In this document: positions 1 to 64,000 of the stretch, piece by piece
How positions within the stretch are numbered: the first letter of the stretch is position 1
Layout of the letters: each line of letters opens with the position of its first letter
NCBI GenBank assembly: GCA_000004985.1
Contig: GG738918.1
Length of the DNA: 64,000 nucleotides
Direction: 5' to 3' (one strand)
Source of the DNA: Naegleria gruberi
Taxonomy: Eukaryota
Made by a program: the position numbers and the translations under genes
The notes under the pieces: generated by a model
The model's input: only the letters and a program-made list of their open reading frames with translations
Told to the model about the DNA's origin: nothing
Databases searched by the model: none

Positions 1-276
1 AGAATTTGATTAAAGTGATGGTTTTTGAGCATTTTTATGGAAATTTGGATAACATCTTTGATGAAATTGCAAATTTCTATTGAATAATGTAAATATTATT
101 AATGTGTGAATTAATTTCATTGTAAATGAGAAGAATGAATAGGAAAGCAAGAGAAATTGGAAGGGAAATAGCATACTAAGAATGTCAATGTGGATATCCG
201 AGAAGGCAGATATCTCATTTGGACACGTGACATTCAAACTTCAAAAAAAAAGACCTGACACCATCGTTCATCAATA

Positions 277-2544
277 ATGTCATCACAATTGCGAATGGGA
301 TGCTGTTATTTCATAATGCTTTCCATCATTCTTTTGTATCATCATGTTTATTCGGTGGTGGCTCTTCAAAATTTTGAGACGAAAGTCCAAAGCATTTCTA
401 ATAATTTTCAAGTTATTCCAATAGAGAATTTAAAGGAAGGGAATGTAATTTATGGAGTTGCGGAATATAACTATGTATTCATTAGCAAATCTTTAAATAT
501 AACTAATCTGGAAATGTTACTTTCGTATATGAATACAACAGATAGAACTATTAGAAATTCAGCACCTCTACAATTCGGAATGGAAAGAAGTTTAACTCAA
601 TTAGTGGAAACATACTTTTACTATCAAAACATCTCATCCTATTCGATTTCTTTCATTTCATTTGCTCCACTAATTTGCAGAACTAGAAATCCATTCGAAA
701 TATTAAGTGGAATCATTACAAGTGAAAGCAGCTTTGCAGAACAAGTTAGATGCTACCGAGATAGAGTGAATACTCAAGAATCTACTCGATATATCAATTC
801 GAGAGATTTCATTCCAATACCTTTATTCCCAAATAAGGTAATTATTGGAAGAAATGTTTCAACTAGTAGTGAAATTAGTCAATATTCGGAAAGTGATTTG
901 AATTCTCTTGAAGTGAGCATACTCCCATTGACATTGGATTATGAAAAAAGTGGTTGCAAGAGCAATCCTCAAAAATTTGATGCACTGAGAATTTCACTCA
1001 CTCGTGGAATTTCAAATTTCACCAATTTTGATTTGGAATGGATGAAAAATGTGGCTGGTGTGAAGGAGTTGAATTATGATAGATCATTATATGAATATTT
1101 ATTTCAGAGATTTGTGAATCGAAATAATTTACAAAATTTAACAAATAGTATTGAAATTTCACAAAGTTTACTTTCTTCTGATTGCTATTATTGTAATTTT
1201 GGATCTTTTGGAGATCCGAGAGAAACATTGACTGATTTGTGGATTATTCCAATAGCTGTGCTTACATTGGTGTATTTTATTTTATTATTTGCTACAAAGA
1301 GTTATTCGAAACCTTATCTTCAAAGAAGATTGGTAGTACCTTACCTGTTGCCTATTTGTAATTTACTATTTGAGGCTCTATCAGTGGATTCTCTATTGGT
1401 TCTGGTTTACAATTGTGAACCGAAATATTTGTTGATTTCTGTATTCTTTGGAATTATCATGATTTTCCTTTACATGATAACAGTTATTCGATTCTATTAT
1501 TTGAGAAACCTTTACAAAATTGTATCAGATTCTAAATTTTACAAAGTTCACAAATATTTAACCTCTACATCATTTGGAATTGGTTTCACACTCATAATGT
1601 CAGCTCTCTTAACAATCATTTTCATGGTTCCTGTATTTGCAACATTGAGCTTTGAGACTAACATTATTTATATTTCTCAAAATGTGACAAATGCAAGTTA
1701 TGTGGTCATTGGAAGTGCATTTGCGTTGGCTGCTAGTGTTGTTGATGCAATTTTGAACAGAAAAAAGATTTCCAAAAATGGAATACTCTATTATTTATTT
1801 GCAGATGATCCTCTTTATGTGAGAATTGACTTGTTTTTGACTGGTATTATCATTATTATCATTCTACTCACAATTGTCTTCCAATTATTCGAATTGCTAT
1901 ATTTGGTGGGAGTTGTTAGAACTCTAGTTACAATAATGGCTCTAATGATAAGTGGAGGAACAGCAATTATAGCAGAAATGATAAGAAGATTCGTATATAG
2001 AAATAGAAAGATAACAGAGAATGATTCAGATTTGGAAAAACATCTTTCTCAAAGCAGCGACTTTTTTGAGCTATTCCAAGAATATGCATCGAAAGAGTTT
2101 AGTTTGGAGAATATCATGTTCTTTGATATTATTCACGAAATCAAAACCGAATATGTAACAGTGGAAACTATGAAACACATTGAGGAAAACTTTATGAGAA
2201 ATTATTCCAAATATGAGGTGAATATTTCCTTTTCTTCTAGGAGAAAGTTTTACGAATTGTTTGATACAATGGAATTCAAAGTAGACAAAATGGAAGTATC
2301 AAGTTCAGAAATGAATTTATTGAGTGGTAGAGCTTCTATGAAATTATCAACATCAGACATGTCTCAATTGAGTATTACAGAATCTAAGAAATCATCTAAT
2401 ATCACTCTAAAGCAATTGAAAGATGCAGTCTATATGGACATTATCGGAAATATGAAAGATACCTACGGAAGATTACAATTAACACCACAATTTGCCAAAT
2501 GGGAATCAGTTTACAATTTACAAAATAAGGCAGCAATTATTTAA
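277..2544 (+). CDS. Receptor-like protein: signal peptide, ~300 aa N-glycosylation-rich ectodomain, 7 predicted TM helices, C-terminal RGS domain (7TM-RGS)
   Basis: 755 aa uninterrupted ORF. It has an N-terminal hydrophobic signal, a cluster of hydrophobic helices at roughly aa 325-570, and an RGS-box-like segment FFELFQEYASKEFSLENIMFFDIIHEIK. Architecture is analogous to plant RGS1 and fungal GprK-type 7TM-RGS proteins. Confidence 0.65.
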   Translation: MSSQLRMGCCYFIMLSIILLYHHVYSVVALQNFETKVQSISNNFQVIPIENLKEGNVIYGVAEYNYVFISKSLNITNLEMLLSYMNTTDRTIRNSAPLQFGMERSLTQLVETYFYYQNISSYSISFISFAPLICRTRNPFEILSGIITSESSFAEQVRCYRDRVNTQESTRYINSRDFIPIPLFPNKVIIGRNVSTSSEISQYSESDLNSLEVSILPLTLDYEKSGCKSNPQKFDALRISLTRGISNFTNFDLEWMKNVAGVKELNYDRSLYEYLFQRFVNRNNLQNLTNSIEISQSLLSSDCYYCNFGSFGDPRETLTDLWIIPIAVLTLVYFILLFATKSYSKPYLQRRLVVPYLLPICNLLFEALSVDSLLVLVYNCEPKYLLISVFFGIIMIFLYMITVIRFYYLRNLYKIVSDSKFYKVHKYLTSTSFGIGFTLIMSALLTIIFMVPVFATLSFETNIIYISQNVTNASYVVIGSAFALAASVVDAILNRKKISKNGILYYLFADDPLYVRIDLFLTGIIIIIILLTIVFQLFELLYLVGVVRTLVTIMALMISGGTAIIAEMIRRFVYRNRKITENDSDLEKHLSQSSDFFELFQEYASKEFSLENIMFFDIIHEIKTEYVTVETMKHIEENFMRNYSKYEVNISFSSRRKFYELFDTMEFKVDKMEVSSSEMNLLSGRASMKLSTSDMSQLSITESKKSSNITLKQLKDAVYMDIIGNMKDTYGRLQLTPQFAKWESVYNLQNKAAII

Positions 2545-2547
2545 AAA

Positions 2548-3935
2548 ATGAATGAAGAAGAAACAAGCCCAACCGTCCTATCATTTGATCCATCATCTTG
2601 TGATCAAAAAGTTGCTTTAAGCTTGCTGAATCAGCAAGATGATTTAATGATTAGTGTATTTGAGTTTTTCTTTGGATCGGAAATATTAATACAAATAAGA
2701 TTGGTGTGTAAAGAGTGGTATCAATTATCTACAAAGGTTCCTCTCTATTTTCATTCATCTCCTCCCGATTATGATTTGGATACATTGGCTCTCTGTGAAC
2801 ATCTTACCCATCAAAATGAATTTACAAATATTGCATCAATTATTTGTTGTTCGCATCATTGGGGTAAGTAATCACATAAATTTTAATATATTTATGCAGG
2901 ACATGTATAATTGATTTAATTGATTGATATTTATTAGGAGAGATGAATGAGGAGAAGATGCAAATATTTTCACATCCACATTGCTCCAGAATGAAACGAT
3001 TAATTATTGGTCTGCAAGATTTAAAGATCTTTAATTCTAATCTCTCTAATTTGACTGATCTTGACCTGTACGAAACAAATTTAGATATGGAAGGCATAGA
3101 TAAATTGATTCAATTGAAACATTTGACTAGATTGAACATTCAATATAGTTCTGCCGATAGTTGTGAACCAATACTTGCAATGTTTGCAAATACTAATTGG
3201 AAAAAATTGAAATCACTAAACTTGCTTGCATTAATAGTGAAAGAGAAAAAAGTGCCATTAATCAAAGACGTTGAAATTGTTCCCTGTGGATTCAAACCAG
3301 AGCTAGAAAAGCTGGTCCTTGCAGAAAGTCAAATCTCTGGAAATTTGCTTAAACATCTTCTTAATTGTGAGATTCTATCAAATTTACAAATCTTGGACTT
3401 GAGCTACTTGTGCTTTGTATACAGCAATTCATCTATTCATAATTTAGATGGAGTACTTGCAATTGCCAACTCTAAATGCTTGAAAAATTTGAGGATTTTA
3501 AAATTGTATCAATCTTATATGGACAGTGATTGTATTAAACTAATTGCTGAGAGAGGATGTCAGACACTTCCTAATCTTCAATCATTGGATTTGCGAATGG
3601 GCCAACTTGGAGATGAATCATTTGAGAAAATTATGGAATATGAATTTATGCAAAATTTGGAATTATTATTTGTCATGTTGAGTGCAGAAAATAACAATTC
3701 TTACTTTTTGACCACTGTTTCTGCAAAGGCAATACTAAAGAATTCAAAGAAAATGAAGAAATCTCTATATGAAGCATATGAATATTATGTTCATGTAGGT
3801 GGCATTATTGATATTGAGAGAGATTATCAAAATTATCAAGTGGAAGAAGGTCCAAAATTGTTAGGAGCCATCGTTAATCATGGAAGTGATTGGGACTATG
3901 GTGTTGATGAACTAGAATTGTTATCCGAATCATAG
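2548..3935 (+). CDS. F-box-like / leucine-rich repeat (RNI-type) protein, 2 exons (2548..2863, 2938..3935; intron 2864..2937, phase 1)
   Basis: Exon 1 ends ...HHWG at a gtaagt donor at 2864. Acceptor ttattag at 2937 restores frame into ORF 2943..3935. The F-box-like motif is LMISVFEFFFGSEILIQIRLVCKEWYQLS. LRRs include LQSLDLRMGQLGDESFEKI. Confidence 0.55.
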
Positions 3936-4101
3936 TTTATTCATTTCCAAAAATCAATAATATTATTGAAACTTGTGAACTGATTCATTCCACTTTCGAA
4001 TAATCTTGATTAATGGATACACTAGGATAATGTGGAATTGAAAAATATTCATCTGATAGGATATACTCTTCGAATGGTATCTCCAGAGTGGCAGCATTCT
4101 C

Positions 4102-5199
4102 TCAAACATCAATGCAAACAAGAAATTTTAAAGAGGTTAGTGATGTTAATAATGTGACTCCTTCAGCACCAATTCTATTGTTACCAATATCAAGTGATGT
4201 CAATTGTTTCATTTCACTTATGAATTTGACTCCTTCAGCACCAATTTGATTTGCAGAAGCAGCAAGTGATGTTAATTGTTTAAGTTCACTTATTGATTCA
4301 GCTCCTTTTACACCAATTTGATTCGCAGAAATAGCAAGTGATGTTAATTGTTTAAGTTCACTTATTGATTTGGCTCCTTCATCACCGATTTGATTCGCAG
4401 AAATATAGAGTAATGTTAATTGTTCCAGTTCACTTATTGATTTGGCTCCTTCATCACCAATTTGATTTAGACAAATATCAAGTGATGTTAATTGTTTCAT
4501 TTCACTTATTGAATTAGCTCCTTTTACACCAATTCCATTATAGCATATATCAACTGATGTTAATCGCTTCATTTCACTTATGAATTTGACTCCTTCATCA
4601 CCAATTTGATTTAGACCAATATAAAGTACTGTTAATTGTTTCATTTCACTTATTGATTTGGCTCCTTCGTTACCAAATTTGTTGCTACCAATATTAAGTG
4701 ATGTTAATTGTTTCATTCCACTTATGAAATTGGCTCCTTTATCACCAATTTCATTGTTAGAAATATTAAGTGATGTTAATTGCTTCATTTCACTAATTGA
4801 TTTAGCTCCCTCTACACCAACTTGATTACAATAAATATCAAGTAATGTTAATTGTTTCATTTCACTTATAAATTTGAGTTTTTCTATGGGTTGAAGCAAC
4901 CAACAAGAAAATTTAACATTGACAATACTATTCACGAATTGACTTTTCATGCATAATTCAATTCTTTTTTCTGTAAGATTCTTTTTAAATTGAATGACAA
5001 GTTTTGCTCGTTCCTTGATCACATGAAAGAATTGTTTTGAAATTAGAGAACAATTTTGCAAAATAAAACACGAATCATCAATCATGGAAATGATTTCAAA
5101 ACAAACATCATCCGAAAATATAACATCATTGGAAAATACTTGTCGTTGGAGTTTTTGCAATTTTTGCACAAGATTTTTCTGATTTGGTGCCTCTTTCAA
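4102..5199 (-). CDS. F-box-like N-terminus + RNI-type LRR protein with ~10 tandem 24-aa repeats (EMKQLTSLDIxxNxIGxEGAKxIS)
   Basis: 365 aa ORF. N-terminal FSDDVCFEIISMIDDSCFILQNCSLISKQFF is F-box-like. Near-identical 24-aa repeats follow. It is a paralog of 26436..27599. Confidence 0.7.
   Translation of the reverse strand: MKEAPNQKNLVQKLQKLQRQVFSNDVIFSDDVCFEIISMIDDSCFILQNCSLISKQFFHVIKERAKLVIQFKKNLTEKRIELCMKSQFVNSIVNVKFSCWLLQPIEKLKFISEMKQLTLLDIYCNQVGVEGAKSISEMKQLTSLNISNNEIGDKGANFISGMKQLTSLNIGSNKFGNEGAKSISEMKQLTVLYIGLNQIGDEGVKFISEMKRLTSVDICYNGIGVKGANSISEMKQLTSLDICLNQIGDEGAKSISELEQLTLLYISANQIGDEGAKSISELKQLTSLAISANQIGVKGAESISELKQLTSLAASANQIGAEGVKFISEMKQLTSLDIGNNRIGAEGVTLLTSLTSLKFLVCIDV
4120..4870. 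repeat. 72-bp coding tandem repeats (LRR units) inside gene 4102..5199
   Basis: Repeated ...caattgtttcatttcacttat...ccttcatcaccaatttgatt... units are visible in the DNA at a 72 nt period. Confidence 0.7.
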
Positions 5200-5478
5200 A
5201 GTATTACTGGTGATCTGCAGCCGTATTAATTAATTGGTCATCGTTTTCTTGTCTTTCTAGTTGGCTCATTTTTTTTGAGTTTTTCGCGCGCAAACTTTGT
5301 GGAACATTGTAAAATATTGTAAACTATTGTAAAATCATATTAACAATTATTAAGAACCCTGACTGTACATATTGTAAAAGACAACATGCTACAAACCAAG
5401 TTCATGATGCTAAACTGAAAACAGAAAGATGTCGACTGTCAATGTGTGGTTTCCAAATAGCAAAAAAAATACACCAAG

Positions 5479-7249
5479 ATGAAGTTAGTTTCGCCACTGA
5501 TGAAAAAGTCCATCAATCAATCTCTGCTTCCACACTTGGAGATTCATCTTAGGTGTGCAAAGAATTTACCAGCCATGGATATTGGTGGAAAGAGTGATGG
5601 TTTCGTTGTCTTTTCTATTGGAAACGAAAGTGTAGGTTTTAATTAGATTCCTTGTGTGATGACGTTTGACAATTAGGTAAAATCAACAGTTGTGGAGGCT
5701 AATTTAAATCCAGTTTGGAGTGATAGAATGTTATTGGGTATTCCAAATGGTGATAAATTGACAGTAAGTTTCGTCAAATGTTTCGTATATTAATTCAGTA
5801 CAGAGTTTTGATCAATTAGTTCTAAAAGTTCAAGTTTTTGACAAGGATTTACTCACCAAGAATGATTTAATCTCAGAATTCACTCTCTCATTCAAAGAAT
5901 TCAAAAGTGAAGGTCTCCCATTAGAAAAGATTGTTTCATTACCTGGAACAGAATGTCAAAAAAAGAATAGCACACTTGATTTCTCAATTACTTGTCAAAA
6001 TTTCAATCAAATTGCAAATGCCAACAAACCAATCATTGCCAATCATTATCAAGTGATCATGGAGAAGAAAATTGAAGCAATTCAAGCTAAATTTGAGGAC
6101 AGTAATATTCAATTCATTGGATCCAGAGAGGATATTCAACAACGAATTGAGGCAGCTAAGAAGGAAGATGCTTGGTTCAAGTGTGGAAATAAGGTTGGTC
6201 TATCACCTGGTTTGGAGATTTGGAGAATTGAAAAATTCAAAGTTGTTCCAGTTCCAAAAGAAACCTATGGTCAATTTTATGATGGTATGTTTCGAATAGT
6301 TTGAGGAGATTCTGATAATTGAAAATTTATAGGTGATAGTTATATTATTCTTCATACATACAAGAAGGAAAATGCACTCTATTGGAATATTCACTTTTGG
6401 TTAGGATTAAATACTAGTATTGATGAGATGGGTGTTGCTGCCTATAAAACTGTTGAATTGGATGATTTATTGGGTGGATCTCCAGTTGAGTTCAGAGAAG
6501 TTCAAGGAAATGAGAGTGATGAATTCTTGGCCTTATTCCCAAAGGGCATTCGTATCTTGTCTGGAGGTATGGAAACTGGATTCCGTAATGTGAAACCAGA
6601 AGAATATGAACCACGTCTCTTACAAGTTAAGGGAAAGAAAAACATTAAGGTCACTGAAGTTCCTCTCTTATTTTCCTCACTCAATCAAGGTGATTGTTTC
6701 TTATTGGATGCTGGATTAAAATTATTGCTATGGGAAGGAAGTTCTTGCTCGAATATGGAAAGATTCAAGGTTAATCAATTGGCCCAATCGATTCAATCTG
6801 AAAGAGGAGAGAAACCAGTGCTCATTATTGCAAAGGATAAGGCCAGTTCCAATACTTCTGAATTGACATTCCTATATTCATTACTCAAGGGTGATGAAAA
6901 GGATATCAAGACAGCTCTTGAAGGTGGAAACGATGAAGAAAAGCAATCAGCCAAACTCTCCAAACCTGTCGTTTATAAATTGAGCGACAGCAGTGGCAAG
7001 ATGGAATTCACTAAAATGCAAGGAAATTTCATATTTTCTGATTTGAAGAGTCAGGATGCCTTCATTGTCGATGCAGGATATAAGGTTTTCACATGGATTG
7101 GAAAGGGCTCGAGTCAAAATGAAAGAAAATATGCCAATGACTTTGCTGTGACCTATTTGAGAAATAATGGAAAATCTTTGAGAACTCAAATTAGTAGAGT
7201 AAGTGAAGGAAACGAAACATCAACTTTCCTAGAAGTTTTCAATATTTAA
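5479..7249 (+). CDS. C2-domain + gelsolin/severin-like actin-binding protein, about 4 exons (5479..5631; 5677..5763; approx 5804 or 5829..6284; 6333..7249)
   Basis: The N-terminal exons encode a C2 domain ([32 protein letters not shown] | [29 protein letters not shown] ... [18 protein letters not shown]). The downstream exons encode gelsolin repeats (QFYDG|[24 protein letters not shown]... through ORF 6428..7249). Introns are at 5632..5676 and 6285..6332. The acceptor of intron 2 is ambiguous. Confidence 0.6.
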
Positions 7250-7278
7250 ACCTGTTATAGATTTATAAAAAAGAATAT

Positions 7279-8979
7279 TTACAAGGAGGCGAATACTTTT
7301 CTCACAAAATTTCCATTTACAAACATTGGAGAAGAAGATGAAATATATAATCCATCATATTCTAACTCAAATCTTCTCTGAATCCAAATATTTACAATTC
7401 CTCTATCTTGCCATGCGACATTTTGTTTCCCCTTGTTGGCATGTCTATCTGAAAGATAACCAGAGGAAAGAGCTGCCACTTCTGATAAATCTTCCTTGAT
7501 TGTTGATTTTCCAGATTCCCAATAGTACAGACAATGACCATTTCGTTCCACACACTTTCGAATAAAAAGTGAATCGATTGGAGGAATGAACGAAAGTACT
7601 AATTGAGGATTTTTCTCCACAATATCAAGAACAAACCCTTCATCCTCCATAAATTCATTTTCCAAAGATTTCAACTTTCCAGTGCTTGCATATTTTACAA
7701 TTATCTCCTTATCCTTTTTTAGTCTTTCACTAATGTGAGAAAACATTCCTGGAAAAAGTTCAATATTTTTCATAACGAATTCCTTGTCGTCTCTTAATCT
7801 ATCGGAAGCATACTCAAAATTAATTGATGACTGTTGCATTAAGGCACACGAAACGACCTGTTCGTCATCCCTTAATCTTTCAGAAGTTTCGGATAATCTA
7901 TTCGAGGGAAATTTCAGACATTCCAAAACAAATTCCTTGTCGTCTTTGAGAATTGGTGGTGCATCTCTAAGGGTATGTCTGTAAGTTGTTAAAGAATTCA
8001 ATAAAAATTGTCTTTCCGATCGTAACTCCAAATCTTTGCAAGTTTCGAATGCTTTTGCATCATATTTAACCCATTCCATTCGAAACTCTCTACTTTGCTT
8101 CAAAGATTGTGGTATGAATACCCTTACATTAGGTAACAATTTCAAAACAAATTCTTGATCTATTTTTACCGAATCAGGTAAATATTTAAATAAGGAAGGT
8201 TTCGTTTTCACACCACTCAAAACTAAACTCTTAATATCTTCCACAGAATATTTTAAGAGTTCTTTTCTAACAAGAACTCTTTCAATTATTGAATCACTTG
8301 CATACTGTAGTGTTGTCTTATCTTTTGTAATGGCTCTCAAAACAATCTCTTCATCATTCCTAAATAAATCTTTCGAATATTTCAGAGCTTGGGGATTATG
8401 CTCAATTACAGAAATATGAAAATCTCTATCACAAGGAATAAACCTTAATAGTGAAATATTCTTTTTACAAGCTTTCTTAAGCAATTCAATGTCAAATCCA
8501 TCAATTTTTATCAAGTATCGAATAATTTCTGGATTCAACTCTACCAACCGATTCAATTTTAAATCTTTGGGTATATATTCCTTCTCCTCTTGTTTTTCTC
8601 GTTGTAAAAATCGAAAAGTTTGATAATTTTCTTGAATCGCTCGCTCAATAAATGAAATTTTACATTTCCAAGTTTCGTCCAAACTCGAGAATAAATAATC
8701 AAATTCATGATCACTCTTTCCTCTCAAAAAAAAGAAAACAAACTCTTCATCGGCACCTTCTTTTAACAATAAATGTTTTAACAGAGGAGGATATTTCATC
8801 AAGACATGACAATCCCTCAGAAACTCCACTGGAATCAGATAAATATTCGAATATTTTCCACTCAATATTTCTTCCCGTTTCCGACAATATTTAGTGAAGG
8901 CACTTGTTTGCCGAGTGTATTTTCCCAGCAGTAACTTGGATCTGAAACTCATGTCCAGAAACAAGATGGTTTCGTCCAT
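7279..8979 (-). CDS. DUF4116-like repeat protein (tandem ~35-aa repeats LRDDKEFVxxxL...YAS)
   Basis: 566 aa ORF with repeated xDKEFVLECLK / DEQVVSCALMQQSSINFEYASDRLRDDKEFVMKNIELFP motifs typical of the DUF4116 repeat family. Confidence 0.55.
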   Translation of the reverse strand: MDETILFLDMSFRSKLLLGKYTRQTSAFTKYCRKREEILSGKYSNIYLIPVEFLRDCHVLMKYPPLLKHLLLKEGADEEFVFFFLRGKSDHEFDYLFSSLDETWKCKISFIERAIQENYQTFRFLQREKQEEKEYIPKDLKLNRLVELNPEIIRYLIKIDGFDIELLKKACKKNISLLRFIPCDRDFHISVIEHNPQALKYSKDLFRNDEEIVLRAITKDKTTLQYASDSIIERVLVRKELLKYSVEDIKSLVLSGVKTKPSLFKYLPDSVKIDQEFVLKLLPNVRVFIPQSLKQSREFRMEWVKYDAKAFETCKDLELRSERQFLLNSLTTYRHTLRDAPPILKDDKEFVLECLKFPSNRLSETSERLRDDEQVVSCALMQQSSINFEYASDRLRDDKEFVMKNIELFPGMFSHISERLKKDKEIIVKYASTGKLKSLENEFMEDEGFVLDIVEKNPQLVLSFIPPIDSLFIRKCVERNGHCLYYWESGKSTIKEDLSEVAALSSGYLSDRHANKGKQNVAWQDRGIVNIWIQRRFELEYDGLYISSSSPMFVNGNFVRKVFASL

Positions 8980-9165
8980 TTTTTAATTTTAATTTTTTAT
9001 TGGAATTAAACAATGTCTTGATTATTGATCTGGTTATTATTGGTTGATAATATCTTTTCAAGATGTTGGAATTTTCCTTTTCAAAAAGGATTTTGTTTTC
9101 TTCCAAATATCTGTCACGCAATATTCATCCAATAATTTCCAAAATCCACACTCAAATAAATTCAA

Positions 9166-9638
9166 CTATTTCTTCTCAATTTCAGAAGAAACAACAGTTA
9201 AAGTAGCAGCATTCATAATGCTATCCATTTTCATTCTTGTTTTCTTCTCTGATTGACTTTCTCCTGAAGCATAAAATTCAAACAAGTATCCTTCATAGGC
9301 TTTGTATTTATCCATTGCCTTGTATGATGAAGAAGATGACGAATGAACAGTATCCCTCATCCATGATGGAATTTCATTCATTTGACCTTCGGGAATGATG
9401 TAAATTTCCAAAGCTCCACCTCTATCAATTTTTACATATTGAATGTGATACTCGGGATGAGCATCCTTGCACCGACGTACAAATCCTTCAAGTTTGTTAG
9501 TTTTGTACACCGGTGGCCCACCTATTCACATTAATTATATAATATTAATATATATATATATTAAATAATCACATGTTTAAATATTTAAACAAATTAATGA
9601 ATTTTTGATATTCGTACCTCAGCAAGCAGTTCGTCCAT
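9166..9638 (-). CDS. Hypothetical small protein, 2 exons (9638..9618 MDELLAE; 9521..9166), intron 9522..9617
   Basis: A 7-codon first exon ends at a gtacga donor. The AT-rich 96-bp intron ends aatag. The second exon is the ORF 9166..9510 extended in-frame (GGPPVYKTNKLEGFVRRCKD...). No family recognised. Confidence 0.4.
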
Positions 9639-9837
9639 ATCGGACGAGAACAAGAGGAAATGACTTGAATAAATCATCATCCTCTTGAAAAGTGTTGGAA
9701 GTGGCACTTTGTGACATTTTTTTTAAAGATGTTTTTGAGATCTATTTTAGGAATCTTAATTGATGATTGGTTTTCATTGTAAGCGGCGAAATTATTGACT
9801 TACAATACTTGATAACTAGCATAAGAAAGTAGGTAAA

Positions 9838-10711
9838 TTAGTATTCATCAGGTTCCTGTTCTAAATAACCATCCAAATAGTAAACAAATGGTTGGAAATC
9901 TGAGGCAATTGGCAGTTGACCATAATGATCAAATACTTGATCGTTTGGTAAAGAAACATTAGGATCTAAACATTTACAATAGGATGCACCCTGACCACAC
10001 GAATCTGAAAATATCTTCAAAAGTAAATACACCTTTTCCTTGTCAATGGCAAAACCCTCTAGCTCAGAACTTGAAGCAATAGAACAGTACTTGAAAGAGT
10101 CAAAATTGAATTGATCAACCATTCTTGAAAATCCATCATGAACACAATAAAACTTGGATAATGAGTGTGGTAGTGTCCATTCTCCTTGGTAATCACTCTT
10201 CACTTGCATACCAAATGTTTGAGGATTACAAAACTTGCCTCTCCATAACTCTATCTTTTCCTCAAATTGAGCTACATATAATAATATCCAATTTCCATTC
10301 ATACAGACCACATAGAGATCCTTAATTCTCTCCTGTAATTGTTCCACAATTGGTGGATATTCCAATGGCTGCCAAATTCTAGAAATAATCGATTGGATAT
10401 CATTGGCCTCATCTGATCGAAGATAAATATCAAAAGGTGATGGAATACTTCCAATCTTGGCAAATATCGTCAATTTCCCTCTCTTCCTCAAGAGCCTCTT
10501 CTTGTTGTTGACAAGTTTCTAGACACGATGAAGAAACCATCATGAAATTGAATAAATCTTGAAAGGATAAATATTTGATAATCTCCAATAAACATGGAAG
10601 GATGATATTCAGTGCTGGAGCATGATGTTGTTGTGTTGTTGTTGTTGGTGATGATGTTTTTCTCTTCTTTTGTTGGATAGAAGAATCGGATGATTGTTCT
10701 AATCTCTTCAT
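9838..10711 (-). pseudogene. FBXO3-like F-box + SMI1/KNR4 (SUKH) domain gene with a frame discontinuity near 10430-10491 (frameshift, pseudogene, or unresolved tiny intron)
   Basis: The upstream ORF (10430..10711) carries the F-box LPCLLEIIKYLSFQDLFNFMMVSSSCLETC. The downstream ORF (9838..10491) is in a different frame and encodes a SMI1/KNR4-like segment (WTLPHSLSKFYCVHDGF). The two overlap by about 60 nt and no GT..AG pair restores the frame. Confidence 0.4.
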
Positions 10712-11194
10712 GATATTTTTTTTAATGTTGTTGTTATTAGTATCCAGTATTTACTAGTTTTCTAGTTTGGTGTGGAATAAAACAAGAAAAGACATGGTTC
10801 AATTATTGTTATTTGTTTAAATTTGAAATATATGTAACGGTTTTCTAAAGTGCCAAGAAATCACCTCGCTTATTAACCGTTTAAAAAAAAATTAATAAAA
10901 ATCTCAACAAAATTAATTACTTCCAGTTCATCATGAGTATTATTATTATTTCCAACTAATTTTAAGTTTAATATTATTTTTCAATTTTCATCATGTAACC
11001 CCACAAGAAGGATAACAACAATTCATGACCACCACCTCCAATTCCGGATGTTACCAACAAACATAGCACGATTACTATTTTACCTCATTCCGAAGATATA
11101 AAGTGTTGCTTGGATATTTATCAACACATCAATCGCACACAAGTTTTTGAAGATACACGATGTCAACAGGACGCTAAACAAATATCATCAAAAA

Positions 11195-14100
11195 ATGTTT
11201 GAAAGTGTTGTTGCCAAAGTATTGACAGCAACTCTTGGTGATTACATTGAAAATTTAGATAAACAATCATTGTCGGTTGGTGTGTGGAATGGTAAATTTA
11301 AACTGACAGATTTGATTGTTAAAAGATCGGCACTTGATTTGTTGGATTTACCTTTTTCTGTTGTGAATGGAACTGTTGGTTTGATTGAAGCTGATATACC
11401 ATGGAAGAGTATTTCAACTTCATCAATTAAAGTTCGATTGAGTGATATCATGTTGGTGGTTCAACCGAGGAGGTGTGAAAAAATTGATGAGACAAGTGAA
11501 AGGAAGAGACAACGAATGGTGAAACAGAGAAAGTTAACACAATATGAATTGAGAAGAAAATCAGAGAATGAAGTTTCGAATGCTGCAAGCCAAGCAACAA
11601 CAACAAATCAAACAGAAGAAACCAATGAAAAGAATGAAAAGAACGAAAAGAAACAAGAAGGATTTGTGTCAAGGTTGACTGAAACCATTATTAATAATCT
11701 TCAGATTGAGATTAATAATATTCACGTTAGATATGAAGATGATTCTGATGAAAGATTCAAAGTGGTTATGGGAGCAACACTTGAATCTCTTTCCATGTCA
11801 AGTTGTGATGTCAATTGGCAGGAATCTTTCTTGGCCACAACAGCAAAAACCTTTTTTAAAAAGCTTACATTGAGAAACTTATCAGTTTACATGAATAATA
11901 ATGAAACTGAATTGTTTTCATTGATGAAGAATGATTTGGATAATAGAAAATTCATTGAACACATGAGAAATATCATTGTGGAGAAGAAGAATTATAGGAG
12001 ATTTGTTTTGAGTCCAGTGAATGGAGAGTTATTGTTATGTATGCAGAAGGATGAAGCTTTGGATTTAGAAAGGCCAAGAATTAGTGCCGAGTTGAGGTTA
12101 GAATCGGTGAATGCAACACTGGACGAAAGGCAGTACAGAAATATTCAGTCAACTCTGGATTATATTACTCAGTTTATGGAAAAACCATTCGATAGACCAA
12201 TGTTTAATTCTCAAAACGAATGTCAACAATATTTATCTCAATCAACGGATGAGAAAGTTACCCAATTCAAAAATTACATGCTCATGTTCAAGAGGAGTAA
12301 GAAAGTGGCCTGGCTACAACCATTAACAAAAGATGAAGCTGAAAAATTATTGGAATTGGAAGATTTCATCCATGTTGATGACATTATGAAACTGAGAGAG
12401 GCAGCTTATCTTGAAATTCAAATTGAGGAACAAAAGTACAAACAAAAGAAGAAGGAATCAAGCTATTGGTCCAAGTGGTTCGGTTCAATTGATAAGACTA
12501 TTGAAGTTACCGAAGAGGATCGAGTGGAATTTTCCAAGCTATTTGGATTGGAAGAAGATAAGGGGCCATCTTTTATTCTTCCTCCACATTTTGTGAATTT
12601 TGCTCTTAAAGTTAAGATTAACACTATTGGAGTCAAGCTAAGGAATGCATCAACCAGAACTGCAGCACCTGATTCGGTTGCAGTATTTGAATTGACTCAA
12701 TTATTGGTCGATTTCAAGTTAAGAGTGGAGGGTTTTAATGTAGAGGTGAGTCTTGGAGGTGTATCCGGAGTTGACAATTTCTCTACAAGAAACGAACAGA
12801 GCATTTCAGAATATTACAACTTTGTCAAAACCAATTCTGTTGGAAATTTTGTCGAGTTTAAAATGGACTCTAATCCTATGAACGGAGTGGAGCAGATGGA
12901 TTGCAAGGTTGGCAATTTGAATGTGGTGTTGAATCTTTCTCTCATTCAAAAGATGTTGTCTATTTTCATTCTACCAAAATATTTACAAAGAAGTCAATTT
13001 ACAGCACCTTCATTACCAGATACTTTGAAAATTACAAAAAAGATACTCAATGCTGAGCTAGATAGTATTAGTGTAATCATTCCTGATACTCTTTCAGGTA
13101 AAGAATACTTTCAAGCTCATTTAGGACATTCTAAATTGACCAAAATTAATGAAAAGATTGATATTTCATTGACACCTATCAAATTGTTACACATTGGAGA
13201 AGCAGAGGATTTCACCATTATTCAGCCAACTGATTTCTCAATTTCTATGGTACAGACAATTGATCAAAATTTAATAGATGTCAAGTCCACTCCATTAATG
13301 GTTGATGTTAATCCTCAAGTGGTGACTCAATTGGTTCGGTTAGGAGATACTGTTTCTCATTTCACCAACAATCCATTCGGTTCTTCAAAGGAGAGTATTC
13401 TCATTGTAAATAATGTGCAAATGAAATTACCAAAACAAGAGGAACTTTCGTCAGCTCATATCCAATTACATGACGATGGTAGATTGTTAGTTTTCAAGGA
13501 AGAATCCAGTTTAGCTCCTTCACACAATATCTATTTCAACACTGTCCAATTCCATACGGAAACTAATAGTTTCAAAGTTGTGGATTTTGAATTTGTGCTT
13601 TCAAATGCAAAAACATTTGAAGAATGGAAGAAAAACTTGGAATCTCTATTGAACAAGAGCATTTCTAAAGCCCCACTTCCACCTGCCATAGAAACAATTG
13701 TAAATTTCAGTCTGGATAGTATCGTACTGAGAGCTCTGAATGATTCTTCATCGAGTGAAGTTGTTGCCATGGCACAAGCTAATGGGCTTCACACAAATGT
13801 ACTCGCGAGACCAAATGATAACCAGGTCAAGGTAACACTCCGAGAAATCACACTCCACGATGGAAATCAAAGAAAAATATTCTTCTCAGATCACAGTACG
13901 AATATTATTGAGATTAGTATTATTCTGTGCTCAAATAAGGAATCTGAATTTGCAAGCCAACATTCTTCTAAAATGTTCCTGAATATCAAGCTTTCAGATA
14001 TGAATTTGATTTTCAATACTGGAATTATCACAAAATTATTCCTATTTTCAAAGAAGATTAATTTTGAAAAGGAAAGTCCTATTGTAATGATTACAGAAGA

Positions 14101-17100
14101 TGATTCAGAGGATATTTTCAAACATGAAATGAAATTACAAGGAGAAATTTCTAAAATCCTTGTCGATTTGGAAAGAGAAGATAGTTCCAAGTTGGCCAAT
14201 TTCTCGCTTTCCAGTTTGAATGTAAATCTTTATATGGGAAAGAATAGTTTATCGTGTGAAGGAGATATTGGTACTGCCTATCTTTCACAACCTAATTCTA
14301 CATCTACTTATCCATATATTCTTTCTCCAAAATATTTGGGCGATCGCTCACTTATTAGATTTGCATACAGTCAAACAGATGATGAGCCAGTAATGAATAT
14401 AGAAAATTCAACCCGTGTTGTAAGAGGTTTCACCGAAAAGAAATCACTAAAGCTTGCAATGGCTTCAATTCAATTCATATTCATCAGCCAATTTATTGAG
14501 GACATTCAGAGTTATTTCCAAGATGGTCCACTATGGGAAGCTTTGGAAAATGGTGGAAAAATGATTAGTGACTATTCAAAAGAATTGATTTCTCAACAGG
14601 ATAAGAAATTGGAAATTATTTCTATGGACATTAAGGTGGAAGATCCAGTTGTTATTGCTCCAATACAAGACAATACTTTCACAGTTCACTTGGGAAATAT
14701 CAGATTAACCAATAAGGGAGACTGGGTTGAGAATGGAATTCCATGTGATAGCTATTCAATGATTTTCAATAGGATGAATTTACAAACTAAAATTAATGGA
14801 ATTGAAAAGACAGTGACTTCTCCATTCAATGTTGCTCTTGGATTGAAAAGAGTTCTCAAGAAGGATCACTTTCCAAGCATGTATTTGGATATTGAAATTG
14901 TACCAAAGGTTTTATTCACTTTGGAACATGCTCAGTATTTACTCTTGTTTCAACTTATTGATTCTTTCAATAAGAAACCAAGCGAAAGTAACGAAAAGAA
15001 ACAAGCAGAAGATTTGGAAAAGAAGGATAGTCTAACACTAATTGCTTTTATTAGAATCAAGTCCTTTGAGTTGGATGTAAAATCAGTAGCTGAGAATACT
15101 GATCTGGCCAAGTTGGAAGTTGAAGATTTCCAAATGAGATATTTCAAAGAACAATCTGGAGACAATATGCAATTCCTTGTCAAATCAATAATTGGAACTG
15201 ATCTAAGAGCTGAAAAGAATGAATATTTCACACAATTTATCACCACTCATTCCAAAACTACCAAGTGCTTGTCAGGTTCAATGATTACAAGAGGAAAGAA
15301 GAATGAAATTTCCCTCCAGATCAATAATCCAATTGTTACAATTATTCCTCAAGTATTTAAGGAGCTGCAAGAGTTCTTCTCCACAATGAAACTTGCTACA
15401 GAACCTCAAGAGGAAAAGAAACCAGAAAAGGAAATTAAGGAAGATGATTTAATGATATCTGTCAAATGTAACGATATTCGTGTAGCTCTTCCTGCCAATA
15501 ATTTCAATCAATTAGCATTCGTAATGAGATGCAAACAATTCTCAATGGAAGATATTCACAATTTCAATATTCATGATTTGGATCTTTCATTCCAAAAGAA
15601 TAGAAACAAATATGATGAGTACACCAACTATATTCTTCATCCAATTAGTTTGAATGTGAGCTATACGGATACTTTAATTATTCAGACAACTAGGGCAATT
15701 AATATTCGTATTTCAACAAGTATTATTCACCAAATTAGACAAGTTATGGACATGTTTACTTCTGAACTTTCCAAAATCAAAAAGACAACTGAAACCAAAT
15801 TGCCACCTTATCAAATTAACAACTTGCCTAATAATAAGGTAGATCTTTCGTATTTCGCTAACTTTTTTGCAAGTTTCAACCAAGAAACCAGATCTGAAAC
15901 CTTTAAATTTGAAGCATATCTAGTGTCAGGAATTTCCATTCTACTTGTCACTGATCGAAATGAAATTGACTTGCCAGCTCTACAACTCGATATTGAACAA
16001 GCGATCATTTCTGATTTCATTAGAATATCCAACATTCAACTATTGTGCTTCAATTTAAACTATGGAGTTTGGGAATCACTTGTGGAACCATTCACAGTTT
16101 CTGGATCTAGAAAAGGAAGCAATTACATTCTTGATATTCCAAAATGTTTATTGAATTTCAATAAGAATACATTCGAAATATTCAAATCTATAATGGAAAG
16201 TAAGGAAAGAAGTGTCATTACGAGAACTTTCTATCCAACAATTGTCAGAAACATGCATCCAACACCAATTACTATTAATGATCAATTACTGGAAGATGGT
16301 CAGGAATATATTGTGCAGGGAGAAGTTTCTTCTATTAGTTTCATTATTAATAATCAAACTTTCGTATTCTCCTTAAAGAAGAAACCAGGAACACATATTC
16401 TATCCTCTGAATGTTTACTCACTGTGGAAATTGTTGATGGAACAAGTTATTTTACCATTCATTCTTTGTATTCCATTGAGAATCAAACAGATGTCACCTT
16501 TGAAGTGTTGTACAATTCGAAACGATGTGGAAAACTTTCACCTAATCAAGTGAAATATCTTCCAAATGCTCCATTTGACAAGACCAATTTGAAAATTAGA
16601 CCATCCTATAGTGACGAGTACATGAGTCCAACATTCGAAGATCAAAATTCATCTCAATTCATCTTTATGAATAAGACTTCCAGTTTCTATTGTGAGTACG
16701 TGGAAGATATTGGACGAAACATGAAAAATTTCACAATTTCTCCACCTCTCAAACTAGAAAATAGAACTCCTATTGAATTGGACATGGAAATTAATGGAAA
16801 GAAATTTTCCTTACAAAAAGAATCCTCACTCTATTACTACTATGCCAATAAGGATTTCTCTGTGAACATTCTGACGAATAATCCTTCATTTAGTGATCAA
16901 TCATTCAGTGCCACAACCAGCAAAACCATGCAAATTTGTACGAATGGTAAAACTATTCCTCAAAAGCAAGAACCTAAAAAATCAAAATCATTTGCTGAGA
17001 TTGTCATTCGTGCACCTTTTTGGATTTTCAATGATTTGGAATTACCTATCAATATTAATGGAATTAATATTCTACCATTCAATTATACTACTATGAACAT

Positions 17101-19360
17101 CAATAATTTGACCATTTGTAGAGATGATAAAAACAAATTTACACCTAATTTGGATAAAATTCCACATGATACCATGGATTTGTGGAAATTAGGAGATAAA
17201 AGAATGGTTTACTATTTGAGAGAAACTGATGAGAGTAAATACATGTACCTCAGAGAAAGATATTACATTAGAAACAATACCAAATTTGATTTAAACATTA
17301 CTTTCGAGAAGAATTCATTCTCAGTCGCTGCAGGAAAGACACAACCTTATTCACATTACAATGATTCACTTCCTAAAATGAAAATCACTTTGGGAGAAGA
17401 GGAAAATATTGTGGAAACTAAATGTCAACAGGAATTGTCACTCAAATTTGGAAAATTCCTAAATGCCAAGCTTTTACTTAAGGAACAGGAAGGTTCAATG
17501 TTTGTGGTGATTAATGAAATACTATTGCCTGAATTTTACGTGGTCAACTCTACAGATTTGGAAATTGTAATTGATAAGGAAGGATTAGCTCCAAAAAATA
17601 TCAAACCCTATCTCAACATGCCCCAATCTGTTATAATTGACACCATTTCAGAGATTATCACCCTTAATAAGATTACAATGAATAAGGAAACAATGAAAAA
17701 GGTTGGAGATGAAGAAATTTATTACACACTCATTCCATATCAACAAGTAATCATTCTCCACATTCACAAAAAGAAAAAGACTGAGGAGAAGGATTATGAA
17801 CTGGCAGTAGATGTTACTTTCTATTCTATTGGAATTTCGATTATTGGTGAAAGTCAGGAATTGGCTTTTATTCATTTTGATCAATTATTTACTAAATTTG
17901 GAATGCTCAATACTCAATTTTGCGTTTATACTAAATTGCGTGGACTCCAAGTTGACGATCACAATGAACAAGAGGTCAACCCAGTTCAATTTGTGAATAT
18001 CAATTCTTCAGAGCAGAGTTTCATTGAATTTACAATAGAAAAGAATGGAAACTATTTTGAAACTGTTTCAGTAACTATCAGAGAAATGTTATTTAGCTCT
18101 AACAATATTTTCATTCAAAAGATGAGTGACGTATTCGCAAGTGCCATGAAACAAATGAAAGCAGTCCAAGAAACAAAACTAAATCAATTCTTGCAATATT
18201 TTGAAGTAGAGGAAAGTGAGAAAATGTTCTTTGGAAAGTTTGAACTCAATCCATTGAAAGTCGATGCTTCTTTCAAGGTGAAACCTTCCAATGATTTGAA
18301 ATACGATTTGGTTTATATTCTTTCCTCTTATGGAACTAAATTTACACACATTGAAAATGCCATAATTAGAATTTACGATTTCAAACTTCCTCAATCCTCA
18401 TTCGTTACCATGCAAGATGTTATGGAAAGAGTTGGAAAACACTACAAACGTCAAATCAAGTACAATTTATTGTCAATTATTGGATCGTTGAATACTTTTG
18501 GAAGTCCTATTCAATTATTTGGTGATTTGGCTTCAGGAGTTACTTCTCTATTTTATGAACCTGCAAATGCCATCACTGAAGGCCCACATATGTTCTTATT
18601 GGGTGTTGGTAAGGGATCTGTTGGATTTATTTCAAATTCTGTCAAGGGAGTAACTGGTTTCACATCAACAATTACAGGAACAGTTGGAAATACGCTTTCA
18701 ATCTTTACACTTGACAGAGATTTCGTCGAGAAGAGAGACAGGATTATGGAAAGGAAACCTGCCAATATTTTCCAAGGTATTGGACAAGGTATGCAAGTTC
18801 TCTTCACAGGACTCATTGATGGAGGTGTTGGAATTATTGCTCAACCAATTAAGGGAGCTAGAAAAGAGGGAGCTTTGGGATTGGCTAAAGGAGTTGTTCT
18901 TGGAATTGTTGGAATTCCTACAAAGCCAGTAGTTGGTATGATTGATTTTAGTATCAAGCAAATGCAAGGTATTCGAAACTTTAATCAATCATCACTTCAC
19001 AAAATTAGAGAAAATCCAAGAATGTTATTTAACGGAGTGATTAAACCATACAAGGAAAATATGGAATTGTTTTTGAGATTAATCCACAAATCCCAACAAT
19101 CAATAGAGTTTAATATTTTAATTCCTTTAGGAAAGACCTTGGCAATCACCAACAGACATTTGCTCATTCCACAATCAACCAACTCTAATGCACTTCAGGT
19201 TGTTGAATTGAATCAAGTGGAAGCTATTGAACAAGTAGATGATGATAATGTCAAGATTAGAGTGGCAAATCAAACAAGTTATTGTGTTTATTTGAATGTG
19301 GAGGCAGCTACTGTTCGTGCCTTGGTTGATAAGATGTTACGTGAGTTGAGTACTAATTAA
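11195..19360 (+). CDS. VPS13: VPS13-family bridge-like lipid transfer protein (chorein N-domain to VPS13/ATG2-type C-terminus), single exon
   Basis: The N-terminus MFESVVAKVLTATLGDYIENLDKQSLSVGVWNGKFKLTDLIVKRSALDLLDLPF matches the chorein-N motif of VPS13. The C-terminal region DLASGVTSLFYEPANAITEGP...GVGKGSVGFISNSVKGVTGF matches the VPS13 C-terminal (ATG_C-like) segment. It is a ~2720 aa uninterrupted ORF. The ATG at 11195 is chosen over the track start at 11147. Confidence 0.85.
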   Translation: MFESVVAKVLTATLGDYIENLDKQSLSVGVWNGKFKLTDLIVKRSALDLLDLPFSVVNGTVGLIEADIPWKSISTSSIKVRLSDIMLVVQPRRCEKIDETSERKRQRMVKQRKLTQYELRRKSENEVSNAASQATTTNQTEETNEKNEKNEKKQEGFVSRLTETIINNLQIEINNIHVRYEDDSDERFKVVMGATLESLSMSSCDVNWQESFLATTAKTFFKKLTLRNLSVYMNNNETELFSLMKNDLDNRKFIEHMRNIIVEKKNYRRFVLSPVNGELLLCMQKDEALDLERPRISAELRLESVNATLDERQYRNIQSTLDYITQFMEKPFDRPMFNSQNECQQYLSQSTDEKVTQFKNYMLMFKRSKKVAWLQPLTKDEAEKLLELEDFIHVDDIMKLREAAYLEIQIEEQKYKQKKKESSYWSKWFGSIDKTIEVTEEDRVEFSKLFGLEEDKGPSFILPPHFVNFALKVKINTIGVKLRNASTRTAAPDSVAVFELTQLLVDFKLRVEGFNVEVSLGGVSGVDNFSTRNEQSISEYYNFVKTNSVGNFVEFKMDSNPMNGVEQMDCKVGNLNVVLNLSLIQKMLSIFILPKYLQRSQFTAPSLPDTLKITKKILNAELDSISVIIPDTLSGKEYFQAHLGHSKLTKINEKIDISLTPIKLLHIGEAEDFTIIQPTDFSISMVQTIDQNLIDVKSTPLMVDVNPQVVTQLVRLGDTVSHFTNNPFGSSKESILIVNNVQMKLPKQEELSSAHIQLHDDGRLLVFKEESSLAPSHNIYFNTVQFHTETNSFKVVDFEFVLSNAKTFEEWKKNLESLLNKSISKAPLPPAIETIVNFSLDSIVLRALNDSSSSEVVAMAQANGLHTNVLARPNDNQVKVTLREITLHDGNQRKIFFSDHSTNIIEISIILCSNKESEFASQHSSKMFLNIKLSDMNLIFNTGIITKLFLFSKKINFEKESPIVMITEDDSEDIFKHEMKLQGEISKILVDLEREDSSKLANFSLSSLNVNLYMGKNSLSCEGDIGTAYLSQPNSTSTYPYILSPKYLGDRSLIRFAYSQTDDEPVMNIENSTRVVRGFTEKKSLKLAMASIQFIFISQFIEDIQSYFQDGPLWEALENGGKMISDYSKELISQQDKKLEIISMDIKVEDPVVIAPIQDNTFTVHLGNIRLTNKGDWVENGIPCDSYSMIFNRMNLQTKINGIEKTVTSPFNVALGLKRVLKKDHFPSMYLDIEIVPKVLFTLEHAQYLLLFQLIDSFNKKPSESNEKKQAEDLEKKDSLTLIAFIRIKSFELDVKSVAENTDLAKLEVEDFQMRYFKEQSGDNMQFLVKSIIGTDLRAEKNEYFTQFITTHSKTTKCLSGSMITRGKKNEISLQINNPIVTIIPQVFKELQEFFSTMKLATEPQEEKKPEKEIKEDDLMISVKCNDIRVALPANNFNQLAFVMRCKQFSMEDIHNFNIHDLDLSFQKNRNKYDEYTNYILHPISLNVSYTDTLIIQTTRAINIRISTSIIHQIRQVMDMFTSELSKIKKTTETKLPPYQINNLPNNKVDLSYFANFFASFNQETRSETFKFEAYLVSGISILLVTDRNEIDLPALQLDIEQAIISDFIRISNIQLLCFNLNYGVWESLVEPFTVSGSRKGSNYILDIPKCLLNFNKNTFEIFKSIMESKERSVITRTFYPTIVRNMHPTPITINDQLLEDGQEYIVQGEVSSISFIINNQTFVFSLKKKPGTHILSSECLLTVEIVDGTSYFTIHSLYSIENQTDVTFEVLYNSKRCGKLSPNQVKYLPNAPFDKTNLKIRPSYSDEYMSPTFEDQNSSQFIFMNKTSSFYCEYVEDIGRNMKNFTISPPLKLENRTPIELDMEINGKKFSLQKESSLYYYYANKDFSVNILTNNPSFSDQSFSATTSKTMQICTNGKTIPQKQEPKKSKSFAEIVIRAPFWIFNDLELPININGINILPFNYTTMNINNLTICRDDKNKFTPNLDKIPHDTMDLWKLGDKRMVYYLRETDESKYMYLRERYYIRNNTKFDLNITFEKNSFSVAAGKTQPYSHYNDSLPKMKITLGEEENIVETKCQQELSLKFGKFLNAKLLLKEQEGSMFVVINEILLPEFYVVNSTDLEIVIDKEGLAPKNIKPYLNMPQSVIIDTISEIITLNKITMNKETMKKVGDEEIYYTLIPYQQVIILHIHKKKKTEEKDYELAVDVTFYSIGISIIGESQELAFIHFDQLFTKFGMLNTQFCVYTKLRGLQVDDHNEQEVNPVQFVNINSSEQSFIEFTIEKNGNYFETVSVTIREMLFSSNNIFIQKMSDVFASAMKQMKAVQETKLNQFLQYFEVEESEKMFFGKFELNPLKVDASFKVKPSNDLKYDLVYILSSYGTKFTHIENAIIRIYDFKLPQSSFVTMQDVMERVGKHYKRQIKYNLLSIIGSLNTFGSPIQLFGDLASGVTSLFYEPANAITEGPHMFLLGVGKGSVGFISNSVKGVTGFTSTITGTVGNTLSIFTLDRDFVEKRDRIMERKPANIFQGIGQGMQVLFTGLIDGGVGIIAQPIKGARKEGALGLAKGVVLGIVGIPTKPVVGMIDFSIKQMQGIRNFNQSSLHKIRENPRMLFNGVIKPYKENMELFLRLIHKSQQSIEFNILIPLGKTLAITNRHLLIPQSTNSNALQVVELNQVEAIEQVDDDNVKIRVANQTSYCVYLNVEAATVRALVDKMLRELSTN

Positions 19361-19674
19361 TGTTATAAATTGTAAGGATTAACAGGTTGAGTGGTATCCT
19401 CATCCATTCCAACTGCTGATCGAGTTTTCCTCTCCAAATCCTCTTCTCTTGTTGTTCTTGCTCTCGTTCCAACTGCAAACTCTTCTTCCAGTTCGTGTTG
19501 CATAGACTCGAGATTGGTTTCTTCAGATATTGAAGGAGGTGTTTGTGGCTTTTCCAAAGTCGTTTCCTTATGCTGATGCTGTTTGTTGGATATGTTTGAA
19601 ATGTTGGATACGTTCGACATTTTTCTTTGTAGATTTGATTAATAATTATTAATAATTTTTTGGGAATTTTCCAT

Positions 19675-21060
19675 TTAGAGTTTTGACAAATAAAGTTGAT
19701 TGTGTTCTCCAAGTAATGGTCCAAATTCATTCATAGGTTGTAACTCCTCTGATTGATTTCCACTGACAGTCAGTTGAATTGATTTGTAATCGAGTGCATT
19801 CTTCACCAAATTGCTGGAAGTCAACATGTTTCGTTGTTGTAATAATTCTCTATCGACCTCTTTCAATTTTCTCACTTTTGTAATTGGCAATTTCAAATCA
19901 AAAGCAAAAATCTTCTCCCACTCCTCGGCGCTCTTTTGCTCGAGCACTTTAACAATTCTCTGTTTCAATTTCGAATCATTGGAAAAGAGAAATTCAACAG
20001 TTGTAAATTGTTTCCATGAATCTTTTGGATTTTCCTTATCGTGAACACTCAAAGCTTGAATAAATCCACTCCAAAAATGTGGTTCCAAACATCCAACAGC
20101 TAATTGTCCAGATTTTGTTGGATAGATATTATATCCAAGAATGGATCCACTTAAAACACTTCGTCCTTCACTTGCCATCTTGTCAAAACCATTCAATGTC
20201 AAGGAAAGTGGCATTTGAATTGCAGAAATGGCATTATCAAACATGGAAATATCAATAACTCGATTCATTCCTCTCAAGATTCGTTCTCTTTCTTCTGTAG
20301 ATTTTACAGAATAATTTAAAGCTTCAATTTTTCTAACCATGGCCACAACTTGCAAAGCAGAGCTGTAACCTGTCAATACATCAGACAATTGAATAGGCAG
20401 TGGTTTCAATTGCTTGTTCTTTTCACTCACATCTCCAGCAACATCAAATACACCAGCAGATCCAACAGCATTCATATCATGAGCTGGAATATCCGAATAC
20501 TTTCCAATATCTTGTCCGAAAGCAGAAATCCTACAAATTATCAATTGCAAATTCTCCTCCAACAATTCCTCAATCTTTCCAACACCCAATAAGCTTTCCA
20601 ACTTTCCAGGTCTTGAACTATCAATCAAAACCTTCACAGCCTTTCTCCTCTGATCGCCATCATCATTATCATTGGAATAACAACAAATTAATCGTTTCAA
20701 CTCTTCTACGTGTTGCTTCTTTTTAAAATTCAACGAAATGGCCTGTTTTCCTCTATTAAAACAATGATAAATTAATCCCGATGATGATGATTTCCCAATT
20801 TCATCATTATTTAAATTATTATTTAAATTATTATTTAAATTATGACGATCGGAAGAAGAAGAAGGCTTCTTATTGGAAATTTCAGCCTTCTTCTTCATCA
20901 TCATTGTATTAGTAGTAATAGTTGTAGAATTATTAATTAGTGGAGGATAATATCTTGTTGGATCACCACCATTGGATTCATCTTCAATTTTAATGACAAG
21001 TGCTCCGAGATCGGACAAGAGTTGGCCATAGAGGACCAGGATAGAGGCGAGAAAGATCAA
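19675..21060 (-). CDS. CoA-transferase family III (CaiB/BaiF, alpha-methylacyl-CoA racemase-like) protein with a low-complexity Asn-rich insertion
   Basis: The N-terminus LSDLGALVIKIEDESNGGDPTRYYPP matches the family III motif (LADLGAEVIKIE..GD.TR). Other matching segments are LIDSSRPGKLESLG, ICRISAFGQDIGKY and DVLTGYSSALQVVAMV. An NNLNNNLNNNLNN insert is encoded by a 12-bp repeat. Confidence 0.75.
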   Translation of the reverse strand: MIFLASILVLYGQLLSDLGALVIKIEDESNGGDPTRYYPPLINNSTTITTNTMMMKKKAEISNKKPSSSSDRHNLNNNLNNNLNNDEIGKSSSSGLIYHCFNRGKQAISLNFKKKQHVEELKRLICCYSNDNDDGDQRRKAVKVLIDSSRPGKLESLLGVGKIEELLEENLQLIICRISAFGQDIGKYSDIPAHDMNAVGSAGVFDVAGDVSEKNKQLKPLPIQLSDVLTGYSSALQVVAMVRKIEALNYSVKSTEERERILRGMNRVIDISMFDNAISAIQMPLSLTLNGFDKMASEGRSVLSGSILGYNIYPTKSGQLAVGCLEPHFWSGFIQALSVHDKENPKDSWKQFTTVEFLFSNDSKLKQRIVKVLEQKSAEEWEKIFAFDLKLPITKVRKLKEVDRELLQQRNMLTSSNLVKNALDYKSIQLTVSGNQSEELQPMNEFGPLLGEHNQLYLSKL

Positions 21061-21164
21061 AAACTTGAATATTGGAGAGCATTTAATGTTGTGATATTTT
21101 TTTTTAATATTAAATAGTGTATTGTAAAGTATTTAATCTTTACAAAGATCAATTTTTCTTTTCT

Positions 21165-22187
21165 CTAAAGTTGAGACACTTCCAAATCATAGGTATCAGT
21201 AGATTTCAATAACAGGAATGAAATACAGAAACAACAGTTATAATTTGGTCTCACCCGATAGGTATTTCCTGTTTTTTTCAGTTTCACCAATTTGTTTCTT
21301 ACAATCCACTCAGAAACATCTCTATTACAACATAATAAACTGAAAAGCAAACCAATAAACACTGCATCAATCAAGAAGAGGAACAATAACACTAAACCAC
21401 TTGGTAATAATCCTATGAATAGTGGATAATCAATTTCTGGTTTGTAAAGATAGAGTTGATAAATTTCAACTCCACTCTTAGAGCTATATGATGTCATTTT
21501 ACATTTGAGAGCTCCATCTTGATTTTTTTCCTTAATACATTCAGGGACATTGCATTCATATGAAAATACAGTGGGATATTGTATTTTGCTTTCTCTAAGT
21601 TTAACATAATAGAAATATTTCAGTCTTGTTGGGATACTATCAAACATACATCCAATACTTGTTGAGCTATTATTCGGTTGACAACATGGAAGAGTATTAA
21701 AATTATTACAACTCGAATTCCAATTAGTGTTGCATTCCACACATTCTGGATACGAAACCCTTCCAATAGTACTGTTCAAAACTTGAACAGAAGAAACAAT
21801 CCTCTCACAATCATTGAACGAACTCTCTACATGACTCGCAGAACCTAAAGCCAAGCCAAGACCTCCAACCAATAACAACATCCCCAGAATCACAACAAAT
21901 AGTAAACAAGCTGTATAAAAACAGTTGCACTCAGTAGCATATCTCATACTGTTGACAAGTCTGTCCGTGTTTTGTTCCTCGCGGTTTCGTTTGATTTCAA
22001 CTTTTTCTTCATATTCAATCCTTTTCTGATTCCAAAATTTTGGCTTTTCCGTCTCAAAAATTGAATAACATTGCCTATTGATATGTGAAAATGATGAATA
22101 ACTACTCGGAGTAATAAATTCAAGAATAATTGTCAGCTCATCATCATTTAATTTGTGAAAATTTCCCTTCACTTGCTTTCTTGTCAT
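21165..22187 (-). CDS. F-box-like N-terminus + TM + Cys-rich ectodomain + C-terminal TM protein (paralog 1 of inverted pair)
   Basis: 340 aa. It contains ELTIILEFITPSSYSSFSHINRQCYSIFE (F-box-like), a hydrophobic helix LLFVVILGMLLLVGGLGLAL, many Cys (CVECNTNWNSSCNNFNTLPCCQPNNSS) and a C-terminal TM. Confidence 0.6.
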   Translation of the reverse strand: MTRKQVKGNFHKLNDDELTIILEFITPSSYSSFSHINRQCYSIFETEKPKFWNQKRIEYEEKVEIKRNREEQNTDRLVNSMRYATECNCFYTACLLFVVILGMLLLVGGLGLALGSASHVESSFNDCERIVSSVQVLNSTIGRVSYPECVECNTNWNSSCNNFNTLPCCQPNNSSTSIGCMFDSIPTRLKYFYYVKLRESKIQYPTVFSYECNVPECIKEKNQDGALKCKMTSYSSKSGVEIYQLYLYKPEIDYPLFIGLLPSGLVLLFLFLIDAVFIGLLFSLLCCNRDVSEWIVRNKLVKLKKTGNTYRVRPNYNCCFCISFLLLKSTDTYDLEVSQL

Positions 22188-23168
22188 TTTTTTTCACAAG
22201 TTTGAACTCTACAGACCATGACAGGAGATCTTCACTTCAACAGTCAAAGAGAGAATTTCTTGTTTTGATTAATGTAGTTGTAATTTTTGAATTATCATAA
22301 TAAAATTACTGATTGTCACATGCTCAATTTACTCCTTGACTCAAACTATTCTTTGATTATTCGAATTTTGAATGTTTCGAACTCATCCATAAATTGTTCC
22401 CAATCATTTTACAATCCTTATTTTAAATCCAATCCCTCAAATTCAGTTGAAATGATGCGTGATAATAGATCATCATACGGATTTAACACTCTCACAACAA
22501 TAACAACATGAAAAAATCAACAAGTTAGGCTACTAATAATAATAATACACTATCAAAAGGTGCCACTTCAACCATTAATAATATATGTCCTTCAAAATCA
22601 AGTACCACAACAACAACCACTGCTCCATCTCCCACTCCTTTATGAATAAGAGAAAAATCTAAAACTTCTTCATCAAATCTTCATACAAAACAATATTCAA
22701 AACAATCCATTCAAAAAAATAATCTTAATAAGTTATCAAGGCTTCCGTTGGATTGTATTTTTTATATGTTAGAATTTGTTGGTCAATATTCAAATACAAC
22801 CAAAGGCTAATAAGAATAATAAGGAAATGTTAAATGATTCAAAGATTTATTGGAATTTATTAAAGATTGGTTCGGAAGATTTTCATAAACCAAAAAAATT
22901 TCCAATTTAATAGAGTGGATCAAATATATCTTGAAACATTGAATTATATAGTTACCGTTGATTTTAAAATTTGGAAATGGAAATATTCAATGCATAGGAA
23001 GATTTTCACGTGGCTAGATTTCTGTTAAAATCTTCATACCACTACCCTAACAAAACAAGAAATTCTCTCTTTGACTCTTGAAGTGAAGAAGATTGTCAAT
23101 CTCCTAGCATGGTCTATTAAGTTCAAACTCATGGTGTTGTGTTGGTTCAAACTTGGTGTGAAAAAAAA

Positions 23169-24197
23169 ATGACAAGAAAGCAAGCGAAGGGAAATTTTCA
23201 CAAATTAAATGATGAGCTGACAATTATTCTTGAATTTATTCCTCCGAGTAGTTATTCATCATTTTCACATATCAATAGGCAATGTTATTCAATTTTTGAG
23301 ACGGAAAAGCCAAAATTTTGGAATCAGAAATGGATTGAATATGAAGAAAAAGTTGAAATCAAACGAAACCTCGAGGAGCAAAACATGCACAGAATTGTCA
23401 ACACTATGAGACATGCTGCTGAGTGCAACCTTTTTTACATGGTTTTGCCTTTATTAATAGTTACGATTCTGGGGATGTCGTTATTGGCAGGAGGTCTTGC
23501 CTTGTCTTTTAGTTCTATGAGTCATGCAGAGAGTTGGTTTAAGGATTGTGAGAGAAATGTTTCATCTATTCAAGTTTTGAACAGTACTATTGGAAGGGTT
23601 TCGTATCCAGAATGTGTGGAATGCAACACTAACTGGAATTCAAGTTGTAATAATTTTAATATTCTTCCATGTTGTCAACCGAATAATAGCTCAACAAGTA
23701 TTGGATGTATGTTTGATAGTATTCCAACAAGAGTGAAATATTTCTTTAATTTTACAGTTAAAGATTACAAAGAAATGCATTATTCTTCAGTTTTTTCATA
23801 TGAATGCAATGTCACTGAATGCATTAAGGAAAATTATCAAGATGGAACTCTCAAATGTAAAATAACCTCATATAATACTAAGCGTGGATCATTTTATCAA
23901 CTATATGTATACAAGCCAGAAATTGATTATCCACTGTTTATAAGATTATTACCCAGTGGTTTAGTTTTATTGTTCCTTTTCTTGATTGATTTAGTGTTTA
24001 TTAGTTTGCTTTTCACTTTATTTATCGGGTTTACTTGTAAGAGAGACATGTTTGGATGGATTGTAAGAAACAAATTGATGAAATTGAAAAAAATAGGAAA
24101 TACCTATAGGGTGAGGCCAAGTTGTTGTTGTTTCTGTATTTCATTCCTGTTTTTGAAATCTACTGATACCTATGATTTAGAAGTGTCTCAACTTTAG
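23169..24197 (+). CDS. Paralog 2 of the F-box-like/TM/Cys-rich protein (inverted duplicate of 21165..22187)
   Basis: About 80% identical protein (MTRKQAKGNFHKLNDELTIILEFIPPSSY...). The ATG at 23169 is preceded by an A9 run. Confidence 0.6.
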   Translation: MTRKQAKGNFHKLNDELTIILEFIPPSSYSSFSHINRQCYSIFETEKPKFWNQKWIEYEEKVEIKRNLEEQNMHRIVNTMRHAAECNLFYMVLPLLIVTILGMSLLAGGLALSFSSMSHAESWFKDCERNVSSIQVLNSTIGRVSYPECVECNTNWNSSCNNFNILPCCQPNNSSTSIGCMFDSIPTRVKYFFNFTVKDYKEMHYSSVFSYECNVTECIKENYQDGTLKCKITSYNTKRGSFYQLYVYKPEIDYPLFIRLLPSGLVLLFLFLIDLVFISLLFTLFIGFTCKRDMFGWIVRNKLMKLKKIGNTYRVRPSCCCFCISFLFLKSTDTYDLEVSQL

Positions 24198-24338
24198 AGA
24201 AAAGAAAAATTTGGCACCTGCTATTCTTATGTGATCAACTCTTCTACAATTTGGTCCATATGATCAGAGAGAGTGCATGATTATTGTAGTTACAACATAA
24301 GATTCTGAACTTAATAAAAAAGAAAGAGATAAATTATT

Positions 24339-25400
24339 TTAATGTATTAGTGCTTCATCTTCAAAATCAATCAATTGAATACAAATGGTTGGTTCAAGAT
24401 CTGAAAGTTGTACATTTTTCTTCACTCCATGCAAACCCAATCGTACTGAATGGTAAAAATTGCCTGGAAGTGAAGTTTCCCTTGATTTTGAAGTGGCAAC
24501 GAACACAGAATTTTCATTTGAATTCATTGCCATTTCCTCTCTTTTCAACATTGTTTTAATTTCCTTAACAGTCGATTCAAGCTTGCTCGATTTGTTGAAC
24601 CAAGTGGAAAATAATTGTCTATAGATGGCAGTGCATGGTTTTTGAATCTGATTCTTGACATGGTGGTATTGCATCATTGTAAAGAGGGAAGCTCTAGTTG
24701 GTTGTTGGTAATACGAAATGTCAGTATCAAAGCAGAATTTCTTCTTTTCATTATTCCACTTGAGAGTGATGGTGTAGACTGTATGTTGATATTTACATGG
24801 TGATTTACAATAAGATCTATTCAATTCTGATTCTATAGAGTCAGTGGTAGACCCAGAGCTTGAATTGTGACTAGTTTCGAATAGAAAATCTTCATTGTGT
24901 TGAGGCGATATCGAACCAATCGAATCGTCCACATTCCACAACGTGGTCATTCCACAATTTCTCTGCACAATCTCCTCCTGTATATCCTCAAACGATGAAG
25001 ATCTCGAAGAGGACTTTGAGTTGACCACCGGAGTATTCATTAAGGAACAACTCCTACCAACTCCTTCATTCATATTCAAAATTGCATGATTCATTGTGAA
25101 TTGAAACTGTTCCTCTCCATCCAACCTCATCATGTTTAAATTCTCTTCATGTTGACCATTCGATAATATTTGATTTTGTAAATTTCCCGCCACCACAGAT
25201 GAACCCGAATAGGAAGAGGAAACATTGTAAATTCTATTCATTGTCCCCGAGTGCTGGTAATCGCTTGATTTACGTTTCATTTGAGAGTGAGTTTGAGTTT
25301 GGCGCTTTTCTAGCCGTAGATTTTCAGTCCTTTTTTTCAGGTTGAAAAAAGATAAAAATAGGTGAAAGCGGGAAGATTTTATTGGATTTTGCAGTGTCAA
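24339..25400 (-). CDS. Hypothetical Ser-rich protein
   Basis: 353 aa ORF with no recognisable domain. Codon usage is consistent with its neighbours. Confidence 0.35.
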   Translation of the reverse strand: MTLQNPIKSSRFHLFLSFFNLKKRTENLRLEKRQTQTHSQMKRKSSDYQHSGTMNRIYNVSSSYSGSSVVAGNLQNQILSNGQHEENLNMMRLDGEEQFQFTMNHAILNMNEGVGRSCSLMNTPVVNSKSSSRSSSFEDIQEEIVQRNCGMTTLWNVDDSIGSISPQHNEDFLFETSHNSSSGSTTDSIESELNRSYCKSPCKYQHTVYTITLKWNNEKKKFCFDTDISYYQQPTRASLFTMMQYHHVKNQIQKPCTAIYRQLFSTWFNKSSKLESTVKEIKTMLKREEMAMNSNENSVFVATSKSRETSLPGNFYHSVRLGLHGVKKNVQLSDLEPTICIQLIDFEDEALIH

Positions 25401-25873
25401 CTGTTTGGACTTGTTGGGGATGTGATAACACTTCTTAGAGAACTAATGGTGGCACACGAAGGAACTTGTTAGGAAACTGATTGAAATTATCAAGACGTGC
25501 AATTGTTATTTTCATTTTTATTTTGTCAAGTGTTCTTCTTGTCAATAGTTCATTCAAAAATTCATCATCATCATGAATTTATTAAATTATAATTACCAAT
25601 TCTCGGAGAACATTAAAACTGTAGATAATGAGCAAATAGAGTGAAAATGATTTTTATTAATATCTTTCAAAGAGATGATTCTATTTCACTCTTGAACATG
25701 ATGTGAATTTTAACTTTGAACATGTATCACCATATCTTCATCTTCATCTACCAACTCGTGAATTCATATTAAAAATAGATTTCAAAGATAATTTGCTTCA
25801 AAAATCTTCATCATGATTCGGAAACTATTATTAAACAATAAGAAAAAAACAATTAATAATACACAATAGTAAG

Positions 25874-25945
25874 ATGGAAGCCTCATACACTGTCAAGAGC
25901 ATTGTTGGTACCAGAATTACCTTGCAAATTTTGCAAAAGAAGTAA
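25874..25945 (+). CDS. Conserved micro-ORF copy 1 (23 aa: MEASYTVKSIVGTRITLQILQKK)
   Basis: It shares a 15-aa identical core YTVKSIVGTRITLQI with the micro-ORF at 30412..30486. Differences in the core are synonymous only. Confidence 0.45.
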   Translation: MEASYTVKSIVGTRITLQILQKK

Positions 25946-26435
25946 ATAGACACACAACTATCATTGATGAAATTTCGGCTTGGAAATATGGATATAACTA
26001 AACATTGTGAAAATGTTGGACTATTTCCACAACGCGTTCATCATCATCATAATCACCTACCTCTCCTGCTGCTGCTTTACTACACCAGGTGAGAAGAGAG
26101 AAACCTATTTCTACAACTACACTCAGTTTGCTATTGCTTTTGGAAAATGTTTTTAATAATGAGTGTGGTAATGTTGTTGAGAATCTTCTCTAGAATACAT
26201 TTGCTTGTAAATATAACAAAATAGTGCATCAATACAAACAACATTTATTTGTTGAATTATTAACCAGTTTTTTCTCTTGATAGAAATATCTTGTTGTGAA
26301 TTCACATGTGTGAAGAATCCTTGTTTGAAAAGTATTGGAATATTTTCAATTCTATATTCCAAAATATTCAATAATTGCTGTAAGGTAAATCGTGACCAAA
26401 TGAAAATTAAGTGATGTTAATTTAAATGTTTCATT

Positions 26436-27599
26436 TCACTTATCCTTCACAATTTCATTGTAACCTATATCAAGTGATGTTAACTGTTTCATTTCACTAA
26501 TGAATTTGACTCCTTCATCACCAATTTGATTTCCACCAATATAAAGTGATTTTAATTGTTTCATTTCACTTATGAATTTGGCTCCTTCAATACCAATTTG
26601 ATTGTTATAAATATTAAGTGATATTAATTGTTTCATTTCACTTATCAATTTGGCTCCTTCATCACCAATTTGATTTCCACCAATTTCAAGTGATGTTAAT
26701 TGTTTCATTTCACTTATTGGTATGACTCCTTCAACACCAATTTCATTTCCACTAATATCAAGTGATGTTAATTGTTTCATTTCATTTATAAATTTGGCTC
26801 CTTCATCACCAATTTGATTGTTATAAATACTAAGTGATTTTAATTGTTTCATTTCACTTATGAATCTGGCTCCTTCGGCGCCAATATGATTGTTATTAAT
26901 ACTAAGTAATGTTAAATGTTTCATTTCACTTATAGATTTGGCTCCTTTATCACCAATTCTATTGTTATTAAAATCAAGTGATGTTAATTGTTTCAGTTCA
27001 CTGATTGATTTTACTCCTTCATCACCAATTCCATTTCCACTAATATCAAGTGATGTTAAATGTTTCATTTCATTTATGAATTTGACTCCTACAACACCAA
27101 TTCGATTGTAACCTATATCAAGTGATGTTAATTGTTTCATTTCACTTATAAATTTGGCTCCTTCATCACCTATTCGATTTTCGCTAATATCAAGTGATTT
27201 TAATTGTTTCATTTCAGTTATGAATTTGACTTGTATAGAGTCAAGCAACCTTCTAGAAAATTTAAGATTAACAATACTATTCATAAATTGGCTTTTCATG
27301 CATAATTCAATCCTTGTTTCTGTAAATTTTTGTTTAAATTTAATAACAAGTTTTGAACGTTCCTTGATCACATTAAAGAATTGTTTTGAAATCAAGGAAC
27401 AATTATTCAAAATAAACCACGAATCATCAATCATGGAAATTATTTCAAAACAAACATCATCTGAAAATATTTCTTGTTCAAGCTTGACAACTTTTACTTT
27501 CCCTTCCATGTTAGTATTATTATTATTGATCATGAATAGCTCTTCCGAAATTAGTTGCTTTTCAAAATCTTGTCTTTGTTTACTCATTTTTTTTGGCAA
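26436..27599 (-). CDS. F-box-like + RNI-type LRR protein (paralog of 4102..5199), ~11 24-aa repeats
   Basis: 387 aa. The same N-terminal module (FSDDVCFEIISMIDDSWFILNNCSLISKQFF) and EMKQLTSLDI..N.IG.EG.KFI repeats are present. Confidence 0.7.
   Translation of the reverse strand: MPKKMSKQRQDFEKQLISEELFMINNNNTNMEGKVKVVKLEQEIFSDDVCFEIISMIDDSWFILNNCSLISKQFFNVIKERSKLVIKFKQKFTETRIELCMKSQFMNSIVNLKFSRRLLDSIQVKFITEMKQLKSLDISENRIGDEGAKFISEMKQLTSLDIGYNRIGVVGVKFINEMKHLTSLDISGNGIGDEGVKSISELKQLTSLDFNNNRIGDKGAKSISEMKHLTLLSINNNHIGAEGARFISEMKQLKSLSIYNNQIGDEGAKFINEMKQLTSLDISGNEIGVEGVIPISEMKQLTSLEIGGNQIGDEGAKLISEMKQLISLNIYNNQIGIEGAKFISEMKQLKSLYIGGNQIGDEGVKFISEMKQLTSLDIGYNEIVKDK
26440..27240. repeat. 72-bp coding tandem repeats (LRR units) inside gene 26436..27599
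   Basis: Periodic ...tgtttcatttcacttat... units are visible in the DNA. Confidence 0.7.
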
Positions 27600-27681
27600 G
27601 GAGCATTACAATGAAAAAGAAGGAAGTAAATTGATTTAGAAGAGTTATTGAGAATATAAAGATGAGCTATAATAGTATGTA

Positions 27682-28333
27682 TTATTGACTCGATTTCTGA
27701 ACCAATAATGTTTGAATTTGAAGAGTTGTTTCAGATTTTGGAGGTGGAATTGGAAGTGGCTTTCCAACATTTGAATTTCGTCTTGCTTGTTCTATTCCTT
27801 TCGAATCATTATCTGTCTTATTGGCCTCTGCTGATGGATAATTATTTGGTTTTGTTGCATTGGAGAGCCTTCTTGCTGAAGGTGGATTTACAGATGGAGG
27901 AAGTGTCACGCTAGTTGACTGTTGATTACAAAGCTGTAAAATTCCAAGCTGAATTTGTTTCGTTTTCAATTCATCAATTCTGCTTATTAAAGAAAGGCAA
28001 GCTCCCTTCGGAATGCCAATCTCTAACCAATCTTCAATTTTAATATTGAGAATGGAACCTCCATCAAATCTGTGTTTAATAATTACTTTAAATATATTTA
28101 AATACTATTAATTCTAATTGAACAGATTTACTTACCATCAACAACTGATGATTTATCATAACCCGATTCAATAAGCCATTGTCTAAAATTATCAACTGTC
28201 CAATTCTTGAGGCTAATCGAATCAACTTCCATTACAAGATGAGTTGTCTTTACCTTACTCGAGAATATTTTCAAAGAAGGCACATTGAGAATTGGCATAT
28301 TTTGTTCTGTGATGATTATTATAATACTCTCAT
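27682..28333 (-). CDS. SAM (sterile alpha motif) domain protein with Pro/Ser/Asn-rich C-terminus, 2 exons (28333 or 28298..28136; 28058..27682), intron 28059..28135
   Basis: Exon 1 ends ...GYDKSSVD at gtaagt. Acceptor ...gatggag| restores frame into ORF 27682..27969. The joined sequence SISLKNWTVDNFRQWLIESGYDKSSVDGSILNIKIEDWLEIGIPKGACLSLISRIDELK has the SAM-domain pattern. Confidence 0.5.
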
Positions 28334-28440
28334 GTTGTTGCTGTTCTTTCTACGGAGGTTTGATGTAGGAGATGACTCGAAAATCTCTTTCAATTCATGT
28401 CATTCAGAAAGGCTTGTTATCATCACTTGATTATAAATTT

Positions 28441-28746
28441 TTATTGGATTCTCTCCTCGATGCTTTTTCGAAACTTGTGGAAGCGTTCCCAGGACATTGA
28501 CTCTCTAGAAACCTTTTCATAGAGTCTCTTGTTGCAATAGATTGTTACCTCATCATTGTGTTCATTCTGAACAAATACCAAACAATCTGCACAATGATGT
28601 TCATCCAATTTATAAGGAACAAAAACGTAGCAGTCGACGTGTCTTCTCAAAAGAATGGCCTTCAAAAATCGAATAGTAACTTGCTCCTCTCCCTTCTTTT
28701 GCTCCTCCATTCTTCTTGCTTGTATTGTATCTAGCTTAATGATCAA
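28441..28746 (-). CDS. Small Cys/His-containing hypothetical protein (possible zinc-binding)
   Basis: 101 aa ORF. HHCADC ... IYCNK motifs. No family assigned. Confidence 0.3.
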   Translation of the reverse strand: MIIKLDTIQARRMEEQKKGEEQVTIRFLKAILLRRHVDCYVFVPYKLDEHHCADCLVFVQNEHNDEVTIYCNKRLYEKVSRESMSWERFHKFRKSIEERIQ

Positions 28747-28831
28747 AAAATTCCAAAAGGTTCTTACACAGATTGAGTTGAGTAATTTTTTTGTGCTTTA
28801 TTTGTGGCAAATTTTGGCGGCAAACTTTGTC

Positions 28832-29806
28832 TTAATTTGCTTGTTTGGTTGCCTCAATTACAATGGCAGTGCAAACATCGATCGAATTTCTTCCGTATTC
28901 TTTGGCGCCTAATTCCTTTTCATCGAGTCTTAATTTGTGAAAGACAACTTTGGAGAAACCTGCCAATTTGAGTGCCTTCTCATAACTTTGAGGTGAAAAG
29001 TATCGATTTTGAATCTTTACAATGAAATTCTCATTCTGATCGAATTCATTGAAATTCAAATCGATGGAAATTTCGAATTGATCACCATCGATGAGATAGT
29101 TTCGTTCCTTTGAATCTATCATGAAGTTACTTCTGTAAACTCCGAGTTTTTTCTGATCTTGATTGATTTGTGCTTGATTGAGGAAAGGATTCGAATTAAG
29201 GGTGAGGAAAGTTCCACCAGGTTTTAACATTCCAGAAATTGATTTGCACATTTTGCATAATTCTTCATAATCGGATGAGTAGTGGAGTAAGTGGCAAGCA
29301 GTTACGAAATCAAATACTGGACTTTCTTGTTTAGTTTCGTTCTTATTCGAATGTTTGTAATACAGTTTCTTCAATTGCTCATTTTCATTCAATTTAATAA
29401 CATCACCGACTATGAATTCGAGAGGAATTTTCTTTGAAAGAGAGTTTTCCACTTGCTCTTTCGAATTATTAGCCAACTGAATCATATCATTCGAAAGGTC
29501 CACACCAATCACTGATTTAATATGAGATTCGAATTGATTGTACAAAACCCAAGTATCATTTCCAGATCCACAACCCAAATTCAACACCATCAACTTTTCA
29601 GAGTTTCGGTTAGTTTCGTTTCTCTCCTTCTCCACAGTAAATATTCTTTCCCAATGATGAATCATATTTGGGTTGACAATATAGAGACGATGAGGGTGAT
29701 GTCTGTTCTTATCATACTTGTTGGAAATTGATTGGTAGAGTTGAAGTGCTTGCTCGCTCAGATTCATTTTCCTCAATCTTTGTTTTTTTTGAGATTTGTA
29801 TATCAT
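28832..29806 (-). CDS. Class I SAM-dependent methyltransferase
   Basis: Motif I is VLNLGCGSGNDTW. A downstream acidic post-I motif (GVDLSNDMI) and a Methyltransf_11/12-like core are present. Confidence 0.7.
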   Translation of the reverse strand: MIYKSQKKQRLRKMNLSEQALQLYQSISNKYDKNRHHPHRLYIVNPNMIHHWERIFTVEKERNETNRNSEKLMVLNLGCGSGNDTWVLYNQFESHIKSVIGVDLSNDMIQLANNSKEQVENSLSKKIPLEFIVGDVIKLNENEQLKKLYYKHSNKNETKQESPVFDFVTACHLLHYSSDYEELCKMCKSISGMLKPGGTFLTLNSNPFLNQAQINQDQKKLGVYRSNFMIDSKERNYLIDGDQFEISIDLNFNEFDQNENFIVKIQNRYFSPQSYEKALKLAGFSKVVFHKLRLDEKELGAKEYGRNSIDVCTAIVIEATKQAN

Positions 29807-30411
29807 ATTCGATTGGAAACGAAACTAAACTGAATGTAAATTGAAAGTTGATGATTTCAACGTTTCGAAATGGTTCTTTGCAAATTGTGGCTCATTCTGA
29901 TAAACCAATTCAAGTCCAAAGCAAGTTAGACATTTAAAACATTTAAAAGCAGTTTGATTTCAGATTGCTAGAAACGCGCCATTTTTAAAAAAGAAACCGT
30001 TACACAATTAAAAATCTTCTTCACAAAAAAATTAAGTTAAAAAGCAAATCACTCCTTCGTGAATTGTAGTTAACTGGACCTTCATCAACATACTATACAA
30101 CGATGCATTGGCCAACAATTCCCTAAATTAAACCTTCTCTAAAGAGGCAAATGAGTAAAAACAATAATTTGACCAAATATTCGAAGTCATCACCATTAAC
30201 AACCAATGAACAAGTTGGGAGGCTTCTTTCACGCATCATCATCCAACATTCCATCATGATAGAGAAGAAGAGTTGAGGATTTGTGTGCTATTCTTATTGC
30301 CTCAAGTTGATAAAGACAGAAAACAATCAAAAGATTTCAAGTAAAACAAAAACAAAGAGAAGAACAATAAGAATTTCACCATTTAGTATACAACAGAACA
30401 TAATCAACAAT

Positions 30412-30486
30412 ATGGATACTACATTCTATACAGTCAAGAGCATTGTCGGCACACGTATTACTTTGCAAATTAATTTTAAAAGATAG
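30412..30486 (+). CDS. Conserved micro-ORF copy 2 (24 aa: MDTTFYTVKSIVGTRITLQINFKR)
   Basis: See copy 1. The core is 45 nt with 5 synonymous codon differences and 0 replacements. Confidence 0.45.
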   Translation: MDTTFYTVKSIVGTRITLQINFKR

Positions 30487-30873
30487 GAAGAATTGTTGTT
30501 GATGATGATGAATTTGTTAATACATATATATGAGACTACATCAGACTACACCAATTCCTATTCTCTGATCAGCTTGCTTATATATTATAGGTAGCTACCT
30601 AGACCTTGTTCATGTATTTTGTAATTTAGAATGATTAATATTATTATTGTATAATAATTGTGTATTATAACCTCATCATCATAGTGAGAGTAAAAGAACA
30701 GAAAGAAGAATAATTATCATCAAACTGGAATGATCTCTTCCTACTTGTAGTGTATACAATAAACTCCACTTTATATGGAGTATTAATCCTCTCTAATTTA
30801 TTATCAATTTAGTCAATCCATTCTCCTCAATATAATCTTCTTCTTATAATATTCGAAAATTTAGAATTACAAT

Positions 30874-32572
30874 TTATTTTGATTGAACCAAAGCTTGTAA
30901 ATATCTTCTCTGGTGTTCCCTAATTGAATACTCTGTAATATCCTTAAAGACAGTCAACAAATTATTCTCATCAAAGGCATTCAACACTCTCACTAACATG
31001 GATGGTCCAGCATTCTCATCATTTGGATCGACACAACATTCTCCTGGATTGAGTAGTAATTGTCGAGTCTTTACACTTGAGGAATACTTATCAACAATGA
31101 ATTGAATGCAATCATCAATGTTCTGTCCATTCTTATCAGAAGGAAAGTCATCAAAGTGAGATGCAAATGATTGGTTGACTAGTTTTTGTTCCAAAACGTC
31201 TTTCTTATTGAAAAGTAGGACGAAAGGAAGTTTGGCAAATGAAGGATTATAGAGCAAGTTCATGAAAATATCGAAACTTTCTTTCCATCTTGGAGTTTCT
31301 CCATCTTCAAAACAATTCGTATCAAATTCTGATAAGGAAACAACAAATAGAATGACATCTGCTGAATTAAATTGGTGAATCCACTTTTTTCTTTCATGTC
31401 TGGATCCTCCCATGTCAATCATTGAGACAGTGACAGCATCTTCAACTCTGTACTTTAATTCTTGTACTCCAAGAGTCTTTTCTCTCAAAAGTAAGACATC
31501 TCTCAATGTTGGAACATAATCATCATTGAAAACTCTATCAAAATTGGTAAAAAAACTAATCAAGGTCAATCAGGAATTATTCAGTTACTGAGATTACTTA
31601 CTATTCTGCGTTATCGTAGACTCTAAATTCATTTCTTCTCTTAAATGACTCTTGAATTCCTTCATCATTCCATAACTTGACAAAAAACTCACAAAATTCC
31701 TTTGAAACTTTACAATTTCCACTCACAGTATACAAACTCTCAACTCCATCCATCTCACTAACTTTATCAGCAAAATCAAAAGCTTTTGCTTTCAATTCTT
31801 CTCCACCTCGAATATCAATTGCTAAATCTTCACTTCCCTCAATGACCCATCTCATATTATGGAGAACATTCTCTCTAATAACTTGAACGAAACCTTTCAA
31901 ATCATTCTCATTGTAAAATGTAGAAACGTCAATGTCAATGAGACTAGTTGATCTCTGAGCAGGTCCTTCACATAGATATTTCATTAGTTTAAAGAGAAGA
32001 GATTTTCCAACTTCTCCTGCACCTAAAAGTAAAATGTTCAGCTTGTCAGGTTCAATTTGAGTGTGATTCTTGACTGACATTTGAGAGCTGTAACGACGCC
32101 TTGGAGAAGTATTGACAGAAAGAAGGTTTGGAGGTGGTGGATTATCTTTTAAGAGTATGGCATTAACATTTCCATTAACACTTGATCCATTCAAATTATT
32201 ATTCGAAATGTCTTTTGTCAAATCATTAGACGAAACTCTCAATTTACTATCTCCCACTCCAAGAGTTGGTGATGAATGAAAACCTATCGAAGGATTAAGC
32301 AATGAGCCACCACTTCCAACCGAAACAAGTGGATGATTCGAACCATTCAAATTATTATTGAACGAACCTGACTTTTTTAATTTTGCAGCTAAATTTGCTG
32401 TTTGTTTCGAAAAGGAATTATTATTAGTCGAATTTTGAAGATTATTGAAGGAAGCTTGGTTCATGAATGGAGAGGTAGGTGAGGTTGGTGATTTGGGTGA
32501 GTTGGGTTGTGATTTTGATTTTGAAATGTGTGAGGCATCGTCAGACGAAATTGCCGAAACGCCAATTCCCAT
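30874..32572 (-). CDS. Heterotrimeric G protein alpha subunit, 2 exons (32572..31602; 31555..30874), 46-bp intron 31556..31601; long low-complexity N-terminal insertion
   Basis: MGIGVS N-terminus (myristoylation consensus). P-loop LLLGAGEVGKSLLFKLMK. Across the splice: YDNAEY|FFTNFDRVFNDDYVPTLRDVLLLREKT (switch I), DMGGSRHERKKWIHQF (switch II, DxxGQ-like) and LLFNKKDVLEQK (NKxD). Donor gtaagt, acceptor gattag. Confidence 0.8.
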
Positions 32573-33512
32573 TTTTTTCAAGTTTAAAGTTTTTCTAATA
32601 CAAGATGAAGAAGCTTGATGAAAACCAAATGTTTCTCTATGACTTGTTGCTGTTTGGCAAACTTTTTTTTAATGATATAAATCTGTAAACATTTTCAAAA
32701 ACTGTCAAAGATGTCAAAGTTGCCAGCAAACATCAATCTCTTCACCTTCTCTGAAAACTTGAATTATTTTTAGTGTCCTTGCTGGACTTTTATAACTAAG
32801 GACGAATTCTTCAATTTGCCTTGATGCCTCCTTAATATATCCTTGCAAACACTTTCCCGCCCAAAAAAGGGGAGATGAATACGTAATGCGAGTTGTTGCG
32901 CTTTTTGGAATTTTCATTGTATTTTAATGTCTTGTGAGGTTTCAGTAAAATTGTAGCGAGTGATAAAATTTGGAAGGAGTTAAAGTGAGCTTATCAATGA
33001 TGAGGATTGACATTTACACTATTGAATGAACTTGTTATCTTGCATTGATTCGAATAATTGAATGGATTTTTGAAAGAATTGATAGAAGAAAGTAAACTAA
33101 TCTTTGAGCAATCTTTAAGATTAATATGAGGAGAATAAAGTACTACCGAAAGTAGTATATTAAGATTTTATTAGAGATAATATTGTGTAGTGGAAGAGCA
33201 TGTCAGTATTACAAAAACATTTAAAAATAGTTGAATGTTGCGCATCGATGACATTTGACGACATGCGAAGTCAGCAGTTAGCCAATATCTTATTAACTTC
33301 TATATTTTATGTTACTATCAGATTATTTCACATTAAATACTTTCGTATTGTATTATTCTAAACAAAACCTTTGGCAAAAGCTCCATTTCACAGTATACGA
33401 AACTTAATGTCATAATAAGAAGTTGAACGTTGACTAAAGATGTGACACGCTAATCTAATAGTTACTAGATGTTCCATTTCAATAAACAATCAAAAACTAT
33501 CATGAGAAAAAA

Positions 33513-35185
33513 ATGTCTAGACGAATCTTATTGTGTTTCGTATTAGTTTTAGTATTGGCATTGGTCGCTTCACTTTCACAAGCAAAGGAAGAACCACATG
33601 TTGTAACTAAACATGATAAGGATGGTGTGTTGACTGTTGTTATTGATATGAGTGGAAGTAAAAAGAAGAAGGTAGAAAAGAAAGCAGAGAAGGTGGCGAA
33701 AGTAGACGAAAGTAAATTAAAGGTAGATTCACTTTCTAAACAAGCTGCTGCTATTATTGAAACATCTATATCATCAAAGGAGGCTACTCAAATTGCGCAA
33801 GATTTGTTAACACTCGCCAATGAAATTAGAAACGTAAGTTGTCACATGCCAACTAACAATTTCACTAACACTGACATTTCTCATTGATCTGTTATCTATT
33901 CCATTCACATACAATATCAAAATTGAACAAATAGGTTGAAAAACTCATCCCAGGTGATCAAGAAAAAGAAAAGAAAGATTTGAAAGATCAATTGACAGTT
34001 ATTGTTTCAAATCTTGTTCAACAAGCAGAAACTCCAAAAGCATTGTTATTGGAATCTTCACTCGTACTTGCTGCTCAACAAAAGAAAGCAGAACAATCTT
34101 CCCCAGTTGACTATGACAAGGTTTCTGTTGAAGATCTCCTTGGAAATTCAAAGAAATCTAGCAAGGGAGCCAAAACTCTCATTATTCCATCAAATCCTTG
34201 GGATTGGGCAGCATTAGGTTTGAATTTCGTAGATGGAATTGGAACTTACAGTCAAAAATTCAACAAGGTTGGAGAATTTATGAAAGGAAAAGTTGCTGAT
34301 AAATTGGAAAAATGGAATATGAAGTCATTGGCATCAGTTTCGAGAAATGCTGGCTCATCAATTAGTTCATATTCAAAGAAATTGGAACCGTATGAGCAAA
34401 AAGCTGCCAAATTTATTGCACCAGTTGTGAAATCAAAGACCTTCCAAGTTATTACCAAGTCGGTGAATGTTGTTTCTGGTGTTTTGAGTGTTCATGGAGG
34501 TTTGAAGGCATTGAATTTGATTAAGGGAGGTGGTGTTAAATTGCCAACCAGTTATGCTGCTTTGAAGACTACTCTCTCCAAGGTTGTTGCCAAATCTAAT
34601 ACTTTAATTAAGAATGGAAAGACTTTTATCACATCTAGTGGAAAGGTCACTAAAATTGTTGGTGCTTCCAAGAAGGCCTTAACCACTGCTGGAAGATTAA
34701 CCAAATTGAATGCTGCTCAATTCAAGAGAATGTCAACATGGAATAAGATTAGACACGTTGATGGTATCTATACTGGTTATGATGCTGCTAAGGGTTTGAA
34801 GGGTGATTTGAAGAATGTCAAGAATAGAGTTACAAATAAGTTGAAAAACAATACACCAAGAAAGGCACCAACTGGTAATAATAGATCCAATTCTAGAAAT
34901 ACCAAAAATACCAGAAATACCAGAAATACTGGAAATAGTAGAAATACCAGAAATTCCAGTAATGGAAGAAGTAGATCATCATCCAATACTACTCGTAGAC
35001 AAAATGCAAGCAATACTAGAGGAAATGTTAAAAGATCAAATAGTTCAACAACTAGAACTTCTTCCACCAAGTCAACTAGATCAAACATTAGCTCAAGAAA
35101 GTCTTCAAGTGGTTCTTCTAGAAGAACTGCTCCTACCAGAAAACAAACTATATCAAGTAAAAGAACTGGCGGCGGAAGAAAATAA
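33513..35185 (+). CDS. Secreted protein family member A: signal peptide, conserved core, Lys-rich and Asn/Thr/Arg/Ser-rich tail; 2 exons (33513..33833; 33935..35185)
   Basis: Signal peptide LLCFVLVLVLALVASLSQA. Exon 1 ends ...LANEIRN at a gtaagt donor. The acceptor aaatag at 33934 is in phase 0. The core FVDGIGTYSQKF...APVVKSKTFQ is shared with the gene at 36313..37919. Confidence 0.6.
34840..35110. repeat. Short-period (9-nt) coding repeats encoding NTRNTRNTGNSRNTRNSS... low-complexity tail
   Basis: aataccagaaataccagaaatactggaaatagtagaaataccagaaat. Confidence 0.6.
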
Positions 35186-35306
35186 ATGATTTGTTCGCAT
35201 CAAAAAAATCAAAAAAGCACCTGCTTCTAATTATGGAAATACTGCAATTTCAAAAAAATTTATTTTAAAAATTTATTTTAAAAAATTAAAAAGTATTTAA
35301 AAAAAA

Positions 35307-36146
35307 ATGCTCAACATCTCTGTCGAGGAAATTGTTCATCACTTGAATGAACACCTTCAAAAAGCCTATGAATCATCACCGAAATTGGAACAATATGAAA
35401 ATCCACGAATTGTTCAACAAGATGATATTCTACTTGTAGGAGTTTACGGATCACATATTTATGGATTGGCAACTGAACAATCAGACTTGGATATTTTCAT
35501 AATTGCATCGGAAGGGTTGGATGGTGAATTGGCCAAGTTGAGAGAGTTGATTCCGAACAAGCAGGATTATTCATATCAAGTAACTGAATTGCAAATTAAT
35601 GGAAAACAAGTTGATTTTTCAATTTATTCGGAAAAGTTATTTAGAGAATTATTGATGAGATTTATTTTGGATAGTTTTGAATTTTACTCGATTTTAATGA
35701 TGAGAAGAGAGTGGATGGTTCATGTGAATGAAGAGTTTGCTCAGCAAATTAAGGAATATGTGGAGAATAATGTTGTGAATTCTGCTGAGAGAGCTCTCAA
35801 TCTAAGAAAGGCAATTTCCAGAGAATCAGATCACTCATTTGTGAAAGGAAAGAACAAGATTGTAAAGGAATTCAAAGTTTATAAGGGAATCAAAGCCATG
35901 TTTCATTCATTGAGAACTGTAGTATTTGGCATTCAAATTGCAAAACACAACCAAGTCATTGATTTCTCCAAAGCAAACGAATATTGGAAAGAATTTGAAT
36001 TGTTCTACAGGGAAAAGATTGAATCTCAATTGAATGTTGAACCAATAGATTATGAAAAGATTTGGCTCACACTACGTGAGGAATTTCAACCAAAACTCAG
36101 ACAACTCCAGACAGAGTTTCGAATGGCAGCCAAATCCTCCCTCTAG
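35307..36146 (+). CDS. Pol-beta-superfamily nucleotidyltransferase (GS...SDLD motif), single exon
   Basis: LLVGVYGSHIYGLATEQSDLDIFIIAS gives the G[S]x9-13 D-x-D signature. A third acidic residue may be QVDFSIY. It is ~280 aa and no PAP-associated domain is recognised. Subfamily is unassigned. Confidence 0.55.
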   Translation: MLNISVEEIVHHLNEHLQKAYESSPKLEQYENPRIVQQDDILLVGVYGSHIYGLATEQSDLDIFIIASEGLDGELAKLRELIPNKQDYSYQVTELQINGKQVDFSIYSEKLFRELLMRFILDSFEFYSILMMRREWMVHVNEEFAQQIKEYVENNVVNSAERALNLRKAISRESDHSFVKGKNKIVKEFKVYKGIKAMFHSLRTVVFGIQIAKHNQVIDFSKANEYWKEFELFYREKIESQLNVEPIDYEKIWLTLREEFQPKLRQLQTEFRMAAKSSL

Positions 36147-36312
36147 TCCCAATTTGGAAGGCAACTGATTCTCATGTCCATTCGTGTTCACAATAAGCAG
36201 CAGGTCACAACCACCACTGAAATATTTTAGACGTTTACATGTGTCACTGCAAGTTCTTTTCTCACCTTTTCTCGACCAATGGGATATTAGGAAAAAACAT
36301 CATGCGAAAAAA

Positions 36313-37919
36313 ATGATCAAGGTCTCTACTGTTTCCTTGACTTTAGCCATCTGTTTGATGGTTTTGTGTCTTTGTTTTATTGGAAACACAAGTGCACGTT
36401 CCATTGCCATCAAGAATAGAGCTGGAGGAGATTTGACACTTGTAATTGATTTTGGAAAGGGAAAAGATTCATCTTCTTCATCATCTGAAAAGAAAAAACA
36501 AGAATTACCAGCAGTGGACGAAACTACAAAGAAAGTTATTGACAAAGTCCAAGATGTGATCAGTAGTAGTGAAGAGAAGCAAATTGCCGAATCCTTGTTG
36601 ACATTTGCTAATGAAATTAGACAGGTAAGTAGTTGGCAACAACTGCACTAGATCAACAAGATTATTTCTATTGTCATTAGATGGAAAAACTAATTCCAGG
36701 ATCAAACTCTGAGCAAAAACTTGTTAAACAAGAACTTTTGGCCATTATTAATGAATTCACAAAGGAATCTGAGAAACCTTCTGCCTTCATCTTGAAATCT
36801 TCCCTTGAAATGGTTGCTGATGCCAAGAAGAAGAAAACAGAGCAACAACAAGCTGAACCTGGTTCAGTATCCTCTGGAGCTCAATCTCTCTTTATTCAAG
36901 CTGGTATTAGTGTATTGAACGATGCCATGAATTTTGTTGATGGAATTGGAACATATTCCACCAAAATGTCAAGTGTTGGTAATTGGATTAGTGGAAAGCT
37001 TGCAACCAAGTTGGATTCCTGGGGATTAAAATCTGTAGCTCAATTCGCTAAAAACACTGGTAAATCCATTGATGGATTAGCTAAGAAAGTAGCTCCATAT
37101 GAACAAAAATTGGCCAAAGCAATTGCTCCTGTTGTTAAATCGAAAACTTTCCAATCCATCAAGAGAGTTGTCAATGTTGTTGGTGGTGCAATCAGTATCA
37201 AGAATGGTTTGAAACATCTTGGAATGTTACCTAAACAATTACCAAAAGCTTTCAACAAGTTGAAATCCACACTTACCAAGGCAGCTGCACCAATTAAGAC
37301 TAAAGCAGCTTCCTTGATTAAAAAGGTCACTAAATCTGGAGCTGCCGTCAAGAAGGCCAACAGTGCCAAGAAAGCTGCCAAAGCTGCAAAAGATGCTAAG
37401 AAAGCTACCAAGGCCGCCAAGAAAGCTGCCAAGACTGCTAAGCAACCAGGAAAATTGGCAAAGGCCTTTGGAAAAGCTAAAGCTGTTAAGGATGTTAAGG
37501 ATGGTTTTGGTGATATGAAGAGTGGCTTGTTTGGAGAAGGAAAACCAAAGAAATCTCAAACTAACAACAAGAAACAAACTGCCAATAATAGAAGAACAAC
37601 AAATAATCAAACTAATAACAGAAGAACTGCCAACAATCAAACTGCCAACAGAAGAACTGCAAATAATCAAAGAGGAAATACCAGAAACTCTTCCACTAGA
37701 ACTAATAGTAGTAGAAGAAGTACTTCATCTTCAAGAAGCTCACCTACAAGAAACAGTACTAACAATAGAGGAAGACAAACAACTAGTAGAACTAGCTCAA
37801 CCAGTAGAAGAACATCATCACCAAGTGGAAGACAATCAAGCAGTAGAAGTAGCAGCTCTTCAAGAGGGTCCTCTGGCGGAAGTCGATCATCAGGTGGTAG
37901 CAAAGGAGGAAGAAGATAA
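36313..37919 (+). CDS. Secreted protein family member B (tandem paralog of A): 2 exons (36313..36624; 36681..37919), 56-bp intron
   Basis: Signal/TM MIKVSTVSLTLAICLMVLCLCFIGNTSA. Exon 1 ends ...FANEIRQ|gtaagt at the same position and phase as in A. Exon 2 is MEKLIPGS... Conserved core FVDGIGTYSTKM...APVVKSKTFQ. Tails are AKKAAKAAKDAKKATKAAKKAAKTAK followed by NNRRTTNNQTNNRRT... and RS-rich. Confidence 0.6.
37330..37900. repeat. Coding low-complexity repeats: about 12-15 nt period (AKKAAK), then 24-nt period (TANNRRTxNNQ), then Ser/Arg-rich
   Basis: gccaagaaagctgccaaagctgcaaaagatgctaagaaagctacc...; actgccaataatagaagaacaacaaataatcaaactaataacagaagaactgccaacaatcaa. Confidence 0.6.
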
Positions 37920-38599
37920 ATTATTAAATTCCTTACAATATCACAATTTTCCAAATTCGTTGTTGTAATCACAATTTATTGTCAATGAAGGTTTTGGATC
38001 AATTCTGGCTTATTTCAATATTTAGAAGTATTAAATGTGTTGGCTTTTAAATGGGATTCATCTTTCGTTTCTTCAATAATACTATCAACTGGTTTTGTTC
38101 AATTGGTTGCAATGCTTAGAAATCGGAATGTTCTTGTTATCATTAAATACTTTCCAATACTTTGAAACAGCACCAAAGATAAAGTCTTATCTTATCGTCC
38201 TTGTCCACTTCTTCAAATGTCTTTCTCATAGTTTAAACTGATGAAAAATCAATCAAACTCCACTTTTCAAAGATATCAAGAAGATCCATTACATGCATAT
38301 ATTGTTCCTCTGTTTGAAACATTTGCACAAGCATTGTTTTATTTCTTCCCTCAGACAATTTTTTTTAAGGAGTTGAATTTAGGCGGTTTATTTGGGGCGA
38401 TTGAGGCGAGTATTTTATCAATATATTTGAAATTGTTTCATCTGTGATAAAAATTGAACAATGCGAATATGTTGCTCTCAATTTCAAACTCTTCTCAATA
38501 CCTAATCTATTGTTCAATTTTAACCTTTGAAAATAATAAGCTCAAAAGCCAGTTTAATTAAATGGAAGGATTTTGTAGCTTTATGTTGGTGCCTTAATT

Positions 38600-40351
38600 T
38601 TAGTTATGCACCTGAGGTCCTGTAGCAAGATCAAAAAATCTATAAACCAAAGCTCCACCACCACATAAACAGTGACATCCACCAACCACCAAAATAAATA
38701 ACCATAAAGGTACAAATAATGGAGTGTACAAGGCAATGAAAATGCTATCCAATCTTAGAGCAAATATTATAAACCAAACCTGATAGAATAAACCAAATGC
38801 ACACTGTGAAGCAACTCCAAATGTTGAGTAGCAAATATTGAGAGATGAGTCGCTGAATGCAGCACATCCAACATACCAGCAACACATACAATTAACAAAT
38901 AGAAGGAATATCCAAGCTGGTATGAGGACAACATTCCAATAGGTTGTTATAATATTATCCAATTTCAATCCTATGAGCAATATTTGAATTGCTGATACTG
39001 TGACAGTAACGGAATTTGTAAAGTAGGAACATTTGAATAAGTATTTTGATTCTGAGGAGATGTCATCGGATTTTCTGCAACAATAAAAAGTTAATGGGAA
39101 AATGCAATAAGATATACTGAAAATATAGCATGGAACGAATAAGGCTGTGAAGGGAGCTGAAAGTGTTGCAAACCAAATATACTTTGTAATGAACATCAGA
39201 ATAAACAGTAACCATATCCACAAGTGCCAAACATACAGATTAATACTATCTCTGATTCCATCATCAGCGTGCTTTTCTTCTGGATTGAGGGCCCAAAACT
39301 TACTATTAGTATTATTTGGAATAATATCAATGAGTTTCTTCCTCTTTGGATGCAAATAAAAAGGATCCATAATGAGGCAATAAGTTAAAAAGGCAAAACA
39401 TCCCAATGCAAAGAAGAATGGTAAAGTACAATATCCAACCATAGAAATATTAATAAAATCATCCATTATTAATGGAACCAATATTAAGAATATTAAGAAA
39501 CTGGTCAGAAATAGTTGAGGAGCAATAAATCCGTACGAAACTTGAAAACACGCTTGTTTGATAGTGCTGTATGGTAATTCTTCCTCTGCATATTTTCTTC
39601 TCTTTGTGAGAGTGTTCTTTTCATGAAGTTTCTTGATAAATTCCGTTCTAAAGCCAGTGTTTATGGAGGGATCTTTCTCCACAACCTCAAAATCAAAGGA
39701 ATTGTAAATTGGTGACCAAATGTCATCCTTACTCGACAAATCTCTAAATCTCTTACTAATTGATCCAACTTTTACCAGTTGATTAGGAGGCATAAACATG
39801 AACATGTAATTGAATACATCATCATACATATCTCCAAGTTTTGTTGGTGTGTTCACCTCCCAATCACACTTGGGCAATGGGGCCAAATAATAAGCATTTC
39901 CATTATTTACATTACTCGATGGTAACAAGCTATTGTCTTCATGATCCGATTGTGGTACAACATTCTTCCTCTTGAATGAAGCAATCCTATTCGTAAACAT
40001 TCCAGTGATGTTAGAAACTCTATCCCGAAGAGATGCTGAATTAGGTGATGTTAAATTTCTTGGAGTTACTCCCGATGAAGAAGCCTTTGAATTATTATCA
40101 AATTGTACATCATGCTCTTCTATTATAACATTTTGATGGTCCTCTCCCTTTTCCATACTCGTTGTATTTCTATTATTATTTGTTGTTGTTGTACTCATAA
40201 AAGCACCATAATCTATTCGGGTTGGTTGTTGTATAACTTGCTCCTCTAAATTATTATTATTATTACCAGTAGAGTAGCTTAACACTGATGATGTATCATT
40301 GATCAGATGAGATCTTCCCGCTGAATCTTCCTGTTCTGATGATGAAGACAT
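38600..40351 (-). CDS. F-box-like motif fused to a polytopic (about 10 TM) membrane domain; low-complexity N-terminus
   Basis: 583 aa. NYMFMFMPPNQLVKVGSISKRFRDLSSKDDIWSPIY resembles an F-box. The C-terminal ~330 aa hold multiple hydrophobic helices (FLTSFLIFLILVPLIMDDF, LWIWLLFILMFITKYIWFATL, AWIFLLFVNCMCCWYVGCAAF ...). Confidence 0.5.
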   Translation of the reverse strand: MSSSSEQEDSAGRSHLINDTSSVLSYSTGNNNNNLEEQVIQQPTRIDYGAFMSTTTTNNNRNTTSMEKGEDHQNVIIEEHDVQFDNNSKASSSGVTPRNLTSPNSASLRDRVSNITGMFTNRIASFKRKNVVPQSDHEDNSLLPSSNVNNGNAYYLAPLPKCDWEVNTPTKLGDMYDDVFNYMFMFMPPNQLVKVGSISKRFRDLSSKDDIWSPIYNSFDFEVVEKDPSINTGFRTEFIKKLHEKNTLTKRRKYAEEELPYSTIKQACFQVSYGFIAPQLFLTSFLIFLILVPLIMDDFINISMVGYCTLPFFFALGCFAFLTYCLIMDPFYLHPKRKKLIDIIPNNTNSKFWALNPEEKHADDGIRDSINLYVWHLWIWLLFILMFITKYIWFATLSAPFTALFVPCYIFSISYCIFPLTFYCCRKSDDISSESKYLFKCSYFTNSVTVTVSAIQILLIGLKLDNIITTYWNVVLIPAWIFLLFVNCMCCWYVGCAAFSDSSLNICYSTFGVASQCAFGLFYQVWFIIFALRLDSIFIALYTPLFVPLWLFILVVGGCHCLCGGGALVYRFFDLATGPQVHN

Positions 40352-40472
40352 TTTTTGCTTTGCAATTTACAAGAAACGTGATGCAAAGTTCATGTAAAAT
40401 TTCAACAAACTTCCTACAAGGAAAAAATTTGTTTGACAGAGGATGAATGTGAGTAATTGTGATTGTGTTGTT

Positions 40473-41549
40473 TTATTTACATCCTAAAACTATGGATAAT
40501 CTTTGGTGACTTCTCTTGTAAATCTGATTTTCAAACTCAAATTCATATCCAGTTGGAACCACTCTGTGAAGATAGTTCCATCTCGATGGACCAGTCATGA
40601 TTATGAGAGAATTTGGTTCGACGAGAATGGTTTTCACCTGATCTGGATCATTAGATTGTGGATTTTCATTCAATAATGATGTTGTTTCATAATTGTTTTT
40701 CCTAGGACTGAATCCTTCGTATTCAACTGATGACTCCTTAAATTGGAGTAGTCCATAATCACCCAATGATAGAATAGCTGTTAAATTTCCATTTGAAGCA
40801 ATATCTCTATGGAATGGAAATCCAGAATATTGTTTTGAATCTCCATTCTCAATGGGAGTGTAATAATTCAATGTAATTCTCCAATCAATACTATTTGGAT
40901 TTTTCACATTTTGCAGTACAATTTGTTTGAGAAGATCTTGATTGAACTTGTCATATAATTCATTAGAAATAAATGGAGGAATGTTTGAATTTTTACAATA
41001 GACCAACATGTGACCTTCTTCTCCATACTTTTCAAATACCTCAACATAAATTGGCTTACCATCTTGATCAACTTTAACTTTCTGAAATGATTCCTGACTG
41101 GTAAGATTGTGATATTGAGAGATTTGAAGATCCTTTGGAGAATTCTTGATAAAGTCATCGATTTGCTCATGAATATCCTTCAAGCTGACCAAATATCGAT
41201 CATGTTCCTTCTCCGATATGAAATTATTCACTTTGTAGAGCCCTGGAATGCCAGCAACATTTTCCTTCACTGAAAAGTATCTTTTTCCTGTGTCAGTCAA
41301 GATGGATTTAGACTTGAGAGGGTTGGGCATTAGAATAATACTACTATTGGATTGGTGAAGCAGTCTCTTCTTGATTTGCTGTTTTAACATTTTTTGATTT
41401 GATGAAGGAGTGTTCCTCCTGTTGCGAATACTATTATTGTAAACACTATTGTTCAGCACCAAGCAAAAATAGACCAATTTGATTGAAATTGTTTTTGATT
41501 GTTTTCTTTTACATTTTATTAATATGTTGGTTGTTTTTTTGTTAATCAA
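40473..41549 (-). CDS. 2OG-Fe(II) oxygenase superfamily protein (AlkB-like dioxygenase)
   Basis: H-x-D in FPFHRDIASNGNLTAILSLGD and a distal His in NYLHRVVP. The jelly-roll-like segment IIMTGPSRWNYLH is present. The true ATG is probably MLKQQIKK.. inside the track ORF. Confidence 0.5.
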   Translation of the reverse strand: MINKKTTNILIKCKRKQSKTISIKLVYFCLVLNNSVYNNSIRNRRNTPSSNQKMLKQQIKKRLLHQSNSSIILMPNPLKSKSILTDTGKRYFSVKENVAGIPGLYKVNNFISEKEHDRYLVSLKDIHEQIDDFIKNSPKDLQISQYHNLTSQESFQKVKVDQDGKPIYVEVFEKYGEEGHMLVYCKNSNIPPFISNELYDKFNQDLLKQIVLQNVKNPNSIDWRITLNYYTPIENGDSKQYSGFPFHRDIASNGNLTAILSLGDYGLLQFKESSVEYEGFSPRKNNYETTSLLNENPQSNDPDQVKTILVEPNSLIIMTGPSRWNYLHRVVPTGYEFEFENQIYKRSHQRLSIVLGCK

Positions 41550-42272
41550 GCATATCTCAATGCTCTCAATTAATAATTCAGTATTTCCTTTTTATTGAAT
41601 TAAAAAAACCAAAAAATTCAATAATACAAGTTGTGCCTATGTACTGAAACAATTGATATTTGATTTTAATCCATAGACAAAAGGGTTTTCCGAAATCACA
41701 ATAAGAATAAGAAAAAGAGTATACCATTAAGCTAACATTCCAAAATAGAGAATCAACCTTGATCCCTTACTAGACTTTGTCCGGAAAGTGTACCTCGATC
41801 ACTCTAGGTCAAAGTGCTCGTACTTTTGTACTCGGTGCTTAATCAAAAAAAACAGAATGAATTGTCAAACAATTATTATGATTCTTCTATTGGGAATTGC
41901 CTCCCTTCTCATAGTGGAGGCTTCCTCAATAGAAGGAGTTGAATATAAATCACAGATGACCTAGTGAACCTAGGGAGATCTCACCCAATAGCTGTGGTCC
42001 TGGTGCTTTAATGGACGAAGCCAAGGTATTGTTGTGATTATGGAATTGATGCTGGCGCGTATGATATCTTTGGTATTTTATATGATGTACCAACCCCTAC
42101 TCCAAATCCAACCATCAGCAGGAAGTAATATTCAAATTGTTAAGCCAATACCAACACCAACTGATGCATAATCCTGTTGTTTGTTTGATAATTGTGTTTT
42201 GTGTCATTAGAAAGAAGAAGGAGGGACAAAATCAAGATACTGAAATGCATGGATTGAAGAATGTTTAATAAA

Positions 42273-43241
42273 TTAAACTCTACTCGATAAATATTGTTGC
42301 AGCAAATCATAGCACACTAGAATTGCAGTTCCACTAGATCTGTGTAATAAACTTTGGGAAACAAATCCATTGAAAAGACCTCTGAATCCAGAATTACTGT
42401 ACAGTGATTTTAAACATGAGCGGGTAGTGATTGGCAGGTTAGATTGCTGAAGAGTGATCATTTCTCTCCTAGCATTAAGGAATGGGATTGAGAAGAAGGT
42501 AGAAATACAAGTTGCAGCCTGGGCCAGTAAAATCTTACTCAAAATTCCTAGTGAATTAGTTTCATCTTGGTAAGGATTAATAACTTTCAAGCTATCAAAT
42601 GTTCCGAATAGGAAAGCTCTGTAAATGATGGAGTGCATTGAAAACATTCCAAATCCATTAAATAATTTGAAAAATCCATTTGTTTTAAGAGCAAAATCCA
42701 TAGGACCTTTAAATTGACTCATCACTTGATGATTGCTCAAGTAGTGATGATATTTCAATTGAGCCATCTCCATAGGATGTAAAATACAATGTGAAACTGC
42801 ACCAGCCAAAGCTCCAGAGCTAAACTGAACACCCACAAACTTTAAATATTCGATTCGATTCGATTCATCCACAAATGGACTTGCAAACCTAACATTCACT
42901 CTATTCATCAACAATTCGCTAAAGCCATCCTTCAAACTTAAAGCCAAAGCCTGTGAAGGAGCAAACTTGAACAATATCGAGCCAAACATTTTAGCATTCA
43001 TCACACAAGTATTCCAATAATTTTGTCTTCCCAAAACGGATAAACATTGAATTGGTGTAGAAATCATCTTTCCCAAAACCGAAGCCGACGATCCAATCAC
43101 AAAATTCAATCCCATCTGCTCAATAACTTGTTGATCATCAGGAATTTGCCTTCCACTCTTAGAGGTTCGACCAAGTAGATCGTACGAATCATGAGATGGA
43201 TGAAGTAAGCTAAATAGCATTGAATTTTCTCTGTTATTCAT
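42273..43241 (-). CDS. Divergent mitochondrial carrier (SLC25)-like protein
   Basis: 322 aa with three-fold repeat organisation. Degenerate carrier signatures (STPIQCLSVLGRQ; PFLNARREMITLQ; FRGLFNGF). Confidence 0.4.
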   Translation of the reverse strand: MNNRENSMLFSLLHPSHDSYDLLGRTSKSGRQIPDDQQVIEQMGLNFVIGSSASVLGKMISTPIQCLSVLGRQNYWNTCVMNAKMFGSILFKFAPSQALALSLKDGFSELLMNRVNVRFASPFVDESNRIEYLKFVGVQFSSGALAGAVSHCILHPMEMAQLKYHHYLSNHQVMSQFKGPMDFALKTNGFFKLFNGFGMFSMHSIIYRAFLFGTFDSLKVINPYQDETNSLGILSKILLAQAATCISTFFSIPFLNARREMITLQQSNLPITTRSCLKSLYSNSGFRGLFNGFVSQSLLHRSSGTAILVCYDLLQQYLSSRV

Positions 43242-43630
43242 TTCAGTTATTGTTGTATGGCAAAGTGAACTTTCTCAAAGGCTTGATGTTGTTGATTGTT
43301 TTTTTCGTAGTTGAAAAAACGAGCAGAAATTTTATGGCGTTGTTTTAGAAATTGTCCAAAAATGGTCCAACATAAATTTTTCCAAGTTTGGGTACTTTCT
43401 AATACTCCTTTAATTTTAAGATGATTGGCGAATTTGTAATGGATTTTCACTATTGTAAAATTGTACAGTCATTTAGTTGTCAAACGCTAAATGTTACCGT
43501 TTCACAATTGTAATCTTTAATCTTTCACATCAAAAAAAATTCCATACAACACAAGCTTGGTGGCAGAAGTGACTCCGTAACTACCAATAAGTTAGCTCCT
43601 CACCTCCTCCAAACACTTCTTCAAACGCTT

Positions 43631-45247
43631 TCAACATGTCTTTTCTTGGTAAAATGGCAAAGTCCAAAAACTGGTAGACTTTGTGTGGGATTTTTGAATT
43701 TCTTCATCATTTCTAATGGATAAATCTATTAGTTTGAATGCTCTTGAATCATGACTCAAGGCCACCAAAGCAATCTCTTTGTCTCTTCTCCAGCTTGGAT
43801 CGACATACATGAAAGGACAGCCATTATTGAGAGCTTTGATAATAATTTCACGATCCATTTTCCAAGAATTTTGGACAAACTTGAGAGCTATGCCATTTTG
43901 TCTGACAGCTGTCAATACAACTTCTCTTTGGTCCTTGAATTTAGAGTAAATATATTGTAAAGACGTTCCATCAGTTTGTACAGCATCCATCACAATGTCC
44001 AAGGTCTGAATCAAACTGGATTGAATTGAATTTGGGTTCTGCCCTATAGCCATTTTAACAATCTCAATATTTTCCCTAATTGATGCTGAGAAATAGTGTA
44101 ATAGAAGGCCATTTCTTTGGACAACCTGTCGAGCAATATCAACATCATCGTTCAATGGATAATCAATGTTTCTCATTACATTGGGGTTAATTTCTATCAA
44201 TTGGAGAATGAAATCCTTGTCTGTTCTCAAACTCGAATCAGCATATACAATATTGGATGGAGATTGTTTCACAGCTTCAATGAAAACTGTTTTGTCCTTA
44301 AGAAAGTTTCGAGCATATTGCAAATTGGTTGGATCTATTTTCAGTGCTTCAAGTACCATTTCCTGACTGATGATATTTTGTGGAATGCTATTTAATTTGA
44401 AAAAGCCTTCCTTGACAACCATAAGAGCTAGATCTGGATTTGCTTGCATTTCTGAAGATAATTTTTTGTAATCCAAGGGCCTTTTCTTAATCCAATACTT
44501 TAAAAACTCAATATTACTAATCGCATAAAGAATTGAAGAATTATTCCTCACAGCAGCACAAAGAATTTCAAAATCATTCATGAATTTTCCATCTGCACAT
44601 GTCAGAGCCGTTGCATTATGTCTTACAACTTTTAAAACCACGTCTCTATCAGATTTGATCGAATCATCAAATGCCATAAGTGATCGTAAGACCTTTCCTA
44701 AAATACAGGCAATCTCCTTATCTTTCCTCAATCCATCTGAAAGACATGATGAAATGGCCGAAAGAATATAATCACGAGTACAATATTTAGTGGCCACTTG
44801 CTTAATCCACTCCTTATCTGAGAATAAGTTGTGCTTTTTAAAATGATTTTCAATATATCTCGTATGCAATTCAAAGTGATCATTGCAATATCTAAACACA
44901 TGAAGAGCAACTTGCTTCTCGAATTGAATTTCTGGAAGGAAACGAATAATCTTCCAATCCATCAGTGCCAAAGAGATGAGAAATTGTCGATCCCTTTTCA
45001 AATCAATCAATTGCTCTGAAAATACCAATTCTCGTAAGCATTCGGGATTTGTTTGTACCATCATACGAATTTCTACCTTCCTCCGATAGGAAATATCAGA
45101 GATTTTGCAAAAAAGCCTCTCGGATAGATAGTCAGCATCGAGAATACAACAACATCTCCCATTACCATTTGAAAAAGTATGGAATTTTTTCTTTAAATTT
45201 TGAAAGATCTCAAATTTTAATATTGTAAAATTATTATTTTCAATCAT
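43631..45247 (-). CDS. DUF4116-like repeat protein (second family member in window)
   Basis: 538 aa with repeated LRTDKDFILQLIEINPNVMRNI / DREVVLTAVRQNGIALKFV / DKEIALVALSHDSRAFKLI motifs. Confidence 0.55.
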   Translation of the reverse strand: MIENNNFTILKFEIFQNLKKKFHTFSNGNGRCCCILDADYLSERLFCKISDISYRRKVEIRMMVQTNPECLRELVFSEQLIDLKRDRQFLISLALMDWKIIRFLPEIQFEKQVALHVFRYCNDHFELHTRYIENHFKKHNLFSDKEWIKQVATKYCTRDYILSAISSCLSDGLRKDKEIACILGKVLRSLMAFDDSIKSDRDVVLKVVRHNATALTCADGKFMNDFEILCAAVRNNSSILYAISNIEFLKYWIKKRPLDYKKLSSEMQANPDLALMVVKEGFFKLNSIPQNIISQEMVLEALKIDPTNLQYARNFLKDKTVFIEAVKQSPSNIVYADSSLRTDKDFILQLIEINPNVMRNIDYPLNDDVDIARQVVQRNGLLLHYFSASIRENIEIVKMAIGQNPNSIQSSLIQTLDIVMDAVQTDGTSLQYIYSKFKDQREVVLTAVRQNGIALKFVQNSWKMDREIIIKALNNGCPFMYVDPSWRRDKEIALVALSHDSRAFKLIDLSIRNDEEIQKSHTKSTSFWTLPFYQEKTC

Positions 45248-45376
45248 TTCAGTAAACTGTAGAGAACAAGTTGTTGTACTCTTTGAAATTGATTGGAATT
45301 GTTTGTTACTAAGTAAATTTCAATCAAAAAGAAAGTTTTATTCTTTTTTCAATTTTAAAAAAAAATACAAAGTTGC

Positions 45377-46436
45377 AATGATAAAGTTATTTTCCGATTT
45401 TCTGAATGATGCACAATTTCGTGATCGTGTGTTGAGGAAATTCTTCATGATCGCTGGTGGATTGTGGGTTTCCTATTCGACTCTGAGAAGATATTGTAAC
45501 GGTCCGATGGTTTCCGAAGCTTTGATTAAAGATAATACATCAATGAAGGGAAAAATTGTGCTGATTACTGGAGTGGCTAAGGGTGGAATTTCCTATGAGA
45601 CATGCAGAGTTTTATTATCTCTTGGAGCTGTTGTTGTGATGACTATGAGAAATGTGAAGAGTGGAGAAGAAACTAGAAGAGAATTAATTAAGGAGTCAAA
45701 ATGTTTGGAAGAACAAGCTCATGTTTTGAGTTTGGATTTGGCCGATTTGAGGAATGTGGAAAGATTTGTTGAGGTTTTCAAAACCAAGTTCAATTCAACA
45801 TGTCATGTTTTGATTAATAATGCAGGATTGTATAATCCACTTGCCAAATTGACTAGTGACAACATTGAATCTCATTTTGGAGTCAATCATCTTGGACATT
45901 TCTATTTGACTGAATTATTGATGGATGTTCTCGTTAAAAGCAAGACTAGAGTAATTGTAGTTTCGTCTAAACTTCATGAATATTACACACCAAGCGAAAA
46001 GCTATTCACAACGAAGGAAGAATTCTATCAAAACGATGGATCTAAATCAAAGAATGATTTATATTCTCGCTCCAAATTTGCCAATATTCTGTATTGTAAG
46101 AAATTGGATAGAATTTTCCAAGAGAAGGATACATCCAATGATAGAGCTTGCTGTGTGAGTTTGCATCCTGGGTTAGTAACTACTAGCATTGCAACTCATG
46201 GGAGTTTTAGAACTATCTTGTTGTATAAATTCTTAGCATTAATCAGTAAGGATAAGGTACACGGAGCTCAAACTTCCATTCATTGTGCCTTGATTGATAG
46301 GAGCGAAATTAAGGGAGGGGAATACTTTAAAGATTGTGCCATTTCAAAGAGTAATCCGCTTACCAACGATCACCAAATGCAAGATGATTTGTGGGAGTTG
46401 AGCTTGGAATTAATTTCACTCTGCATTAAAAAGTAA
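45377..46436 (+). CDS. Short-chain dehydrogenase/reductase (SDR, retinol-dehydrogenase/WWOX-like) with N-terminal membrane anchor
   Basis: Cofactor motif KIVLITGVAKGGISYE (TGxxxGIG-like). NNAG motif at LINNAGL. Catalytic YSRSKFANILY (YxxxK). Confidence 0.8.
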
Positions 46437-46689
46437 TGTGGCACACGCAACAGTTTATTTGTCTATTGTAAATTATTACCCTTCTTGTCCTATATATTAC
46501 CCAACTCCAAAGCGCCAATTTCTCATACCACCTGTCATCCTTCCTTAATCAGCTCATTTCAGCTCCCGTAACTACCTACAACTCCTTCAAAACATGTTGA
46601 AAACCTTTAGGAGTTTGCAATCTACTCCGTTCACCATAAATTCACGTTGAGAAAATTTGTGAATTGAAAAAAAAACAAAAAATTAAAAG

Positions 46690-48147
46690 ATGAAAGTCTC
46701 ATTGTTACTTGTTGCTGTCATCTTTGCCATGATGATGATGGCCATGAACATTCATGCCGAAAAGACCTTTGAAATTCCTTTGAGAAAGAGAGCCTACGAT
46801 GATGCTCGTGCTGCCTCTGTCAAACTCTCCAAGATGAGAAGCATTCAAACACAAAACAAACTTCGTTCCTTGTTGTACTCTGCCACACGATTGGCCACCA
46901 CAAAGCCATCCCTCAAGGTTGGTGCCACTCCAATTGTTCCATTGAAGGACTATGATGATGTCGAATATTATGGAGAAATTACCATTGGTACTCCTGCTCA
47001 AACTTTCAAAGTTGTTTTTGATACTGGAAGCTCCAACTTGTGGGTTCCTAGTGTTGCCTGTAAGGATTTGAGTTGTGTTAGACATGCTAGATATAATCAT
47101 ACCAAGTCTTCTACCTATGTTCCAAATGGACAATCATTCAATATTACTTATGGTACTGGTGCTGTTAAGGGTGTAAGTTTTTTTGAATTGGATGATGAAT
47201 TTATTAATTATTATTATTATAATTATTATTATTGAAAATTAATTATATTGAAATGCATAATGTTTAAATTAATTTATATAATATTGTATACAATATATTC
47301 GGAATATTAGATTTTGTCAAGTGATACCGTTGTTGTTGGTGGATTGGCTATTAAGGGTCAAGTTTTTGGTGAAACTACCAATGAATATACTGATACTTTC
47401 TTGAATGCCAAGATTGATGGTATTTGTGGATTTGTAAGTATTTAATCTTTCTTTTATCCTTAATATTAATCTAATAATATTAATATTAATATTCTAATTA
47501 ATTAATTCAACAATTTATTATCGGAATAATTTAAATAGGCTTTCCCAAATATTGCTGTTGATGGTGTTACTCCAGTTTTCAACAACTTGATGAAGCAACG
47601 TCTCGTTGATAAGAACATTTTCTCCTTCTACATGTCTAAGAAGGCTGGAAGTGGTGCTTCTGCAATGATTTTGGGTGGAATCAATTCTAAATATTATACT
47701 GGTTCTTTTAGCTATGTTCCATTGATTCAACATAATTATTGGAGTATTGCTTTGGATGATATTGCAATGAATGGACAAGGACAAAGTTTGTGTGGATTTG
47801 GATGTATGGCCATTGTTGATACTGGTACTAGTTTGATTGCTGGAACACCAGATGTTATGCAACCAATTATTAATCAACTTAATGTTGCTGAAGATTGTTC
47901 TAATATTGATTCTAATCCAAATGTTTCATTTGTCATTGGTGGAAAGCAATATCTTTTGACTCCAAGAGACTATGTCATTAAGATTACCTCTCAAGGACAA
48001 ACTCAATGTTTCCCAGGTTTCCAAACTATGGATATGGGTACTAATGGATTCGTCATCCTTGGTGATGTTTTCATCTCCACTTATTACACTGTCTTTGATT
48101 ATGAAGGTTCTAGAGTTGGATTTGCCAAGTCAAATCAAAACCTTTAA
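46690..48147 (+). CDS. Pepsin-family (A1) aspartic protease, secreted; 3 exons (46690..47172; 47311..47433; 47539..48147)
   Basis: Signal peptide. Catalytic motifs [13 protein letters not shown] and [12 protein letters not shown]. Exon junctions ...GTGAVKG|[11 protein letters not shown] and ...IDGICGF|AFPNIAVDG. Donors gtaagt at 47173 and 47434. Acceptors tattag (47310) and aaatag (47538). Introns are extremely AT-rich. Confidence 0.85.
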
Positions 48148-48197
48148 ATTAAAAGATTAATATTTCACAATAATTTCGTATTCATTATTAGAATCTT

Positions 48198-50369
48198 CTA
48201 CTTTCTCTGTTGACAATATCTGAACCAAGTGTCATTTATGACCATATCTCGCACAAAGGTTTCCAATTTATCCAAGGCATCGTATCTTCCCAAACCATTC
48301 TCAATTTCCACTTTTGATTGTTGCAAAACTTGTCCTGAAATATTTAAATGATTATCTCCACTAGGATCAATGAATTGTTTGAGAACTTGCTGTTGTTTCT
48401 CGACACGATCTTGTGCATTGGGAATTCTTCTGTACTGCTCAACAGTTTCCAAGAAGAGAAAGTTTTCCACTGATCTTTCCTTTTCGCACTGCTTTTTAAA
48501 TTCCTGTCTCAGTTGAGTATTGTTGAACATTTTATCAAATTCCATGATGAGCTTGATAGATTCGAGAAGTTGTTGATTTTGTTGTTTCTTTTCTTTCAAT
48601 TTCTTTTCCTCACTCAAATCTTTACATACGAGAAGATAGGTATCTCGTAAAGATTCACATTCTGACTTTTCACTGTTTGGAAATTGAATTAATTTGGCAG
48701 AAATCTTGACTGGTATCTTTTCACTTGTTGGTTTGGTGAGATGTGTTTCCCATGAGTCTCTTGAGGATTGTACCAATTGATTAATCTTGGATAATAGCTC
48801 AGATTCTTGTGAAAATTCCTTCAAATATCTAGAAATGGAACCAAGATCTTTTTGGGAATATCTGGTTTTGTTAAAAAAGGCAGTGTTGGCCATTGTTACA
48901 TTTGCTGTTTTTCTATCCACTGCCAATACCATATCTGAAATACTGTTCAGTAGAATTCTTGTTTTTTGCTCTTCCAAAGATGCCTTTTCCAGCAATTGTT
49001 CTAACAAGTTTCCTCTCTTGGCTATTTGTTCACTCGAAGCAGCCACCACTCTCAACATGGTATTAATTCTCTGAGTGAGTGTTGAAATTTCTGTAATCCC
49101 CTTCACTGGAATTGTAGAATCTGCCAAATTTTCAGTATTTTTCATAATTTTCCTCAAATGGTAACCTAAATTCACAAGTGGAGTCACAACAATTACTTCA
49201 TTCAAGACGAAAATAATCAGTGATGACAAAATAACAACCAAACAAGTAAATCCATACGACCAACCAAAACTCTGAAGTCCCAATTCTCTTACAGAACGAG
49301 AGAAATCAGTTCTCAATACGAAAGAAGGTTGTCCATAAATATCCTGATAGGTTTGATAAGTAATAATTCGTTCTCCTGTGGAGGATGAATCATTTCCAAA
49401 GCAAATTCTTTGATTCTTTGCACTTTCGGCTACATTTCCCATTCGAATAAGTGTTGGGTCTGTATTTTTCCATTCACTAATGATGCTGCTTGAATTAGGA
49501 TAAATGTATGGCTTGGATTTGATTTGGTTCCACACAGCAGTGAATTCTGAATCCAATTCCTTACCAGATTGCAAATTATACATTGTAATACACACTTGAG
49601 CTCTATTCGAAACCTGACTAACATAAACTGAGCGAATATACCGAGCCCACATCATAATTCCAGGTGTATCCGTAAATCCACAACCACTACACTGCACAGG
49701 AGCTGCCATTACCAAAAACAAAGTTCCATCTTTCAATGTCCAATATCCAATATTCATAGTCGAAAGTATCTGAATGTTTTCCATTAGAAAGGAGGGTAAT
49801 TGATACATTTCTGTTGGCATTGGAACAGCCATTCTACTTTCAAAATCATATCCCACTTTTCCTGCAACGGTTCCATTCAGAAAATAGTATCCAATAAAGT
49901 TGGCACCTGTTAATTCTTCAACGTGGTCTATATTTCCATACGAAACGTTTAGTCTCTTGTTCATTTGGTCTACAGAATAAGTTTTCATGAGGTAATATGA
50001 AGAATCCTATCAATTTTCAGAAAGTAGACATTCCATAGAATAATTACATTTCATCACCATGCGAAATATTCCATTAAATATTTTTAAATATTAACAATTT
50101 ACAATATTAAATATTTACAAAATATTATATAACATCAAAATACTTACCCAATTAGAATAAGTCAACAGAATATCCATCTGATTCTTGAAATCATCCATAA
50201 TAGCCCTCGTCACTCTTGTAGTAGTTTCCGATATATCACTTCTCTCAGCATATTCGAAACTCGAAAGCAAAACTCCCAACAAAACAGCCATAAACAATGT
50301 CATTACCACCAGAAACAAAACAGCCAACACGATAACATTCTTAACTCTCAAACTGCAAACATCTTTCAT
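48198..50369 (-). CDS. Membrane sensor protein: TM1, about 250 aa extracytoplasmic domain, TM2, linker, PAS-like segment, coiled coil, C-terminal RGS domain; 2 exons (50369..50148; 50006..48198)
   Basis: Exon 1 has MKDVCSLRVKNVIVLAVLFLVVMTLFMAVLLGVLL (TM) and ends ...YSNW|gtaagt. The 141-bp intron ends gatag|. The second TM is CLVVILSSLIIFVLNEVIVVTPL. The RGS box is SVENFLFLETVEQYRRIPNAQDRVEKQQQVLKQFIDPSGDNHLNISGQV. Confidence 0.65.
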
Positions 50370-50759
50370 TTTTTTCTTCTTATTTCAAACAACTGTCAAA
50401 CTGTCAACAACTTAATACTCTAAAAAAGAGCTATTTTGACAGAGAGAAGATGTGATTGAGGGAACTTTTGTATCAATGCCTTCTGTATATAAAAATTGGT
50501 ATCCAGTAAGGTCAGCACTTAGCTAATTGAGAAACTCGTGTTCATTTTCAATTTCTTATTCGAAAGTGACATTTGTTAACTTCGATGGATTGTGTTAGAC
50601 TTGCCGCATTACTTTGAATACTTTCCTACTAGGTGCTGGAAAGGTCTTTTGTTGTTGTAACCAGTTCGATAATAAAGCAGCCATTCCTGTCATCAACTGC
50701 CTAAAATGTCAGATGCCATGAAATTGAGAATCCTGCTTGTTGATATATAGCAAGAAAAA
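50370..50759. promoter_or_regulatory. Shared divergent (bidirectional) promoter region between the two sensor-RGS paralogs
   Basis: A 390-bp intergenic space lies between the head-to-head start codons at 50369 (-) and 50760 (+). Confidence 0.4.
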
Positions 50760-53023
50760 ATGTCAACAGATGTAGAGTTGCAAACAGCAGATAGTGAAAA
50801 GAATCTGGTGGGTGATTCGTTTGAAAATAAAGACTATTCGAAACAACAACATGTTCACGAGGGAAATGAAATTGTGATGACCAATGTTTTGGAGGAAACT
50901 ACTTCGAGTGGTGGAATGGTTGACCTCACCGATCAACAATTACCCAAATTCGAAGAGCTGGAATCGACATCTATCAGCGATCGAGGTTCTTTCGTCAACA
51001 TTCGAACAATTTCCTATTCGATTCAAATCGTTACCAATTTCATCATGTTACTCATCGTGGCAGGAATTCTCTTCTCGATATTCTTTACTGGTTTCCAACA
51101 ATTGGAAGAGCACGTAACGACTGAGGCCAATTTACGAATCCAACGAGCAATTTATGATGATTTTAAAAATGCTCTTGCCTTGTTGGCTTCGTTTGGAAAT
51201 TGGGTAAGTTTCGTTGATGAAATATTCGAAAGTTAATTGGAGAATAGTTGGATTTTTATAATGTGATGGATGCTGCGTATAGTGATGGATATAAAACCTT
51301 CTTGGATTGGGTGGATATTAATTATCCGTATGGAATGAGTAAGTAGTTTCGAATATGTTGGGTTGACTAGATTATTTTAATAGTGAGAGATGCAATTAAA
51401 TCGAATTTTGCATTAATTTACTTTAAGAATGGAACACTGGCTGCTGCAAAAGGCTTCAATCTAGAAACAGGAGATATTCTAGAGACTCCTGCTGAGCTAG
51501 CCAACTTGGGTTCTGACAATCCACTGAGAAAGGATATGGACAAAAGCACAACCAGAGTAAATGGATACCTCCTTACTTCCAAATATGGTGCTCTCCTCGT
51601 TTCTGCCTATCCAATCCACTTCAGCCCTCTAAAAAACAATCCACCAAATGGAATTCTCATTTTTGCAAGAATTCAAACTGAACAAGTGACCTCTTCCATT
51701 GCATCCAGAGCTCAAATGTGCATCACCCAATTCAGTGTCAATGATGCAGCACTCGATTCAGTTAGAAAACGTATGAAACTCGATAAACCAACTATCATTA
51801 ATGGATACGACATGAATTGGGAGAATAATCAAGCTTTTGCCTATGAAGAAATTGATTTGAGATATTTGAGTGGAAGAGTTTGTGATTCTGTGAGTGTTGG
51901 ATTGGAAGCAAAGGGTAGAGTAGCAACATTTCAATTGTATGCAGATATTTATGGAAATCCTGCTGTGGTTTTGAGAGCTGACACTGAAAGATTTATTCTA
52001 AATTTGGGAATTAATGCTTTTGTGATTGCTGTTTGTTTGTTGCTTGCGATTATGATTATTCTTGGCATTGCTGTCATTTTATTTACTGAAGTTGGTATTA
52101 TTAGAGGAATTTTACAATTGACTGATCGTGTCACTAAGATTTATGAAACAAGTGACATTTCTAATAGAGTTTCTATGAAAGGAAATGATGAGATTGCAAA
52201 AATTGGTTCCAATGTAGATCAAATCTTGACAATTATCGAAAATTCTCAAGTTCAATTGAAGCAGAAACAAGACGAAATGAGACAACTCTTGCAAAGAATT
52301 TCATTAGAAGAATACAAGACAAAATCAATCATGAATAGCTTACCAAATTCTGTAATCATGGTCGATAAGACAAATGGTGAAGTGGTTGGTTCAAATGAAC
52401 CATTCTATGAATGCACAGGATACTCTGAAAGTATGATCAAAGTTGGAAACTTGTCAGTTGCCAAATTATTCAACAAGCCAAGCACAGATCAATTAATGGA
52501 TGAATTTAAAGAATTGACCTTGAATTCAGGATCGAAAGCAATGAGTATGAGCACAGTTAATGGAATGATTATTCCAGTAATTATCTCAGTACAAGATGCC
52601 AAATTCTATAAAAGGAATAAGGTAGTATCTGCTTTTGTAATTTCCATTCAAGATAAGAGAAAAGATTTGGAATTGGTTAAGGAGGTTGAATTGGATGAGG
52701 AGAAAGTTAGAGAAATTCAACTCTTAATTGAATTTGAGAGAATGATTAAGAATCCAGATAGTCGAGACGAATTTATACGAAAGTGCAATGAAAATGGAAA
52801 GAGATTAACAATGCTATTTGTAGAAGTTAAGAATTTGATGGCAGGACTCAATTCTACCAATTTCCAATATGTATGGGAAAGTTATTGTCAAGTTGAAGAA
52901 TCAATTTCTAATTTCCCAGAGTTTAAATCAGCAAAATTGGAAAAGGATCTTTCTAATCAATTAAATTTGATGGAAATGAATTTGAAGAGTGCCATTATTC
53001 GAAACTATTATAATAATAAATAG
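50760..53023 (+). CDS. Paralogous membrane sensor / PAS / RGS protein; 2 exons (50760..51203; 51371..53023)
   Basis: Exon 1 holds the TM IMLLIVAGILFSIFFTGF and ends ...SFGNW|gtaagt at the same position as its paralog. The acceptor gactag at 51370 is the only in-frame option without a stop. Second TM FVIAVCLLLAIMIILGIAVILF. RGS-like end (IQLLIEFERMIKNPDSRDEFIRKC...). Confidence 0.6.
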
Positions 53024-53273
53024 TCTTAATTCTTAGAAGAGATGAATAGTCTTGCATAAATGCATGAAAATATTCCGAATATTCTTTCTTATTTAGTGTG
53101 TGAAGATAGAGATGAATAAAAAGATACTCCAATTAATAGAAAAATCAAATGTGTATTAAGTCCGCCAATTAATATAATATATTTACAAACAGGAAGTATT
53201 AGTAAATATGAACACACACGCCTTGTATGTTCAGCAACACCTTGTGAGAGTGTTAAAAAGTGTGTGAAAAAGA

Positions 53274-54071
53274 TTACTTGTTAATTCCGAAAATTCTCCT
53301 CTTGTGGAAACTTGGCAATTTAGCCAAGACAACAACAACGGTAGCTACCACATTGACAAAGAGCAAGAGCATATTATCTCCGACAAAGTAGGAAGTGAGC
53401 AATAACAACACACAAGGCACAACAAACATGAATTTACGTGTTGGTGTGAATTGTTTTTGATCATCCAATTGTTCCCACAATGTTAATCTACTGTGGTCAT
53501 TGTAGCCCATCGAGTAATCATATGGAGAACCCTTCTTCCAATGGAAAAGAACAAAAGTAATCAAAGAGTGAAGAAGATTCAAAATAGTCCAAGTGTATAC
53601 TTTTCTTGTAGTATCTAATTTATATATTATTAATAATAGTAGATTGTTAATATATGTAAGAGGAAATGATGAAGGAATATAAAGATGATGAGTTAAATAG
53701 ATTTAAAAAGTAATAGTTGATTAATATGATTAGATATCAAATAATGATGAATAAAACAAACCTTGCAAGTCTCCGAAGGCTTTTCCATATAATACAAGAG
53801 CAAAGTGAATTGCCCAATAAGCCAAAGCTATAACCAATCCATAAACAACCCAAGCAACAGTTGCTCCAAAAGGTTGAACATTAAAGTTTGTACTCACAAT
53901 CTCTCCTTCATTTGTAGCAGATATAGTCAAAAAGGATTGTGATTCGGAACGAGTCATTTGTGATTTAAAAAGTGAAGGAGAATGAGTAGGTGAAGTTCCA
54001 GCAGGGACATCAAGATTCGATGATGACGAATTGTTGGAAGGACTTGTATTAACAGTTAAATTCTTTCTCAT
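53274..54071 (-). CDS. ORMDL: ORM1/ORMDL family sphingolipid-synthesis regulator with Ser-rich N-terminal extension; 2 exons (54071..53762; 53599..53274), intron 53600..53761
   Basis: The joined protein ...YTWTILNLLHSLITFVLFHWKKGSPYD...RLTLWEQLDDQKQFTPTRKFMFVVPCVLLLLTSYF...LAKLPSFHKRRIFGINK closely matches the ORMDL consensus (WTLTNIIHN..FLHTVKGTPF..LTHWEQMD..QFTASRKFL..PKLPQLHGVRIFGINKY). The donor gtttgt is weak. Confidence 0.75.
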
Positions 54072-54535
54072 CTTGTTGGTGTGAAAATGTGTAGTATTAG
54101 TGAATTGATGAAGAAAAAATCGTTTCGATGTTTTTTTTGTATTTTTTTTTGTTTGTTGATGGAAAATTTTATTAATAGAGGTTGTTATTGTAAAATGTTA
54201 GTATGTTTAAGGAGTTGATGATTGGTGTGAGGAGGGGAGATTTTCACAGAGTGTGGAGAAGACAATGGGGAGAGGACATGGATGGTTCTAGGTGGATTGT
54301 CGTGATTTCCGAAATTTTCATTGTAGAATGGACAGAAAAAAGTGCACGATTGTAATTGTGATATTTCTCCGTTTCCTTAATAAAGATTTGAGCAGGCACT
54401 TGCTTCGGCTCTGTTGCGATAAAGCTGCAGCACAATTTCTGGTTGTTGCTCTATTCTTGTTGATTAATCCAGTGAACGAATAGGAAGATTTTGTATTCAC
54501 ACTGAAGTGCACATTAGTTTAATTGCTTTCGAGCA

Positions 54536-54608
54536 GCCCCGCTAGCTCAGTCGGTAGAGCGTTGGACTTTTAATCCAACGGTCGTGGGTTCGAGCCCCAC
54601 GTGGGGCG
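54536..54608 (+). tRNA. tRNA-Lys (anticodon UUU), 73 nt, no intron
   Basis: Acceptor stem GCCCCGC/GTGGGGC (one G-U pair). D-arm GCTCAGTCGGTAGAGC. Anticodon stem-loop TTGGA-CTTTTAA-TCCAA. T-arm GTGGGTTCGAGCCCCAC. Discriminator G. Confidence 0.9.
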
Positions 54609-54610
54609 GT

Positions 54611-54620
54611 TGCTTTTATC
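54611..54620 (+). terminator. RNA polymerase III terminator (T-run) immediately downstream of tRNA-Lys
   Basis: TTTT at 54614-54617. A longer T9 run at 54655-54664 may act as a backup. Confidence 0.6.
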
Positions 54621-54947
54621 TTTTGCTCAGATTATTTGCTGTTACGCTGTTTTTGCTTTTTTTTTAAGAACCTCTGAGATATTTAAGTTGGGGTAGTGTA
54701 AACCGGTCTTGAAATGGAAGCTCATTATTGTAAACATGGTGAGATAATGAAAGCCATTATAATTGGTCATACTCGTTGATAAATTAATATCTTCAAATGT
54801 GCAAACTACTAAAAGGAGAAATTTCAAAAATCTTTCAACGTATTAACAGGACATCTATACCCTCCAATAGACCCATTTCCCCACCCTATTATCCTGTTAT
54901 TCAGATGAGTTTTCAAGATCTTTAATTTGAGACTTGCATTTTGGTGA

Positions 54948-54960
54948 AGGTATAAAAAGA
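54948..54960 (+). promoter_or_regulatory. TATA box (ggtataaaaagaa) about 45 bp upstream of the PaiB-like gene ATG
   Basis: tataaaaag at 54951-54959. The first ATG downstream in a long ORF is 55003. Confidence 0.4.
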
Positions 54961-55002
54961 ATAGAATTGGAGTATCTAGTGGAAAGTATTATTGAAAGAA
55001 AA

Positions 55003-55845
55003 ATGATTGAATTCATTCTTGCTGTTGGTGTTGGTGCCTTGTTGTGTTTGGCTTTTGTTTATTTAAGACAACACAACAAGAATAACAAGTTGAAAGCAGA
55101 CGAAAGTCCATGTCCTTTCCACAATATTCAAAAATACTCGTTATTCACTCCTCATCATTTTAAAGTTGAAAGAGATGAAGATTCCATTCAACTAATGAAA
55201 GACAACTCATTTGGCATTCTTCTCACTTGGAAAGGATCTGAATTACACACCTCTCATGTTCCATTCTTGATGGACGAAACGAATCCAAATTCTCTCAAGC
55301 TGCACTTCCATTTAGCCAAGCAAAATCCTCATTGCAAGGCATTGGAAGAATTTGCCAAATCTCCAACTGCCAACGGATGGAATTGTAAGATTATCTTTGT
55401 TGGACCTCATTTCTACATTTCACCAAAATGGTTTTTGGGTGGATTGGAAGGTCAAAAGAAGAAAGTTCCAACATGGAATTTCACAACAGTTCATGCTCAT
55501 TGTGATTCCTGCCAAGTTTACAATTCACATGATGAAAAGAACAAGATTGTCAGTGATTTGACAGTTTTTAATGAGGATTGGTTGATGGAACATTTCAGAA
55601 ATCCAGTAAAGGAATTGGATGATTACAAGTACGATTTCTCAAAGACTGATGAGAAGTATACTGAGCAAATGTTGAAGGCAATTGTTGGATTCACTCTCAA
55701 TGTTAAGGAATTGAAGGGAAAGTTCAAACTCTCTCAAAATTTGTCAAAGGAAGAAAGAATTTCAATTATCGATGGATTGAATAGACAAGGTTATGATTTA
55801 GCCATTGATGCAGGAGTCCATATGAACAGAACTATCAATGAATAA
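55003..55845 (+). CDS. PaiB-family FMN-binding split-barrel protein with N-terminal hydrophobic anchor
   Basis: ILLTWKGSELHTSHVPFLMDE, LHFHLAKQNPHCKAL, IIFVGPHFYISPKWF, KVPTWNFTTVHAHCDS and AIVGFTLNVKELKGKFKLSQNLSKEER match the PaiB (COG2808) pattern (...ISHLPF.LD..LHGHLARANP...F.GPHAYISPSWY..VPTWNY..VH.HG....GFEI.V..L.GKFKLSQNR). The N-terminus MIEFILAVGVGALLCLAFVYL is hydrophobic. Confidence 0.7.
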   Translation: MIEFILAVGVGALLCLAFVYLRQHNKNNKLKADESPCPFHNIQKYSLFTPHHFKVERDEDSIQLMKDNSFGILLTWKGSELHTSHVPFLMDETNPNSLKLHFHLAKQNPHCKALEEFAKSPTANGWNCKIIFVGPHFYISPKWFLGGLEGQKKKVPTWNFTTVHAHCDSCQVYNSHDEKNKIVSDLTVFNEDWLMEHFRNPVKELDDYKYDFSKTDEKYTEQMLKAIVGFTLNVKELKGKFKLSQNLSKEERISIIDGLNRQGYDLAIDAGVHMNRTINE

Positions 55846-55885
55846 GAAATGAGCTGAAGAAACAAAATAGGATAAATAAATTAAT

Positions 55886-58529
55886 TTACTTGGAAGGTGC
55901 AAACTTTTCACACCTGGCAATCATCTCCTCCACAGCTCTATCATTTTCATTCTTTATTTGGAATTGACGATATCTATCAATGGCTGATTCATATTCACCT
56001 TGAATATAATAAGATGAAGCTTGATTGTAAACATTCCATCTTTCCTTTCGTTCTTTCTCTTGCAATTCATACATCCATTCATCCATCATATTATTTGCAA
56101 TGTTTTCTCCCAATTCATAGATTCTCATCTCTTCGTACTCATTATTTCCGTTAATATCGCTCAGTATTGGTGAAGTGTAGACTTCCTCATGAAGAAGTGA
56201 CTTTTCATCCACCAATCTGGTATTGAAAGAGCCCTTAATTGCCTTTTGGAGTCTTTCTGTAATAACTACCGAGAGACCAAGCCTCTTGGTTGTTTCCAAC
56301 ATGATTTCAAAGTTGGTTCTGGCACTTGAAATGATAGCAAAGTTTTTCATTTCATTTGTTCCAATATTACCACAACAAACTTCATTGTAAAGGATTGCGA
56401 ATCTAAAGTTCAAAAGACTCATAATTTCCTTAGTTTGATGGGAAGATCCTAATACGCTTGGCCATTTGCCTTGTTTGGTTGTATTCAACTTTTCTATAAG
56501 GAATAGACAACCCTGAGCTGCCTTTTCTTGGTGTTTATCTTGGTTGGAGCTGGCATTGTAAGAAATGGTAATGCAATCGTTTTCAAAGGCACCAACATGT
56601 CCTCCAGATGTTCTACACAAAGCATTCACGTGGTCAAAGACATCAGACAACATCCTTACAATAATATCCGATCCAATGGTTGTGTCTGACATTTTCAATA
56701 ATTCTGATAATCCCTCCAAGTGACAACACAAAATGGTAATCTTCTTCTTGACCAAGTGCAATGAGAACATATCAACATTTTGAGAGTATTTCTTTCTTCT
56801 AGAGGAGGTATTTTTCATGCTACTTGTGTTATGTGAATGGGAATGATAGGAGCTCGAATGATCACTCTTACTGAATGAAAAGTGGCTGCTCTGTTGTTTT
56901 TCTCCAAATCCTCTATTGCTCTTGTCAGGTCTTATTGTGGAAACAGACTTTTGCTTATCACCTGGCTCCAAAGCGTTCTCATTTCTGTGCTCTAATTGTG
57001 AAAGTAAGTGGGCTGGAATGAAAGCTCTGTAAAGTTTTATACGTCCAACCATTTGTGTGAATTGACCTTGCAAGTGTTTCACCTCGGTAAAGCTACTGCT
57101 TAAAATATTCAAATCATCCAAGTCCATGTGGGCAACACTTTCAAAGAGTTCAATTAAATTGTAGAATGGTTTGACAATTTTTATAGAGACAAGAACAGAG
57201 ACTATCAAACCAATACCCATAATGATAATTGCACCACCAACAGAGGCGATGAATGAAATGATAATCGATCTGATATAATTCCACTTTGGAACAGCAAATA
57301 TAACTGTGAAAAAATATTAGAAATTGAAGTCAATATCAAAAACTTACTCATCCAATCCAACTTGGATTCTGTACAAAGACGATACATTGACACGTAATCA
57401 TCATTAAAATCGAATAAAGCTCTAGAGTTACATTTTGGAATAACAGTCTTGAGATTGGTCATTCCTCTGGCCACCATTTCGGTGGTGATTGGGCTGAATC
57501 TAGGATTTGTTAATTGGAGGTATTCAACTCTTTTGATATTACTTCCTTCAATGTCAGCTAAACTCACTGCTGGGTCATCAACTGAAATTGTTTAAATAAT
57601 TAAGCAAACTATTATGATAACATACTGGCAACTAAAAAGGAAGTGTCTATTTCTACAATAAAACTCTTAGAACCGCTCACTTCCTTGGTTTTCTTAGATA
57701 AGAATTTGGACACTGTTTCAACAGACAAGTCAAAACCAAAATAGTGTTCAAATTGGTGTCCACCATTTACAGGACCACTAGGTTTCAAGCAATTAAGCAA
57801 TGAAATGAAAGTAAATTGAGGCATAGTGGCATCAATATAGCTCTTTGTATAAATCTGAGCACCTGGGGATGAATCACAAGCTTCTACCAAGTTTGACAAA
57901 TCAAAAAAGCCCAAAACTTCATCTGGAGTGGAAGATCTATTACAATAATCCAATTGATCAAAATTATGGCAAGTATACAGCTGTTGGTTCGCTGTTGTAA
58001 TGTTCAGTAATGTTGGTTGTCCTCCCCAATTTATAACACCAAAACATCTTCCCAAATTATCACCAATATAACTCGTAACAATCAACCCCTGATGGTATTT
58101 CCACTCTGTCTTGAACCCCTGAAAAGTGAGCAATTCTGCCTCATCATAATTATTAAAATCCAATGTTTTTACCAATTGATACGTTATACTATCGGATGCT
58201 ATGGATACTTCTCGAAATGTTTGTTCTGTAAATGTTATAATTTCCTTAAATTCGGATGTTCTTAGATTCTGACTCATCTCTACAATGGACGGAACAAAAC
58301 TACTCAATGAAATAGCCACCAGTAACAGAACTGTAATGGTTACTATCAGGGAAATAATAAGGATGAGCCAAAATTTGATGGAACCACAAAATCTAATCTT
58401 TTTAGAAATATCTCCTTCCGATTCTTGATAACTCTCTTCATCATCTTGATGCTGTTGGGCCTCTGGATGATTTGGAGTGTGTAATTCTGAATCCTGAGGA
58501 ACTACCTTACTAATTTTGAATGAGGACAT
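55886..58529 (-). CDS. Receptor-type class III nucleotidyl (adenylyl/guanylyl) cyclase: TM1, about 260 aa ectodomain, TM2, cyclase domain, C-terminal TPR-like; 3 exons (58529..57626; 57581..57348; 57303..55886), two 44-bp introns
   Basis: TM1 FWLILIISLIVTITVLLLVAISL. Junctions ...FLVA|IDDPAVSLADIEGS (donor gtatgt, acceptor aatttcag) and ...SKLDWM|IIFAVPKWNYIRSIIISFIASVGGAIIIMGIGLIVSVLV (donor gtaagt, acceptor ttcacag). Cyclase core CCHLEGLSEL...CRTSGGHVGAFENDCITISYNA...CCGNIGTNEMKNFAIISSARTNFEIMLETTKRLGLSVVITERL. TPR-like YIQGEYESAIDRYRQF. Confidence 0.7.
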
Positions 58530-59006
58530 TCTCTCTATATATTTGTTATTTGTTCTTTGTTCTTTGTTATTATTAACAATATGGTGTTATAGCAATTTCT
58601 ACTATTAAGCAGCTAATTATTGTTGCTATTTGCTAAAATATAATTATTAACAGAGAGGGTGAAGAAAATATCTTTACACGCACAGATGAGTTCGTTCTCT
58701 CGAGTTGTGTTGGTTGTGTGCGCTGGTGGGGTATTTTTTTCAAAAACTGTTGACAACCGTTGTTGAATGTGTGAATTGGCTTGACCTTAATTACTGTAGG
58801 TTGTGCACAACCAAAATAAGGCCTCCATGAGCAGTTACAAAGGAGGAAACAAACTATTAAGGGTCTGTCTGGTATGGAACGTCCAAATGACGCGACTATT
58901 AAGGTCTCGAAGGAGGGAGAATACAAATTTAGCCGAGCATCATATTGTAAGAATCCACAATATTCTAAGGATGCACCTTAGCCGTATGGGTAAAATTATA
59001 TGGGTT

Positions 59007-59894
59007 TTAATGTTGATCATCCTCTTCTAGAGCTTTTTCTAATAATTCTTGTTCAAATTCTTCATCATCATGAGCATATAATGCCTCCCATTCGATGATT
59101 TGTTGATTCAGAGAAATGATTGGAAGTTCCAATTGAAGGGTCTCGAGTTGTCTATCTAAGGTGTTTAATTTCTTTGGATTGGTATGATCAATCAAGTTCA
59201 TTAAATCAAATCTTAATTCATCTGTCACTTGATTGGAATCATCTGCTTTGACAATCAAATTGATTTTAGAAATGAGAAGATTAACTAGCTTTTCTTCCAT
59301 ATTCTCATAGAGTGGAACGAACATGGTAAGGAGTTTCAAGTTGGTTGGACTAGGTGGTTTGAACAAGCTCTCTATTATGATGGCTCCAATTTTGGAAGAA
59401 ATCAAATCATTGGAAAGTAACTTGGCAATGAATTTGATATTATTTGATCTCTTTCTCATATATTCAAATTTTTGAAGTTTCACATCCTTTCCTTCATCAA
59501 TGACCAACTCTTCCTTAAATCCGATCTGGCACTTGGTCAAGAGCTTTTTCTTCAATGCAATTATAACATTTTCATTCAAATTTCCAACATTTTCCTTCAA
59601 TTGTTCTTTCATTAAATTTCCCATCGTATTGTACAATCCTCTCTCAACAGCATGCGAATAGATCATATCGACCCATTCCGATTGCATTCTCTCACTTCCA
59701 TCAAATTGATTAAAATTCTTAAAAAGGGCACTTCTCATCGATTCATAATTTTGGGCAGTCGGAAGAGTACTCGATTTATCAAAGCAAGAAACAAGTCGAG
59801 ACATGAGAAAGGAAATATACCCTATTTTCTGATCAATTAATTCATCACCAGGTGATGACAATGATGTGGAACTGCTTGATTGTTGTTCTGACAT
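59007..59894 (-). CDS. MIF4G-domain-like protein (eIF4G middle-domain fold; SLIP1/CTIF/NOM1-like)
   Basis: RKRSNNIKFIAKLLSNDLISSKIGAIIIESL resembles the MIF4G RRSLGNIKFIGELFK..ML.E.I motif. Acidic C-terminus. Confidence 0.45.
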   Translation of the reverse strand: MSEQQSSSSTSLSSPGDELIDQKIGYISFLMSRLVSCFDKSSTLPTAQNYESMRSALFKNFNQFDGSERMQSEWVDMIYSHAVERGLYNTMGNLMKEQLKENVGNLNENVIIALKKKLLTKCQIGFKEELVIDEGKDVKLQKFEYMRKRSNNIKFIAKLLSNDLISSKIGAIIIESLFKPPSPTNLKLLTMFVPLYENMEEKLVNLLISKINLIVKADDSNQVTDELRFDLMNLIDHTNPKKLNTLDRQLETLQLELPIISLNQQIIEWEALYAHDDEEFEQELLEKALEEDDQH

Positions 59895-59960
59895 TTTTTT
59901 TTGATGACAAGTTTTTCAAAACATACTTTTTCCGCTTAATCTAAAAATAAGTTTAAAAAA

Positions 59961-60160
59961 ATGCTTTTTAAAAATCGTAATTTTGTTGTTTCGCTTACCA
60001 ACAAATGCACAGAGGAAGAAATTATTCATTTAATAACAAGTAATGGTGGAAAGGTGAAAGGTGATCCTAACGAAGCCATCTTAATAGTTGATGTGAATAA
60101 AAGGGATGGTAAAAGTGTGGATTATCAATACATTACAACTTGTTTGAAACGAAAGGAAGT
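59961..60160 (+). CDS. Possible 5' exon encoding a BRCT-like domain, candidate splice (intron 60161..60212) into the P-loop NTPase ORF
   Basis: The 67-aa segment NFVVSLTNKCTEEEIIHLITSNGGKVKGDPNEAILIVDVNKRDGKSVDYQYITTCLKRKEV has BRCT-like spacing. A GTTAGT donor after ...GAAGT and a ttccttag acceptor give an in-frame junction ...KRKEV-V-LNPIEYQAMVRL... Unspliced, the ORF stops 4 codons later. Confidence 0.35.
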
Positions 60161-60237
60161 GTTAGTTTTTTAAATAATCATATTAATCAAATATATTCCA
60201 TCGTTTCCTTAGGCTGAATCCAATAGAATATCAAGCA

Positions 60238-62190
60238 ATGGTAAGACTGTCAACATATGCATTCAGGGATTGGACAATACAAGAAACTTGTTCTGCTCTT
60301 GTTTACAAAGCAGGGTTTAGTTTGAAGGAAGCAACCGAGTACTATCTCCATAGTTTTAGTGGCAGAGGATTGGAAGTGTTGTTGCGAACTGGTAACAAAC
60401 TTTCTTTTATGGGACCCAATTCTGTTGCTCTCTTGGAATATTGGGTTGAGAATGATTTGCTTCCATGTTCCTACTTGTATTGGACAAAAGCAAAGACCAG
60501 AGAAATGTTAACAAAATCAAAGAATGATGGAGGAATGGGTTTAAGCGAGGATGTTGCACAAAACTTTTATAACCTAGATGGGAAAGCAATAGAGTCTCTA
60601 ATTAGTCATTCCTTTTGTCAAAACAATTGTTTGATAGATTTAGAACTGTATGAATCTTTGAAGAGTTGGATATTTTCATTGAGAGAAACAGAGCTACTTG
60701 TTCCCTTAATAGGTTTCAATTTGATGAATATCTCCATCACTATGCCAGTTTTCGATAATTCAATGCCTTATCAAAATAACAAGAAATGTGTTCAGAATAT
60801 GGCTGTTGAATTTTTACACAATCTCAACACAGAAGAAATTAGATGTAAATCTCTGGTTTGTAATTTTTCCCATTTTGGATTTGGTAAGACAAGATTTGGT
60901 GTTCAATTTCTAAAGTTACTACGAAATGCAATCTCTGACGAATCTGTGTACATTGATGGTAAATCTTTCTCACAATATTTAATGGATCAGTTTAGTACTG
61001 ATCAAATTCACAGTTTGCTAAATGCAAAAATGGTTTATATTAATTTTGTTGAAATAACTGAAAATGTCACATTTGACATAATTCTCAGTTCTTGTATTGT
61101 AAATACATTGAAAGTACCTCCTCCAAATGATTCGAAACCATTTGAGGAGTGGATAGCCTCACTTGGCCCAATTTATATTATCTTGGACGAATTCCAAATA
61201 TTTCTTAAACAGACTGCAATAGATCAAAATACCGTTAAAAGTTACCATATAATATGGAATTCTAGCTTAGTCAAGTTACAGAAGCTTTCTAATGTGTTTT
61301 TGTACATTTGTGGGAAAGGTTTATTGTTTGATCTGATTGAAAAAGGACAGTTTAGAGAAGAGTCAAGTTACAGAAGCCCAACTGCTGTTTATTCTGTCAA
61401 TTTGTCCTCTCTTGACATTGGTGACATTAAAACAATAATGACACATTTTCAGCATTTTAAATCACTTCCTGATGAAGTTACAACAAAACTTGCCAATCAT
61501 GTTCATGAAATGACAGGAGGTGTTCCAATCCTTGTACATTATGCGTTTATGTATTCAAATCCTGACATTCAAGCCTCATTTGAAGGAATTAAACAAACTT
61601 TGGACAACAACATATCACACGCACCCCCACAAACCATTAAGCCATACGGCAATGCTAACTTTTCCCGAATTTTGAAAGATATGTACAAAGTATTGGTTTG
61701 GGCAAGTATATTGAAGAAAACTTTTTCAACAAAGGATTCAATTACTGTTTCAGAGATTCCTGAATTTAGTGGACTAGAAAATATTAGCATACTCCATCTA
61801 TCCATCTTTTGTAATTGTTACGTGGAAGAGGTAGCTGACCAAAAAGGAAGGTTTCAGTTCGTGTTTCCTAAATGTATCATTGATAGCTATATTGAGGATA
61901 ATGACTTGGACATTTCACATATTTATCAAATTTCTAAACAGTATCCATTTCTTGTTAGTAATGATCATATATTGGAGTATCTTACAGATTTCTACCTAGT
62001 TATTCCATCAAAAAGTGATCTTACCGAGTGTATTGGTCCATTGAATGCAATGATATTAAAAAAGTTGCCAGATTGGAAAAATCAAGATATTAATCTGAAA
62101 GACATTATGGACGTGGTAGTTAAGGGATGGAATGTAATCGAATCAAAGGAAACGATTGAACCCAAAAAAAAGAAATCCAAAAAGAAGTAA
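60238..62190 (+). CDS. P-loop NTPase of unassigned family (Walker A GFGKT, Walker B IYIILDEF), about 650 aa, Lys-rich C-terminal end
   Basis: VCNFSHFGFGKTRFGVQFLKLL is Walker A. The hydrophobic strand IYIILDEFQIF about 95 aa later is Walker B. Spacing is as in AAA+/STAND-type ATPases. The C-terminus is ~330 aa with no recognised domain. The true 5' end may include the upstream exon. Confidence 0.55.
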   Translation: MVRLSTYAFRDWTIQETCSALVYKAGFSLKEATEYYLHSFSGRGLEVLLRTGNKLSFMGPNSVALLEYWVENDLLPCSYLYWTKAKTREMLTKSKNDGGMGLSEDVAQNFYNLDGKAIESLISHSFCQNNCLIDLELYESLKSWIFSLRETELLVPLIGFNLMNISITMPVFDNSMPYQNNKKCVQNMAVEFLHNLNTEEIRCKSLVCNFSHFGFGKTRFGVQFLKLLRNAISDESVYIDGKSFSQYLMDQFSTDQIHSLLNAKMVYINFVEITENVTFDIILSSCIVNTLKVPPPNDSKPFEEWIASLGPIYIILDEFQIFLKQTAIDQNTVKSYHIIWNSSLVKLQKLSNVFLYICGKGLLFDLIEKGQFREESSYRSPTAVYSVNLSSLDIGDIKTIMTHFQHFKSLPDEVTTKLANHVHEMTGGVPILVHYAFMYSNPDIQASFEGIKQTLDNNISHAPPQTIKPYGNANFSRILKDMYKVLVWASILKKTFSTKDSITVSEIPEFSGLENISILHLSIFCNCYVEEVADQKGRFQFVFPKCIIDSYIEDNDLDISHIYQISKQYPFLVSNDHILEYLTDFYLVIPSKSDLTECIGPLNAMILKKLPDWKNQDINLKDIMDVVVKGWNVIESKETIEPKKKKSKKK

Positions 62191-62538
62191 AACATTGAGG
62201 ACTATTTCATTTCTCATTGGTAGAAACGATTCTTCACTTTGCAACATTGCATTAGAAGAGATGTCACAATTGACTAGAGTTAATTTTGACCATTTAAGGT
62301 TTAATTTAATACAAATAATATTTATTTTGTAGTAAACCTTAGGAAGAGTGATTGTACAAAAAGTTCAAAAACAACACTCCTTTTTCTATTTGCTTCGAGT
62401 TGAATTGCTCTAACAAATTTCACCACTCTGAAAAATCATCATCACAAAATTAAAATAATTTGATGATGAAATTTTCGGAATGTAAAATTTCAATTCCCTC
62501 TCTTCACTCTTCCTCTATCTCATCACAGCAATGATGAT

Positions 62539-62799
62539 TTACTTGAGAGACTTTCTTTCAGCGATCAATGCAGCTTGGGCCTTTCTTTGAGCCTTCACTT
62601 GTTCTTGCATTTCAACACTGTTCACCTTATTCATTGGATTGGAAATTGATGAGGCAACAAATCTCTTATTGGAGATTAATCTCATCTTGGAACGACCAGT
62701 CTTTTCCTTTCCAAGCAAGTGCTTATCAGTTACGTTAGCAGCTGGAGTTTGATGCTTAACTTTTCCTGCTCTAGTCAATGATCCGTGAGTCTTGGCCAT
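62539..62799 (-). CDS. RPS30: 40S ribosomal protein eS30 with extended C-terminal tail
   Basis: MAKTHGSLTRAGKVKHQTPAANV...KTGRSKMRL..NKRFV matches eS30 (KVHGSLARAGKV..QTPKV..KK.KTGRAKRR..YNRRFV). It is 86 aa versus the typical ~60. Confidence 0.65.
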   Translation of the reverse strand: MAKTHGSLTRAGKVKHQTPAANVTDKHLLGKEKTGRSKMRLISNKRFVASSISNPMNKVNSVEMQEQVKAQRKAQAALIAERKSLK

Positions 62800-63030
62800 T
62801 TTGTTGTTGATTTCAATTATTATTCTAACTTCAGTTCTTGATTTTTTTGTTTTTTATTTTTAGAATTGGAAATTGCAAAATTTATAACAATTTTTAAAGT
62901 GTTAAATTGTGAGATTGAGATGGAAAAGTTGCTTTTTCAATCTTGATATCAATTATGAAATGAAACTGTATTTAAATGAGATAGATTTTGTCAGAGGTAA
63001 TTACAACGACTGTAACATTTCAATATTTAT

Positions 63031-64000
63031 TTAATACAAGTCAACTTGAACAGTTCTCAAATAAAATTCAGCAACAATTCCAAACACAAAAGGACCACTT
63101 TTGGTTTGCTTGAATACAGCAGTAATGTATTGATTATCTGTTCCTCTCACAACCAAATTTGCATTATTTGGATTGAGATTAACAATAAATGGATTGGAAG
63201 AGTACAAAATGTCAACAGGTTGATTATTATTACCAAGTGAAGGATCATTTAACAATCTGACCTTGACACCAATGGTTGTACCTTCTGGAACATTATCCTT
63301 TTTGAAAGTCATCCAATTTTGGAAAATGAAAGGATGATACATTTCAAAGTGGCCACTGTTAATATCATTAACATATGGATAAGAAAGGAAACTCTTTGCA
63401 TAGTATTTGAGTCTGAATTGAGAAGAAGGAGCTTGCAAATTAAAGTAAATGATGAATTGACTTCCAATGGATTGAGGTAATGAAAGAGTTGCATTCAATC
63501 CATTTCCAAAGAATTCATAATTTGCAGCAGATGGTGATCCCGTCTTTGTACTGGCATAAAGCAACAATTGTGAGTCCATATCTGGTCCATTAAATGTTAT
63601 TTGTAGAGTGTAATTCAAATTAGTGGAATAGGGCATGGAAAGTGTCGTGTAAACAAAAGTTGACTTGGAAACAATGAATGGAGTTGGAGAACCATATCTA
63701 TCGGTGAATATTTCAATGGCATCACTTGGAGTTCCCTTCAATAAACACAAAATACGTGCAGAATTGGATCTGCCAGAATCACATGTATTACAAGTGGATT
63801 GACCTTGTTGTGGAGCAATGGCTCCATCTTGACAAACATAACTATGGTCATCACCTGGACAATAGGTGCCATAGTCACAAACATGACATATTTGTTCAAT
63901 GTTTTGAGTTGCAAAATAACCTTTTGGACAAACGCTACAGTTGACCACATGTGAACATGCAGCAACAATAAGAATTAATAGCAAGAGAGGAAAGAGTTTG
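63031..64000 (-). CDS. Secreted Cys-rich protein, 5' end runs off the window
   Basis: A hydrophobic leader (LLILIVAACSHVVNCSV) is followed by a CxxC-rich module (CPKGYFATQNIEQICHVCDYGTYCPGDDHSYVCQDG...CNTCDSG), then a ~250 aa domain of unknown type. The reading frame remains open to the window edge. Confidence 0.5.
   Translation of the reverse strand, partial: KLFPLLLLILIVAACSHVVNCSVCPKGYFATQNIEQICHVCDYGTYCPGDDHSYVCQDGAIAPQQGQSTCNTCDSGRSNSARILCLLKGTPSDAIEIFTDRYGSPTPFIVSKSTFVYTTLSMPYSTNLNYTLQITFNGPDMDSQLLLYASTKTGSPSAANYEFFGNGLNATLSLPQSIGSQFIIYFNLQAPSSQFRLKYYAKSFLSYPYVNDINSGHFEMYHPFIFQNWMTFKKDNVPEGTTIGVKVRLLNDPSLGNNNQPVDILYSSNPFIVNLNPNNANLVVRGTDNQYITAVFKQTKSGPFVFGIVAEFYLRTVQVDLY

What the first reader, a model, noticed from the sequence alone, without database searches (positions are those of the whole stretch)
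277..2544. 7TM-RGS receptor with a large (~300 aa) glycosylated ectodomain
Combining a seven-helix core with a C-terminal RGS box is known from plant RGS1 and fungal GprK-like proteins. This member adds a long signal-peptide-led extracellular domain with many NxS/T sites, suggesting ligand binding. With the G-alpha at 30.9-32.6 kb and the sensor-RGS pair, this 64-kb window encodes at least three distinct RGS architectures.
Basis: partly seen in the sequence, partly recalled or inferred. Interest (0 to 1): 0.55.

Follow-up and report, generated by a model that had tools for sequence, protein, structure and literature searches.

The report
Naegleria seven-helix receptor with RGS tail
This is an intact gene of the amoeba Naegleria gruberi for a cell-surface receptor that carries its own G-protein "off-switch" (RGS) domain; it belongs to a large receptor family already described in Naegleria, so it is a solid but fairly ordinary find.

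Summary
The ORF at 277-2544 (+) is real: 755 aa, uninterrupted, 100% identical over aa 80-755 to Naegleria gruberi XP_002670164.1 ("predicted protein"). The RefSeq model starts at Met80 and so lacks the signal peptide.

**Architecture, all checked:**
- Signal peptide, aa 1-29.
- A 290-aa alpha/beta plus helical ectodomain.
- A 13-aa linker, then a C-terminal RGS box.

**RGS box.** On its own it scores below Pfam's cut-off (19 vs 23.9 bits). The cause is a 44-aa Ser/Thr-rich insert. With the insert removed it passes (26.4 bits). The family profile hits RGS17 at E=4.5e-9. The G-alpha-contact residues are conserved.

**Family.** An exhaustive search finds 137 representative clusters. All named ones are Naegleria or Willaertia, and none is more than 35% identical to this protein. 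Bosch et al. 2022 described 28 7TM-RGS proteins in N. fowleri and showed GAP activity on self-activating G-alpha subunits.

**Unsupported side claims.**
- Sequon count is at chance (6 observed vs 5.1 expected).
- Only two RGS architectures are verified in the window, not three.

The ectodomain is possibly derived from a type-II periplasmic-binding protein, but the evidence is only transitive.

Verdict: new member of a known kind.

The parts
277..2544 (+). Complete single-exon CDS (755 aa plus stop) of an N. gruberi 7TM-RGS receptor. RefSeq model XP_002670164.1 / NAEGRDRAFT_74835 begins only at Met80 (nt 514).
   Evidence: ORF list. 100% identity of aa 80-755 to P0001. Paralogs align from query aa 15-47 onward, so the upstream 79 codons are coding.
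277..363 (+). Signal peptide, aa 1-29. n-region with R6, h-region CCYFIMLSIILL, c-region VVA|LQ.
   Evidence: Hydropathy. 29 of 44 aligned family members have a comparable N-terminal hydrophobic segment. Cleavage is inferred from the -3/-1 rule and was not tested.
364..1233 (+). Extracellular domain, aa 30-319. An alpha/beta core is followed by a helical part, with family-conserved Cys134 and Cys227, and Cys303-x-x-Cys306 just before TM1.
   Evidence: AlphaFold model with 44-sequence alignment, pLDDT mostly 80-95. Conservation. No Pfam, PDB or NCBIfam sequence match.
445..849 (+). Alpha/beta core of the ectodomain (aa 57-191). This is the part that aligns to the paralog segment carrying an NMT1/THI5-like (type II periplasmic-binding-protein) signature.
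   Evidence: hhalign of the query group versus the P0061 group: 95.9%, E=5.4e-9. P0061 aa 73-145 hits Pfam NMT1 at 22.3 bits against a cut-off of 20.5. Foldseek gave weak hits 5oei and 8ovn. The direct query-group versus SBP profile comparison is not significant.
1234..1983 (+). Seven-transmembrane GPCR-fold domain, aa 320-569. It contains invariant Arg405 at the cytoplasmic end of TM3 and GG560-561 in TM7.
1744..1833 (+). Most conserved cytoplasmic element of the family, at the end of TM5 plus intracellular loop 3. The family consensus is DxIxNRKxIKxKGxxxFLFFDDPFYxRIDL; the query reads DAILNRKKISKNGILYYLFADDPLYVRIDL. Asp511 is invariant.
   Evidence: Alignment A1 conservation.
2023..2541 (+). 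Cytoplasmic RGS box, aa 583-755, tethered about 13 aa after TM7. G-alpha-contact motifs are KEFSLEN (606-612), YEVN (646-649) and DTYGR (728-732).
   Evidence: Pfam RGS 19 bits native, 22.1 bits for the tail alone and 26.4 bits with the insert removed. Aligns end-to-end with RGS10. Family profile versus RGS17 E=4.5e-9. Linker statistics.
2269..2400 (+). 44-aa Ser/Thr-rich insert (14 S/T), predicted disordered, between RGS helices alpha6 and alpha7.
   Evidence: pLDDT below 50 for aa 683-706. The spacing N649 to N725 is 77 aa here versus 35-41 in the shortest paralogs.

Best explanation
The ORF encodes a plasma-membrane receptor of the heterolobosean (Naegleria/Willaertia) 7TM-RGS family.

**Layout.** A cleaved signal peptide leads a 290-aa folded ectodomain outside the cell. 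A GPCR-fold seven-helix bundle follows. About 13 residues after TM7 comes a cytoplasmic RGS box.

**Shown here.**
- The architecture and the membrane topology.
- The GPCR fold of the seven-helix domain.
- The RGS identity of the tail.
- Conservation of the residues that RGS proteins use to contact the switch regions of G-alpha.
- Membership in a large, fast-diverging paralog family.

**Inferred mechanism.** The mechanism is modelled on AtRGS1 and on the N. fowleri 7TM-RGS proteins, whose isolated RGS domains are GAPs. The tethered RGS box would accelerate GTP hydrolysis on one or more of Naegleria's many G-alpha subunits. Some of these exchange nucleotide spontaneously, so at rest they would be kept off. 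An extracellular cue sensed by the ectodomain would change the seven-helix bundle. The invariant TM3 arginine and the highly conserved intracellular loop 3 are the likely transmission elements. This would alter the access or activity of the RGS box and so release or tighten the brake. The Ser/Thr-rich disordered insert in the RGS box is a plausible phosphoregulatory site. The ligand is unknown.

The confidence given (0.6) is for the whole statement including the inferred mechanism. The architecture alone I rate at about 0.9.
For: - **ORF and identity:**
- **Topology:**
- **RGS:**. Columns E611 and N725 are invariant. Columns E607, S609, N612, E647, N649, D728, T729 and R732 are at least 90% conserved. 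By the RGS10 alignment and established RGS4-Gi-alpha1 structural knowledge, these correspond to RGS4 E87/N88, N128 and D163/S164/R167.
- **Family:** 137 representative clusters, with 106 of 140 sequences carrying both the 7TM and RGS modules and 42 also carrying this ectodomain. All named members are from N. gruberi, N. lovaniensis, N. fowleri or Willaertia magna.
- **Biochemical precedent:** N. fowleri encodes 28 7TM-RGS proteins, and the RGS domains of Nf 7TM RGS2-4 accelerate GTP hydrolysis on Nf G-alpha2/3/5/7, including self-activating ones (PMC9283941).
- **Short linker:** the TM7-RGS linker is short and conserved in length (median 13 aa, n=97).
Against: - No experiment exists on this protein or on any close relative. 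The best paralog is only 31-35% identical.
- The characterised N. fowleri proteins are much longer (1215-2459 aa). I could not link them directly to this subfamily.
- The RGS box of this member is sub-threshold in Pfam as it stands and carries a 44-aa insert whose effect is unknown.
- The RGS fold could not be confirmed by fold search. The top-60 and top-50 lists were filled by GPCR hits.
- Nothing shows that ligand binding modulates GAP activity. A conventional GEF role for the 7TM domain is not excluded.
Confidence: 0.6

Rival explanations
1. It is a conventional G-protein-coupled receptor. On ligand binding, the seven-helix domain acts as an exchange factor for a slow-exchanging G-alpha. 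The fused RGS box merely sharpens signal termination, as a built-in kinetic off-switch, rather than being the regulated output.
For: - The TM domain has a full GPCR fold.
- Arg405 at the cytoplasmic end of TM3 is invariant, and intracellular loop 3 is very conserved. These are the positions GPCRs use for G-protein coupling (established GPCR knowledge).
- Naegleria has both slow- and fast-exchanging G-alpha subunits, and both types interact with 7TM-RGS domains (PMC9283941).
Against: - No 7TM-RGS protein has been shown to have exchange-factor activity.
- With an RGS box tethered only about 13 aa from TM7, a docked G-alpha would be deactivated almost at once.
- There is no sequence similarity to any Pfam GPCR family.
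Confidence: 0.2
2. The RGS box is a G-alpha-binding or scaffolding module without GAP activity, used as an effector-type docking site or degenerate. The protein would then work as an adhesion or nutrient sensor that signals by other means.
For: - The Pfam score is sub-threshold, and there is a 44-aa insert within the box.
- Some RGS domains have lost GAP activity (statement in PMC3971589).
- One of the four tested N. fowleri 7TM-RGS domains gave uninterpretable results, and another gave ambiguous GAP data.
Against: - All the classical G-alpha-contact residues are conserved in this member and across the family.
- The insert lies in a length-variable alpha6-alpha7 loop. From the known RGS fold this is on the side away from the G-alpha interface; that placement is an inference.
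Confidence: 0.12
3. The ORF is a decaying or non-expressed paralog of a very large family. That would make it a recent pseudogene that merely keeps an open frame.
For: - There is no ortholog above 35% identity even in N. lovaniensis.
- One of six family-conserved cysteines is lost (F311).
- The SBP-like motif is eroded.
- The RefSeq model is truncated.
Against: - The frame is open for 2268 nt in a 31% GC genome, where stops are frequent.
- Every invariant and nearly invariant family column is retained.
- The model folds confidently.
Confidence: 0.05

Closest known systems
Naegleria fowleri 7TM RGS proteins (Bosch, Jeck & Siderovski 2022, J Biol Chem; PMC9283941)
   Same: - Same genus.
- Same architecture: an extracellular N-terminal region, seven TM helices and a C-terminal RGS box.
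- Same large paralog family (28 in N. fowleri).
- RGS domains with canonical G-alpha interface residues.
- GAP activity demonstrated for Nf 7TM RGS2-4.
   Different: - The four characterised proteins are 1215-2459 aa with EGF-like, lectin and GPS-type ectodomains. This protein is 755 aa, with a different ectodomain of about 290 aa that has no Pfam match.
- Direct homology of the TM cores was not tested. I could not obtain those sequences.
Arabidopsis AtRGS1 (plant 7TM-RGS)
   Same: The logic is the same: a seven-helix membrane domain fused to a cytoplasmic RGS box that acts on a self-activating G-alpha. Regulation by Ser phosphorylation is a possible parallel to the Ser/Thr-rich insert here.
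   Different: - AtRGS1 has essentially no ectodomain and a longer TM7-RGS linker (my knowledge).
- None of the 20 hits whose source I looked up is from a plant. The other 117 carry no source name, so a plant hit cannot be excluded.
- Common origin of the two 7TM domains is untested, and independent fusion is plausible.
Class C GPCR GPR158/GPR179 with RGS7-Gbeta5 bound in trans
   Same: - In both cases a receptor's output is control of an RGS GAP rather than G-protein activation.
   Different: - Here the RGS is fused in cis.
- There is no Pfam 7tm_3 match and no Cache or ANF-type ectodomain.
- The resemblance is of fold and logic, not demonstrated homology.
Bacterial NMT1/THI5/SsuA-type substrate-binding proteins (type II periplasmic-binding fold)
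   Same: A paralog subgroup (P0061, P0050, P0026, P0038) keeps the hallmark 'SLKxKNITxxxDLxGKRVAV' strand-loop-strand motif. P0061 passes Pfam's NMT1 cut-off over profile positions 70-145. The query's ectodomain is homologous to that subgroup.
   Different: - In the query itself the motif is eroded (TIRNSAPLQFGME).
- The direct profile comparison is not significant (E=0.44).
- Only about 25 residues precede the matching lobe, so a complete two-lobe Venus-flytrap is doubtful.
- The C-terminal half of the ectodomain is all-helical.

Membership tests
RGS domain (Pfam PF00615) | Sequence match to the RGS profile at or above the curated gathering score | tested here: inconclusive
   - Native protein: 19.0 bits, below 23.9.
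- C-terminal 176 aa alone: 22.1 bits.
- With the 44-aa insert removed: 26.4 bits, above 23.9.
- Family profile versus solved RGS17: E=4.5e-9, with 27 RGS chains at E<=1e-3.
- 33 of 44 paralogs hit PF00615.
RGS domain (Pfam PF00615) | Conserved G-alpha-contact residues (RGS4 E87/N88, N128, D163, R167 equivalents) | tested here: met
   E611-N612, N649, D728 and R732 are present. They are invariant or at least 90% conserved in the family. They align to the corresponding RGS10 residues. The RGS4 numbering comes from established structural knowledge.
RGS domain (Pfam PF00615) | Nine-helix RGS fold in three dimensions | tested here: inconclusive
   The AF2 model gives confident helices at 583-678 and 711-751 (pLDDT about 85-95). 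The fold-search lists (top 50 and top 60) were saturated by GPCR matches, so no RGS structural match was displayed.
RGS domain (Pfam PF00615) | GTPase-accelerating activity on a G-alpha subunit | not testable with these tools
   Requires biochemistry. The only precedent is in N. fowleri relatives (PMC9283941).
7TM-RGS receptors (AtRGS1 / Naegleria 7TM RGS type) | Seven TM helices with N-terminus outside and C-terminus inside | tested here: met
   Hydropathy, AF2 helices, K+R 18 inside versus 1 outside, and a signal peptide at the N-terminus.
7TM-RGS receptors (AtRGS1 / Naegleria 7TM RGS type) | RGS box on the cytoplasmic C-terminal tail of the same polypeptide | tested here: met
   A single ORF with the RGS at aa 583-755, about 13 aa after TM7.
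7TM-RGS receptors (AtRGS1 / Naegleria 7TM RGS type) | Homology of the 7TM core to AtRGS1 or to Nf 7TM RGS1-4 | not tested
- The one named N. fowleri hit looked up (P0129 and its cluster member P0141) matches through the RGS box only.
- Long N. lovaniensis and Willaertia paralogs (1188-1371 aa) do share this TM+RGS core.
GPCR fold (7TM receptor superfamily) | Structural superposition on solved GPCR TM domains | tested here: met
   [not shown]
Class C GPCR | 7tm_3 sequence family, with a type-I (ANF/LIVBP) Venus-flytrap and a cysteine-rich domain | tested here: not met
   [not shown]
Type II periplasmic-binding protein (NMT1/THI5-like, PF09084) | Profile match of the ectodomain | tested here: inconclusive
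   - Query and 21 close ectodomains: no hit.
- Paralog P0061: 22.3 bits, above 20.5, over 76 profile positions.
- Query group versus P0061 group: hhalign 95.9%.
- Query group versus SBP profile: E=0.44.
- P0061 group versus SBP profile: 93.5%, but not independent.
- Foldseek: weak hits to two type-II binding proteins.
Adhesion GPCR | GAIN/GPS autoproteolysis motif before TM1 | tested here: not met
   No GPS Pfam hit. The pre-TM1 motif is S-x-C-x-x-C-x4-C, with the third Cys lost in the query.

The most novel reading that the evidence does not exclude
The ectodomain is a diverged substrate-binding-protein (type II periplasmic-binding fold) module. With a seven-helix domain closest in structure to class C receptors and an RGS box fused in cis, this subfamily would be a small-molecule-sensing 'GAP receptor'. 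It would be a cis-fused excavate counterpart of the animal GPR158-RGS7 arrangement. In that case the logic of a binding-protein sensor driving a 7TM domain to control an RGS arose independently, or very early, in eukaryotes.
Probability: 0.3. Interest if true: 0.55.

Novelty: new member of a known kind. Interest (0 to 1): 0.3.

Why it matters
Naegleria has one of the largest G-protein toolkits of any microbe: 229 RGS genes and about 44 G-alpha genes in N. gruberi (PMC3971589, PMC8584482). It is also the only characterised lineage with both self-activating and exchange-limited G-alpha subunits (PMC9283941).

Members of the 7TM-RGS family are the obvious candidates for its environmental sensors, yet no ligand is known for any of them. 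This compact 755-aa member has a single, confidently folding ectodomain. That makes it a more tractable subject for ligand and GAP assays than the 1200-2500-aa proteins studied so far.

The practical yield here is:
- a corrected gene model, which restores the signal peptide;
- a delineated subfamily ectodomain;
- a list of invariant cytoplasmic residues to mutate.

It does not change the current picture of G-protein signalling.

Tried and rejected
- **Single-sequence AlphaFold:** useless (pLDDT 37).
- **Word-indexed homolog search:** with the protein and with the 44-sequence alignment it returned only the protein itself.
- **The search for related loci on genome contigs:** That collection is prokaryotic anyway.
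- **afdb50 fold library:** not available.
- **Ectodomain profile searches:** searches against PDB sequences, Pfam and NCBIfam gave only noise.
- **hhalign of the ectodomain profiles against a low-diversity E. coli SsuA alignment:** matched only the 20-residue motif (E=0.027), or nothing.
- **Link to the published Nf 7TM RGS1-4 through peptides deduced from their cloning primers:** no match among the hits.
- **Literature:** Anantharaman 2011 and Bradford 2013 are not held in the library.
- **Class C GPCR membership:** rejected, because there is no 7tm_3 or ANF hit.
- **Adhesion-GPCR membership:** rejected, because there is no GPS.
- **Functional linkage with the G-alpha gene 28 kb away:** no evidence beyond co-location in a genome crowded with such genes.
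Full report
**What is there.** The window is Naegleria gruberi DNA, 30-38% GC. At exactly the reported coordinates there is one uninterrupted ORF, 277-2544 on the + strand, encoding 755 aa. Residues 80-755 are 100% identical to the N. gruberi 'predicted protein' XP_002670164.1 / EFC37420.1 / NAEGRDRAFT_74835 (676 aa).

The database model starts at Met80 (nt 514) and therefore lacks the first 79 codons. Those codons are coding, for three reasons:
- Paralogs align to the query from residues 15-47 onward.
- The alignment-based AlphaFold model places strands 44-48 and 57-70 inside the folded ectodomain at pLDDT 83-94.
- 29 of 44 aligned family members carry a comparable N-terminal hydrophobic segment.

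The N-terminus reads as a classical signal peptide (R6, h-region CCYFIMLSIILL, VVA|LQ). Cleavage is inferred, not tested.

**Topology and the seven-helix domain.** Kyte-Doolittle analysis gives the signal segment plus seven hydrophobic helices between aa 320 and 569. The AlphaFold model built on a 44-sequence family alignment has mean pLDDT 81.4 and pTM 0.74. It shows seven long helices at the same places.

The loops predicted to be cytoplasmic contain 18 Lys+Arg and the extracellular ones contain 1. The orientation is therefore N-terminus out, C-terminus in.

The fold is therefore that of a GPCR. The preference for class C is small. There is no Pfam GPCR family match in the query or in any of 44 paralogs, so I do not file it in class C.

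The family alignment shows an invariant Arg405 at the cytoplasmic end of TM3, within the consensus TVxRFxYLRNLY. It also shows a strikingly conserved TM5-end/ICL3 element, with the family consensus DxIxNRKxIKxKGxxxFLFFDDPFYxRIDL and Asp511 invariant. GG560-561 in TM7 is conserved too. These are the natural candidates for coupling the bundle to a cytoplasmic partner.

**The RGS box.** On the native sequence Pfam RGS scores 19.0 bits against a gathering score of 23.9 and covers only profile positions 6-76. The best solved relative is RGS10 at E=0.4.

The cause is a 44-aa insert (aa 665-708) with 14 Ser/Thr, predicted disordered (pLDDT below 50 for 683-706). It lies between helices alpha6 and alpha7. 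This is a length-variable spot in the family: the spacing N649 to N725 is 35-41 aa in the shortest members and 77 aa here.

With the insert deleted in silico:
- The domain scores 26.4 bits, above threshold.
- It aligns end-to-end with RGS10. KEFSLEN aligns to KEFSEEN, YEVN to QVN, and DTYGRL to DSYSRF.

At family level the evidence is unambiguous. The profile hits RGS17 at E=4.5e-9 and 27 distinct solved RGS sequences at E<=1e-3. 33 of 44 paralogs hit PF00615.

The conserved columns E611/N612, N649, D728/T729 and R732 correspond to the RGS4 residues E87/N88, N128, D163/S164 and R167. Those residues contact the G-alpha switch regions in the RGS4-Gi-alpha1 complex (established structural knowledge; the numbering is from memory). 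The box starts about 13 aa after TM7, and this short linker is typical of the family (median 13, interquartile range 9-20, n=97).

I could not obtain a structural match list for the RGS part.

**The family.** An exhaustive HMMER scan of 1.84 billion representative proteins finds 137 clusters at E<=1e-3, of which 44 are at E<=1e-30. None besides the protein itself exceeds 35% identity over full-length matches.

I looked up the source of 20 of these representatives. Thirteen carry an organism name, always N. gruberi, N. lovaniensis, N. fowleri or Willaertia magna. The other seven come from unnamed metagenome contigs.

Using sub-profiles of the three modules on 140 sequences:
- 106 contain the 7TM core plus RGS.
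- 42 of those also contain this ectodomain.
- Others carry much longer, unrelated N-terminal regions of up to about 950 aa.

The family is thus a modular, rapidly diverging receptor repertoire. This gene has no close ortholog even in N. lovaniensis.

**The ectodomain.** It folds confidently as an alpha/beta core (aa about 44-191) followed by helices (205-296). The conserved cysteines are C134, C227, C303-x-x-C306, a third pre-TM1 Cys that is Phe311 in this member, and C380 in extracellular loop 1. It has no significant match in Pfam, NCBIfam or PDB sequences, either alone or as a 22-sequence profile.

There is a consistent but only transitive trail to bacterial substrate-binding proteins of the NMT1/THI5/SsuA type (type II periplasmic-binding fold):
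- The only two non-GPCR Foldseek hits in the top 50 are binding proteins of what I recall to be that fold. They are 5oei, which I recall as a TTT-family binding protein, and 8ovn, a GltI-based sensor. The fold assignment is from my knowledge.
- Paralog P0061 passes the Pfam NMT1 cut-off (22.3 vs 20.5 bits, E=1.4e-4) over aa 73-145.
- P0061 and three relatives keep the motif 'SLKxKNITxxxDLxGKRVAV'.
- A tblastn of that segment against plasmids gives seven weak hits, five of which fall on this motif. The ORFs under H3, H4 and H5 are genuine NMT1-family binding proteins (164-177 bits). The ORF under H7 is a near-identical ortholog of the H5 ORF. H6 was not examined.
- With the P0061 group excluded, the query's ectodomain group aligns to the P0061 group at 95.9% probability, E=5.4e-9, over 177 columns.

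Against this:
- The direct comparison of the query group with a binding-protein profile is not significant (E=0.44), although its best alignment is in the equivalent register.
- The E. coli SsuA-only profile sees just the motif.
- Too few residues precede the matching lobe for a complete two-lobe flytrap.

I rate a binding-protein origin at about 60%.

- *'Glycosylated' / 'many NxS/T'.* The ectodomain has six sequons, against 5.1 +/- 2.0 expected from composition (P=0.40). The cytoplasmic tail has the same density. Across the family, sequons exceed shuffles in the ectodomain (265 vs 178 +/- 11) but also in the tail (106 vs 76 +/- 8). Only N247-F-T recurs, in 19 of 39 members. Glycosylation is plausible for a secretory-pathway domain but is not evidenced.
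- *'Three distinct RGS architectures in the window'.* The G-alpha gene is confirmed as two exons, 30874-31569 and 31601-32581, on the minus strand. A CHASE4/HAMP/PAS-RGS protein lies at 48198-49988 (-). The neighbouring sensor at 51383-53023 (+) shows CHASE4/PAS but no RGS hit, with Pfam or with the family RGS profile. Two architectures are verified, not three.

**What is already known.**
- de Mendoza et al. 2014 counted 229 RGS proteins in N. gruberi and noted 7TM-RGS architectures in many lineages (PMC3971589).
- Bosch, Jeck and Siderovski 2022 reported 28 7TM-RGS proteins in N. fowleri, several with complex ectodomains. They showed that the isolated RGS domains of Nf 7TM RGS2-4 bind the transition-state form of specific G-alpha subunits, including self-activating ones, and accelerate their GTP hydrolysis. 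They stated that whether extracellular cues alter GAP activity is unknown (PMC9283941).

The kind of protein is therefore known. What is added here:
- a corrected gene model;
- the definition of a compact subfamily with its own ectodomain;
- the structural placement of the TM core;
- the explanation of the weak RGS score;
- a tentative origin for the ectodomain.

**Mechanism.** The best-supported reading is a receptor-GAP. The tethered RGS box keeps one or more G-alpha subunits in the GDP state. An extracellular cue, transmitted through the bundle (Arg405, ICL3), changes that brake. The Ser/Thr-rich insert is a possible phosphoregulatory handle, by analogy with AtRGS1.

Shown: architecture, topology, fold, RGS identity, and conservation of interface residues. 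Inferred: GAP activity of this member, ligand regulation, and the direction of the effect.

Rivals:
- a conventional exchange-factor receptor with a built-in terminator;
- a non-catalytic RGS scaffold;
- a decaying paralog.

**Verdict.** It is a new, previously uncharacterised member of a described Naegleria receptor family, so interest is modest (0.3).

Noticed in passing
window 277-513 versus 514: RefSeq model XP_002670164.1 (NAEGRDRAFT_74835) starts at Met80. It omits 79 codons that include the signal peptide and the first two strands of the ectodomain. The longer ORF is supported by paralog alignments and by the structure model.
   Followed up: yes
window 48198-49988 (-) and 50760-53023 (+): Two divergently oriented paralogous membrane sensors with weak CHASE4, HAMP and PAS matches. 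The first ends in a clear RGS domain (40.4 bits). The second shows no RGS hit, although its C-terminus is of similar length. Bacterial-type extracellular sensor modules fused to RGS are unusual and deserve their own look.
   Followed up: partly
window 30874-31569 and 31601-32581 (-): A G-alpha gene split by a 31-nt intron. It has about 160 aa of N-terminal extension before the G-alpha domain. It lies 28 kb from the receptor, and there is no evidence of functional linkage.
   Followed up: partly
window 2548-2871 and 2943-3935 (+): The next ORF's ATG lies only 3 nt after the receptor's stop codon. It looks like an F-box-like exon (LVCKEWYQLS) followed, after a short gap, by an ORF that looks leucine-rich-repeat-like by eye but has no Pfam match. 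This is probably one F-box/LRR gene with an intron.
   Followed up: no
window 7279-8979 (-) and 43631-45247 (-): Two proteins made of DUF4116 repeats (173 and 232 bits). Several LRR_6-type leucine-rich-repeat proteins are also present (4102-5199, 26436-27599).
   Followed up: no
window 46690-47235 and 47587-48147 (+): A eukaryotic aspartyl protease split into two ORFs, presumably by an intron of about 350 nt.
   Followed up: no
window 11147-19360 (+): A 2737-aa ORF with a VPS13-like N-terminal region (281 bits), as a single long exon.
   Followed up: no
family members P0040, P0074, P0091, P0102, P0139 (not in the window): The same 7TM+RGS core is combined with unrelated N-terminal regions of 540-950 aa in Willaertia and N. 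lovaniensis. One has a weak bacterial Ig-like (Big_1) match. The ectodomains of this receptor family therefore seem to be swapped modularly.
   Followed up: partly

What the first reader, a model, noticed from the sequence alone, without database searches (positions are those of the whole stretch)
21140..24215. Inverted duplication of an F-box-like/TM/Cys-rich gene including promoter and 3' flanks
Two ~1 kb genes face away from a ~0.8 kb unique spacer. The duplicated arms include the 5' and 3' flanks, which match in reverse complement. The encoded proteins combine an F-box-like N-terminus, a TM helix, a Cys-rich probably extracellular module and a C-terminal TM helix. That combination is unusual, because F-box domains are cytosolic adaptors. 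The proteins are ~80% identical, so the copies are diverging. Palindromic duplications like this are hotspots for gene conversion and rearrangement.
Basis: seen in the sequence. Interest (0 to 1): 0.5.

Follow-up and report, generated by a model that had tools for sequence, protein, structure and literature searches.

The report
Head-to-head duplicated Naegleria membrane-protein gene
This is a real inverted duplication of a lineage-restricted Naegleria gruberi gene for a two-pass membrane glycoprotein with a weak F-box-like N-terminus; both copies are already annotated, so it is a tidy but ordinary case of young paralogues evolving in concert.

Summary
Two arms (about 21151-22281 and 23037-24211) match in reverse complement at 88.5% DNA identity around a unique 755-nt spacer. 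Each arm carries one intact, outward-transcribed ORF; the proteins are 78% identical.

The window is Naegleria gruberi NEG-M. The genes are the annotated neighbours NAEGRDRAFT_74842 and NAEGRDRAFT_74843.

An independently assembled environmental contig, 95% identical, shows the same order: right-copy 5' end, spacer, left copy, CoA-transferase. An assembly artefact is therefore unlikely.

Both NEG-M copies look coding:
- All six CDS indels are multiples of 3.
- dN/dS is 0.58.
- All 10 loop cysteines are conserved.

Divergence is patchy. dS is about 0 over the first 60 codons, and mismatches are clustered (P<=0.002). Two characters are shared by both copies within a strain but differ between strains. 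Together these indicate arm-to-arm gene conversion. In the environmental strain the left copy carries two disabling lesions.

The F-box call stays sub-threshold (Pfam 11.9-19.3 bits against a 20.5 cutoff, and no Leu-Pro). The predicted N-in/loop-out/C-in topology places that module in the cytosol, so the architecture holds no paradox. Only about 14 nt of 3' flank are duplicated.

A search of 1.8 billion proteins found one distant relative with the same layout. Interest is low.

The parts
21151..22281 (-). Left arm of the inverted duplication (1131 nt). It comprises about 14 nt of 3' flank, the CDS and about 95 nt of 5' flank.
   Evidence: Inverted-repeat segments I1-I9 and pairwise alignment A1. 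Identity is 88.5% over 1066 ungapped columns.
21165..22187 (-). Left gene, 340 aa plus stop. It is NAEGRDRAFT_74842 (XP_002670212.1, UniProt D2W0F8, named 'F-box domain-containing protein').
   Evidence: ORF. Exact-sequence look-up. Pfam F-box 15.8 bits, E=0.014, residues 11-51. TM helices at about 90-116 and 256-286, 10 loop Cys and 4 N-glycosylation sequons.
22282..23036 (.). Unique spacer (755 nt, 27.5% GC) between the two divergently transcribed copies. Together with the duplicated 5' flanks it forms the 981-nt intergenic region between the two start codons.
   Evidence: No second copy in the window. No Rfam or tRNA hit. Homologous along its length to environmental contig L001; the 741-nt block covering most of the spacer plus the left 5' flank is 82% identical.
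22509..22915 (+). Conserved block inside the spacer. It reads as a broken ORF (stop codons and a frameshift) in both strains. It may be a relic of an older paralogue's N-terminal module.
   Evidence: About 92% identical to L001, with the same frame break in both strains. The frameshift-corrected peptide aligns in register with the arm proteins' N-terminus (shuffle P=0.003). There is no Pfam hit. This evidence is weak.
23037..24211 (+). Right arm of the inverted duplication (1175 nt). Relative to the left arm it has 28-nt and 10-nt insertions in the 5' flank.
   Evidence: The 28-nt insertion is bounded by the direct repeat GTTCAAACT.
23169..24197 (+). Right gene, 342 aa plus stop. It is NAEGRDRAFT_74843 (XP_002670168.1, UniProt D2W0F9).
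   Evidence: 100% identical to P0001 over 342 aa. Pfam F-box 11.9 bits, E=0.23. Two TM helices, 10 loop Cys and 7 sequons.
22023..22194 (-). Near-identical inner tract of the left arm (97-99% to right-arm 23162-23333). It covers the start codon and the F-box-like module. dS is about 0 here, so this is the probable recent gene-conversion tract.
   Evidence: Sliding identity and an 89-nt perfect tract at 22111-22023. There are 0-1 synonymous differences in codons 1-60. The G/A site at codon 28 is shared by both copies within each strain.
21634..21787 (-). Second high-identity tract (96-97%). It covers the core of the Cys-rich loop (codons about 135-185, ...GRVSYPECVECNTNWNSSCNNFN.LPCCQPNNSSTSIGC...).
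   Evidence: Perfect tracts of 64 and 60 nt. dN is about 0 in this stretch.

Best explanation
SHOWN. The locus is a genuine head-to-head inverted duplication in Naegleria gruberi. One ancestral gene, with about 100 nt of its 5' flank and about 14 nt of its 3' flank, was copied in reverse orientation. The result is the annotated neighbours NAEGRDRAFT_74842 and NAEGRDRAFT_74843, which are transcribed away from a 755-nt unique spacer. Both copies are intact coding genes in strain NEG-M and are under weak purifying selection.

The arms do not diverge uniformly. The inner end (5' flank plus the first 60 or so codons) and the core of the Cys-rich loop are 96-99% identical. Elsewhere identity is about 80-87%.

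INFERRED. This mosaic reflects repeated arm-to-arm gene conversion, that is, concerted evolution. The pair is partly redundant, and one copy has been disabled in a related environmental strain.

INFERRED. The protein is a two-pass membrane glycoprotein. A cytosolic N-terminal three-helix module, a divergent F-box or a look-alike, occupies residues about 10-50. TM1 follows at about 90-116. Next comes an extracellular or luminal loop of about 135 residues with 10 conserved cysteines (up to five disulfides) and 4-7 N-glycosylation sequons. TM2 lies at about 256-286. The basic cytosolic tail carries a Cys cluster that could be palmitoylated.

The most likely working model is a membrane-anchored adaptor. 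Its cytosolic N-terminal module would recruit a partner, Skp1/SCF if it is a true F-box, to a membrane site defined by the fast-evolving ectodomain.
For: Duplication:
- Searches give 88.5% DNA and 78% protein identity in reverse complement.

Identity of the genes:
-.

Not an artefact:
- Environmental contig L001 (ENA ERZ929261, 3031 nt) is collinear with window 23326 to 20276. It runs from the right-copy 5' end through the spacer and left copy into the CoA-transferase gene. The flanking blocks are 95% identical and the block covering most of the spacer is 82%.

Coding status:
- 6 of 6 CDS indels are multiples of 3, whereas the 5'-flank indels are 28 and 10 nt.
- dN/dS is 0.58, from 31.5 synonymous and 77.5 nonsynonymous differences.
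- All 10 loop cysteines are conserved.

Conversion:
- Permutation P=0.002, 0.00025 and <5e-5 for the three longest perfect tracts.
- dS is about 0 in codons 1-60 against 0.2-0.5 elsewhere.
- Two characters are identical in both copies of a strain but differ between strains: a G/A site and a 2-nt indel.

Decay of one copy:
- In L001 the left copy lacks 56 nt including the ATG and has a 1-nt deletion in TM2.

Topology:
- Two Kyte-Doolittle peaks above 2.4.
- Sequons and 10 Cys that are identical in both copies lie between them. The few other Cys lie in or next to the TM segments and in the tail.
- K/R-rich tail.

F-box-like module:
- F-box is the top Pfam family, in register, for three family members at 15.8, 11.9 and 19.3 bits.
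- UniProt names D2W0F8 an F-box protein.
- The AF2 model has helices at 15-24, 27-36 and 38-46.
- The module is the only part conserved with the distant relative P0003: 66% over 38 aligned columns by hhalign (96.6% probability) and 62% over 42 aa by tblastn.
Against: - All F-box scores are below Pfam's 20.5-bit cutoff.
- The hallmark Leu-Pro is Leu-Asn in all three sequences.
- A profile search of PDB sequences found no F-box protein.
- The full-length AF2 model is unusable, with pLDDT 40.
- No expression data could be consulted.
- The patchy identity could partly reflect uneven protein-level constraint rather than conversion. However, this does not explain the missing synonymous differences.
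- L001 is a single short-read metagenomic contig. It ends 158 nt into the right copy, so it does not show the whole palindrome, and its lesions could in principle be assembly errors.
Confidence: 0.8

Rival explanations
1. Assembly artefact: a single gene, or two alleles, wrongly laid out as a palindrome in the NEG-M scaffold.
For: The source genome cannot be re-examined at read level here. Inverted repeats are a known trouble spot for assemblers.
Against: - The arms differ at 123 of 1066 aligned positions and by eight indels (six in the CDS, two in the 5' flank), with a codon-structured pattern.
- An independent metagenome assembly from another sample has the same right-start, spacer, left-copy, CoA-transferase order.
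- The two copies have different unique flanks: the CoA-transferase gene on one side and the 24339-25400 ORF on the other.
Confidence: 0.03
2. The N-terminal motif is not an F-box. On this reading the proteins are simply lineage-specific two-pass membrane glycoproteins with a family-specific cytosolic helical motif, and they have no link to SCF ubiquitin ligases.
For: - Pfam F-box scores are below the cutoff.
- Leu-Pro is replaced by Leu-Asn, read directly from the sequence.
- There is no F-box hit in the PDB profile search or in Foldseek.
Against: - F-box is the best Pfam family for all three members, over the full 43-position profile and in the same register.
- The more divergent member, P0003, scores highest at 19.3 bits.
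- The predicted three short helices fit the F-box pattern.
- UniProt's automatic annotation calls D2W0F8 an F-box protein.
Confidence: 0.4
3. One or both copies in NEG-M are decaying, non-functional duplicates. On this reading the high nonsynonymous divergence reflects drift on the way to pseudogenisation rather than retained function.
For: - dN/dS is 0.58 overall, and above 1 in the linker/TM1 segment.
- The left-copy orthologue in the environmental strain carries two disabling lesions.
- No homologue exists outside this lineage among 1.8 billion representatives, apart from P0003.
Against: - Both NEG-M ORFs are complete over 340 or more codons in a 32% GC sequence.
- All six indels are in frame.
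- All 10 loop Cys and the core loop are conserved.
- My own chi-square calculation from the counts gives about 6.3, P about 0.01, for synonymous exceeding nonsynonymous divergence per site.
Confidence: 0.15

Closest known systems
Inverted (palindromic) segmental gene duplications with arm-to-arm gene conversion, as described for many eukaryotic genomes, e.g. sex-chromosome palindromes (own knowledge)
   Same: Two arms lie in reverse complement around a unique spacer. Each arm carries a gene. Identity is patchy, the best-preserved tracts include synonymous sites, and some states are shared within a strain.
   Different: The scale is tiny: arms of 1.1 kb and one gene per arm. The arms are about 11% diverged rather than more than 99% identical, so conversion is partial or episodic. 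No function specific to the palindrome is implied.
F-box proteins (Pfam PF00646), the substrate receptors of SCF ubiquitin ligases
   Same: An N-terminal module of about 40 residues gives F-box as the best Pfam hit, in register, in three family members. Three short helices are predicted. The module is predicted to face the cytosol.
   Different: All scores are below the curated cutoff. The Leu-Pro motif is absent. No recognised C-terminal substrate-binding domain (LRR, WD40, Kelch) is present. Instead there are two TM helices and a Cys-rich glycosylated loop. Skp1 binding is untested.
Arabidopsis CFB (AT3G44326) and its two paralogues: F-box proteins whose only other recognised feature is a transmembrane domain (PMC5853388)
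   Same: An N-terminal F-box is combined with membrane anchoring and no known interaction domain. In CFB the TM domain is required for membrane-fraction localisation and the F-box binds ASK1. This shows the combination is not paradoxical.
   Different: CFB has one predicted C-terminal TM helix and no Cys-rich extracytosolic loop. No sequence similarity to the Naegleria proteins was detected. It belongs to an unrelated lineage.
P0003, an unannotated 254-aa protein on environmental contig L002 (same metagenome, ERZ929261)
   Same: It is the only other relative found among 1.8 billion representatives. It shares the N-terminal module: 66% identity over 38 aligned columns by hhalign and 62% over 42 aa by tblastn. 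It also has the same order of parts: TM, Cys/N-glycan-rich loop, TM, C-terminal Cys.
   Different: The loop and TM regions cannot be aligned with the window proteins. It has no long cytosolic tail. Its source organism is undetermined, and no NEG-M orthologue was found.

Membership tests
F-box domain (PF00646) | Profile match at or above the curated gathering score (20.5 bits) | tested here: not met
   Scores are 15.8 bits (left copy), 11.9 bits (right copy) and 19.3 bits (P0003). F-box is nevertheless the top family and the matches are in register with profile positions 2-43.
F-box domain (PF00646) | Conserved Leu-Pro at the start of the motif, followed by a hydrophobic heptad-like pattern (own knowledge of the family consensus) | tested here: not met
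   All three sequences read L-N-(D/F)-D-E-L rather than L-P-x-E-(I/L) (alignment A4). The downstream hydrophobic pattern (IILEFI...F..IN..CYSI) is retained.
F-box domain (PF00646) | Three-helix fold resembling solved F-box domains | tested here: inconclusive
F-box domain (PF00646) | Binding to Skp1 and assembly into an SCF complex | not testable with these tools
   This needs a pull-down, a two-hybrid assay or a confident co-fold with Naegleria Skp1.
Inverted (palindromic) gene duplication | Two homologous arms in reverse-complement orientation around a non-repeated spacer, far beyond chance | tested here: met
   Arms of 1131 and 1175 nt are 88.5% identical and the spacer is 755 nt. tblastn gives E 1e-164 or better. 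The spacer is unique in the window.
Inverted (palindromic) gene duplication | The arrangement is present in an independent assembly, so it is not an artefact | tested here: met
   L001 from ENA metagenome ERZ929261 is collinear with window 23326 to 20276. It covers only the first 158 nt of the right CDS, so support for the far end of the right arm is lacking.
Inverted (palindromic) gene duplication | Arm-to-arm gene conversion (concerted evolution) | tested here: met
   Mismatches are clustered, with P=0.002 and 0.00025. dS is about 0 in codons 1-60. One substitution and one 2-nt indel are shared by both copies within each strain and differ between strains. The sample is small, with only two informative characters.
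Two-pass (hairpin) membrane glycoprotein, N-in/C-in | Two hydrophobic segments of TM length, with glycosylation sequons and paired cysteines confined to the intervening loop and positive charge on the cytosolic side | tested here: met
   Kyte-Doolittle peaks are 2.4-2.9 at about 84-118 and 252-291. The loop carries 10 conserved Cys and 4-7 sequons. The tail has 9-10 K/R against 4-5 D/E. This is prediction only, with no dedicated topology predictor or experiment.

The most novel reading that the evidence does not exclude
The pair belongs to a previously undescribed, fast-evolving family that may be restricted to Naegleria and its relatives. Its members would be two-pass transmembrane F-box receptors. 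An extracellular or luminal disulfide-rich, glycosylated loop would sense a ligand (prey, symbiont, pathogen or mating cue). The cytosolic F-box would couple that event directly to SCF-dependent ubiquitination. Duplication, conversion and loss would reflect an arms-race dynamic like that of the expanded F-box families of nematodes and plants.
Probability: 0.12. Interest if true: 0.55.

Novelty: new member of a known kind. Interest (0 to 1): 0.2.

Why it matters
The main value is as a clean, small example of palindrome-style concerted evolution and copy loss in a free-living heterolobosean. It is supported by a second strain recovered from a metagenome.

If the N-terminal module were shown to be a working F-box, the family would be a rare case of an SCF substrate receptor with a real extracytosolic domain. 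That would be of interest for how protists link surface recognition to ubiquitination.

As it stands, both genes are already annotated hypothetical proteins and nothing about the locus challenges current understanding.

Tried and rejected
- **Full-length AlphaFold2 model from the two-sequence alignment.** pLDDT was 40, so the model was unusable for fold search.
- **Profile of the N-terminal module against PDB sequences.** Only spurious hits to designed repeat proteins appeared. The full-length profile against PDB gave no hit.
- **Word-indexed protein search with the N-terminal alignment.** It returned nothing, not even the queries, and so was uninformative.
- **JGI metagenome scans.** Back-translated peptides and a 33-nt perfectly conserved DNA word both gave no further loci.
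- **Exact-product look-up of both window proteins.** No record was found, so no further assemblies of the locus could be fetched.
- **Literature search.** Searches for the locus tags, accessions and the metagenome project returned nothing. Searches for phrases such as 'transmembrane F-box' also returned nothing.
- **Mobile element, RNA gene or repeat in the spacer that might have mediated the inversion.** Rejected: there is no Rfam or tRNA hit, no repeat elsewhere in the window, and only weak low-complexity tandem repeats.
- **Left copy unannotated.** I first suspected this because one search listed only the right copy. One search shows the left copy sits in a cluster represented by the fragment P0002, so the idea was rejected.
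- **Pfam Hanta_Gc_C hit.** Its E-value is 0.027 and it spans TM2. It was rejected as a hydrophobic-segment artefact.
Full report
**1. The observation**

A repeat search of 20000-25500 returns nine collinear inverted segments, I1-I9. Together they cover 21151-22267 and 23051-24211. A pairwise alignment of the left arm with the reverse complement of the right arm extends the similarity to about 22281 and 23037.

Over 1066 ungapped columns there are 123 mismatches, which is 88.5% identity. The arms are 1131 and 1175 nt long, and the spacer (22282-23036) is 755 nt. The spacer is 27.5% GC and has no second copy anywhere in the window.

Each arm contains one complete ORF pointing away from the spacer:
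- left: 21165-22187 (-), 340 aa
- right: 23169-24197 (+), 342 aa

The proteins are 78% identical by BLASTP. No further paralogue exists in the 64 kb.

Two details need trimming:
- The duplicated 5' flank is about 95-130 nt and is broken by 28-nt and 10-nt indels.
- The duplicated 3' flank is only about 14 nt beyond the stop codon.

**2. Where it comes from**

The right protein is 100% identical to NAEGRDRAFT_74843 of Naegleria gruberi. The left protein is NAEGRDRAFT_74842, UniProt D2W0F8, which UniProt names 'F-box domain-containing protein'. Both lie on a 222-kb contig.

The neighbourhood is ordinary N. gruberi gene space:
- a CoA-transferase family III gene at 19675-21060 (-), just beyond the 3' end of the left copy
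- LRR_6 repeat proteins
- a DUF4116 protein
- a methyltransferase
- a G-alpha fragment
- one tRNA-Lys

The two genes are therefore already annotated as adjacent hypothetical proteins. I found no paper that mentions them.

**3. Is it an assembly artefact?**

An exhaustive HMMER search of 1.84 billion representative proteins found only two relatives. One is a 164-aa fragment, P0002. It lies on a 3031-nt contig (L001) of ENA metagenome ERZ929261.

L001 is collinear with window 23326 to 20276:
- the first 158 nt of the right CDS plus its upstream region, at 95%
- a block covering most of the spacer and the left 5' flank, at 82%
- the whole left copy and the start of the CoA-transferase gene, at 95%

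This is an independent assembly from a different, roughly 5%-diverged strain, and it shows the same head-to-head layout. The arms also show codon-structured divergence and have different unique outer flanks. Together these make an artefact very unlikely. The caveat is that L001 stops 158 nt into the right copy.

**4. Are the copies real genes?**

Three lines of evidence say yes for strain NEG-M:
- All six indels inside the CDS are 3 or 9 nt, whereas the two indels in the 5' flank are 28 and 10 nt.
- Nei-Gojobori counts give 31.5 synonymous and 77.5 nonsynonymous differences, so dS=0.177, dN=0.102 and dN/dS=0.58. My own chi-square on these counts is about 6.3, P about 0.01. Constraint is therefore weak but real.
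- All 10 cysteines of the loop are conserved in both copies.

Constraint is uneven. dN/dS is about 0.4 in the loop, TM2 and tail. It exceeds 1 in the linker and TM1, although those counts are small.

**5. Concerted evolution**

Identity along the arms is mosaic:
- 97-99% over 22023-22175, which covers the start codon and the first 55 or so codons
- 96-97% over 21623-21772, the loop core
- 94% at the 3' end
- 79-87% elsewhere

The longest perfect tracts (89, 64 and 60 nt) are longer than in shuffled mismatch patterns, with P=0.002, 0.00025 and <5e-5. Codons 1-60 have 0-1 synonymous differences, against dS of 0.2-0.5 further on. Protein-level constraint alone does not explain that.

Both copies can be compared in both strains over the inner tract. 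There, a G/A site at codon 28 and a 2-nt indel in the 5' flank are each identical in the two copies of a strain but differ between strains. This is the signature of arm-to-arm gene conversion after the strains split. It rests on only two characters.

Polarising the left-copy differences with the right copy as outgroup gives 17 changes on the NEG-M branch and 7 on the L001 branch. Eight of the 17 cluster in codons 107-134. That pattern fits a conversion tract in one strain but does not prove it.

**6. Loss in a second strain**

In L001 the left-copy orthologue lacks 56 nt that include the ATG and the first 16 codons. It also has a 1-nt deletion in TM2 that ends the frame at ...LFIGLFPVA*. Two independent lesions point to a pseudogene there, which fits redundancy between the copies. 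A single short-read contig cannot fully exclude errors.

**7. The protein**

Kyte-Doolittle analysis finds two strong hydrophobic segments, at about 84-118 and 252-291. Between them lie 10 cysteines that are identical in both copies and all the N-x-S/T sequons, 4 in the left copy and 7 in the right. The tail after TM2 is basic (9-10 K/R against 4-5 D/E) and carries a CCFC or CCCFC cluster.

The simplest topology is N-in, loop-out, C-in. That places the N-terminal module in the cytosol, where an F-box would have to be. Arabidopsis CFB is a documented F-box protein with a functional membrane anchor that binds ASK1 (PMC5853388).

The loop matches nothing in Pfam or among PDB sequences. The full-length AF2 model is unusable, with pLDDT 40.

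**8. Is the N-terminus an F-box?**

For:
- F-box is the best Pfam family for the left copy (15.8 bits, E=0.014), the right copy (11.9 bits) and the distant relative P0003 (19.3 bits, E=0.001).
- Each hit spans almost the whole 43-position profile in the same register.
- UniProt's pipeline labels D2W0F8 an F-box protein.
- An AF2 model of residues 1-68 predicts three short helices at 15-24, 27-36 and 38-46 (pLDDT 64).

Against:
- Every score is below the 20.5-bit cutoff.
- The hallmark Leu-Pro is Leu-Asn in all three sequences.
- Neither a PDB profile search nor Foldseek finds an F-box.

Verdict: a plausible divergent F-box, with membership not established.

**9. The family**

P0003 (254 aa, contig L002, same metagenome) shares the N-terminal module. 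Identity is 66% over 38 aligned columns by hhalign (96.6% probability, E=7e-10) and 62% over 42 aa by tblastn. It repeats the layout of TM, Cys/N-glycan-rich loop, TM and terminal Cys, but the rest cannot be aligned. No NEG-M orthologue of it was found.

So the family is tiny and fast-evolving, and the N-terminal module is its only stable element. Scans of JGI metagenomes found nothing more.

**10. The spacer**

No RNA gene, tRNA or dispersed repeat is present.

One block, about 22509-22915, is roughly 92% conserved with L001, against 82% for the block covering most of the spacer. It reads as the same broken ORF in both strains. After correcting the shared frameshift, its peptide (...NKLSRLPLDCIFYMLEFVGQYSNTTKANKNNKEMLNDSKIYWNLLK...) aligns in register with the arm proteins' N-terminus (shuffle P=0.003). 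It has no Pfam hit. It may be a relic of an older paralogue. The evidence is weak and the peptide was constructed after the fact.

**11. Verdict**

This is a real inverted gene duplication that is already annotated at the gene level. It shows clear signs of partial concerted evolution and of copy loss in a related strain. It encodes a lineage-restricted two-pass membrane glycoprotein with a sub-threshold F-box-like cytosolic head.

It is a new member of known kinds: a palindromic duplicate and a possible membrane-anchored F-box protein. It is not a new kind of system. Interest is low (0.2). The only route to higher interest is experimental proof that the head binds Skp1.

Noticed in passing
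window 22509-22915 (+), inside the spacer: This block is about 92% conserved with environmental contig L001, against 82% for the block covering most of the spacer. It reads as the same stop- and frameshift-broken ORF in both strains. The corrected peptide (…LSRLPLDCIFYMLEFVG…YWNLLK…) aligns in register with the N-terminal module of the arm proteins (shuffle P=0.003) but has no Pfam hit. It may be a relic of an older paralogue.
   Followed up: partly
L001:1100-2260 (orthologue of window 21100-22230): In the environmental strain the left-copy orthologue lacks 56 nt including the ATG. It also carries a 1-nt deletion in TM2, which suggests a pseudogene there. The visible 158 nt of the right copy are intact.
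   Followed up: partly
L002:1348-2112 (+), protein P0003: This is a 254-aa unannotated protein from the same metagenome with the same layout: F-box-like head (19.3 bits), TM, Cys/N-glycan loop, TM. It can be aligned with the window proteins only over 42 N-terminal residues. It sits next to Ras-family genes. Its source organism is undetermined and no NEG-M orthologue was found.
   Followed up: partly
window 23131-23158 (right-copy 5' flank): The right arm has a 28-nt insertion relative to the left arm, bounded by the direct repeat GTTCAAACT. It looks like a slippage duplication just upstream of the start codon. It is present in both strains' right copies.
   Followed up: no
window 11147-19360 (+): A single uninterrupted 2737-aa ORF lies just beyond the CoA-transferase gene that neighbours the left copy. 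It is a very large intron-free gene and I did not characterise it.
   Followed up: no
window 4102-5199 (-) and 26436-27599 (-): Two proteins are built almost wholly of LRR_6 repeats with near-identical units (…ISEMKQLTSLDI…). Neither gives a Pfam F-box hit even though the N-terminus looks similar by eye.
   Followed up: no
window 20806-20843: A perfect 12-nt tandem repeat (3.2 copies) lies inside the CoA-transferase ORF. It encodes the NNLNNNLNNNL low-complexity insert.
   Followed up: no
window 54536-54608 (+): A single tRNA-Lys (anticodon UUU) is the only Rfam or ARAGORN hit in the 64 kb.
   Followed up: no
window 24339-25400 (-): A 353-aa ORF lies tail-to-tail with the right copy and has no Pfam match. 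It marks the unique outer flank of the right arm.
   Followed up: no

What the first reader, a model, noticed from the sequence alone, without database searches (positions are those of the whole stretch)
25874..30486. Two copies of a 23-24 codon micro-ORF (M..YTVKSIVGTRITLQI..) whose 15-aa core differs only by synonymous changes
Copy 1 (25874..25945) and copy 2 (30412..30486) sit in different intergenic regions on the + strand. Within the 45-nt core there are 5 codon differences (GTT/GTC, GGT/GGC, ACC/ACA, AGA/CGT, ACC/ACT) and zero amino-acid replacements. The flanking codons and the surrounding DNA have diverged completely. That pattern indicates purifying selection on the peptide rather than on the nucleotide sequence. 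It argues against a simple recent DNA duplication or an RNA structural element. Candidate roles are a secreted or signalling micropeptide, a regulatory uORF family, or a short first exon.
Basis: seen in the sequence. Interest (0 to 1): 0.65.

Follow-up and report, generated by a model that had tools for sequence, protein, structure and literature searches.

The report
Conserved 23-codon micro-gene pair in Naegleria
Two unannotated 23- and 24-codon reading frames in the amoeba Naegleria gruberi share a 15-amino-acid core that has stayed identical while its silent codon positions are close to saturated with changes, so they most likely encode a small peptide of a family with no known relatives.

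Summary
The 45-nt cores differ at 8 nucleotides in 7 codons, not 5, and every difference is synonymous on the + strand. dS is about 1.5 and dN is 0 to 0.03. The chance that 8 random substitutions leave the peptide unchanged is about 3e-6.

The pair is the best intergenic-versus-intergenic protein-level match in the window (40.5 bits against a background of 30 or less). Both copies have ATG-to-stop limits, A at -3 and G at +4, an acidic second residue and a dibasic C-terminus.

The window is Naegleria gruberi. A 96.6%-identical environmental strain carries copy 2 unchanged, inside a 604-nt block with only 2 substitutions.

I found no relative of the peptide in 5.8 billion proteins, 1.84 billion representatives, JGI metagenomes, viral contigs, Pfam or PDB. 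Rfam gave no family match and folding gave no structure signal.

The uORF and first-exon roles are disfavoured. No conserved or long ORF follows either copy, and in copy 2 the stop comes before any splice donor.

Best reading: two old paralogous stand-alone small genes for a cationic micropeptide rich in beta-branched residues. Its function is unknown. Transcription and translation are untested.

The parts
25874..25945 (+). Micro-ORF copy 1, 23 codons plus TAA: MEASYTVKSIVGTRITLQILQKK
   Evidence: The start context is agtaagATGg. The in-frame upstream stop TAA lies at 25832-25834, so this ATG is the only start possible without splicing. The codon-usage frame score is +9.8 bits.
25886..25930 (+). 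Conserved 15-codon core of copy 1 (YTVKSIVGTRITLQI)
30412..30486 (+). Micro-ORF copy 2, 24 codons plus TAG: MDTTFYTVKSIVGTRITLQINFKR
   Evidence: The start context is aacaatATGg. The ORF is identical (0 of 75 nt differ) in the related-strain contig L001. The codon-usage frame score is +5.1 bits.
30427..30471 (+). Conserved 15-codon core of copy 2
25834..25844 (+). Shared 11-mer AACAATAAGAA, 29 nt upstream of the copy 1 ATG. It may be a leader or promoter remnant, or chance.
   Evidence: There are 3 exact copies in the window, so it is not enriched.
30363..30373 (+). The same 11-mer, 38 nt upstream of the copy 2 ATG
30090..30693 (.). Block around copy 2 that is nearly invariant between N. gruberi and the related strain. 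It is a candidate promoter plus transcript, and its extent is unexplained.
   Evidence: It has 2 substitutions in 604 nt. Adjacent intergenic DNA shows 4-7% divergence events and the methyltransferase CDS shows 1.2%.

Best explanation
The two ORFs are old paralogues of an unannotated, stand-alone small gene of Naegleria gruberi. Each is transcribed on its own from a roughly 1-kb spacer between unrelated genes on the other strand. Each is translated from its ATG into a 23- or 24-residue peptide with net charge +3. The peptide itself is the selected product. Its 15-residue core, rich in beta-branched residues around a central Gly-Thr, most plausibly forms a strand-turn-strand that binds a cellular partner. 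What is shown: the ORF structure, the all-synonymous divergence, the frame preference and the conservation in a second strain. What is inferred: transcription, translation, the fold and action as a free peptide.
For: All 8 differences in the core are synonymous. The probability under random substitution is 3e-6. dS is about 1.5 and dN is 0-0.03, so neutral DNA of this age should be unalignable, and the flanks are unalignable. The pair is the strongest intergenic-to-intergenic match in the window. Both copies have an ATG 4-5 codons before the core and a stop 4 codons after it. Both have A at -3 and G at +4, Glu or Asp at position 2, and KK or KR at the C-terminus. The codon-usage frame test favours the + frame, with +4.9 and +2.7 bits for the core and +9.8 and +5.1 bits for the full ORFs. 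The minus frame that shares third positions scores -0.02 and -1.9 bits. In copy 1 the frame is closed by TAA 13 codons upstream. Copy 2 is unchanged in a 96.6%-identical strain. No annotated protein anywhere contains the motif, so it is not part of a known gene model. Both copies sit in spacers of 1035 and 1067 nt, against a typical 100-400 nt in this window. The core has higher beta than helix propensity (1.25 against 0.96) and a hydrophobic moment of 0.61 at 180 degrees against 0.08 at 100 degrees.
Against: There is no expression evidence of any kind. There are only two paralogues and one near-identical strain, so selection is inferred from a single pairwise comparison of 15 codons. Copy 2's codon usage over the whole ORF is unremarkable among intergenic ORFs of similar size (rank 38 of 140). 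The strain-level conservation covers 604 nt, not just the ORF, so that comparison does not point specifically at the peptide. AlphaFold2, run on an extended 36-residue version, gave a single helix with unstable confidence (pLDDT 51-85 across models), so the hairpin is not supported by modelling. No homologue was found in other organisms.
Confidence: 0.55

Rival explanations
1. The ORF is a cis-acting regulatory ORF. It is translated, but the nascent peptide acts inside the ribosome tunnel as an arrest peptide. This would control translation of a following short ORF or the stability of its own transcript. The fungal arginine attenuator peptide and plant conserved-peptide uORFs work this way.
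For: The architecture matches what is known of the arginine attenuator peptide (from general knowledge, not tested here): about 24 codons, a variable N-terminus, a conserved core and a few variable codons before the stop. In both loci a second ORF starts in the same frame 7-8 codons after the stop. The flanks of copy 2 are strongly conserved between strains.
Against: There is no long or conserved main ORF downstream before the convergent gene. The two downstream short ORFs are not significantly similar (14.8 bits). There is no similarity to any known arrest peptide or Pfam family.
Confidence: 0.12
2. The conserved segment is an exon, either the last coding exon or a small internal one, of an unannotated spliced gene. 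The ATGs would then be incidental.
For: There is weak in-frame similarity upstream of the ATGs (TIR, Q-x-I-I-x-N). The length differences there are multiples of three. The shared 11-mer ends in AAG at the same phase in both copies and could be an acceptor. This genome has short canonical introns.
Against: No other conserved coding segment exists in either spacer in any frame. Copy 1 leaves only 39 nt between the upstream stop and the ATG. AACAATAAG is unlike the one verified acceptor. Both copies having an ATG within 5 codons of the core is unlikely by chance (my estimate is about 0.01). The one plausible two-exon model in copy 2 needs a GT that is mutated in the related strain.
Confidence: 0.12
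3. The two segments are decaying relics of a once longer gene family. Their peptide-level conservation reflects past selection, not present selection.
For: There is no detectable homologue, no annotation and no expression data. Only 15 codons survive.
Against: The rest of the putative ancestral gene has decayed beyond recognition, yet the core has no replacement at dS of about 1.5. Both relics would have to keep an intact start, stop and length. Copy 2 is invariant between strains that differ by 4-7% in neighbouring spacer DNA.
Confidence: 0.07
4. The segment is a non-coding DNA or RNA element (a binding-site cluster, a small RNA, or coding on the minus strand) whose variation only mimics codon periodicity.
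For: The minus frame that shares third positions reads ICKVI[L/R]VPTMLLTV with 38.6 bits. There are weak C/D-box-like matches elsewhere in both spacers. A 604-nt block is conserved at the nucleotide level.
Against: Periodicity together with complete synonymy has a probability of about 3e-6. The Arg switch AGA/CGT is silent only on the + strand and is a radical Leu/Arg change on the minus strand. The minus frame has no common ORF limits and a negative codon score. No Rfam match reaches its gathering score, and folding z-scores are +0.25 and +0.6.
Confidence: 0.05

Closest known systems
smORF-encoded micropeptides from stand-alone small genes (for example Drosophila tarsal-less/pri peptides and vertebrate sarcolipin-class peptides; from general knowledge and reviews such as PMC8928697)
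   Same: The ORF is far below annotation length thresholds. It was recognised by amino-acid-level conservation with silent-site divergence. Paralogous copies share only the peptide core.
   Different: There is no sequence similarity to any of them. The peptide is not hydrophobic or transmembrane like the SERCA-regulator class. The copies are not polycistronic like tal/pri, because they lie 4.5 kb apart with other genes between them. No expression data exist.
Fungal arginine attenuator peptide and plant conserved-peptide uORFs
   Same: The length is about 24 codons. The layout is a variable N-terminus, a conserved core and a few variable residues before the stop. Conservation is at the peptide level.
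   Different: Those always precede a main ORF on the same mRNA, and no such ORF exists here. There is no motif similarity.
First beta-hairpin of ubiquitin-fold proteins (ubiquitin MQIFVKTLTGKTITLEVE)
   Same: The resemblance is recalled from memory. V-K, G and I-T-L are in register, and strand-like residues alternate on either side of a Gly turn.
   Different: The resemblance is not statistically supported. The peptides have no Pfam hit at E up to 10 and no PDB chain at E up to 10, although the PDB holds many ubiquitin chains. The rest of a beta-grasp domain is not encoded downstream.

Membership tests
Stand-alone smORF / micropeptide gene | A complete ATG-to-stop ORF under 100 codons that is not contained in a longer CDS | tested here: met
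   Copy 1's frame is closed 13 codons upstream. No database protein contains the motif.
Stand-alone smORF / micropeptide gene | Purifying selection at the amino-acid level (dN/dS well below 1) between homologues | tested here: met
   There are 8 synonymous and 0 replacement differences. dS is about 1.5, dN is 0-0.03, and P is about 3e-6. The test rests on one pair of 15 codons.
Stand-alone smORF / micropeptide gene | Evidence of transcription and translation (RNA-seq, ribosome footprints or mass spectrometry) | not testable with these tools
   No expression data are reachable. Only the start context and codon usage are compatible.
Conserved-peptide uORF / ribosome arrest peptide (AAP-like) | Lies in the 5' leader of a main ORF on the same strand | tested here: not met
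   Only 388-490 nt follow before a convergent gene, and they hold no long or conserved ORF.
Conserved-peptide uORF / ribosome arrest peptide (AAP-like) | Peptide-dependent ribosome stalling | not testable with these tools
   This needs toeprinting or ribosome profiling.
Ubiquitin-fold (beta-grasp) protein, N-terminal exon | Significant match to a ubiquitin-family profile or structure | tested here: not met
   Pfam gave 0 families at E up to 10 and PDB gave 0 chains at E up to 10.
Ubiquitin-fold (beta-grasp) protein, N-terminal exon | A splice donor after the hairpin, with the remainder of the domain encoded downstream | tested here: not met
   Copy 2 has no GT before its stop. No conserved downstream exon exists.
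Known non-coding RNA families (Rfam), including C/D-box snoRNA | A covariance-model match at the gathering score | tested here: not met
   The only match at gathering score in the window is a tRNA-Lys. The best sub-threshold hits in the two spacers score 25 bits against a threshold of 80 and do not overlap the core in a consistent way.
RiPP precursor peptide | A short precursor gene clustered with tailoring enzymes, with a leader/core layout known from a described family | tested here: inconclusive
   Copy 2 is divergently adjacent to a SAM methyltransferase. Copy 1's neighbour has no recognisable domain. There is no similarity to any described precursor.

The most novel reading that the evidence does not exclude
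The peptides are more than generic microproteins. They would be a Naegleria-specific regulatory or modified peptide class. One option is a stand-alone ribosome-arrest ORF that works without a classical main ORF. The other is precursors of a ribosomally made, enzyme-tailored peptide, given that copy 2 sits head-to-head with an unannotated methyltransferase.
Probability: 0.1. Interest if true: 0.7.

Novelty: new member of a known kind. Interest (0 to 1): 0.4.

Why it matters
Genome annotation of protists ignores ORFs this small. No microprotein appears to have been described in Naegleria: my full-text searches found none. This pair is a clean candidate defined by evolutionary evidence. Its peptide has no relative in about 6 billion proteins, so its function would be new. 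It is directly testable with existing N. gruberi RNA-seq and with a whole-genome tblastn. If the family proves larger, or is conserved in the pathogen N. fowleri, it would be a lineage-specific peptide worth functional study.

Tried and rejected
**Coding on the minus strand.** Rejected. It requires one radical replacement, the two copies share no ORF limits, and the codon score is negative.

**uORF.** Rejected, because there is no main ORF downstream.

**First exon.** Rejected. In copy 2 the stop precedes any donor. Enumerating acceptors after the donor-like AG|GT at 26088/30590 gave no similar second exons.

**Readthrough or selenocysteine into the in-frame downstream ORF.** Rejected. The stops are TAA and TAG, and the downstream similarity is at background level.

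**Ubiquitin N-terminus.** No statistical support.

**Structured RNA or snoRNA.** No support.

**Hits from the exhaustive HMMER search.** P0005 is a bacterial FN3-repeat protein and P0006 is a repeat protein. Both match only the untranslated stretch upstream of copy 2, and their scores are inflated by 6-9 repeats. Neither is a relative of the core.

**AlphaFold2.** It gave a single helix with unstable confidence and was uninformative.

**Synteny.** The 48%-identical methyltransferase contig L002 is not syntenic and has no micro-ORF.

**Exact-protein look-ups.** Look-ups for window ORFs and for P0003 and P0004 found nothing on record. I therefore could not obtain a strain orthologue of copy 1 or any locus from another Naegleria species.

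**Collection scans.** Scans of JGI metagenomes and IMG/VR with a degenerate 15-codon pattern and with 8-residue patterns gave no relatives.
Full report
**Observation**

Copy 1 (25874-25945) reads MEASYTVKSIVGTRITLQILQKK*. Copy 2 (30412-30486) reads MDTTFYTVKSIVGTRITLQINFKR*.

The 45-nt cores (25886-25930 and 30427-30471) differ at 8 nucleotides in 7 codons: TAC/TAT, ACT/ACA, GTT/GTC, GGT/GGC, ACC/ACA, AGA/CGT and ACC/ACT. Seven differences are at third positions. The eighth is the first base of the Arg codon switch. None changes the peptide.

In 300,000 simulations, 8 random substitutions left the + frame translation intact with frequency 3.3e-6. Nei-Gojobori counting gives pS 0.65, dS about 1.5 and dN 0-0.03, depending on the path assumed for AGA/CGT. 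Silent sites are therefore close to saturation. That explains why everything outside the ORF fails to align.

A peptide tblastn and a degenerate 15-codon pattern each find exactly two copies in the window. Shuffled sequence gives zero matches to the pattern. As an empirical null I compared all 17.4 kb of intergenic DNA in the window with itself by tblastx. This pair is the top hit at 40.5 bits. After it come the flanks of a local inverted gene duplication, and unrelated matches score 30 bits or less.

**Which strand**

The minus-strand frame that shares third positions reads ICKVI[L/R]VPTMLLTV and scores almost as well in tblastx (38.6 bits). This is expected, because that frame inherits the third-position pattern. 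I reject it for four reasons:
- The AGA/CGT switch becomes a radical Leu/Arg change on that strand.
- Copy 2 stops right after the core while copy 1 runs on for 18 more codons.
- Copy 2 has no listed ORF of at least 20 codons in that frame.
- A codon-usage frame test built from the 35 long ORFs of the window gives -0.02 and -1.9 bits for it. The + frame gets +4.9 and +2.7 bits for the core, and +9.8 and +5.1 bits for the full ORFs.

On the + strand both copies have these features in common:
- an ATG 4-5 codons before the core and a stop 4 codons after it
- A at -3 and G at +4
- an acidic residue at position 2
- a dibasic end (KK or KR)

**Context**

ORF 24339-25400 is 100% identical to a predicted protein of Naegleria gruberi. 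A methyltransferase ORF is 41% identical to a N. fowleri protein. The G-alpha gene next to copy 2 has a canonical 46-nt GTAAGT...AG intron. So the window is N. gruberi nuclear DNA with the standard genetic code.

Each micro-ORF sits in a spacer of about 1 kb (1035 and 1067 nt). Each is divergent from one minus-strand gene and convergent with another. For copy 1 these are an unknown protein and an LRR protein. For copy 2 they are a SAM methyltransferase and G-alpha. The neighbours are unrelated between the two loci, so only the small unit is duplicated.

**Comparison with a second strain**

An environmental contig (L001, ENA ERZ929261) is 96.6% identical to window 28092-30729 and carries copy 2 with 0 of 75 nucleotides changed.

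The conservation is wider than the ORF. Region 30090-30693 has only 2 substitutions in 604 nt. By comparison there are 22 events in the 322 nt to its left, about 4% divergence further away, and 1.2% in the methyltransferase CDS. This supports function at the locus. It does not single out the peptide, and I cannot explain the width of the block. It could be promoter plus untranslated regions, a second function of the RNA, or a separate history of this segment.

**Search for relatives**

- The motif is absent from 5.8 billion clustered proteins. I used a concatenated query because the tool needs at least 40 residues.
- An exhaustive HMMER search of 1.84 billion representatives returned only two hits. 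Both are repeat-inflated and match the untranslated stretch upstream of copy 2.
- JGI metagenome contigs and IMG/VR gave nothing with either a conservative-substitution pattern or 8-residue patterns.
- Pfam and the PDB gave nothing at E up to 10.
- My recollection that the core resembles the first hairpin of ubiquitin therefore stays a resemblance only.
- Rfam has no match at gathering score in the spacers, and the RNA does not fold better than shuffles.
- Full-text searches found no paper with the sequence and none on Naegleria small ORFs.

**Gene structure alternatives**

uORF: nothing long or conserved follows on the + strand before the convergent genes.

First exon: copy 2 has no GT between the core and its TAG.

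I noticed that in both loci a second ORF starts in the same frame 7-8 codons after the stop. Both second ORFs end in LL[LI]YY(T)R-stop, where the last bases also read AG|GTGAGA and AG|GTAGCT. Enumerating every acceptor downstream of that site gave no similar second exons. The match itself is at background level (14.8 bits).

Last exon: there is weak in-frame similarity upstream of the ATGs (TIR, QxIIxN), and the shared 11-mer ends in AAG at the same phase. Against this:
- Copy 1 has only 39 nt between an upstream TAA and the ATG.
- No upstream segment is conserved in any frame.
- The 11-mer is not enriched in the window.
- One workable two-exon model in copy 2 needs a GT that the related strain has lost.

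**Conclusion**

The best-supported explanation is a pair of old paralogous, stand-alone small genes encoding a 23/24-residue cationic peptide whose sequence is under strong purifying selection (confidence 0.55).

The core has higher strand than helix propensity and a strong two-residue hydrophobic periodicity. I therefore favour a strand-turn-strand that acts by binding a partner. AlphaFold2, run on an extended version, gave only an unstable single helix, so the fold is open.

The rivals are:
- a cis-acting arrest-type regulatory ORF (0.12)
- an exon of an unrecognised spliced gene (0.12)
- decaying relics (0.07)
- a non-coding element (0.05)

Expression is untested, and the genome-wide copy number is unknown. 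These are the decisive gaps.

The finding is real and new as a family. It belongs to a known kind of feature, a conserved small ORF, so I rate it of moderate interest.

Noticed in passing
window 30090-30693: A 604-nt block around copy 2 has only 2 substitutions against the related-strain contig L001. Neighbouring spacer DNA differs by 4-7% and the adjacent CDS by 1.2%. The block is much wider than the 75-nt ORF and is not shared with copy 1.
   Followed up: partly
window 25967-26092 and 30505-30594 (+): In both loci a second short ORF starts in the same frame 7-8 codons after the micro-ORF stop. Both end in LL[LI]YY(T)R-stop, which overlaps a donor-like AG|GTGAGA or AG|GTAGCT in the same phase. 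No conserved downstream exon was found, and the match scores at background level.
   Followed up: partly
window 28832-29806 (-): This SAM-dependent methyltransferase ORF has no N. gruberi protein in the 5.8-billion-protein collection, although the window is N. gruberi. It is apparently an unannotated gene. Its first ATG is destroyed in the related strain, so the true start is probably 13 codons further in (the 311-aa product P0001).
   Followed up: partly
window 21165-22187 (-) and 23139-24197 (+): These are divergently oriented paralogues of 340 and 352 aa with no Pfam domain. Short mirrored conserved pieces lie in their shared spacer (22229-22270 and 23048-23090), possibly duplicated promoter elements.
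   Followed up: no
window 28441-28746 (-): This 101-codon ORF differs from the related strain by a 12-nt indel and a frame-breaking 5-nt indel, with about 3.6% divergence events overall. It is probably not coding.
   Followed up: no
window 30874-32581 (-): The G-protein alpha subunit gene is split by one canonical 46-nt intron (GTAAGT...TTAG) near 31556-31601. This is a useful reference for splice signals in this genome.
   Followed up: yes
window 46690-47235 and 47587-48147 (+): A eukaryotic aspartyl protease domain is split over two ORFs about 350 nt apart. This implies one or more introns, or a disrupted gene.
   Followed up: no

What the first reader, a model, noticed from the sequence alone, without database searches (positions are those of the whole stretch)
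30874..32572. G-alpha subunit with a ~170-aa low-complexity insertion between the myristoylation signal and the P-loop, and a 46-bp intron in the switch I region
The N-terminus MGIGVS fits the N-myristoylation consensus. The GTPase core (GAGEVGKS ... DMGGSRHERKKWIHQF ... NKKD) is canonical, except that Ser replaces the catalytic Gln of DxxGQ. Canonical Gln appears as R/S-H here, which could lower intrinsic GTPase activity and increase dependence on the abundant RGS GAPs nearby. A Ser/Asn/Pro-rich insertion of ~170 residues precedes the P-loop, which is unusual.
Basis: partly seen in the sequence, partly recalled or inferred. Interest (0 to 1): 0.5.

Follow-up and report, generated by a model that had tools for sequence, protein, structure and literature searches.

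The report
Split-annotated Naegleria G-alpha lacking catalytic glutamine
This is a real, intact Naegleria gruberi G-protein alpha-subunit gene, wrongly split into two "predicted proteins" in the public annotation, with a long floppy N-terminal tail and serine in place of the glutamine that normally hydrolyses GTP, so it is probably a slow or locked-on switch; it is an unusual member of a family already known to hold such deviants.

Summary
On the minus strand, exon 1 (32572..31602), a 46-nt GTAAGT...TAG intron (31601..31556, phase 2) and exon 2 (31555..30874) give a 550-aa protein that matches Pfam G-alpha end to end (E 3e-81). Both Willaertia magna relatives carry an intron in the same codon and phase. 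The N. gruberi reference annotation misses the intron and splits the gene into NAEGRDRAFT_74849 (323 aa) and NAEGRDRAFT_74848 (179 aa).

Ser375 (TCC) sits in a gapless DMGGSRHERKKW where 156 of 156 aligned homologues have Gln. An independent metagenome contig has the same codon and intron. T48 is also replaced (Leu), and TCAT reads LNAF. The Mg2+, phosphate and guanine contacts and the arginine finger are kept.

The 183 residues before the P-loop are 53% S/N/P/G/T, form a maintained ORF, and are predicted disordered with no alpha-N helix.

Most likely this is a lipid-anchored, GTP-binding, GTPase-impaired atypical G-alpha. Only one clear RGS gene lies in the window, about 16 kb away. Deviant catalytic motifs in some Naegleria G-alphas are already reported, so interest is modest.

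The parts
30874..32572 (-). Complete G-alpha gene: 2 exons, 550 codons plus stop
   Evidence: Spliced translation. Pfam G-alpha E 3.1e-81.
31602..32572 (-). Exon 1 (aa 1-323 plus two bases of Tyr324). Identical to the public model XP_002670218.1 / NAEGRDRAFT_74849, which stops at the TAG formed by TA|G of the donor
31556..31601 (-). 46-nt phase-2 intron, GTAAGTAATC...TTGATTAG
   Evidence: Gapless alignment across the junction. Intron in the same codon and phase in Willaertia P0159 (41 nt) and P0039 (49 nt). Identical in the unspliced metagenome contig L001.
30874..31555 (-). Exon 2 (last base of Tyr324, aa 325-550, TAA). The public model XP_002670217.1 / NAEGRDRAFT_74848 covers only its last 179 codons
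32555..32572 (-). Start codon and MGIGVS, an N-myristoylation-type motif (Gly2, Ser6)
   Evidence: Read directly from the sequence. It is the first in-frame ATG. Both Willaertia relatives also start with MG.
32048..32572 (-). Low-complexity N-terminal extension (about aa 1-175). Ser/Asn/Pro/Gly/Thr-rich, predicted disordered, no alpha-N helix
   Evidence: Composition. Stop-free only in frame 0, and 0 of 20000 shuffles stop-free. AF2 with MSA gives pLDDT below 50 and no secondary structure before residue 187. Small internal NNNLNGS duplication.
31997..32023 (-). P-loop GAGEVGKSL (aa 184-192). Lys and Ser kept; S44V and T48L in Galpha-i1 numbering
   Evidence: T48 is Thr in 156/156 homologues, S44 is Ser in 152/156.
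31925..31972 (-). About 14-16 aa insertion in linker 1 (CEGPAQRSTSLIDIDV, aa 201-216) relative to the Willaertia relatives
31468..31485 (-). Switch I REKTLG (aa 348-353). The arginine finger and the Mg2+-binding Thr are kept; the RGS-contact Thr182 is Leu
31381..31416 (-). Switch II DMGGSRHERKKW (aa 371-382). The Ser375 codon TCC at 31402..31404 replaces the catalytic Gln; His377 stands where Ser or Asn is usual
31198..31209 (-). G4 motif NKKD (aa 440-443), intact
31000..31050 (-). About 14-17 aa insertion (NPGECCVDPNDENAGPS, aa 493-509) just before the G5 strand, relative to the Willaertia relatives
30970..30984 (-). G5 motif LNAFD (aa 515-519) in place of TCATD. The guanine-contact Ala and the following Asp are kept

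Best explanation
This is an intact, two-exon Naegleria gruberi gene for an atypical heterotrimeric-G-protein alpha subunit.

Shown here:
- It has the full G-alpha architecture: a Ras-like domain plus an inserted helical domain.
- It keeps the residues that bind Mg2+, phosphate and guanine (P-loop Lys/Ser, switch I Thr, DxxG Asp/Gly, NKKD, G5 Ala) and the cis arginine finger.
- It has Ser where every sampled canonical G-alpha has the catalytic Gln.
- It also has non-canonical residues at T48, S44, T182, S206 and in TCAT.
- It starts with a myristoylation-type MG motif, followed by about 175 disordered low-complexity residues and no recognisable alpha-N helix.

Inferred, not measured:
- The protein is membrane-tethered through a long flexible linker.
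- It binds GTP but hydrolyses it very slowly, and RGS domains cannot rescue the rate.
- It therefore sits mostly in the GTP form, especially if it exchanges nucleotide spontaneously as some Naegleria G-alphas do.
- Its output would then be set by abundance, localisation or modification of the Ser-rich tail rather than by a receptor/RGS-timed cycle. This would be a G-alpha counterpart of the GTPase-deficient atypical small GTPases.
- Lacking alpha-N, it may bind G-beta-gamma weakly or not at all.
For: Gene structure:
- Spliced CDS and translation.
- Pfam and PDB alignments are gapless over the junction and over switch II.
- The intron position and phase are conserved in Willaertia P0159 and P0039.
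- The independent contig L001 has the same intron and the same Ser codon, with 2 differences in 796 nt.

Residue pattern:
- Per-column counts against 156 homologues.
- Clade alignment.
- 388 of 397 switch II motifs among about 400 collected G-alphas carry Q.

Selection:
- The 550-codon ORF is stop-free, as were 0 of 2000 shuffles; the N-terminal ORF is stop-free, as were 0 of 20000 shuffles.
- The distance to its nearest relative (0.605) is similar to the distance between the two Willaertia relatives (0.602). The lineage is therefore not evolving like a dead gene.

Disorder and missing alpha-N:
- AF2 with a 90-sequence MSA gives pLDDT below 50 and no helix before residue 187, while the helical domain reaches pLDDT 82-98.

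Mechanistic background:
- Q204L is GTPase-deficient (PMC3285607).
- RGS4 accelerates R178C but not Q204L (PMC10996109).
- Some N. fowleri G-alphas are self-activating, with hydrolysis rate-limiting, and P-loop variants there slow hydrolysis and abolish RGS action (PMC9283941).
Against: - No biochemical data exist for this protein. Ser is polar and small, so residual hydrolysis cannot be excluded.
- No transcript evidence was available. No spliced full-length product is present in the protein collections searched.
- No close orthologue was found (best 41% identity over exon 2), so conservation of Ser375 over time is untested. The word-index search is not exhaustive: it missed P0158, so a Naegleria orthologue may have been missed too.
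- T48L and the G5 changes could weaken nucleotide binding more than assumed.
- The AF2 model covers only the exon 1 product, so the absence of alpha-N is a prediction on a fragment.
Confidence: 0.55

Rival explanations
1. Decaying paralogue or young pseudogene. One of the roughly 44 N. gruberi G-alpha copies has lost selective constraint and is accumulating hits in invariant catalytic residues. The protein, if made at all, has no function.
For: Several residues that are invariant or nearly so are replaced at once: Q204, T48, S44, T324, T327. No close orthologue was found. No transcript-derived copy was found. Large lineage-specific expansions (PMC3971589; PMC8584482) typically carry dying members.
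Against: The ORF is intact over 550 codons with a canonical, positionally conserved intron. At only 33-41% identity to its nearest relatives it still keeps K46, S47, E43, R178, T181, D200, G202, G203, R205, E207-W211, N269, K270, D272, A326 and D328, which requires long-term purifying selection. Its branch is not elongated relative to the Willaertia relatives. The 183-codon low-complexity tail is kept open.
Confidence: 0.15
2. Nucleotide-independent pseudo-GTPase scaffold, analogous to plant extra-large G proteins. The altered P-loop (T48L, S44V) and G5 (LNAF) weaken nucleotide binding so much that the protein acts through protein-protein contacts regardless of GTP or GDP.
For: Invariant T48 is lost and G5 is altered. 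There are insertions at linker 1 and before G5. There is precedent: XLG2 has much reduced nucleotide binding yet keeps its RGS and G-beta-gamma interactions (bioRxiv 10.1101/795088 abstract; PMC8584482).
Against: Unlike XLGs, every residue that directly ligates Mg2+, the beta/gamma-phosphates and the guanine base is retained (K, S, T181, D200, NKKD, A326). The P-loop GAGEVGKSL is Ras-like (Ras has GAGGVGKSA; own knowledge), so Val and a non-Thr residue at these positions are compatible with tight binding. There is no Cys-rich or NLS region like that of XLGs (sequence).
Confidence: 0.15
3. A normally cycling G-alpha whose missing Gln is supplied in trans or by another residue. This could be a dedicated GAP that inserts a catalytic side chain, as RapGAP does for Gln-less Rap, or the nearby His377.
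For: The arginine finger and the whole phosphate cage are intact, so the chemistry could be completed by one extra residue. His at position 206 is unique among the 157 aligned sequences. Naegleria has more than 100 RGS-domain proteins of varied architecture (PMC9283941).
Against: No G-alpha GAP of this type is known. RGS domains do not insert catalytic residues (PMC10996109). His377 is two residues away from the catalytic position. There is no linked candidate gene: the neighbours are a methyltransferase and ORFs without a Pfam match.
Confidence: 0.07
4. The public annotation is right. There are two separate genes, or the locus yields only the exon 1 product (N-tail, P-loop and helical domain) ending at TAG.
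For: The reference models XP_002670218.1 (323 aa) and XP_002670217.1 (179 aa) exist. An unspliced transcript would terminate at TAG TAA right at the donor.
Against: Neither fragment is a complete GTPase domain. The second model starts at an internal Met inside switch II and leaves 47 homologous codons unannotated. The junction restores uninterrupted G-alpha homology. The same TA|GT...AG|T intron is annotated as spliced in two Willaertia homologues.
Confidence: 0.05

Closest known systems
Canonical heterotrimeric G-alpha subunits (Pfam PF00503), e.g. N. fowleri Galpha7 (PDB 6NE6) and human Galpha-i1
   Same: Full Ras-like plus helical-domain architecture. P-loop GxGExGKS, arginine finger, switch I Thr, DxGG, ERKKWIH, NKKD, G5 Ala. 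N-terminal MG lipidation-type motif.
   Different: Catalytic Gln is Ser. T48 is Leu, S44 is Val, T182 is Leu, S206 is His, TCAT is LNAF. 183 rather than about 40 residues precede the P-loop, and no alpha-N helix is predicted. Extra loops at linker 1 and before G5.
Willaertia magna G-alphas KAL9653899.1 (P0159) and ABK040_008126 (P0039), the nearest relatives found
   Same: Same phase-2 intron in the Tyr codon of AEY(F/L)F. G5 of the xAxD type (SAID / NAFD). Switch I K(T/S)LG. SLSEFD..C(Y/F)E and ET(W/P)R motifs. MG start with low-complexity N-terminal regions. They group together in an NJ tree.
   Different: Both Willaertia proteins keep Gln (DVGGQRNERKKW), Thr48 and a GPGE(S/N)GKST P-loop. 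Their N-terminal regions are 51 and 69 aa, not 183. Identity is only 33-41%. Bootstrap support for the clade is modest, 117/200.
Other naturally Gln-less G-alphas of protists, e.g. Leptophrys vorax EP00475_P008830 (DVGGSRGERKKW) and Willaertia ABK040_010009 (DVGGHREERRNW). Deviant catalytic motifs are also reported for some Naegleria, Dictyostelium and plant G-alphas.
   Same: Sporadic loss of the catalytic Gln in lineage-specific paralogues with the rest of switch II retained. The general phenomenon is stated in PMC8584482, citing Anantharaman et al. 2011.
   Different: They are not close relatives of this gene, so the losses are independent. None has been characterised biochemically as far as I could find. 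The primary survey (Anantharaman 2011) could not be read here, so I cannot say whether this locus, split in the annotation, was included.
Engineered or oncogenic GTPase-deficient G-alpha mutants (Galpha-i1 Q204L, Galpha-s Q227L) and Nf Galpha1 with its natural slow P-loop
   Same: A change at a catalytic position that slows hydrolysis and removes RGS acceleration (PMC3285607; PMC10996109; PMC9283941).
   Different: Those are laboratory or somatic mutants, or a P-loop variant. Here the change is germ-line, to Ser, and comes with further substitutions. The effect has not been measured.
Plant extra-large G proteins (XLG1-3)
   Same: A G-alpha-like domain with a long N-terminal extension and deviant catalytic motifs (PMC8584482).
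   Different: XLGs lose many nucleotide-binding residues and carry a Cys-rich/NLS N-terminal region. This protein keeps the binding residues. Its extension has no Cys and starts with a myristoylation-type motif.
Atypical GTPase-deficient small GTPases (Rnd/RhoE, RhoH) and Rap (Thr61); own knowledge
   Same: Natural replacement of the switch II Gln in an otherwise competent GTP-binding fold. These are regulated by expression or phosphorylation (Rnd) or by a GAP that supplies the residue in trans (Rap).
   Different: A different family, with no helical domain and no cis arginine finger. This is an analogy of mechanism only and was not tested.

Membership tests
Heterotrimeric G-protein alpha subunit (PF00503) | Significant full-length match to the family profile | tested here: met
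   273.5 bits against a cut-off of 48.8. Residues 163-532 on profile positions 9-331 of 333. 353 PDB G-alpha chains at E below 1e-3, best 6NE6 at 1e-44.
Heterotrimeric G-protein alpha subunit (PF00503) | All-helical domain inserted between alpha-1 and switch I | tested here: met
   Aligned throughout. The AF2 model of the exon 1 product shows helices at 222-249, 258-273, 291-301 and 304-311 with pLDDT 82-98.
Heterotrimeric G-protein alpha subunit (PF00503) | G1 P-loop GxGxxGK(S/T) | tested here: met
   GAGEVGKS at aa 184-191. However, the following invariant Thr (156/156) is Leu, and Ser44 is Val.
Heterotrimeric G-protein alpha subunit (PF00503) | Cis arginine finger and Mg2+-binding Thr in switch I (R178, T181) | tested here: met
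   R348 and T351 in REKTLG.
Heterotrimeric G-protein alpha subunit (PF00503) | G3 DxxGQ with the catalytic Gln (Q204) | tested here: not met
   DMGGS: Ser375, codon TCC. Gln in 156/156 homologues and in 388/397 motifs. Gapless alignments. Confirmed in the independent contig.
Heterotrimeric G-protein alpha subunit (PF00503) | G4 NKxD and G5 (T)CA(T) guanine-recognition motifs | tested here: met
   NKKD is intact. G5 reads LNAF, with Ala326 and Asp328 kept and T324, C325 and T327 replaced. The Willaertia relatives have SAID.
Heterotrimeric G-protein alpha subunit (PF00503) | Amphipathic alpha-N helix that binds G-beta-gamma | tested here: inconclusive
   AF2 with MSA predicts no helix before residue 187 and gives pLDDT below 60 for residues 150-180. 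The sequence SPRRRYSSQMSVKNHTQIEPD is Ser/Pro-rich. The model is of a fragment, and binding itself was not tested.
Heterotrimeric G-protein alpha subunit (PF00503) | N-terminal lipid modification (myristoyl-Gly2 and/or palmitoyl-Cys) | not testable with these tools
   MGIGVS fits MGxxxS/T by inspection, and there is no Cys near the N-terminus. Modification needs experiment.
Heterotrimeric G-protein alpha subunit (PF00503) | GTP binding and hydrolysis; G-beta-gamma, receptor and RGS interaction | not testable with these tools
   Biochemistry is required.
Plant-type extra-large G protein (XLG) | Cys-rich/NLS N-terminal domain plus a G-alpha-like domain lacking most nucleotide-binding residues | tested here: not met
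   The N-terminal 183 aa contain no Cys, and the nucleotide-binding residues are retained. Not a member; only a loose analogy.
Heterolobosean G-alpha subclade (this gene, Willaertia P0159 and P0039) | Shared phase-2 intron in AEY(F/L)F, xAxD G5, K(T/S)LG switch I; monophyly | tested here: met
   Introns. Motifs. NJ grouping, but bootstrap only 117/200. Whether the intron position is also shared outside the clade was not tested.

The most novel reading that the evidence does not exclude
This would be a naturally Gln-less, myristoyl-tethered G-alpha that has shed the alpha-N helix and works outside the heterotrimer cycle. One version is a permanently GTP-loaded signal, or an RGS-domain sink, whose activity is set by its Ser-rich disordered tail. 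The more radical version is that a dedicated GAP switches it off by inserting the missing catalytic residue in trans, as RapGAP does for Rap. No such mechanism has ever been described for a G-alpha.
Probability: 0.07. Interest if true: 0.7.

Novelty: new member of a known kind. Interest (0 to 1): 0.3.

Why it matters
Two practical points follow.

First, the N. gruberi reference annotation (NAEGRDRAFT_74849 and NAEGRDRAFT_74848) should be merged into one 550-aa G-alpha. Surveys that rely on the annotated proteome will have counted two fragments or dropped the gene.

Second, the protein is a ready-made natural experiment on the catalytic Gln. Everything else needed for GTP binding is present. 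In Naegleria, some G-alphas self-activate and more than 100 RGS proteins exist. A paralogue that should be immune to RGS-timed shut-off is therefore a useful probe of how the network is wired.

On its own it is an expected kind of deviant in a roughly 44-member expansion, and the existence of such deviants is already in the literature.

Tried and rejected
- AlphaFold on exon 2 alone, single sequence: mean pLDDT 45, unusable. The spliced full-length protein cannot be submitted to the structure or representative-search tools, so no full model and no fold search were made.
- Search for close orthologues. Two word-index searches with the protein, one with a clade profile, an exhaustive HMMER search with exon 2 and two JGI metagenome scans found nothing closer than Willaertia P0159 (41% over exon 2), apart from a near-identical ENA contig. 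The word-index tool missed the 100%-identical P0158, so its negative results are weak. Orthologues at 50% identity or more would be hidden inside P0158's 50% cluster.
- dN/dS. The only close sequence (L001) differs by one synonymous and one V-to-I change, which is too few to be informative.
- My first reading of G5 as 'ECCVD' was wrong. The alignment places G5 at LNAFD, and the CC stretch is a loop insertion.
- RGS clustering. 33 of the other ORFs of 150 aa or more were scanned, and only 48198..49988 (-) has a significant RGS domain. tblastn with that RGS box found no other copy in the window.
- GTAAGT frequency is not enriched in the window: 12 and 8 copies per strand, against my hand estimate of about 22 expected by chance from base composition. 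The donor hexamer alone is therefore no evidence for the intron.
- Anantharaman et al. 2011, the primary survey of Naegleria G-alphas, is not held. No paper mentions the locus tags.
- P0040, the closest N. gruberi paralogue: its contig is not on record, so its intron structure could not be compared.
Full report
**Source and gene model**

The window is Naegleria gruberi. Exon 1 of the feature is 100% identical to XP_002670218.1 / NAEGRDRAFT_74849 / UniProt D2W0G5, a 'predicted protein' of 323 aa on a 222-kb scaffold.

The gene lies on the minus strand. The first in-frame ATG is at 32572. An open frame runs to 31602. There the sequence GAA TA|GTAAGT begins a 46-nt intron (31601..31556) that ends GATTAG. 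Exon 2 (31555..30874) completes the Tyr codon (TA|T) and continues to TAA at 30876..30874. The spliced CDS is 1653 nt and encodes 550 aa.

**Support for the intron**

Four independent lines support the intron.

- It restores an uninterrupted match to Pfam G-alpha: E 3.1e-81, residues 163-532 on profile positions 9-331 of 333. It also gives a gapless alignment across the junction to N. fowleri Galpha7, PDB 6NE6, where ...NEFRVYDNAEYFFTNFDRV aligns with ...NEFQIEDSASYYFDNLDRI.
- It is 3n+1 long and carries in-frame stops, so read-through is impossible.
- The two closest relatives found, Willaertia magna KAL9653899.1 (P0159) and ABK040_008126 (P0039), each have an annotated intron in exactly the same codon and phase (GAG TA|GTACGT...TTTAG|T and GAA TA|GTAAGT...AATAG|T). 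These introns are 41 and 49 nt.
- Short GTAAGT...TAG introns occur elsewhere in the window, for example a 56-nt phase-0 candidate at 36625..36680.

**The public annotation is split**

The reference annotation missed the intron. Model 74849 ends at the TAG created by the donor. A second model, NAEGRDRAFT_74848 / XP_002670217.1 (179 aa), starts at the internal Met of M-GGSRHERKKW. The 47 homologous codons in between are left unannotated.

**Independent confirmation of the sequence**

An ENA metagenome contig (ERZ929261, 796 nt, locus L001) covers the end of exon 1, the unspliced intron and all of exon 2. It differs at 2 of 796 positions: one synonymous change and one Val-to-Ile change. It has the same intron and the same Ser codon. 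The unusual features are therefore not assembly or sequencing errors.

**Catalytic core**

I aligned the protein with human GNAI1 and 156 homologues and counted residues per column.

Retained residues:
- G40, A41, G42, E43, G45, K46, S47
- R178 (arginine finger) and T181
- D200, G202, G203, R205, E207, R208, K209, K210, W211
- N269, K270, D272
- A326, D328

Replaced residues:
- Q204 to Ser375 (Gln in 156/156 homologues)
- T48 to Leu (Thr in 156/156)
- S44 to Val (Ser in 152/156)
- T182 to Leu
- S206 to His (no other His in that column)
- TCAT to LNAF

The switch II alignment is gapless with 11 of 12 flanking positions conserved, and the only nearby Gln is the one in WIHQF. The codon TCC (31404..31402) differs from CAA/CAG at all three positions.

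Across about 400 collected G-alphas, 388 of 397 switch II motifs have Gln. The exceptions are scattered. They include a Leptophrys vorax transcript with Ser and a Willaertia paralogue with His. Natural loss of the Gln is therefore rare but not unique.

A review states that N. gruberi has about 44 G-alphas. It also states that deviation of conserved catalytic motifs occurs in some G-alphas of Dictyostelium, Naegleria and plants, citing Anantharaman et al. 2011 (PMC8584482). I could not read the primary paper. No paper in the library mentions these locus tags.

**N-terminal region**

183 residues precede the P-loop, against 39 in Galpha-i1. They are 53% S/N/P/G/T and only 13% charged. They contain a small NNNLNGS duplication and no Cys.

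The region is a maintained reading frame. Frame 0 has no stops, against 10 and 19 in the other frames, and 0 of 20000 composition-preserving shuffles were stop-free. There is no donor-like site in the region, and third-position composition matches the core.

AF2 on the exon 1 product with a 90-sequence alignment gives pLDDT below 50 and no secondary structure up to about residue 160. No helix is predicted before the P-loop helix at 187. The helical domain is confident, at pLDDT 82-98. The tail is thus an N-terminal extension that stands where the alpha-N helix normally is, rather than an insertion into a canonical N-terminus.

The Willaertia relatives also begin with MG and have low-complexity N-termini, but of only 51 and 69 aa. 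MGIGVS fits the MGxxxS/T myristoylation consensus by inspection only.

Relative to the Willaertia proteins there are two further loop insertions, at aa 201-216 (linker 1) and aa 493-509 (before G5).

**Relationships**

The nearest sequences are Willaertia P0159 (41% over exon 2; E 1.4e-45 in an exhaustive HMMER search of 1.84 billion representatives), P0039, and the N. gruberi paralogue P0040 (37%).

An NJ tree groups the query with the two Willaertia proteins, with bootstrap 117/200. This fits the shared intron, the xAxD G5 motif, the K(T/S)LG switch I and the SLSEFD..C(Y/F)E motif.

Both Willaertia proteins keep Gln and Thr48, so these losses arose on the N. gruberi lineage. The query's distance to P0159 (0.605) is about the same as the distance between P0159 and P0039 (0.602). 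The lineage has therefore not evolved at a runaway rate.

No closer orthologue turned up in any search. The word-index tool demonstrably misses sequences, since it missed P0158, and 50% clustering could hide orthologues. Absence from other Naegleria species is therefore not established.

**Mechanism**

Shown: the complete G-alpha fold signature, an intact nucleotide/Mg2+ cage and arginine finger, no catalytic Gln, a disordered lipid-anchor-type tail, and no predicted alpha-N helix.

Inferred from family knowledge:
- Replacing this Gln gives GTPase-deficient, constitutively active G-alphas (Q204L; PMC3285607).
- RGS4 accelerates GTP hydrolysis by Galpha-i1 R178C but not by Q204L (Berman et al. 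1996, as cited in PMC10996109).
- In N. fowleri, several G-alphas self-activate with hydrolysis rate-limiting. A natural P-loop variant there slows hydrolysis and abolishes RGS action (PMC9283941).

The best reading is a membrane-tethered, GTP-binding but hydrolysis-impaired and RGS-resistant atypical G-alpha. It would be controlled by abundance, localisation or tail modification.

The context does not support it either. Among the 33 other ORFs of 150 aa or more that were scanned, only one, at 48198..49988 (-), has a significant RGS domain. It lies about 16 kb away and is separated from this gene by unrelated genes.

**Rivals**

- Young pseudogene. This is disfavoured by the intact ORF, the conserved intron and the retention of about 20 invariant residues at 33-41% identity.
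- XLG-like, nucleotide-independent scaffold. This is possible if T48L and the LNAF G5 weaken binding, but the binding residues are kept and the P-loop is Ras-like.
- A trans-acting GAP or His377 completing catalysis. There is no precedent and no linked candidate gene.
- The split annotation being correct. This is contradicted by the homology across the junction and by the Willaertia introns.

**Verdict**

The object is an unusual member of a family already known to contain such deviants, so novelty and interest are modest.

Noticed in passing
window 30874..32572 (-): The N. gruberi reference annotation splits this one gene into two 'predicted proteins': NAEGRDRAFT_74849 (323 aa, ending at the TAG of the intron donor) and NAEGRDRAFT_74848 (179 aa, starting at an internal Met in switch II). 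47 homologous codons are left unannotated.
   Followed up: yes
window 48198..49988 (-) and 51383..53023 (+): A divergently oriented pair of paralogous single-pass membrane proteins. Each has a weak CHASE4-like N-terminal region, one or two hydrophobic segments, and a PAS-like or coiled middle. The first ends in a clear RGS domain (E 4e-10). The second has a similar but unscored C-terminus. This looks like a sensor-RGS architecture different from the 7TM-RGS proteins described for N. fowleri.
   Followed up: partly
window 36625..36680 (+): Candidate 56-nt phase-0 intron (GTAAGT...CATTAG). It would join ORF 36184..36651 to ORF 36681..37919 in frame, so these adjacent ORFs may be one gene; whether the nucleotidyltransferase-like ORF 35307..36146 belongs to it was not tested.
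   Followed up: partly
window 46690..47235 (+) and 47587..48147 (+): An aspartyl protease (Pfam Asp) is split over two ORFs, with profile positions 74-128 missing between them. This implies at least one small exon and introns in the 352-nt gap.
   Followed up: no
window 11147..19360 (+): A 2737-aa uninterrupted ORF with a VPS13-like N-terminal region (E 2.6e-83), a giant lipid-transfer-type protein.
   Followed up: no
window 7279..8979 (-) and 43631..45247 (-): Two proteins built of DUF4116 repeats, with 5 and 7 matched stretches. There are also two LRR_6-type leucine-rich-repeat proteins at 4102..5199 (-) and 26436..27599 (-).
   Followed up: no
L001 (ENA ERZ929261, contig k127_326019, 796 nt): A metagenome assembly holds a genomic fragment 794/796 nt identical to window 30872..31667. 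An N. gruberi-like amoeba was therefore present in that sample (PRJEB11402).
   Followed up: partly
L002 6001..7428 and L003 1501..2746 (Willaertia magna GCA_041937235.1): The Willaertia relatives have very short introns of 41, 47, 47 and 49 nt. P0159 has two extra introns, one inside switch II after RKKW. It also has its own Asn/Thr-rich low-complexity insertion at linker 1, the same site where the N. gruberi protein has a 14-16 aa insertion.
   Followed up: partly
proteins P0224, P0202/P0407, P0263, P0269, P0295, P0296, P0330, P0169: Other G-alphas carry a non-Gln residue at the catalytic switch II position. They include Ser in a Leptophrys vorax transcript and His in Willaertia ABK040_010009, plus environmental sequences with Ala, Glu, Val, Thr and His and a further protein of undetermined source with Leu. 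These look like independent losses.
   Followed up: partly
proteins P0160, P0161 (chytrid fungi): Chytriomyces hyalinus and Entophlyctis luteolus proteins appear to contain two tandem G-alpha domains in one polypeptide of 738 and 868 aa.
   Followed up: no
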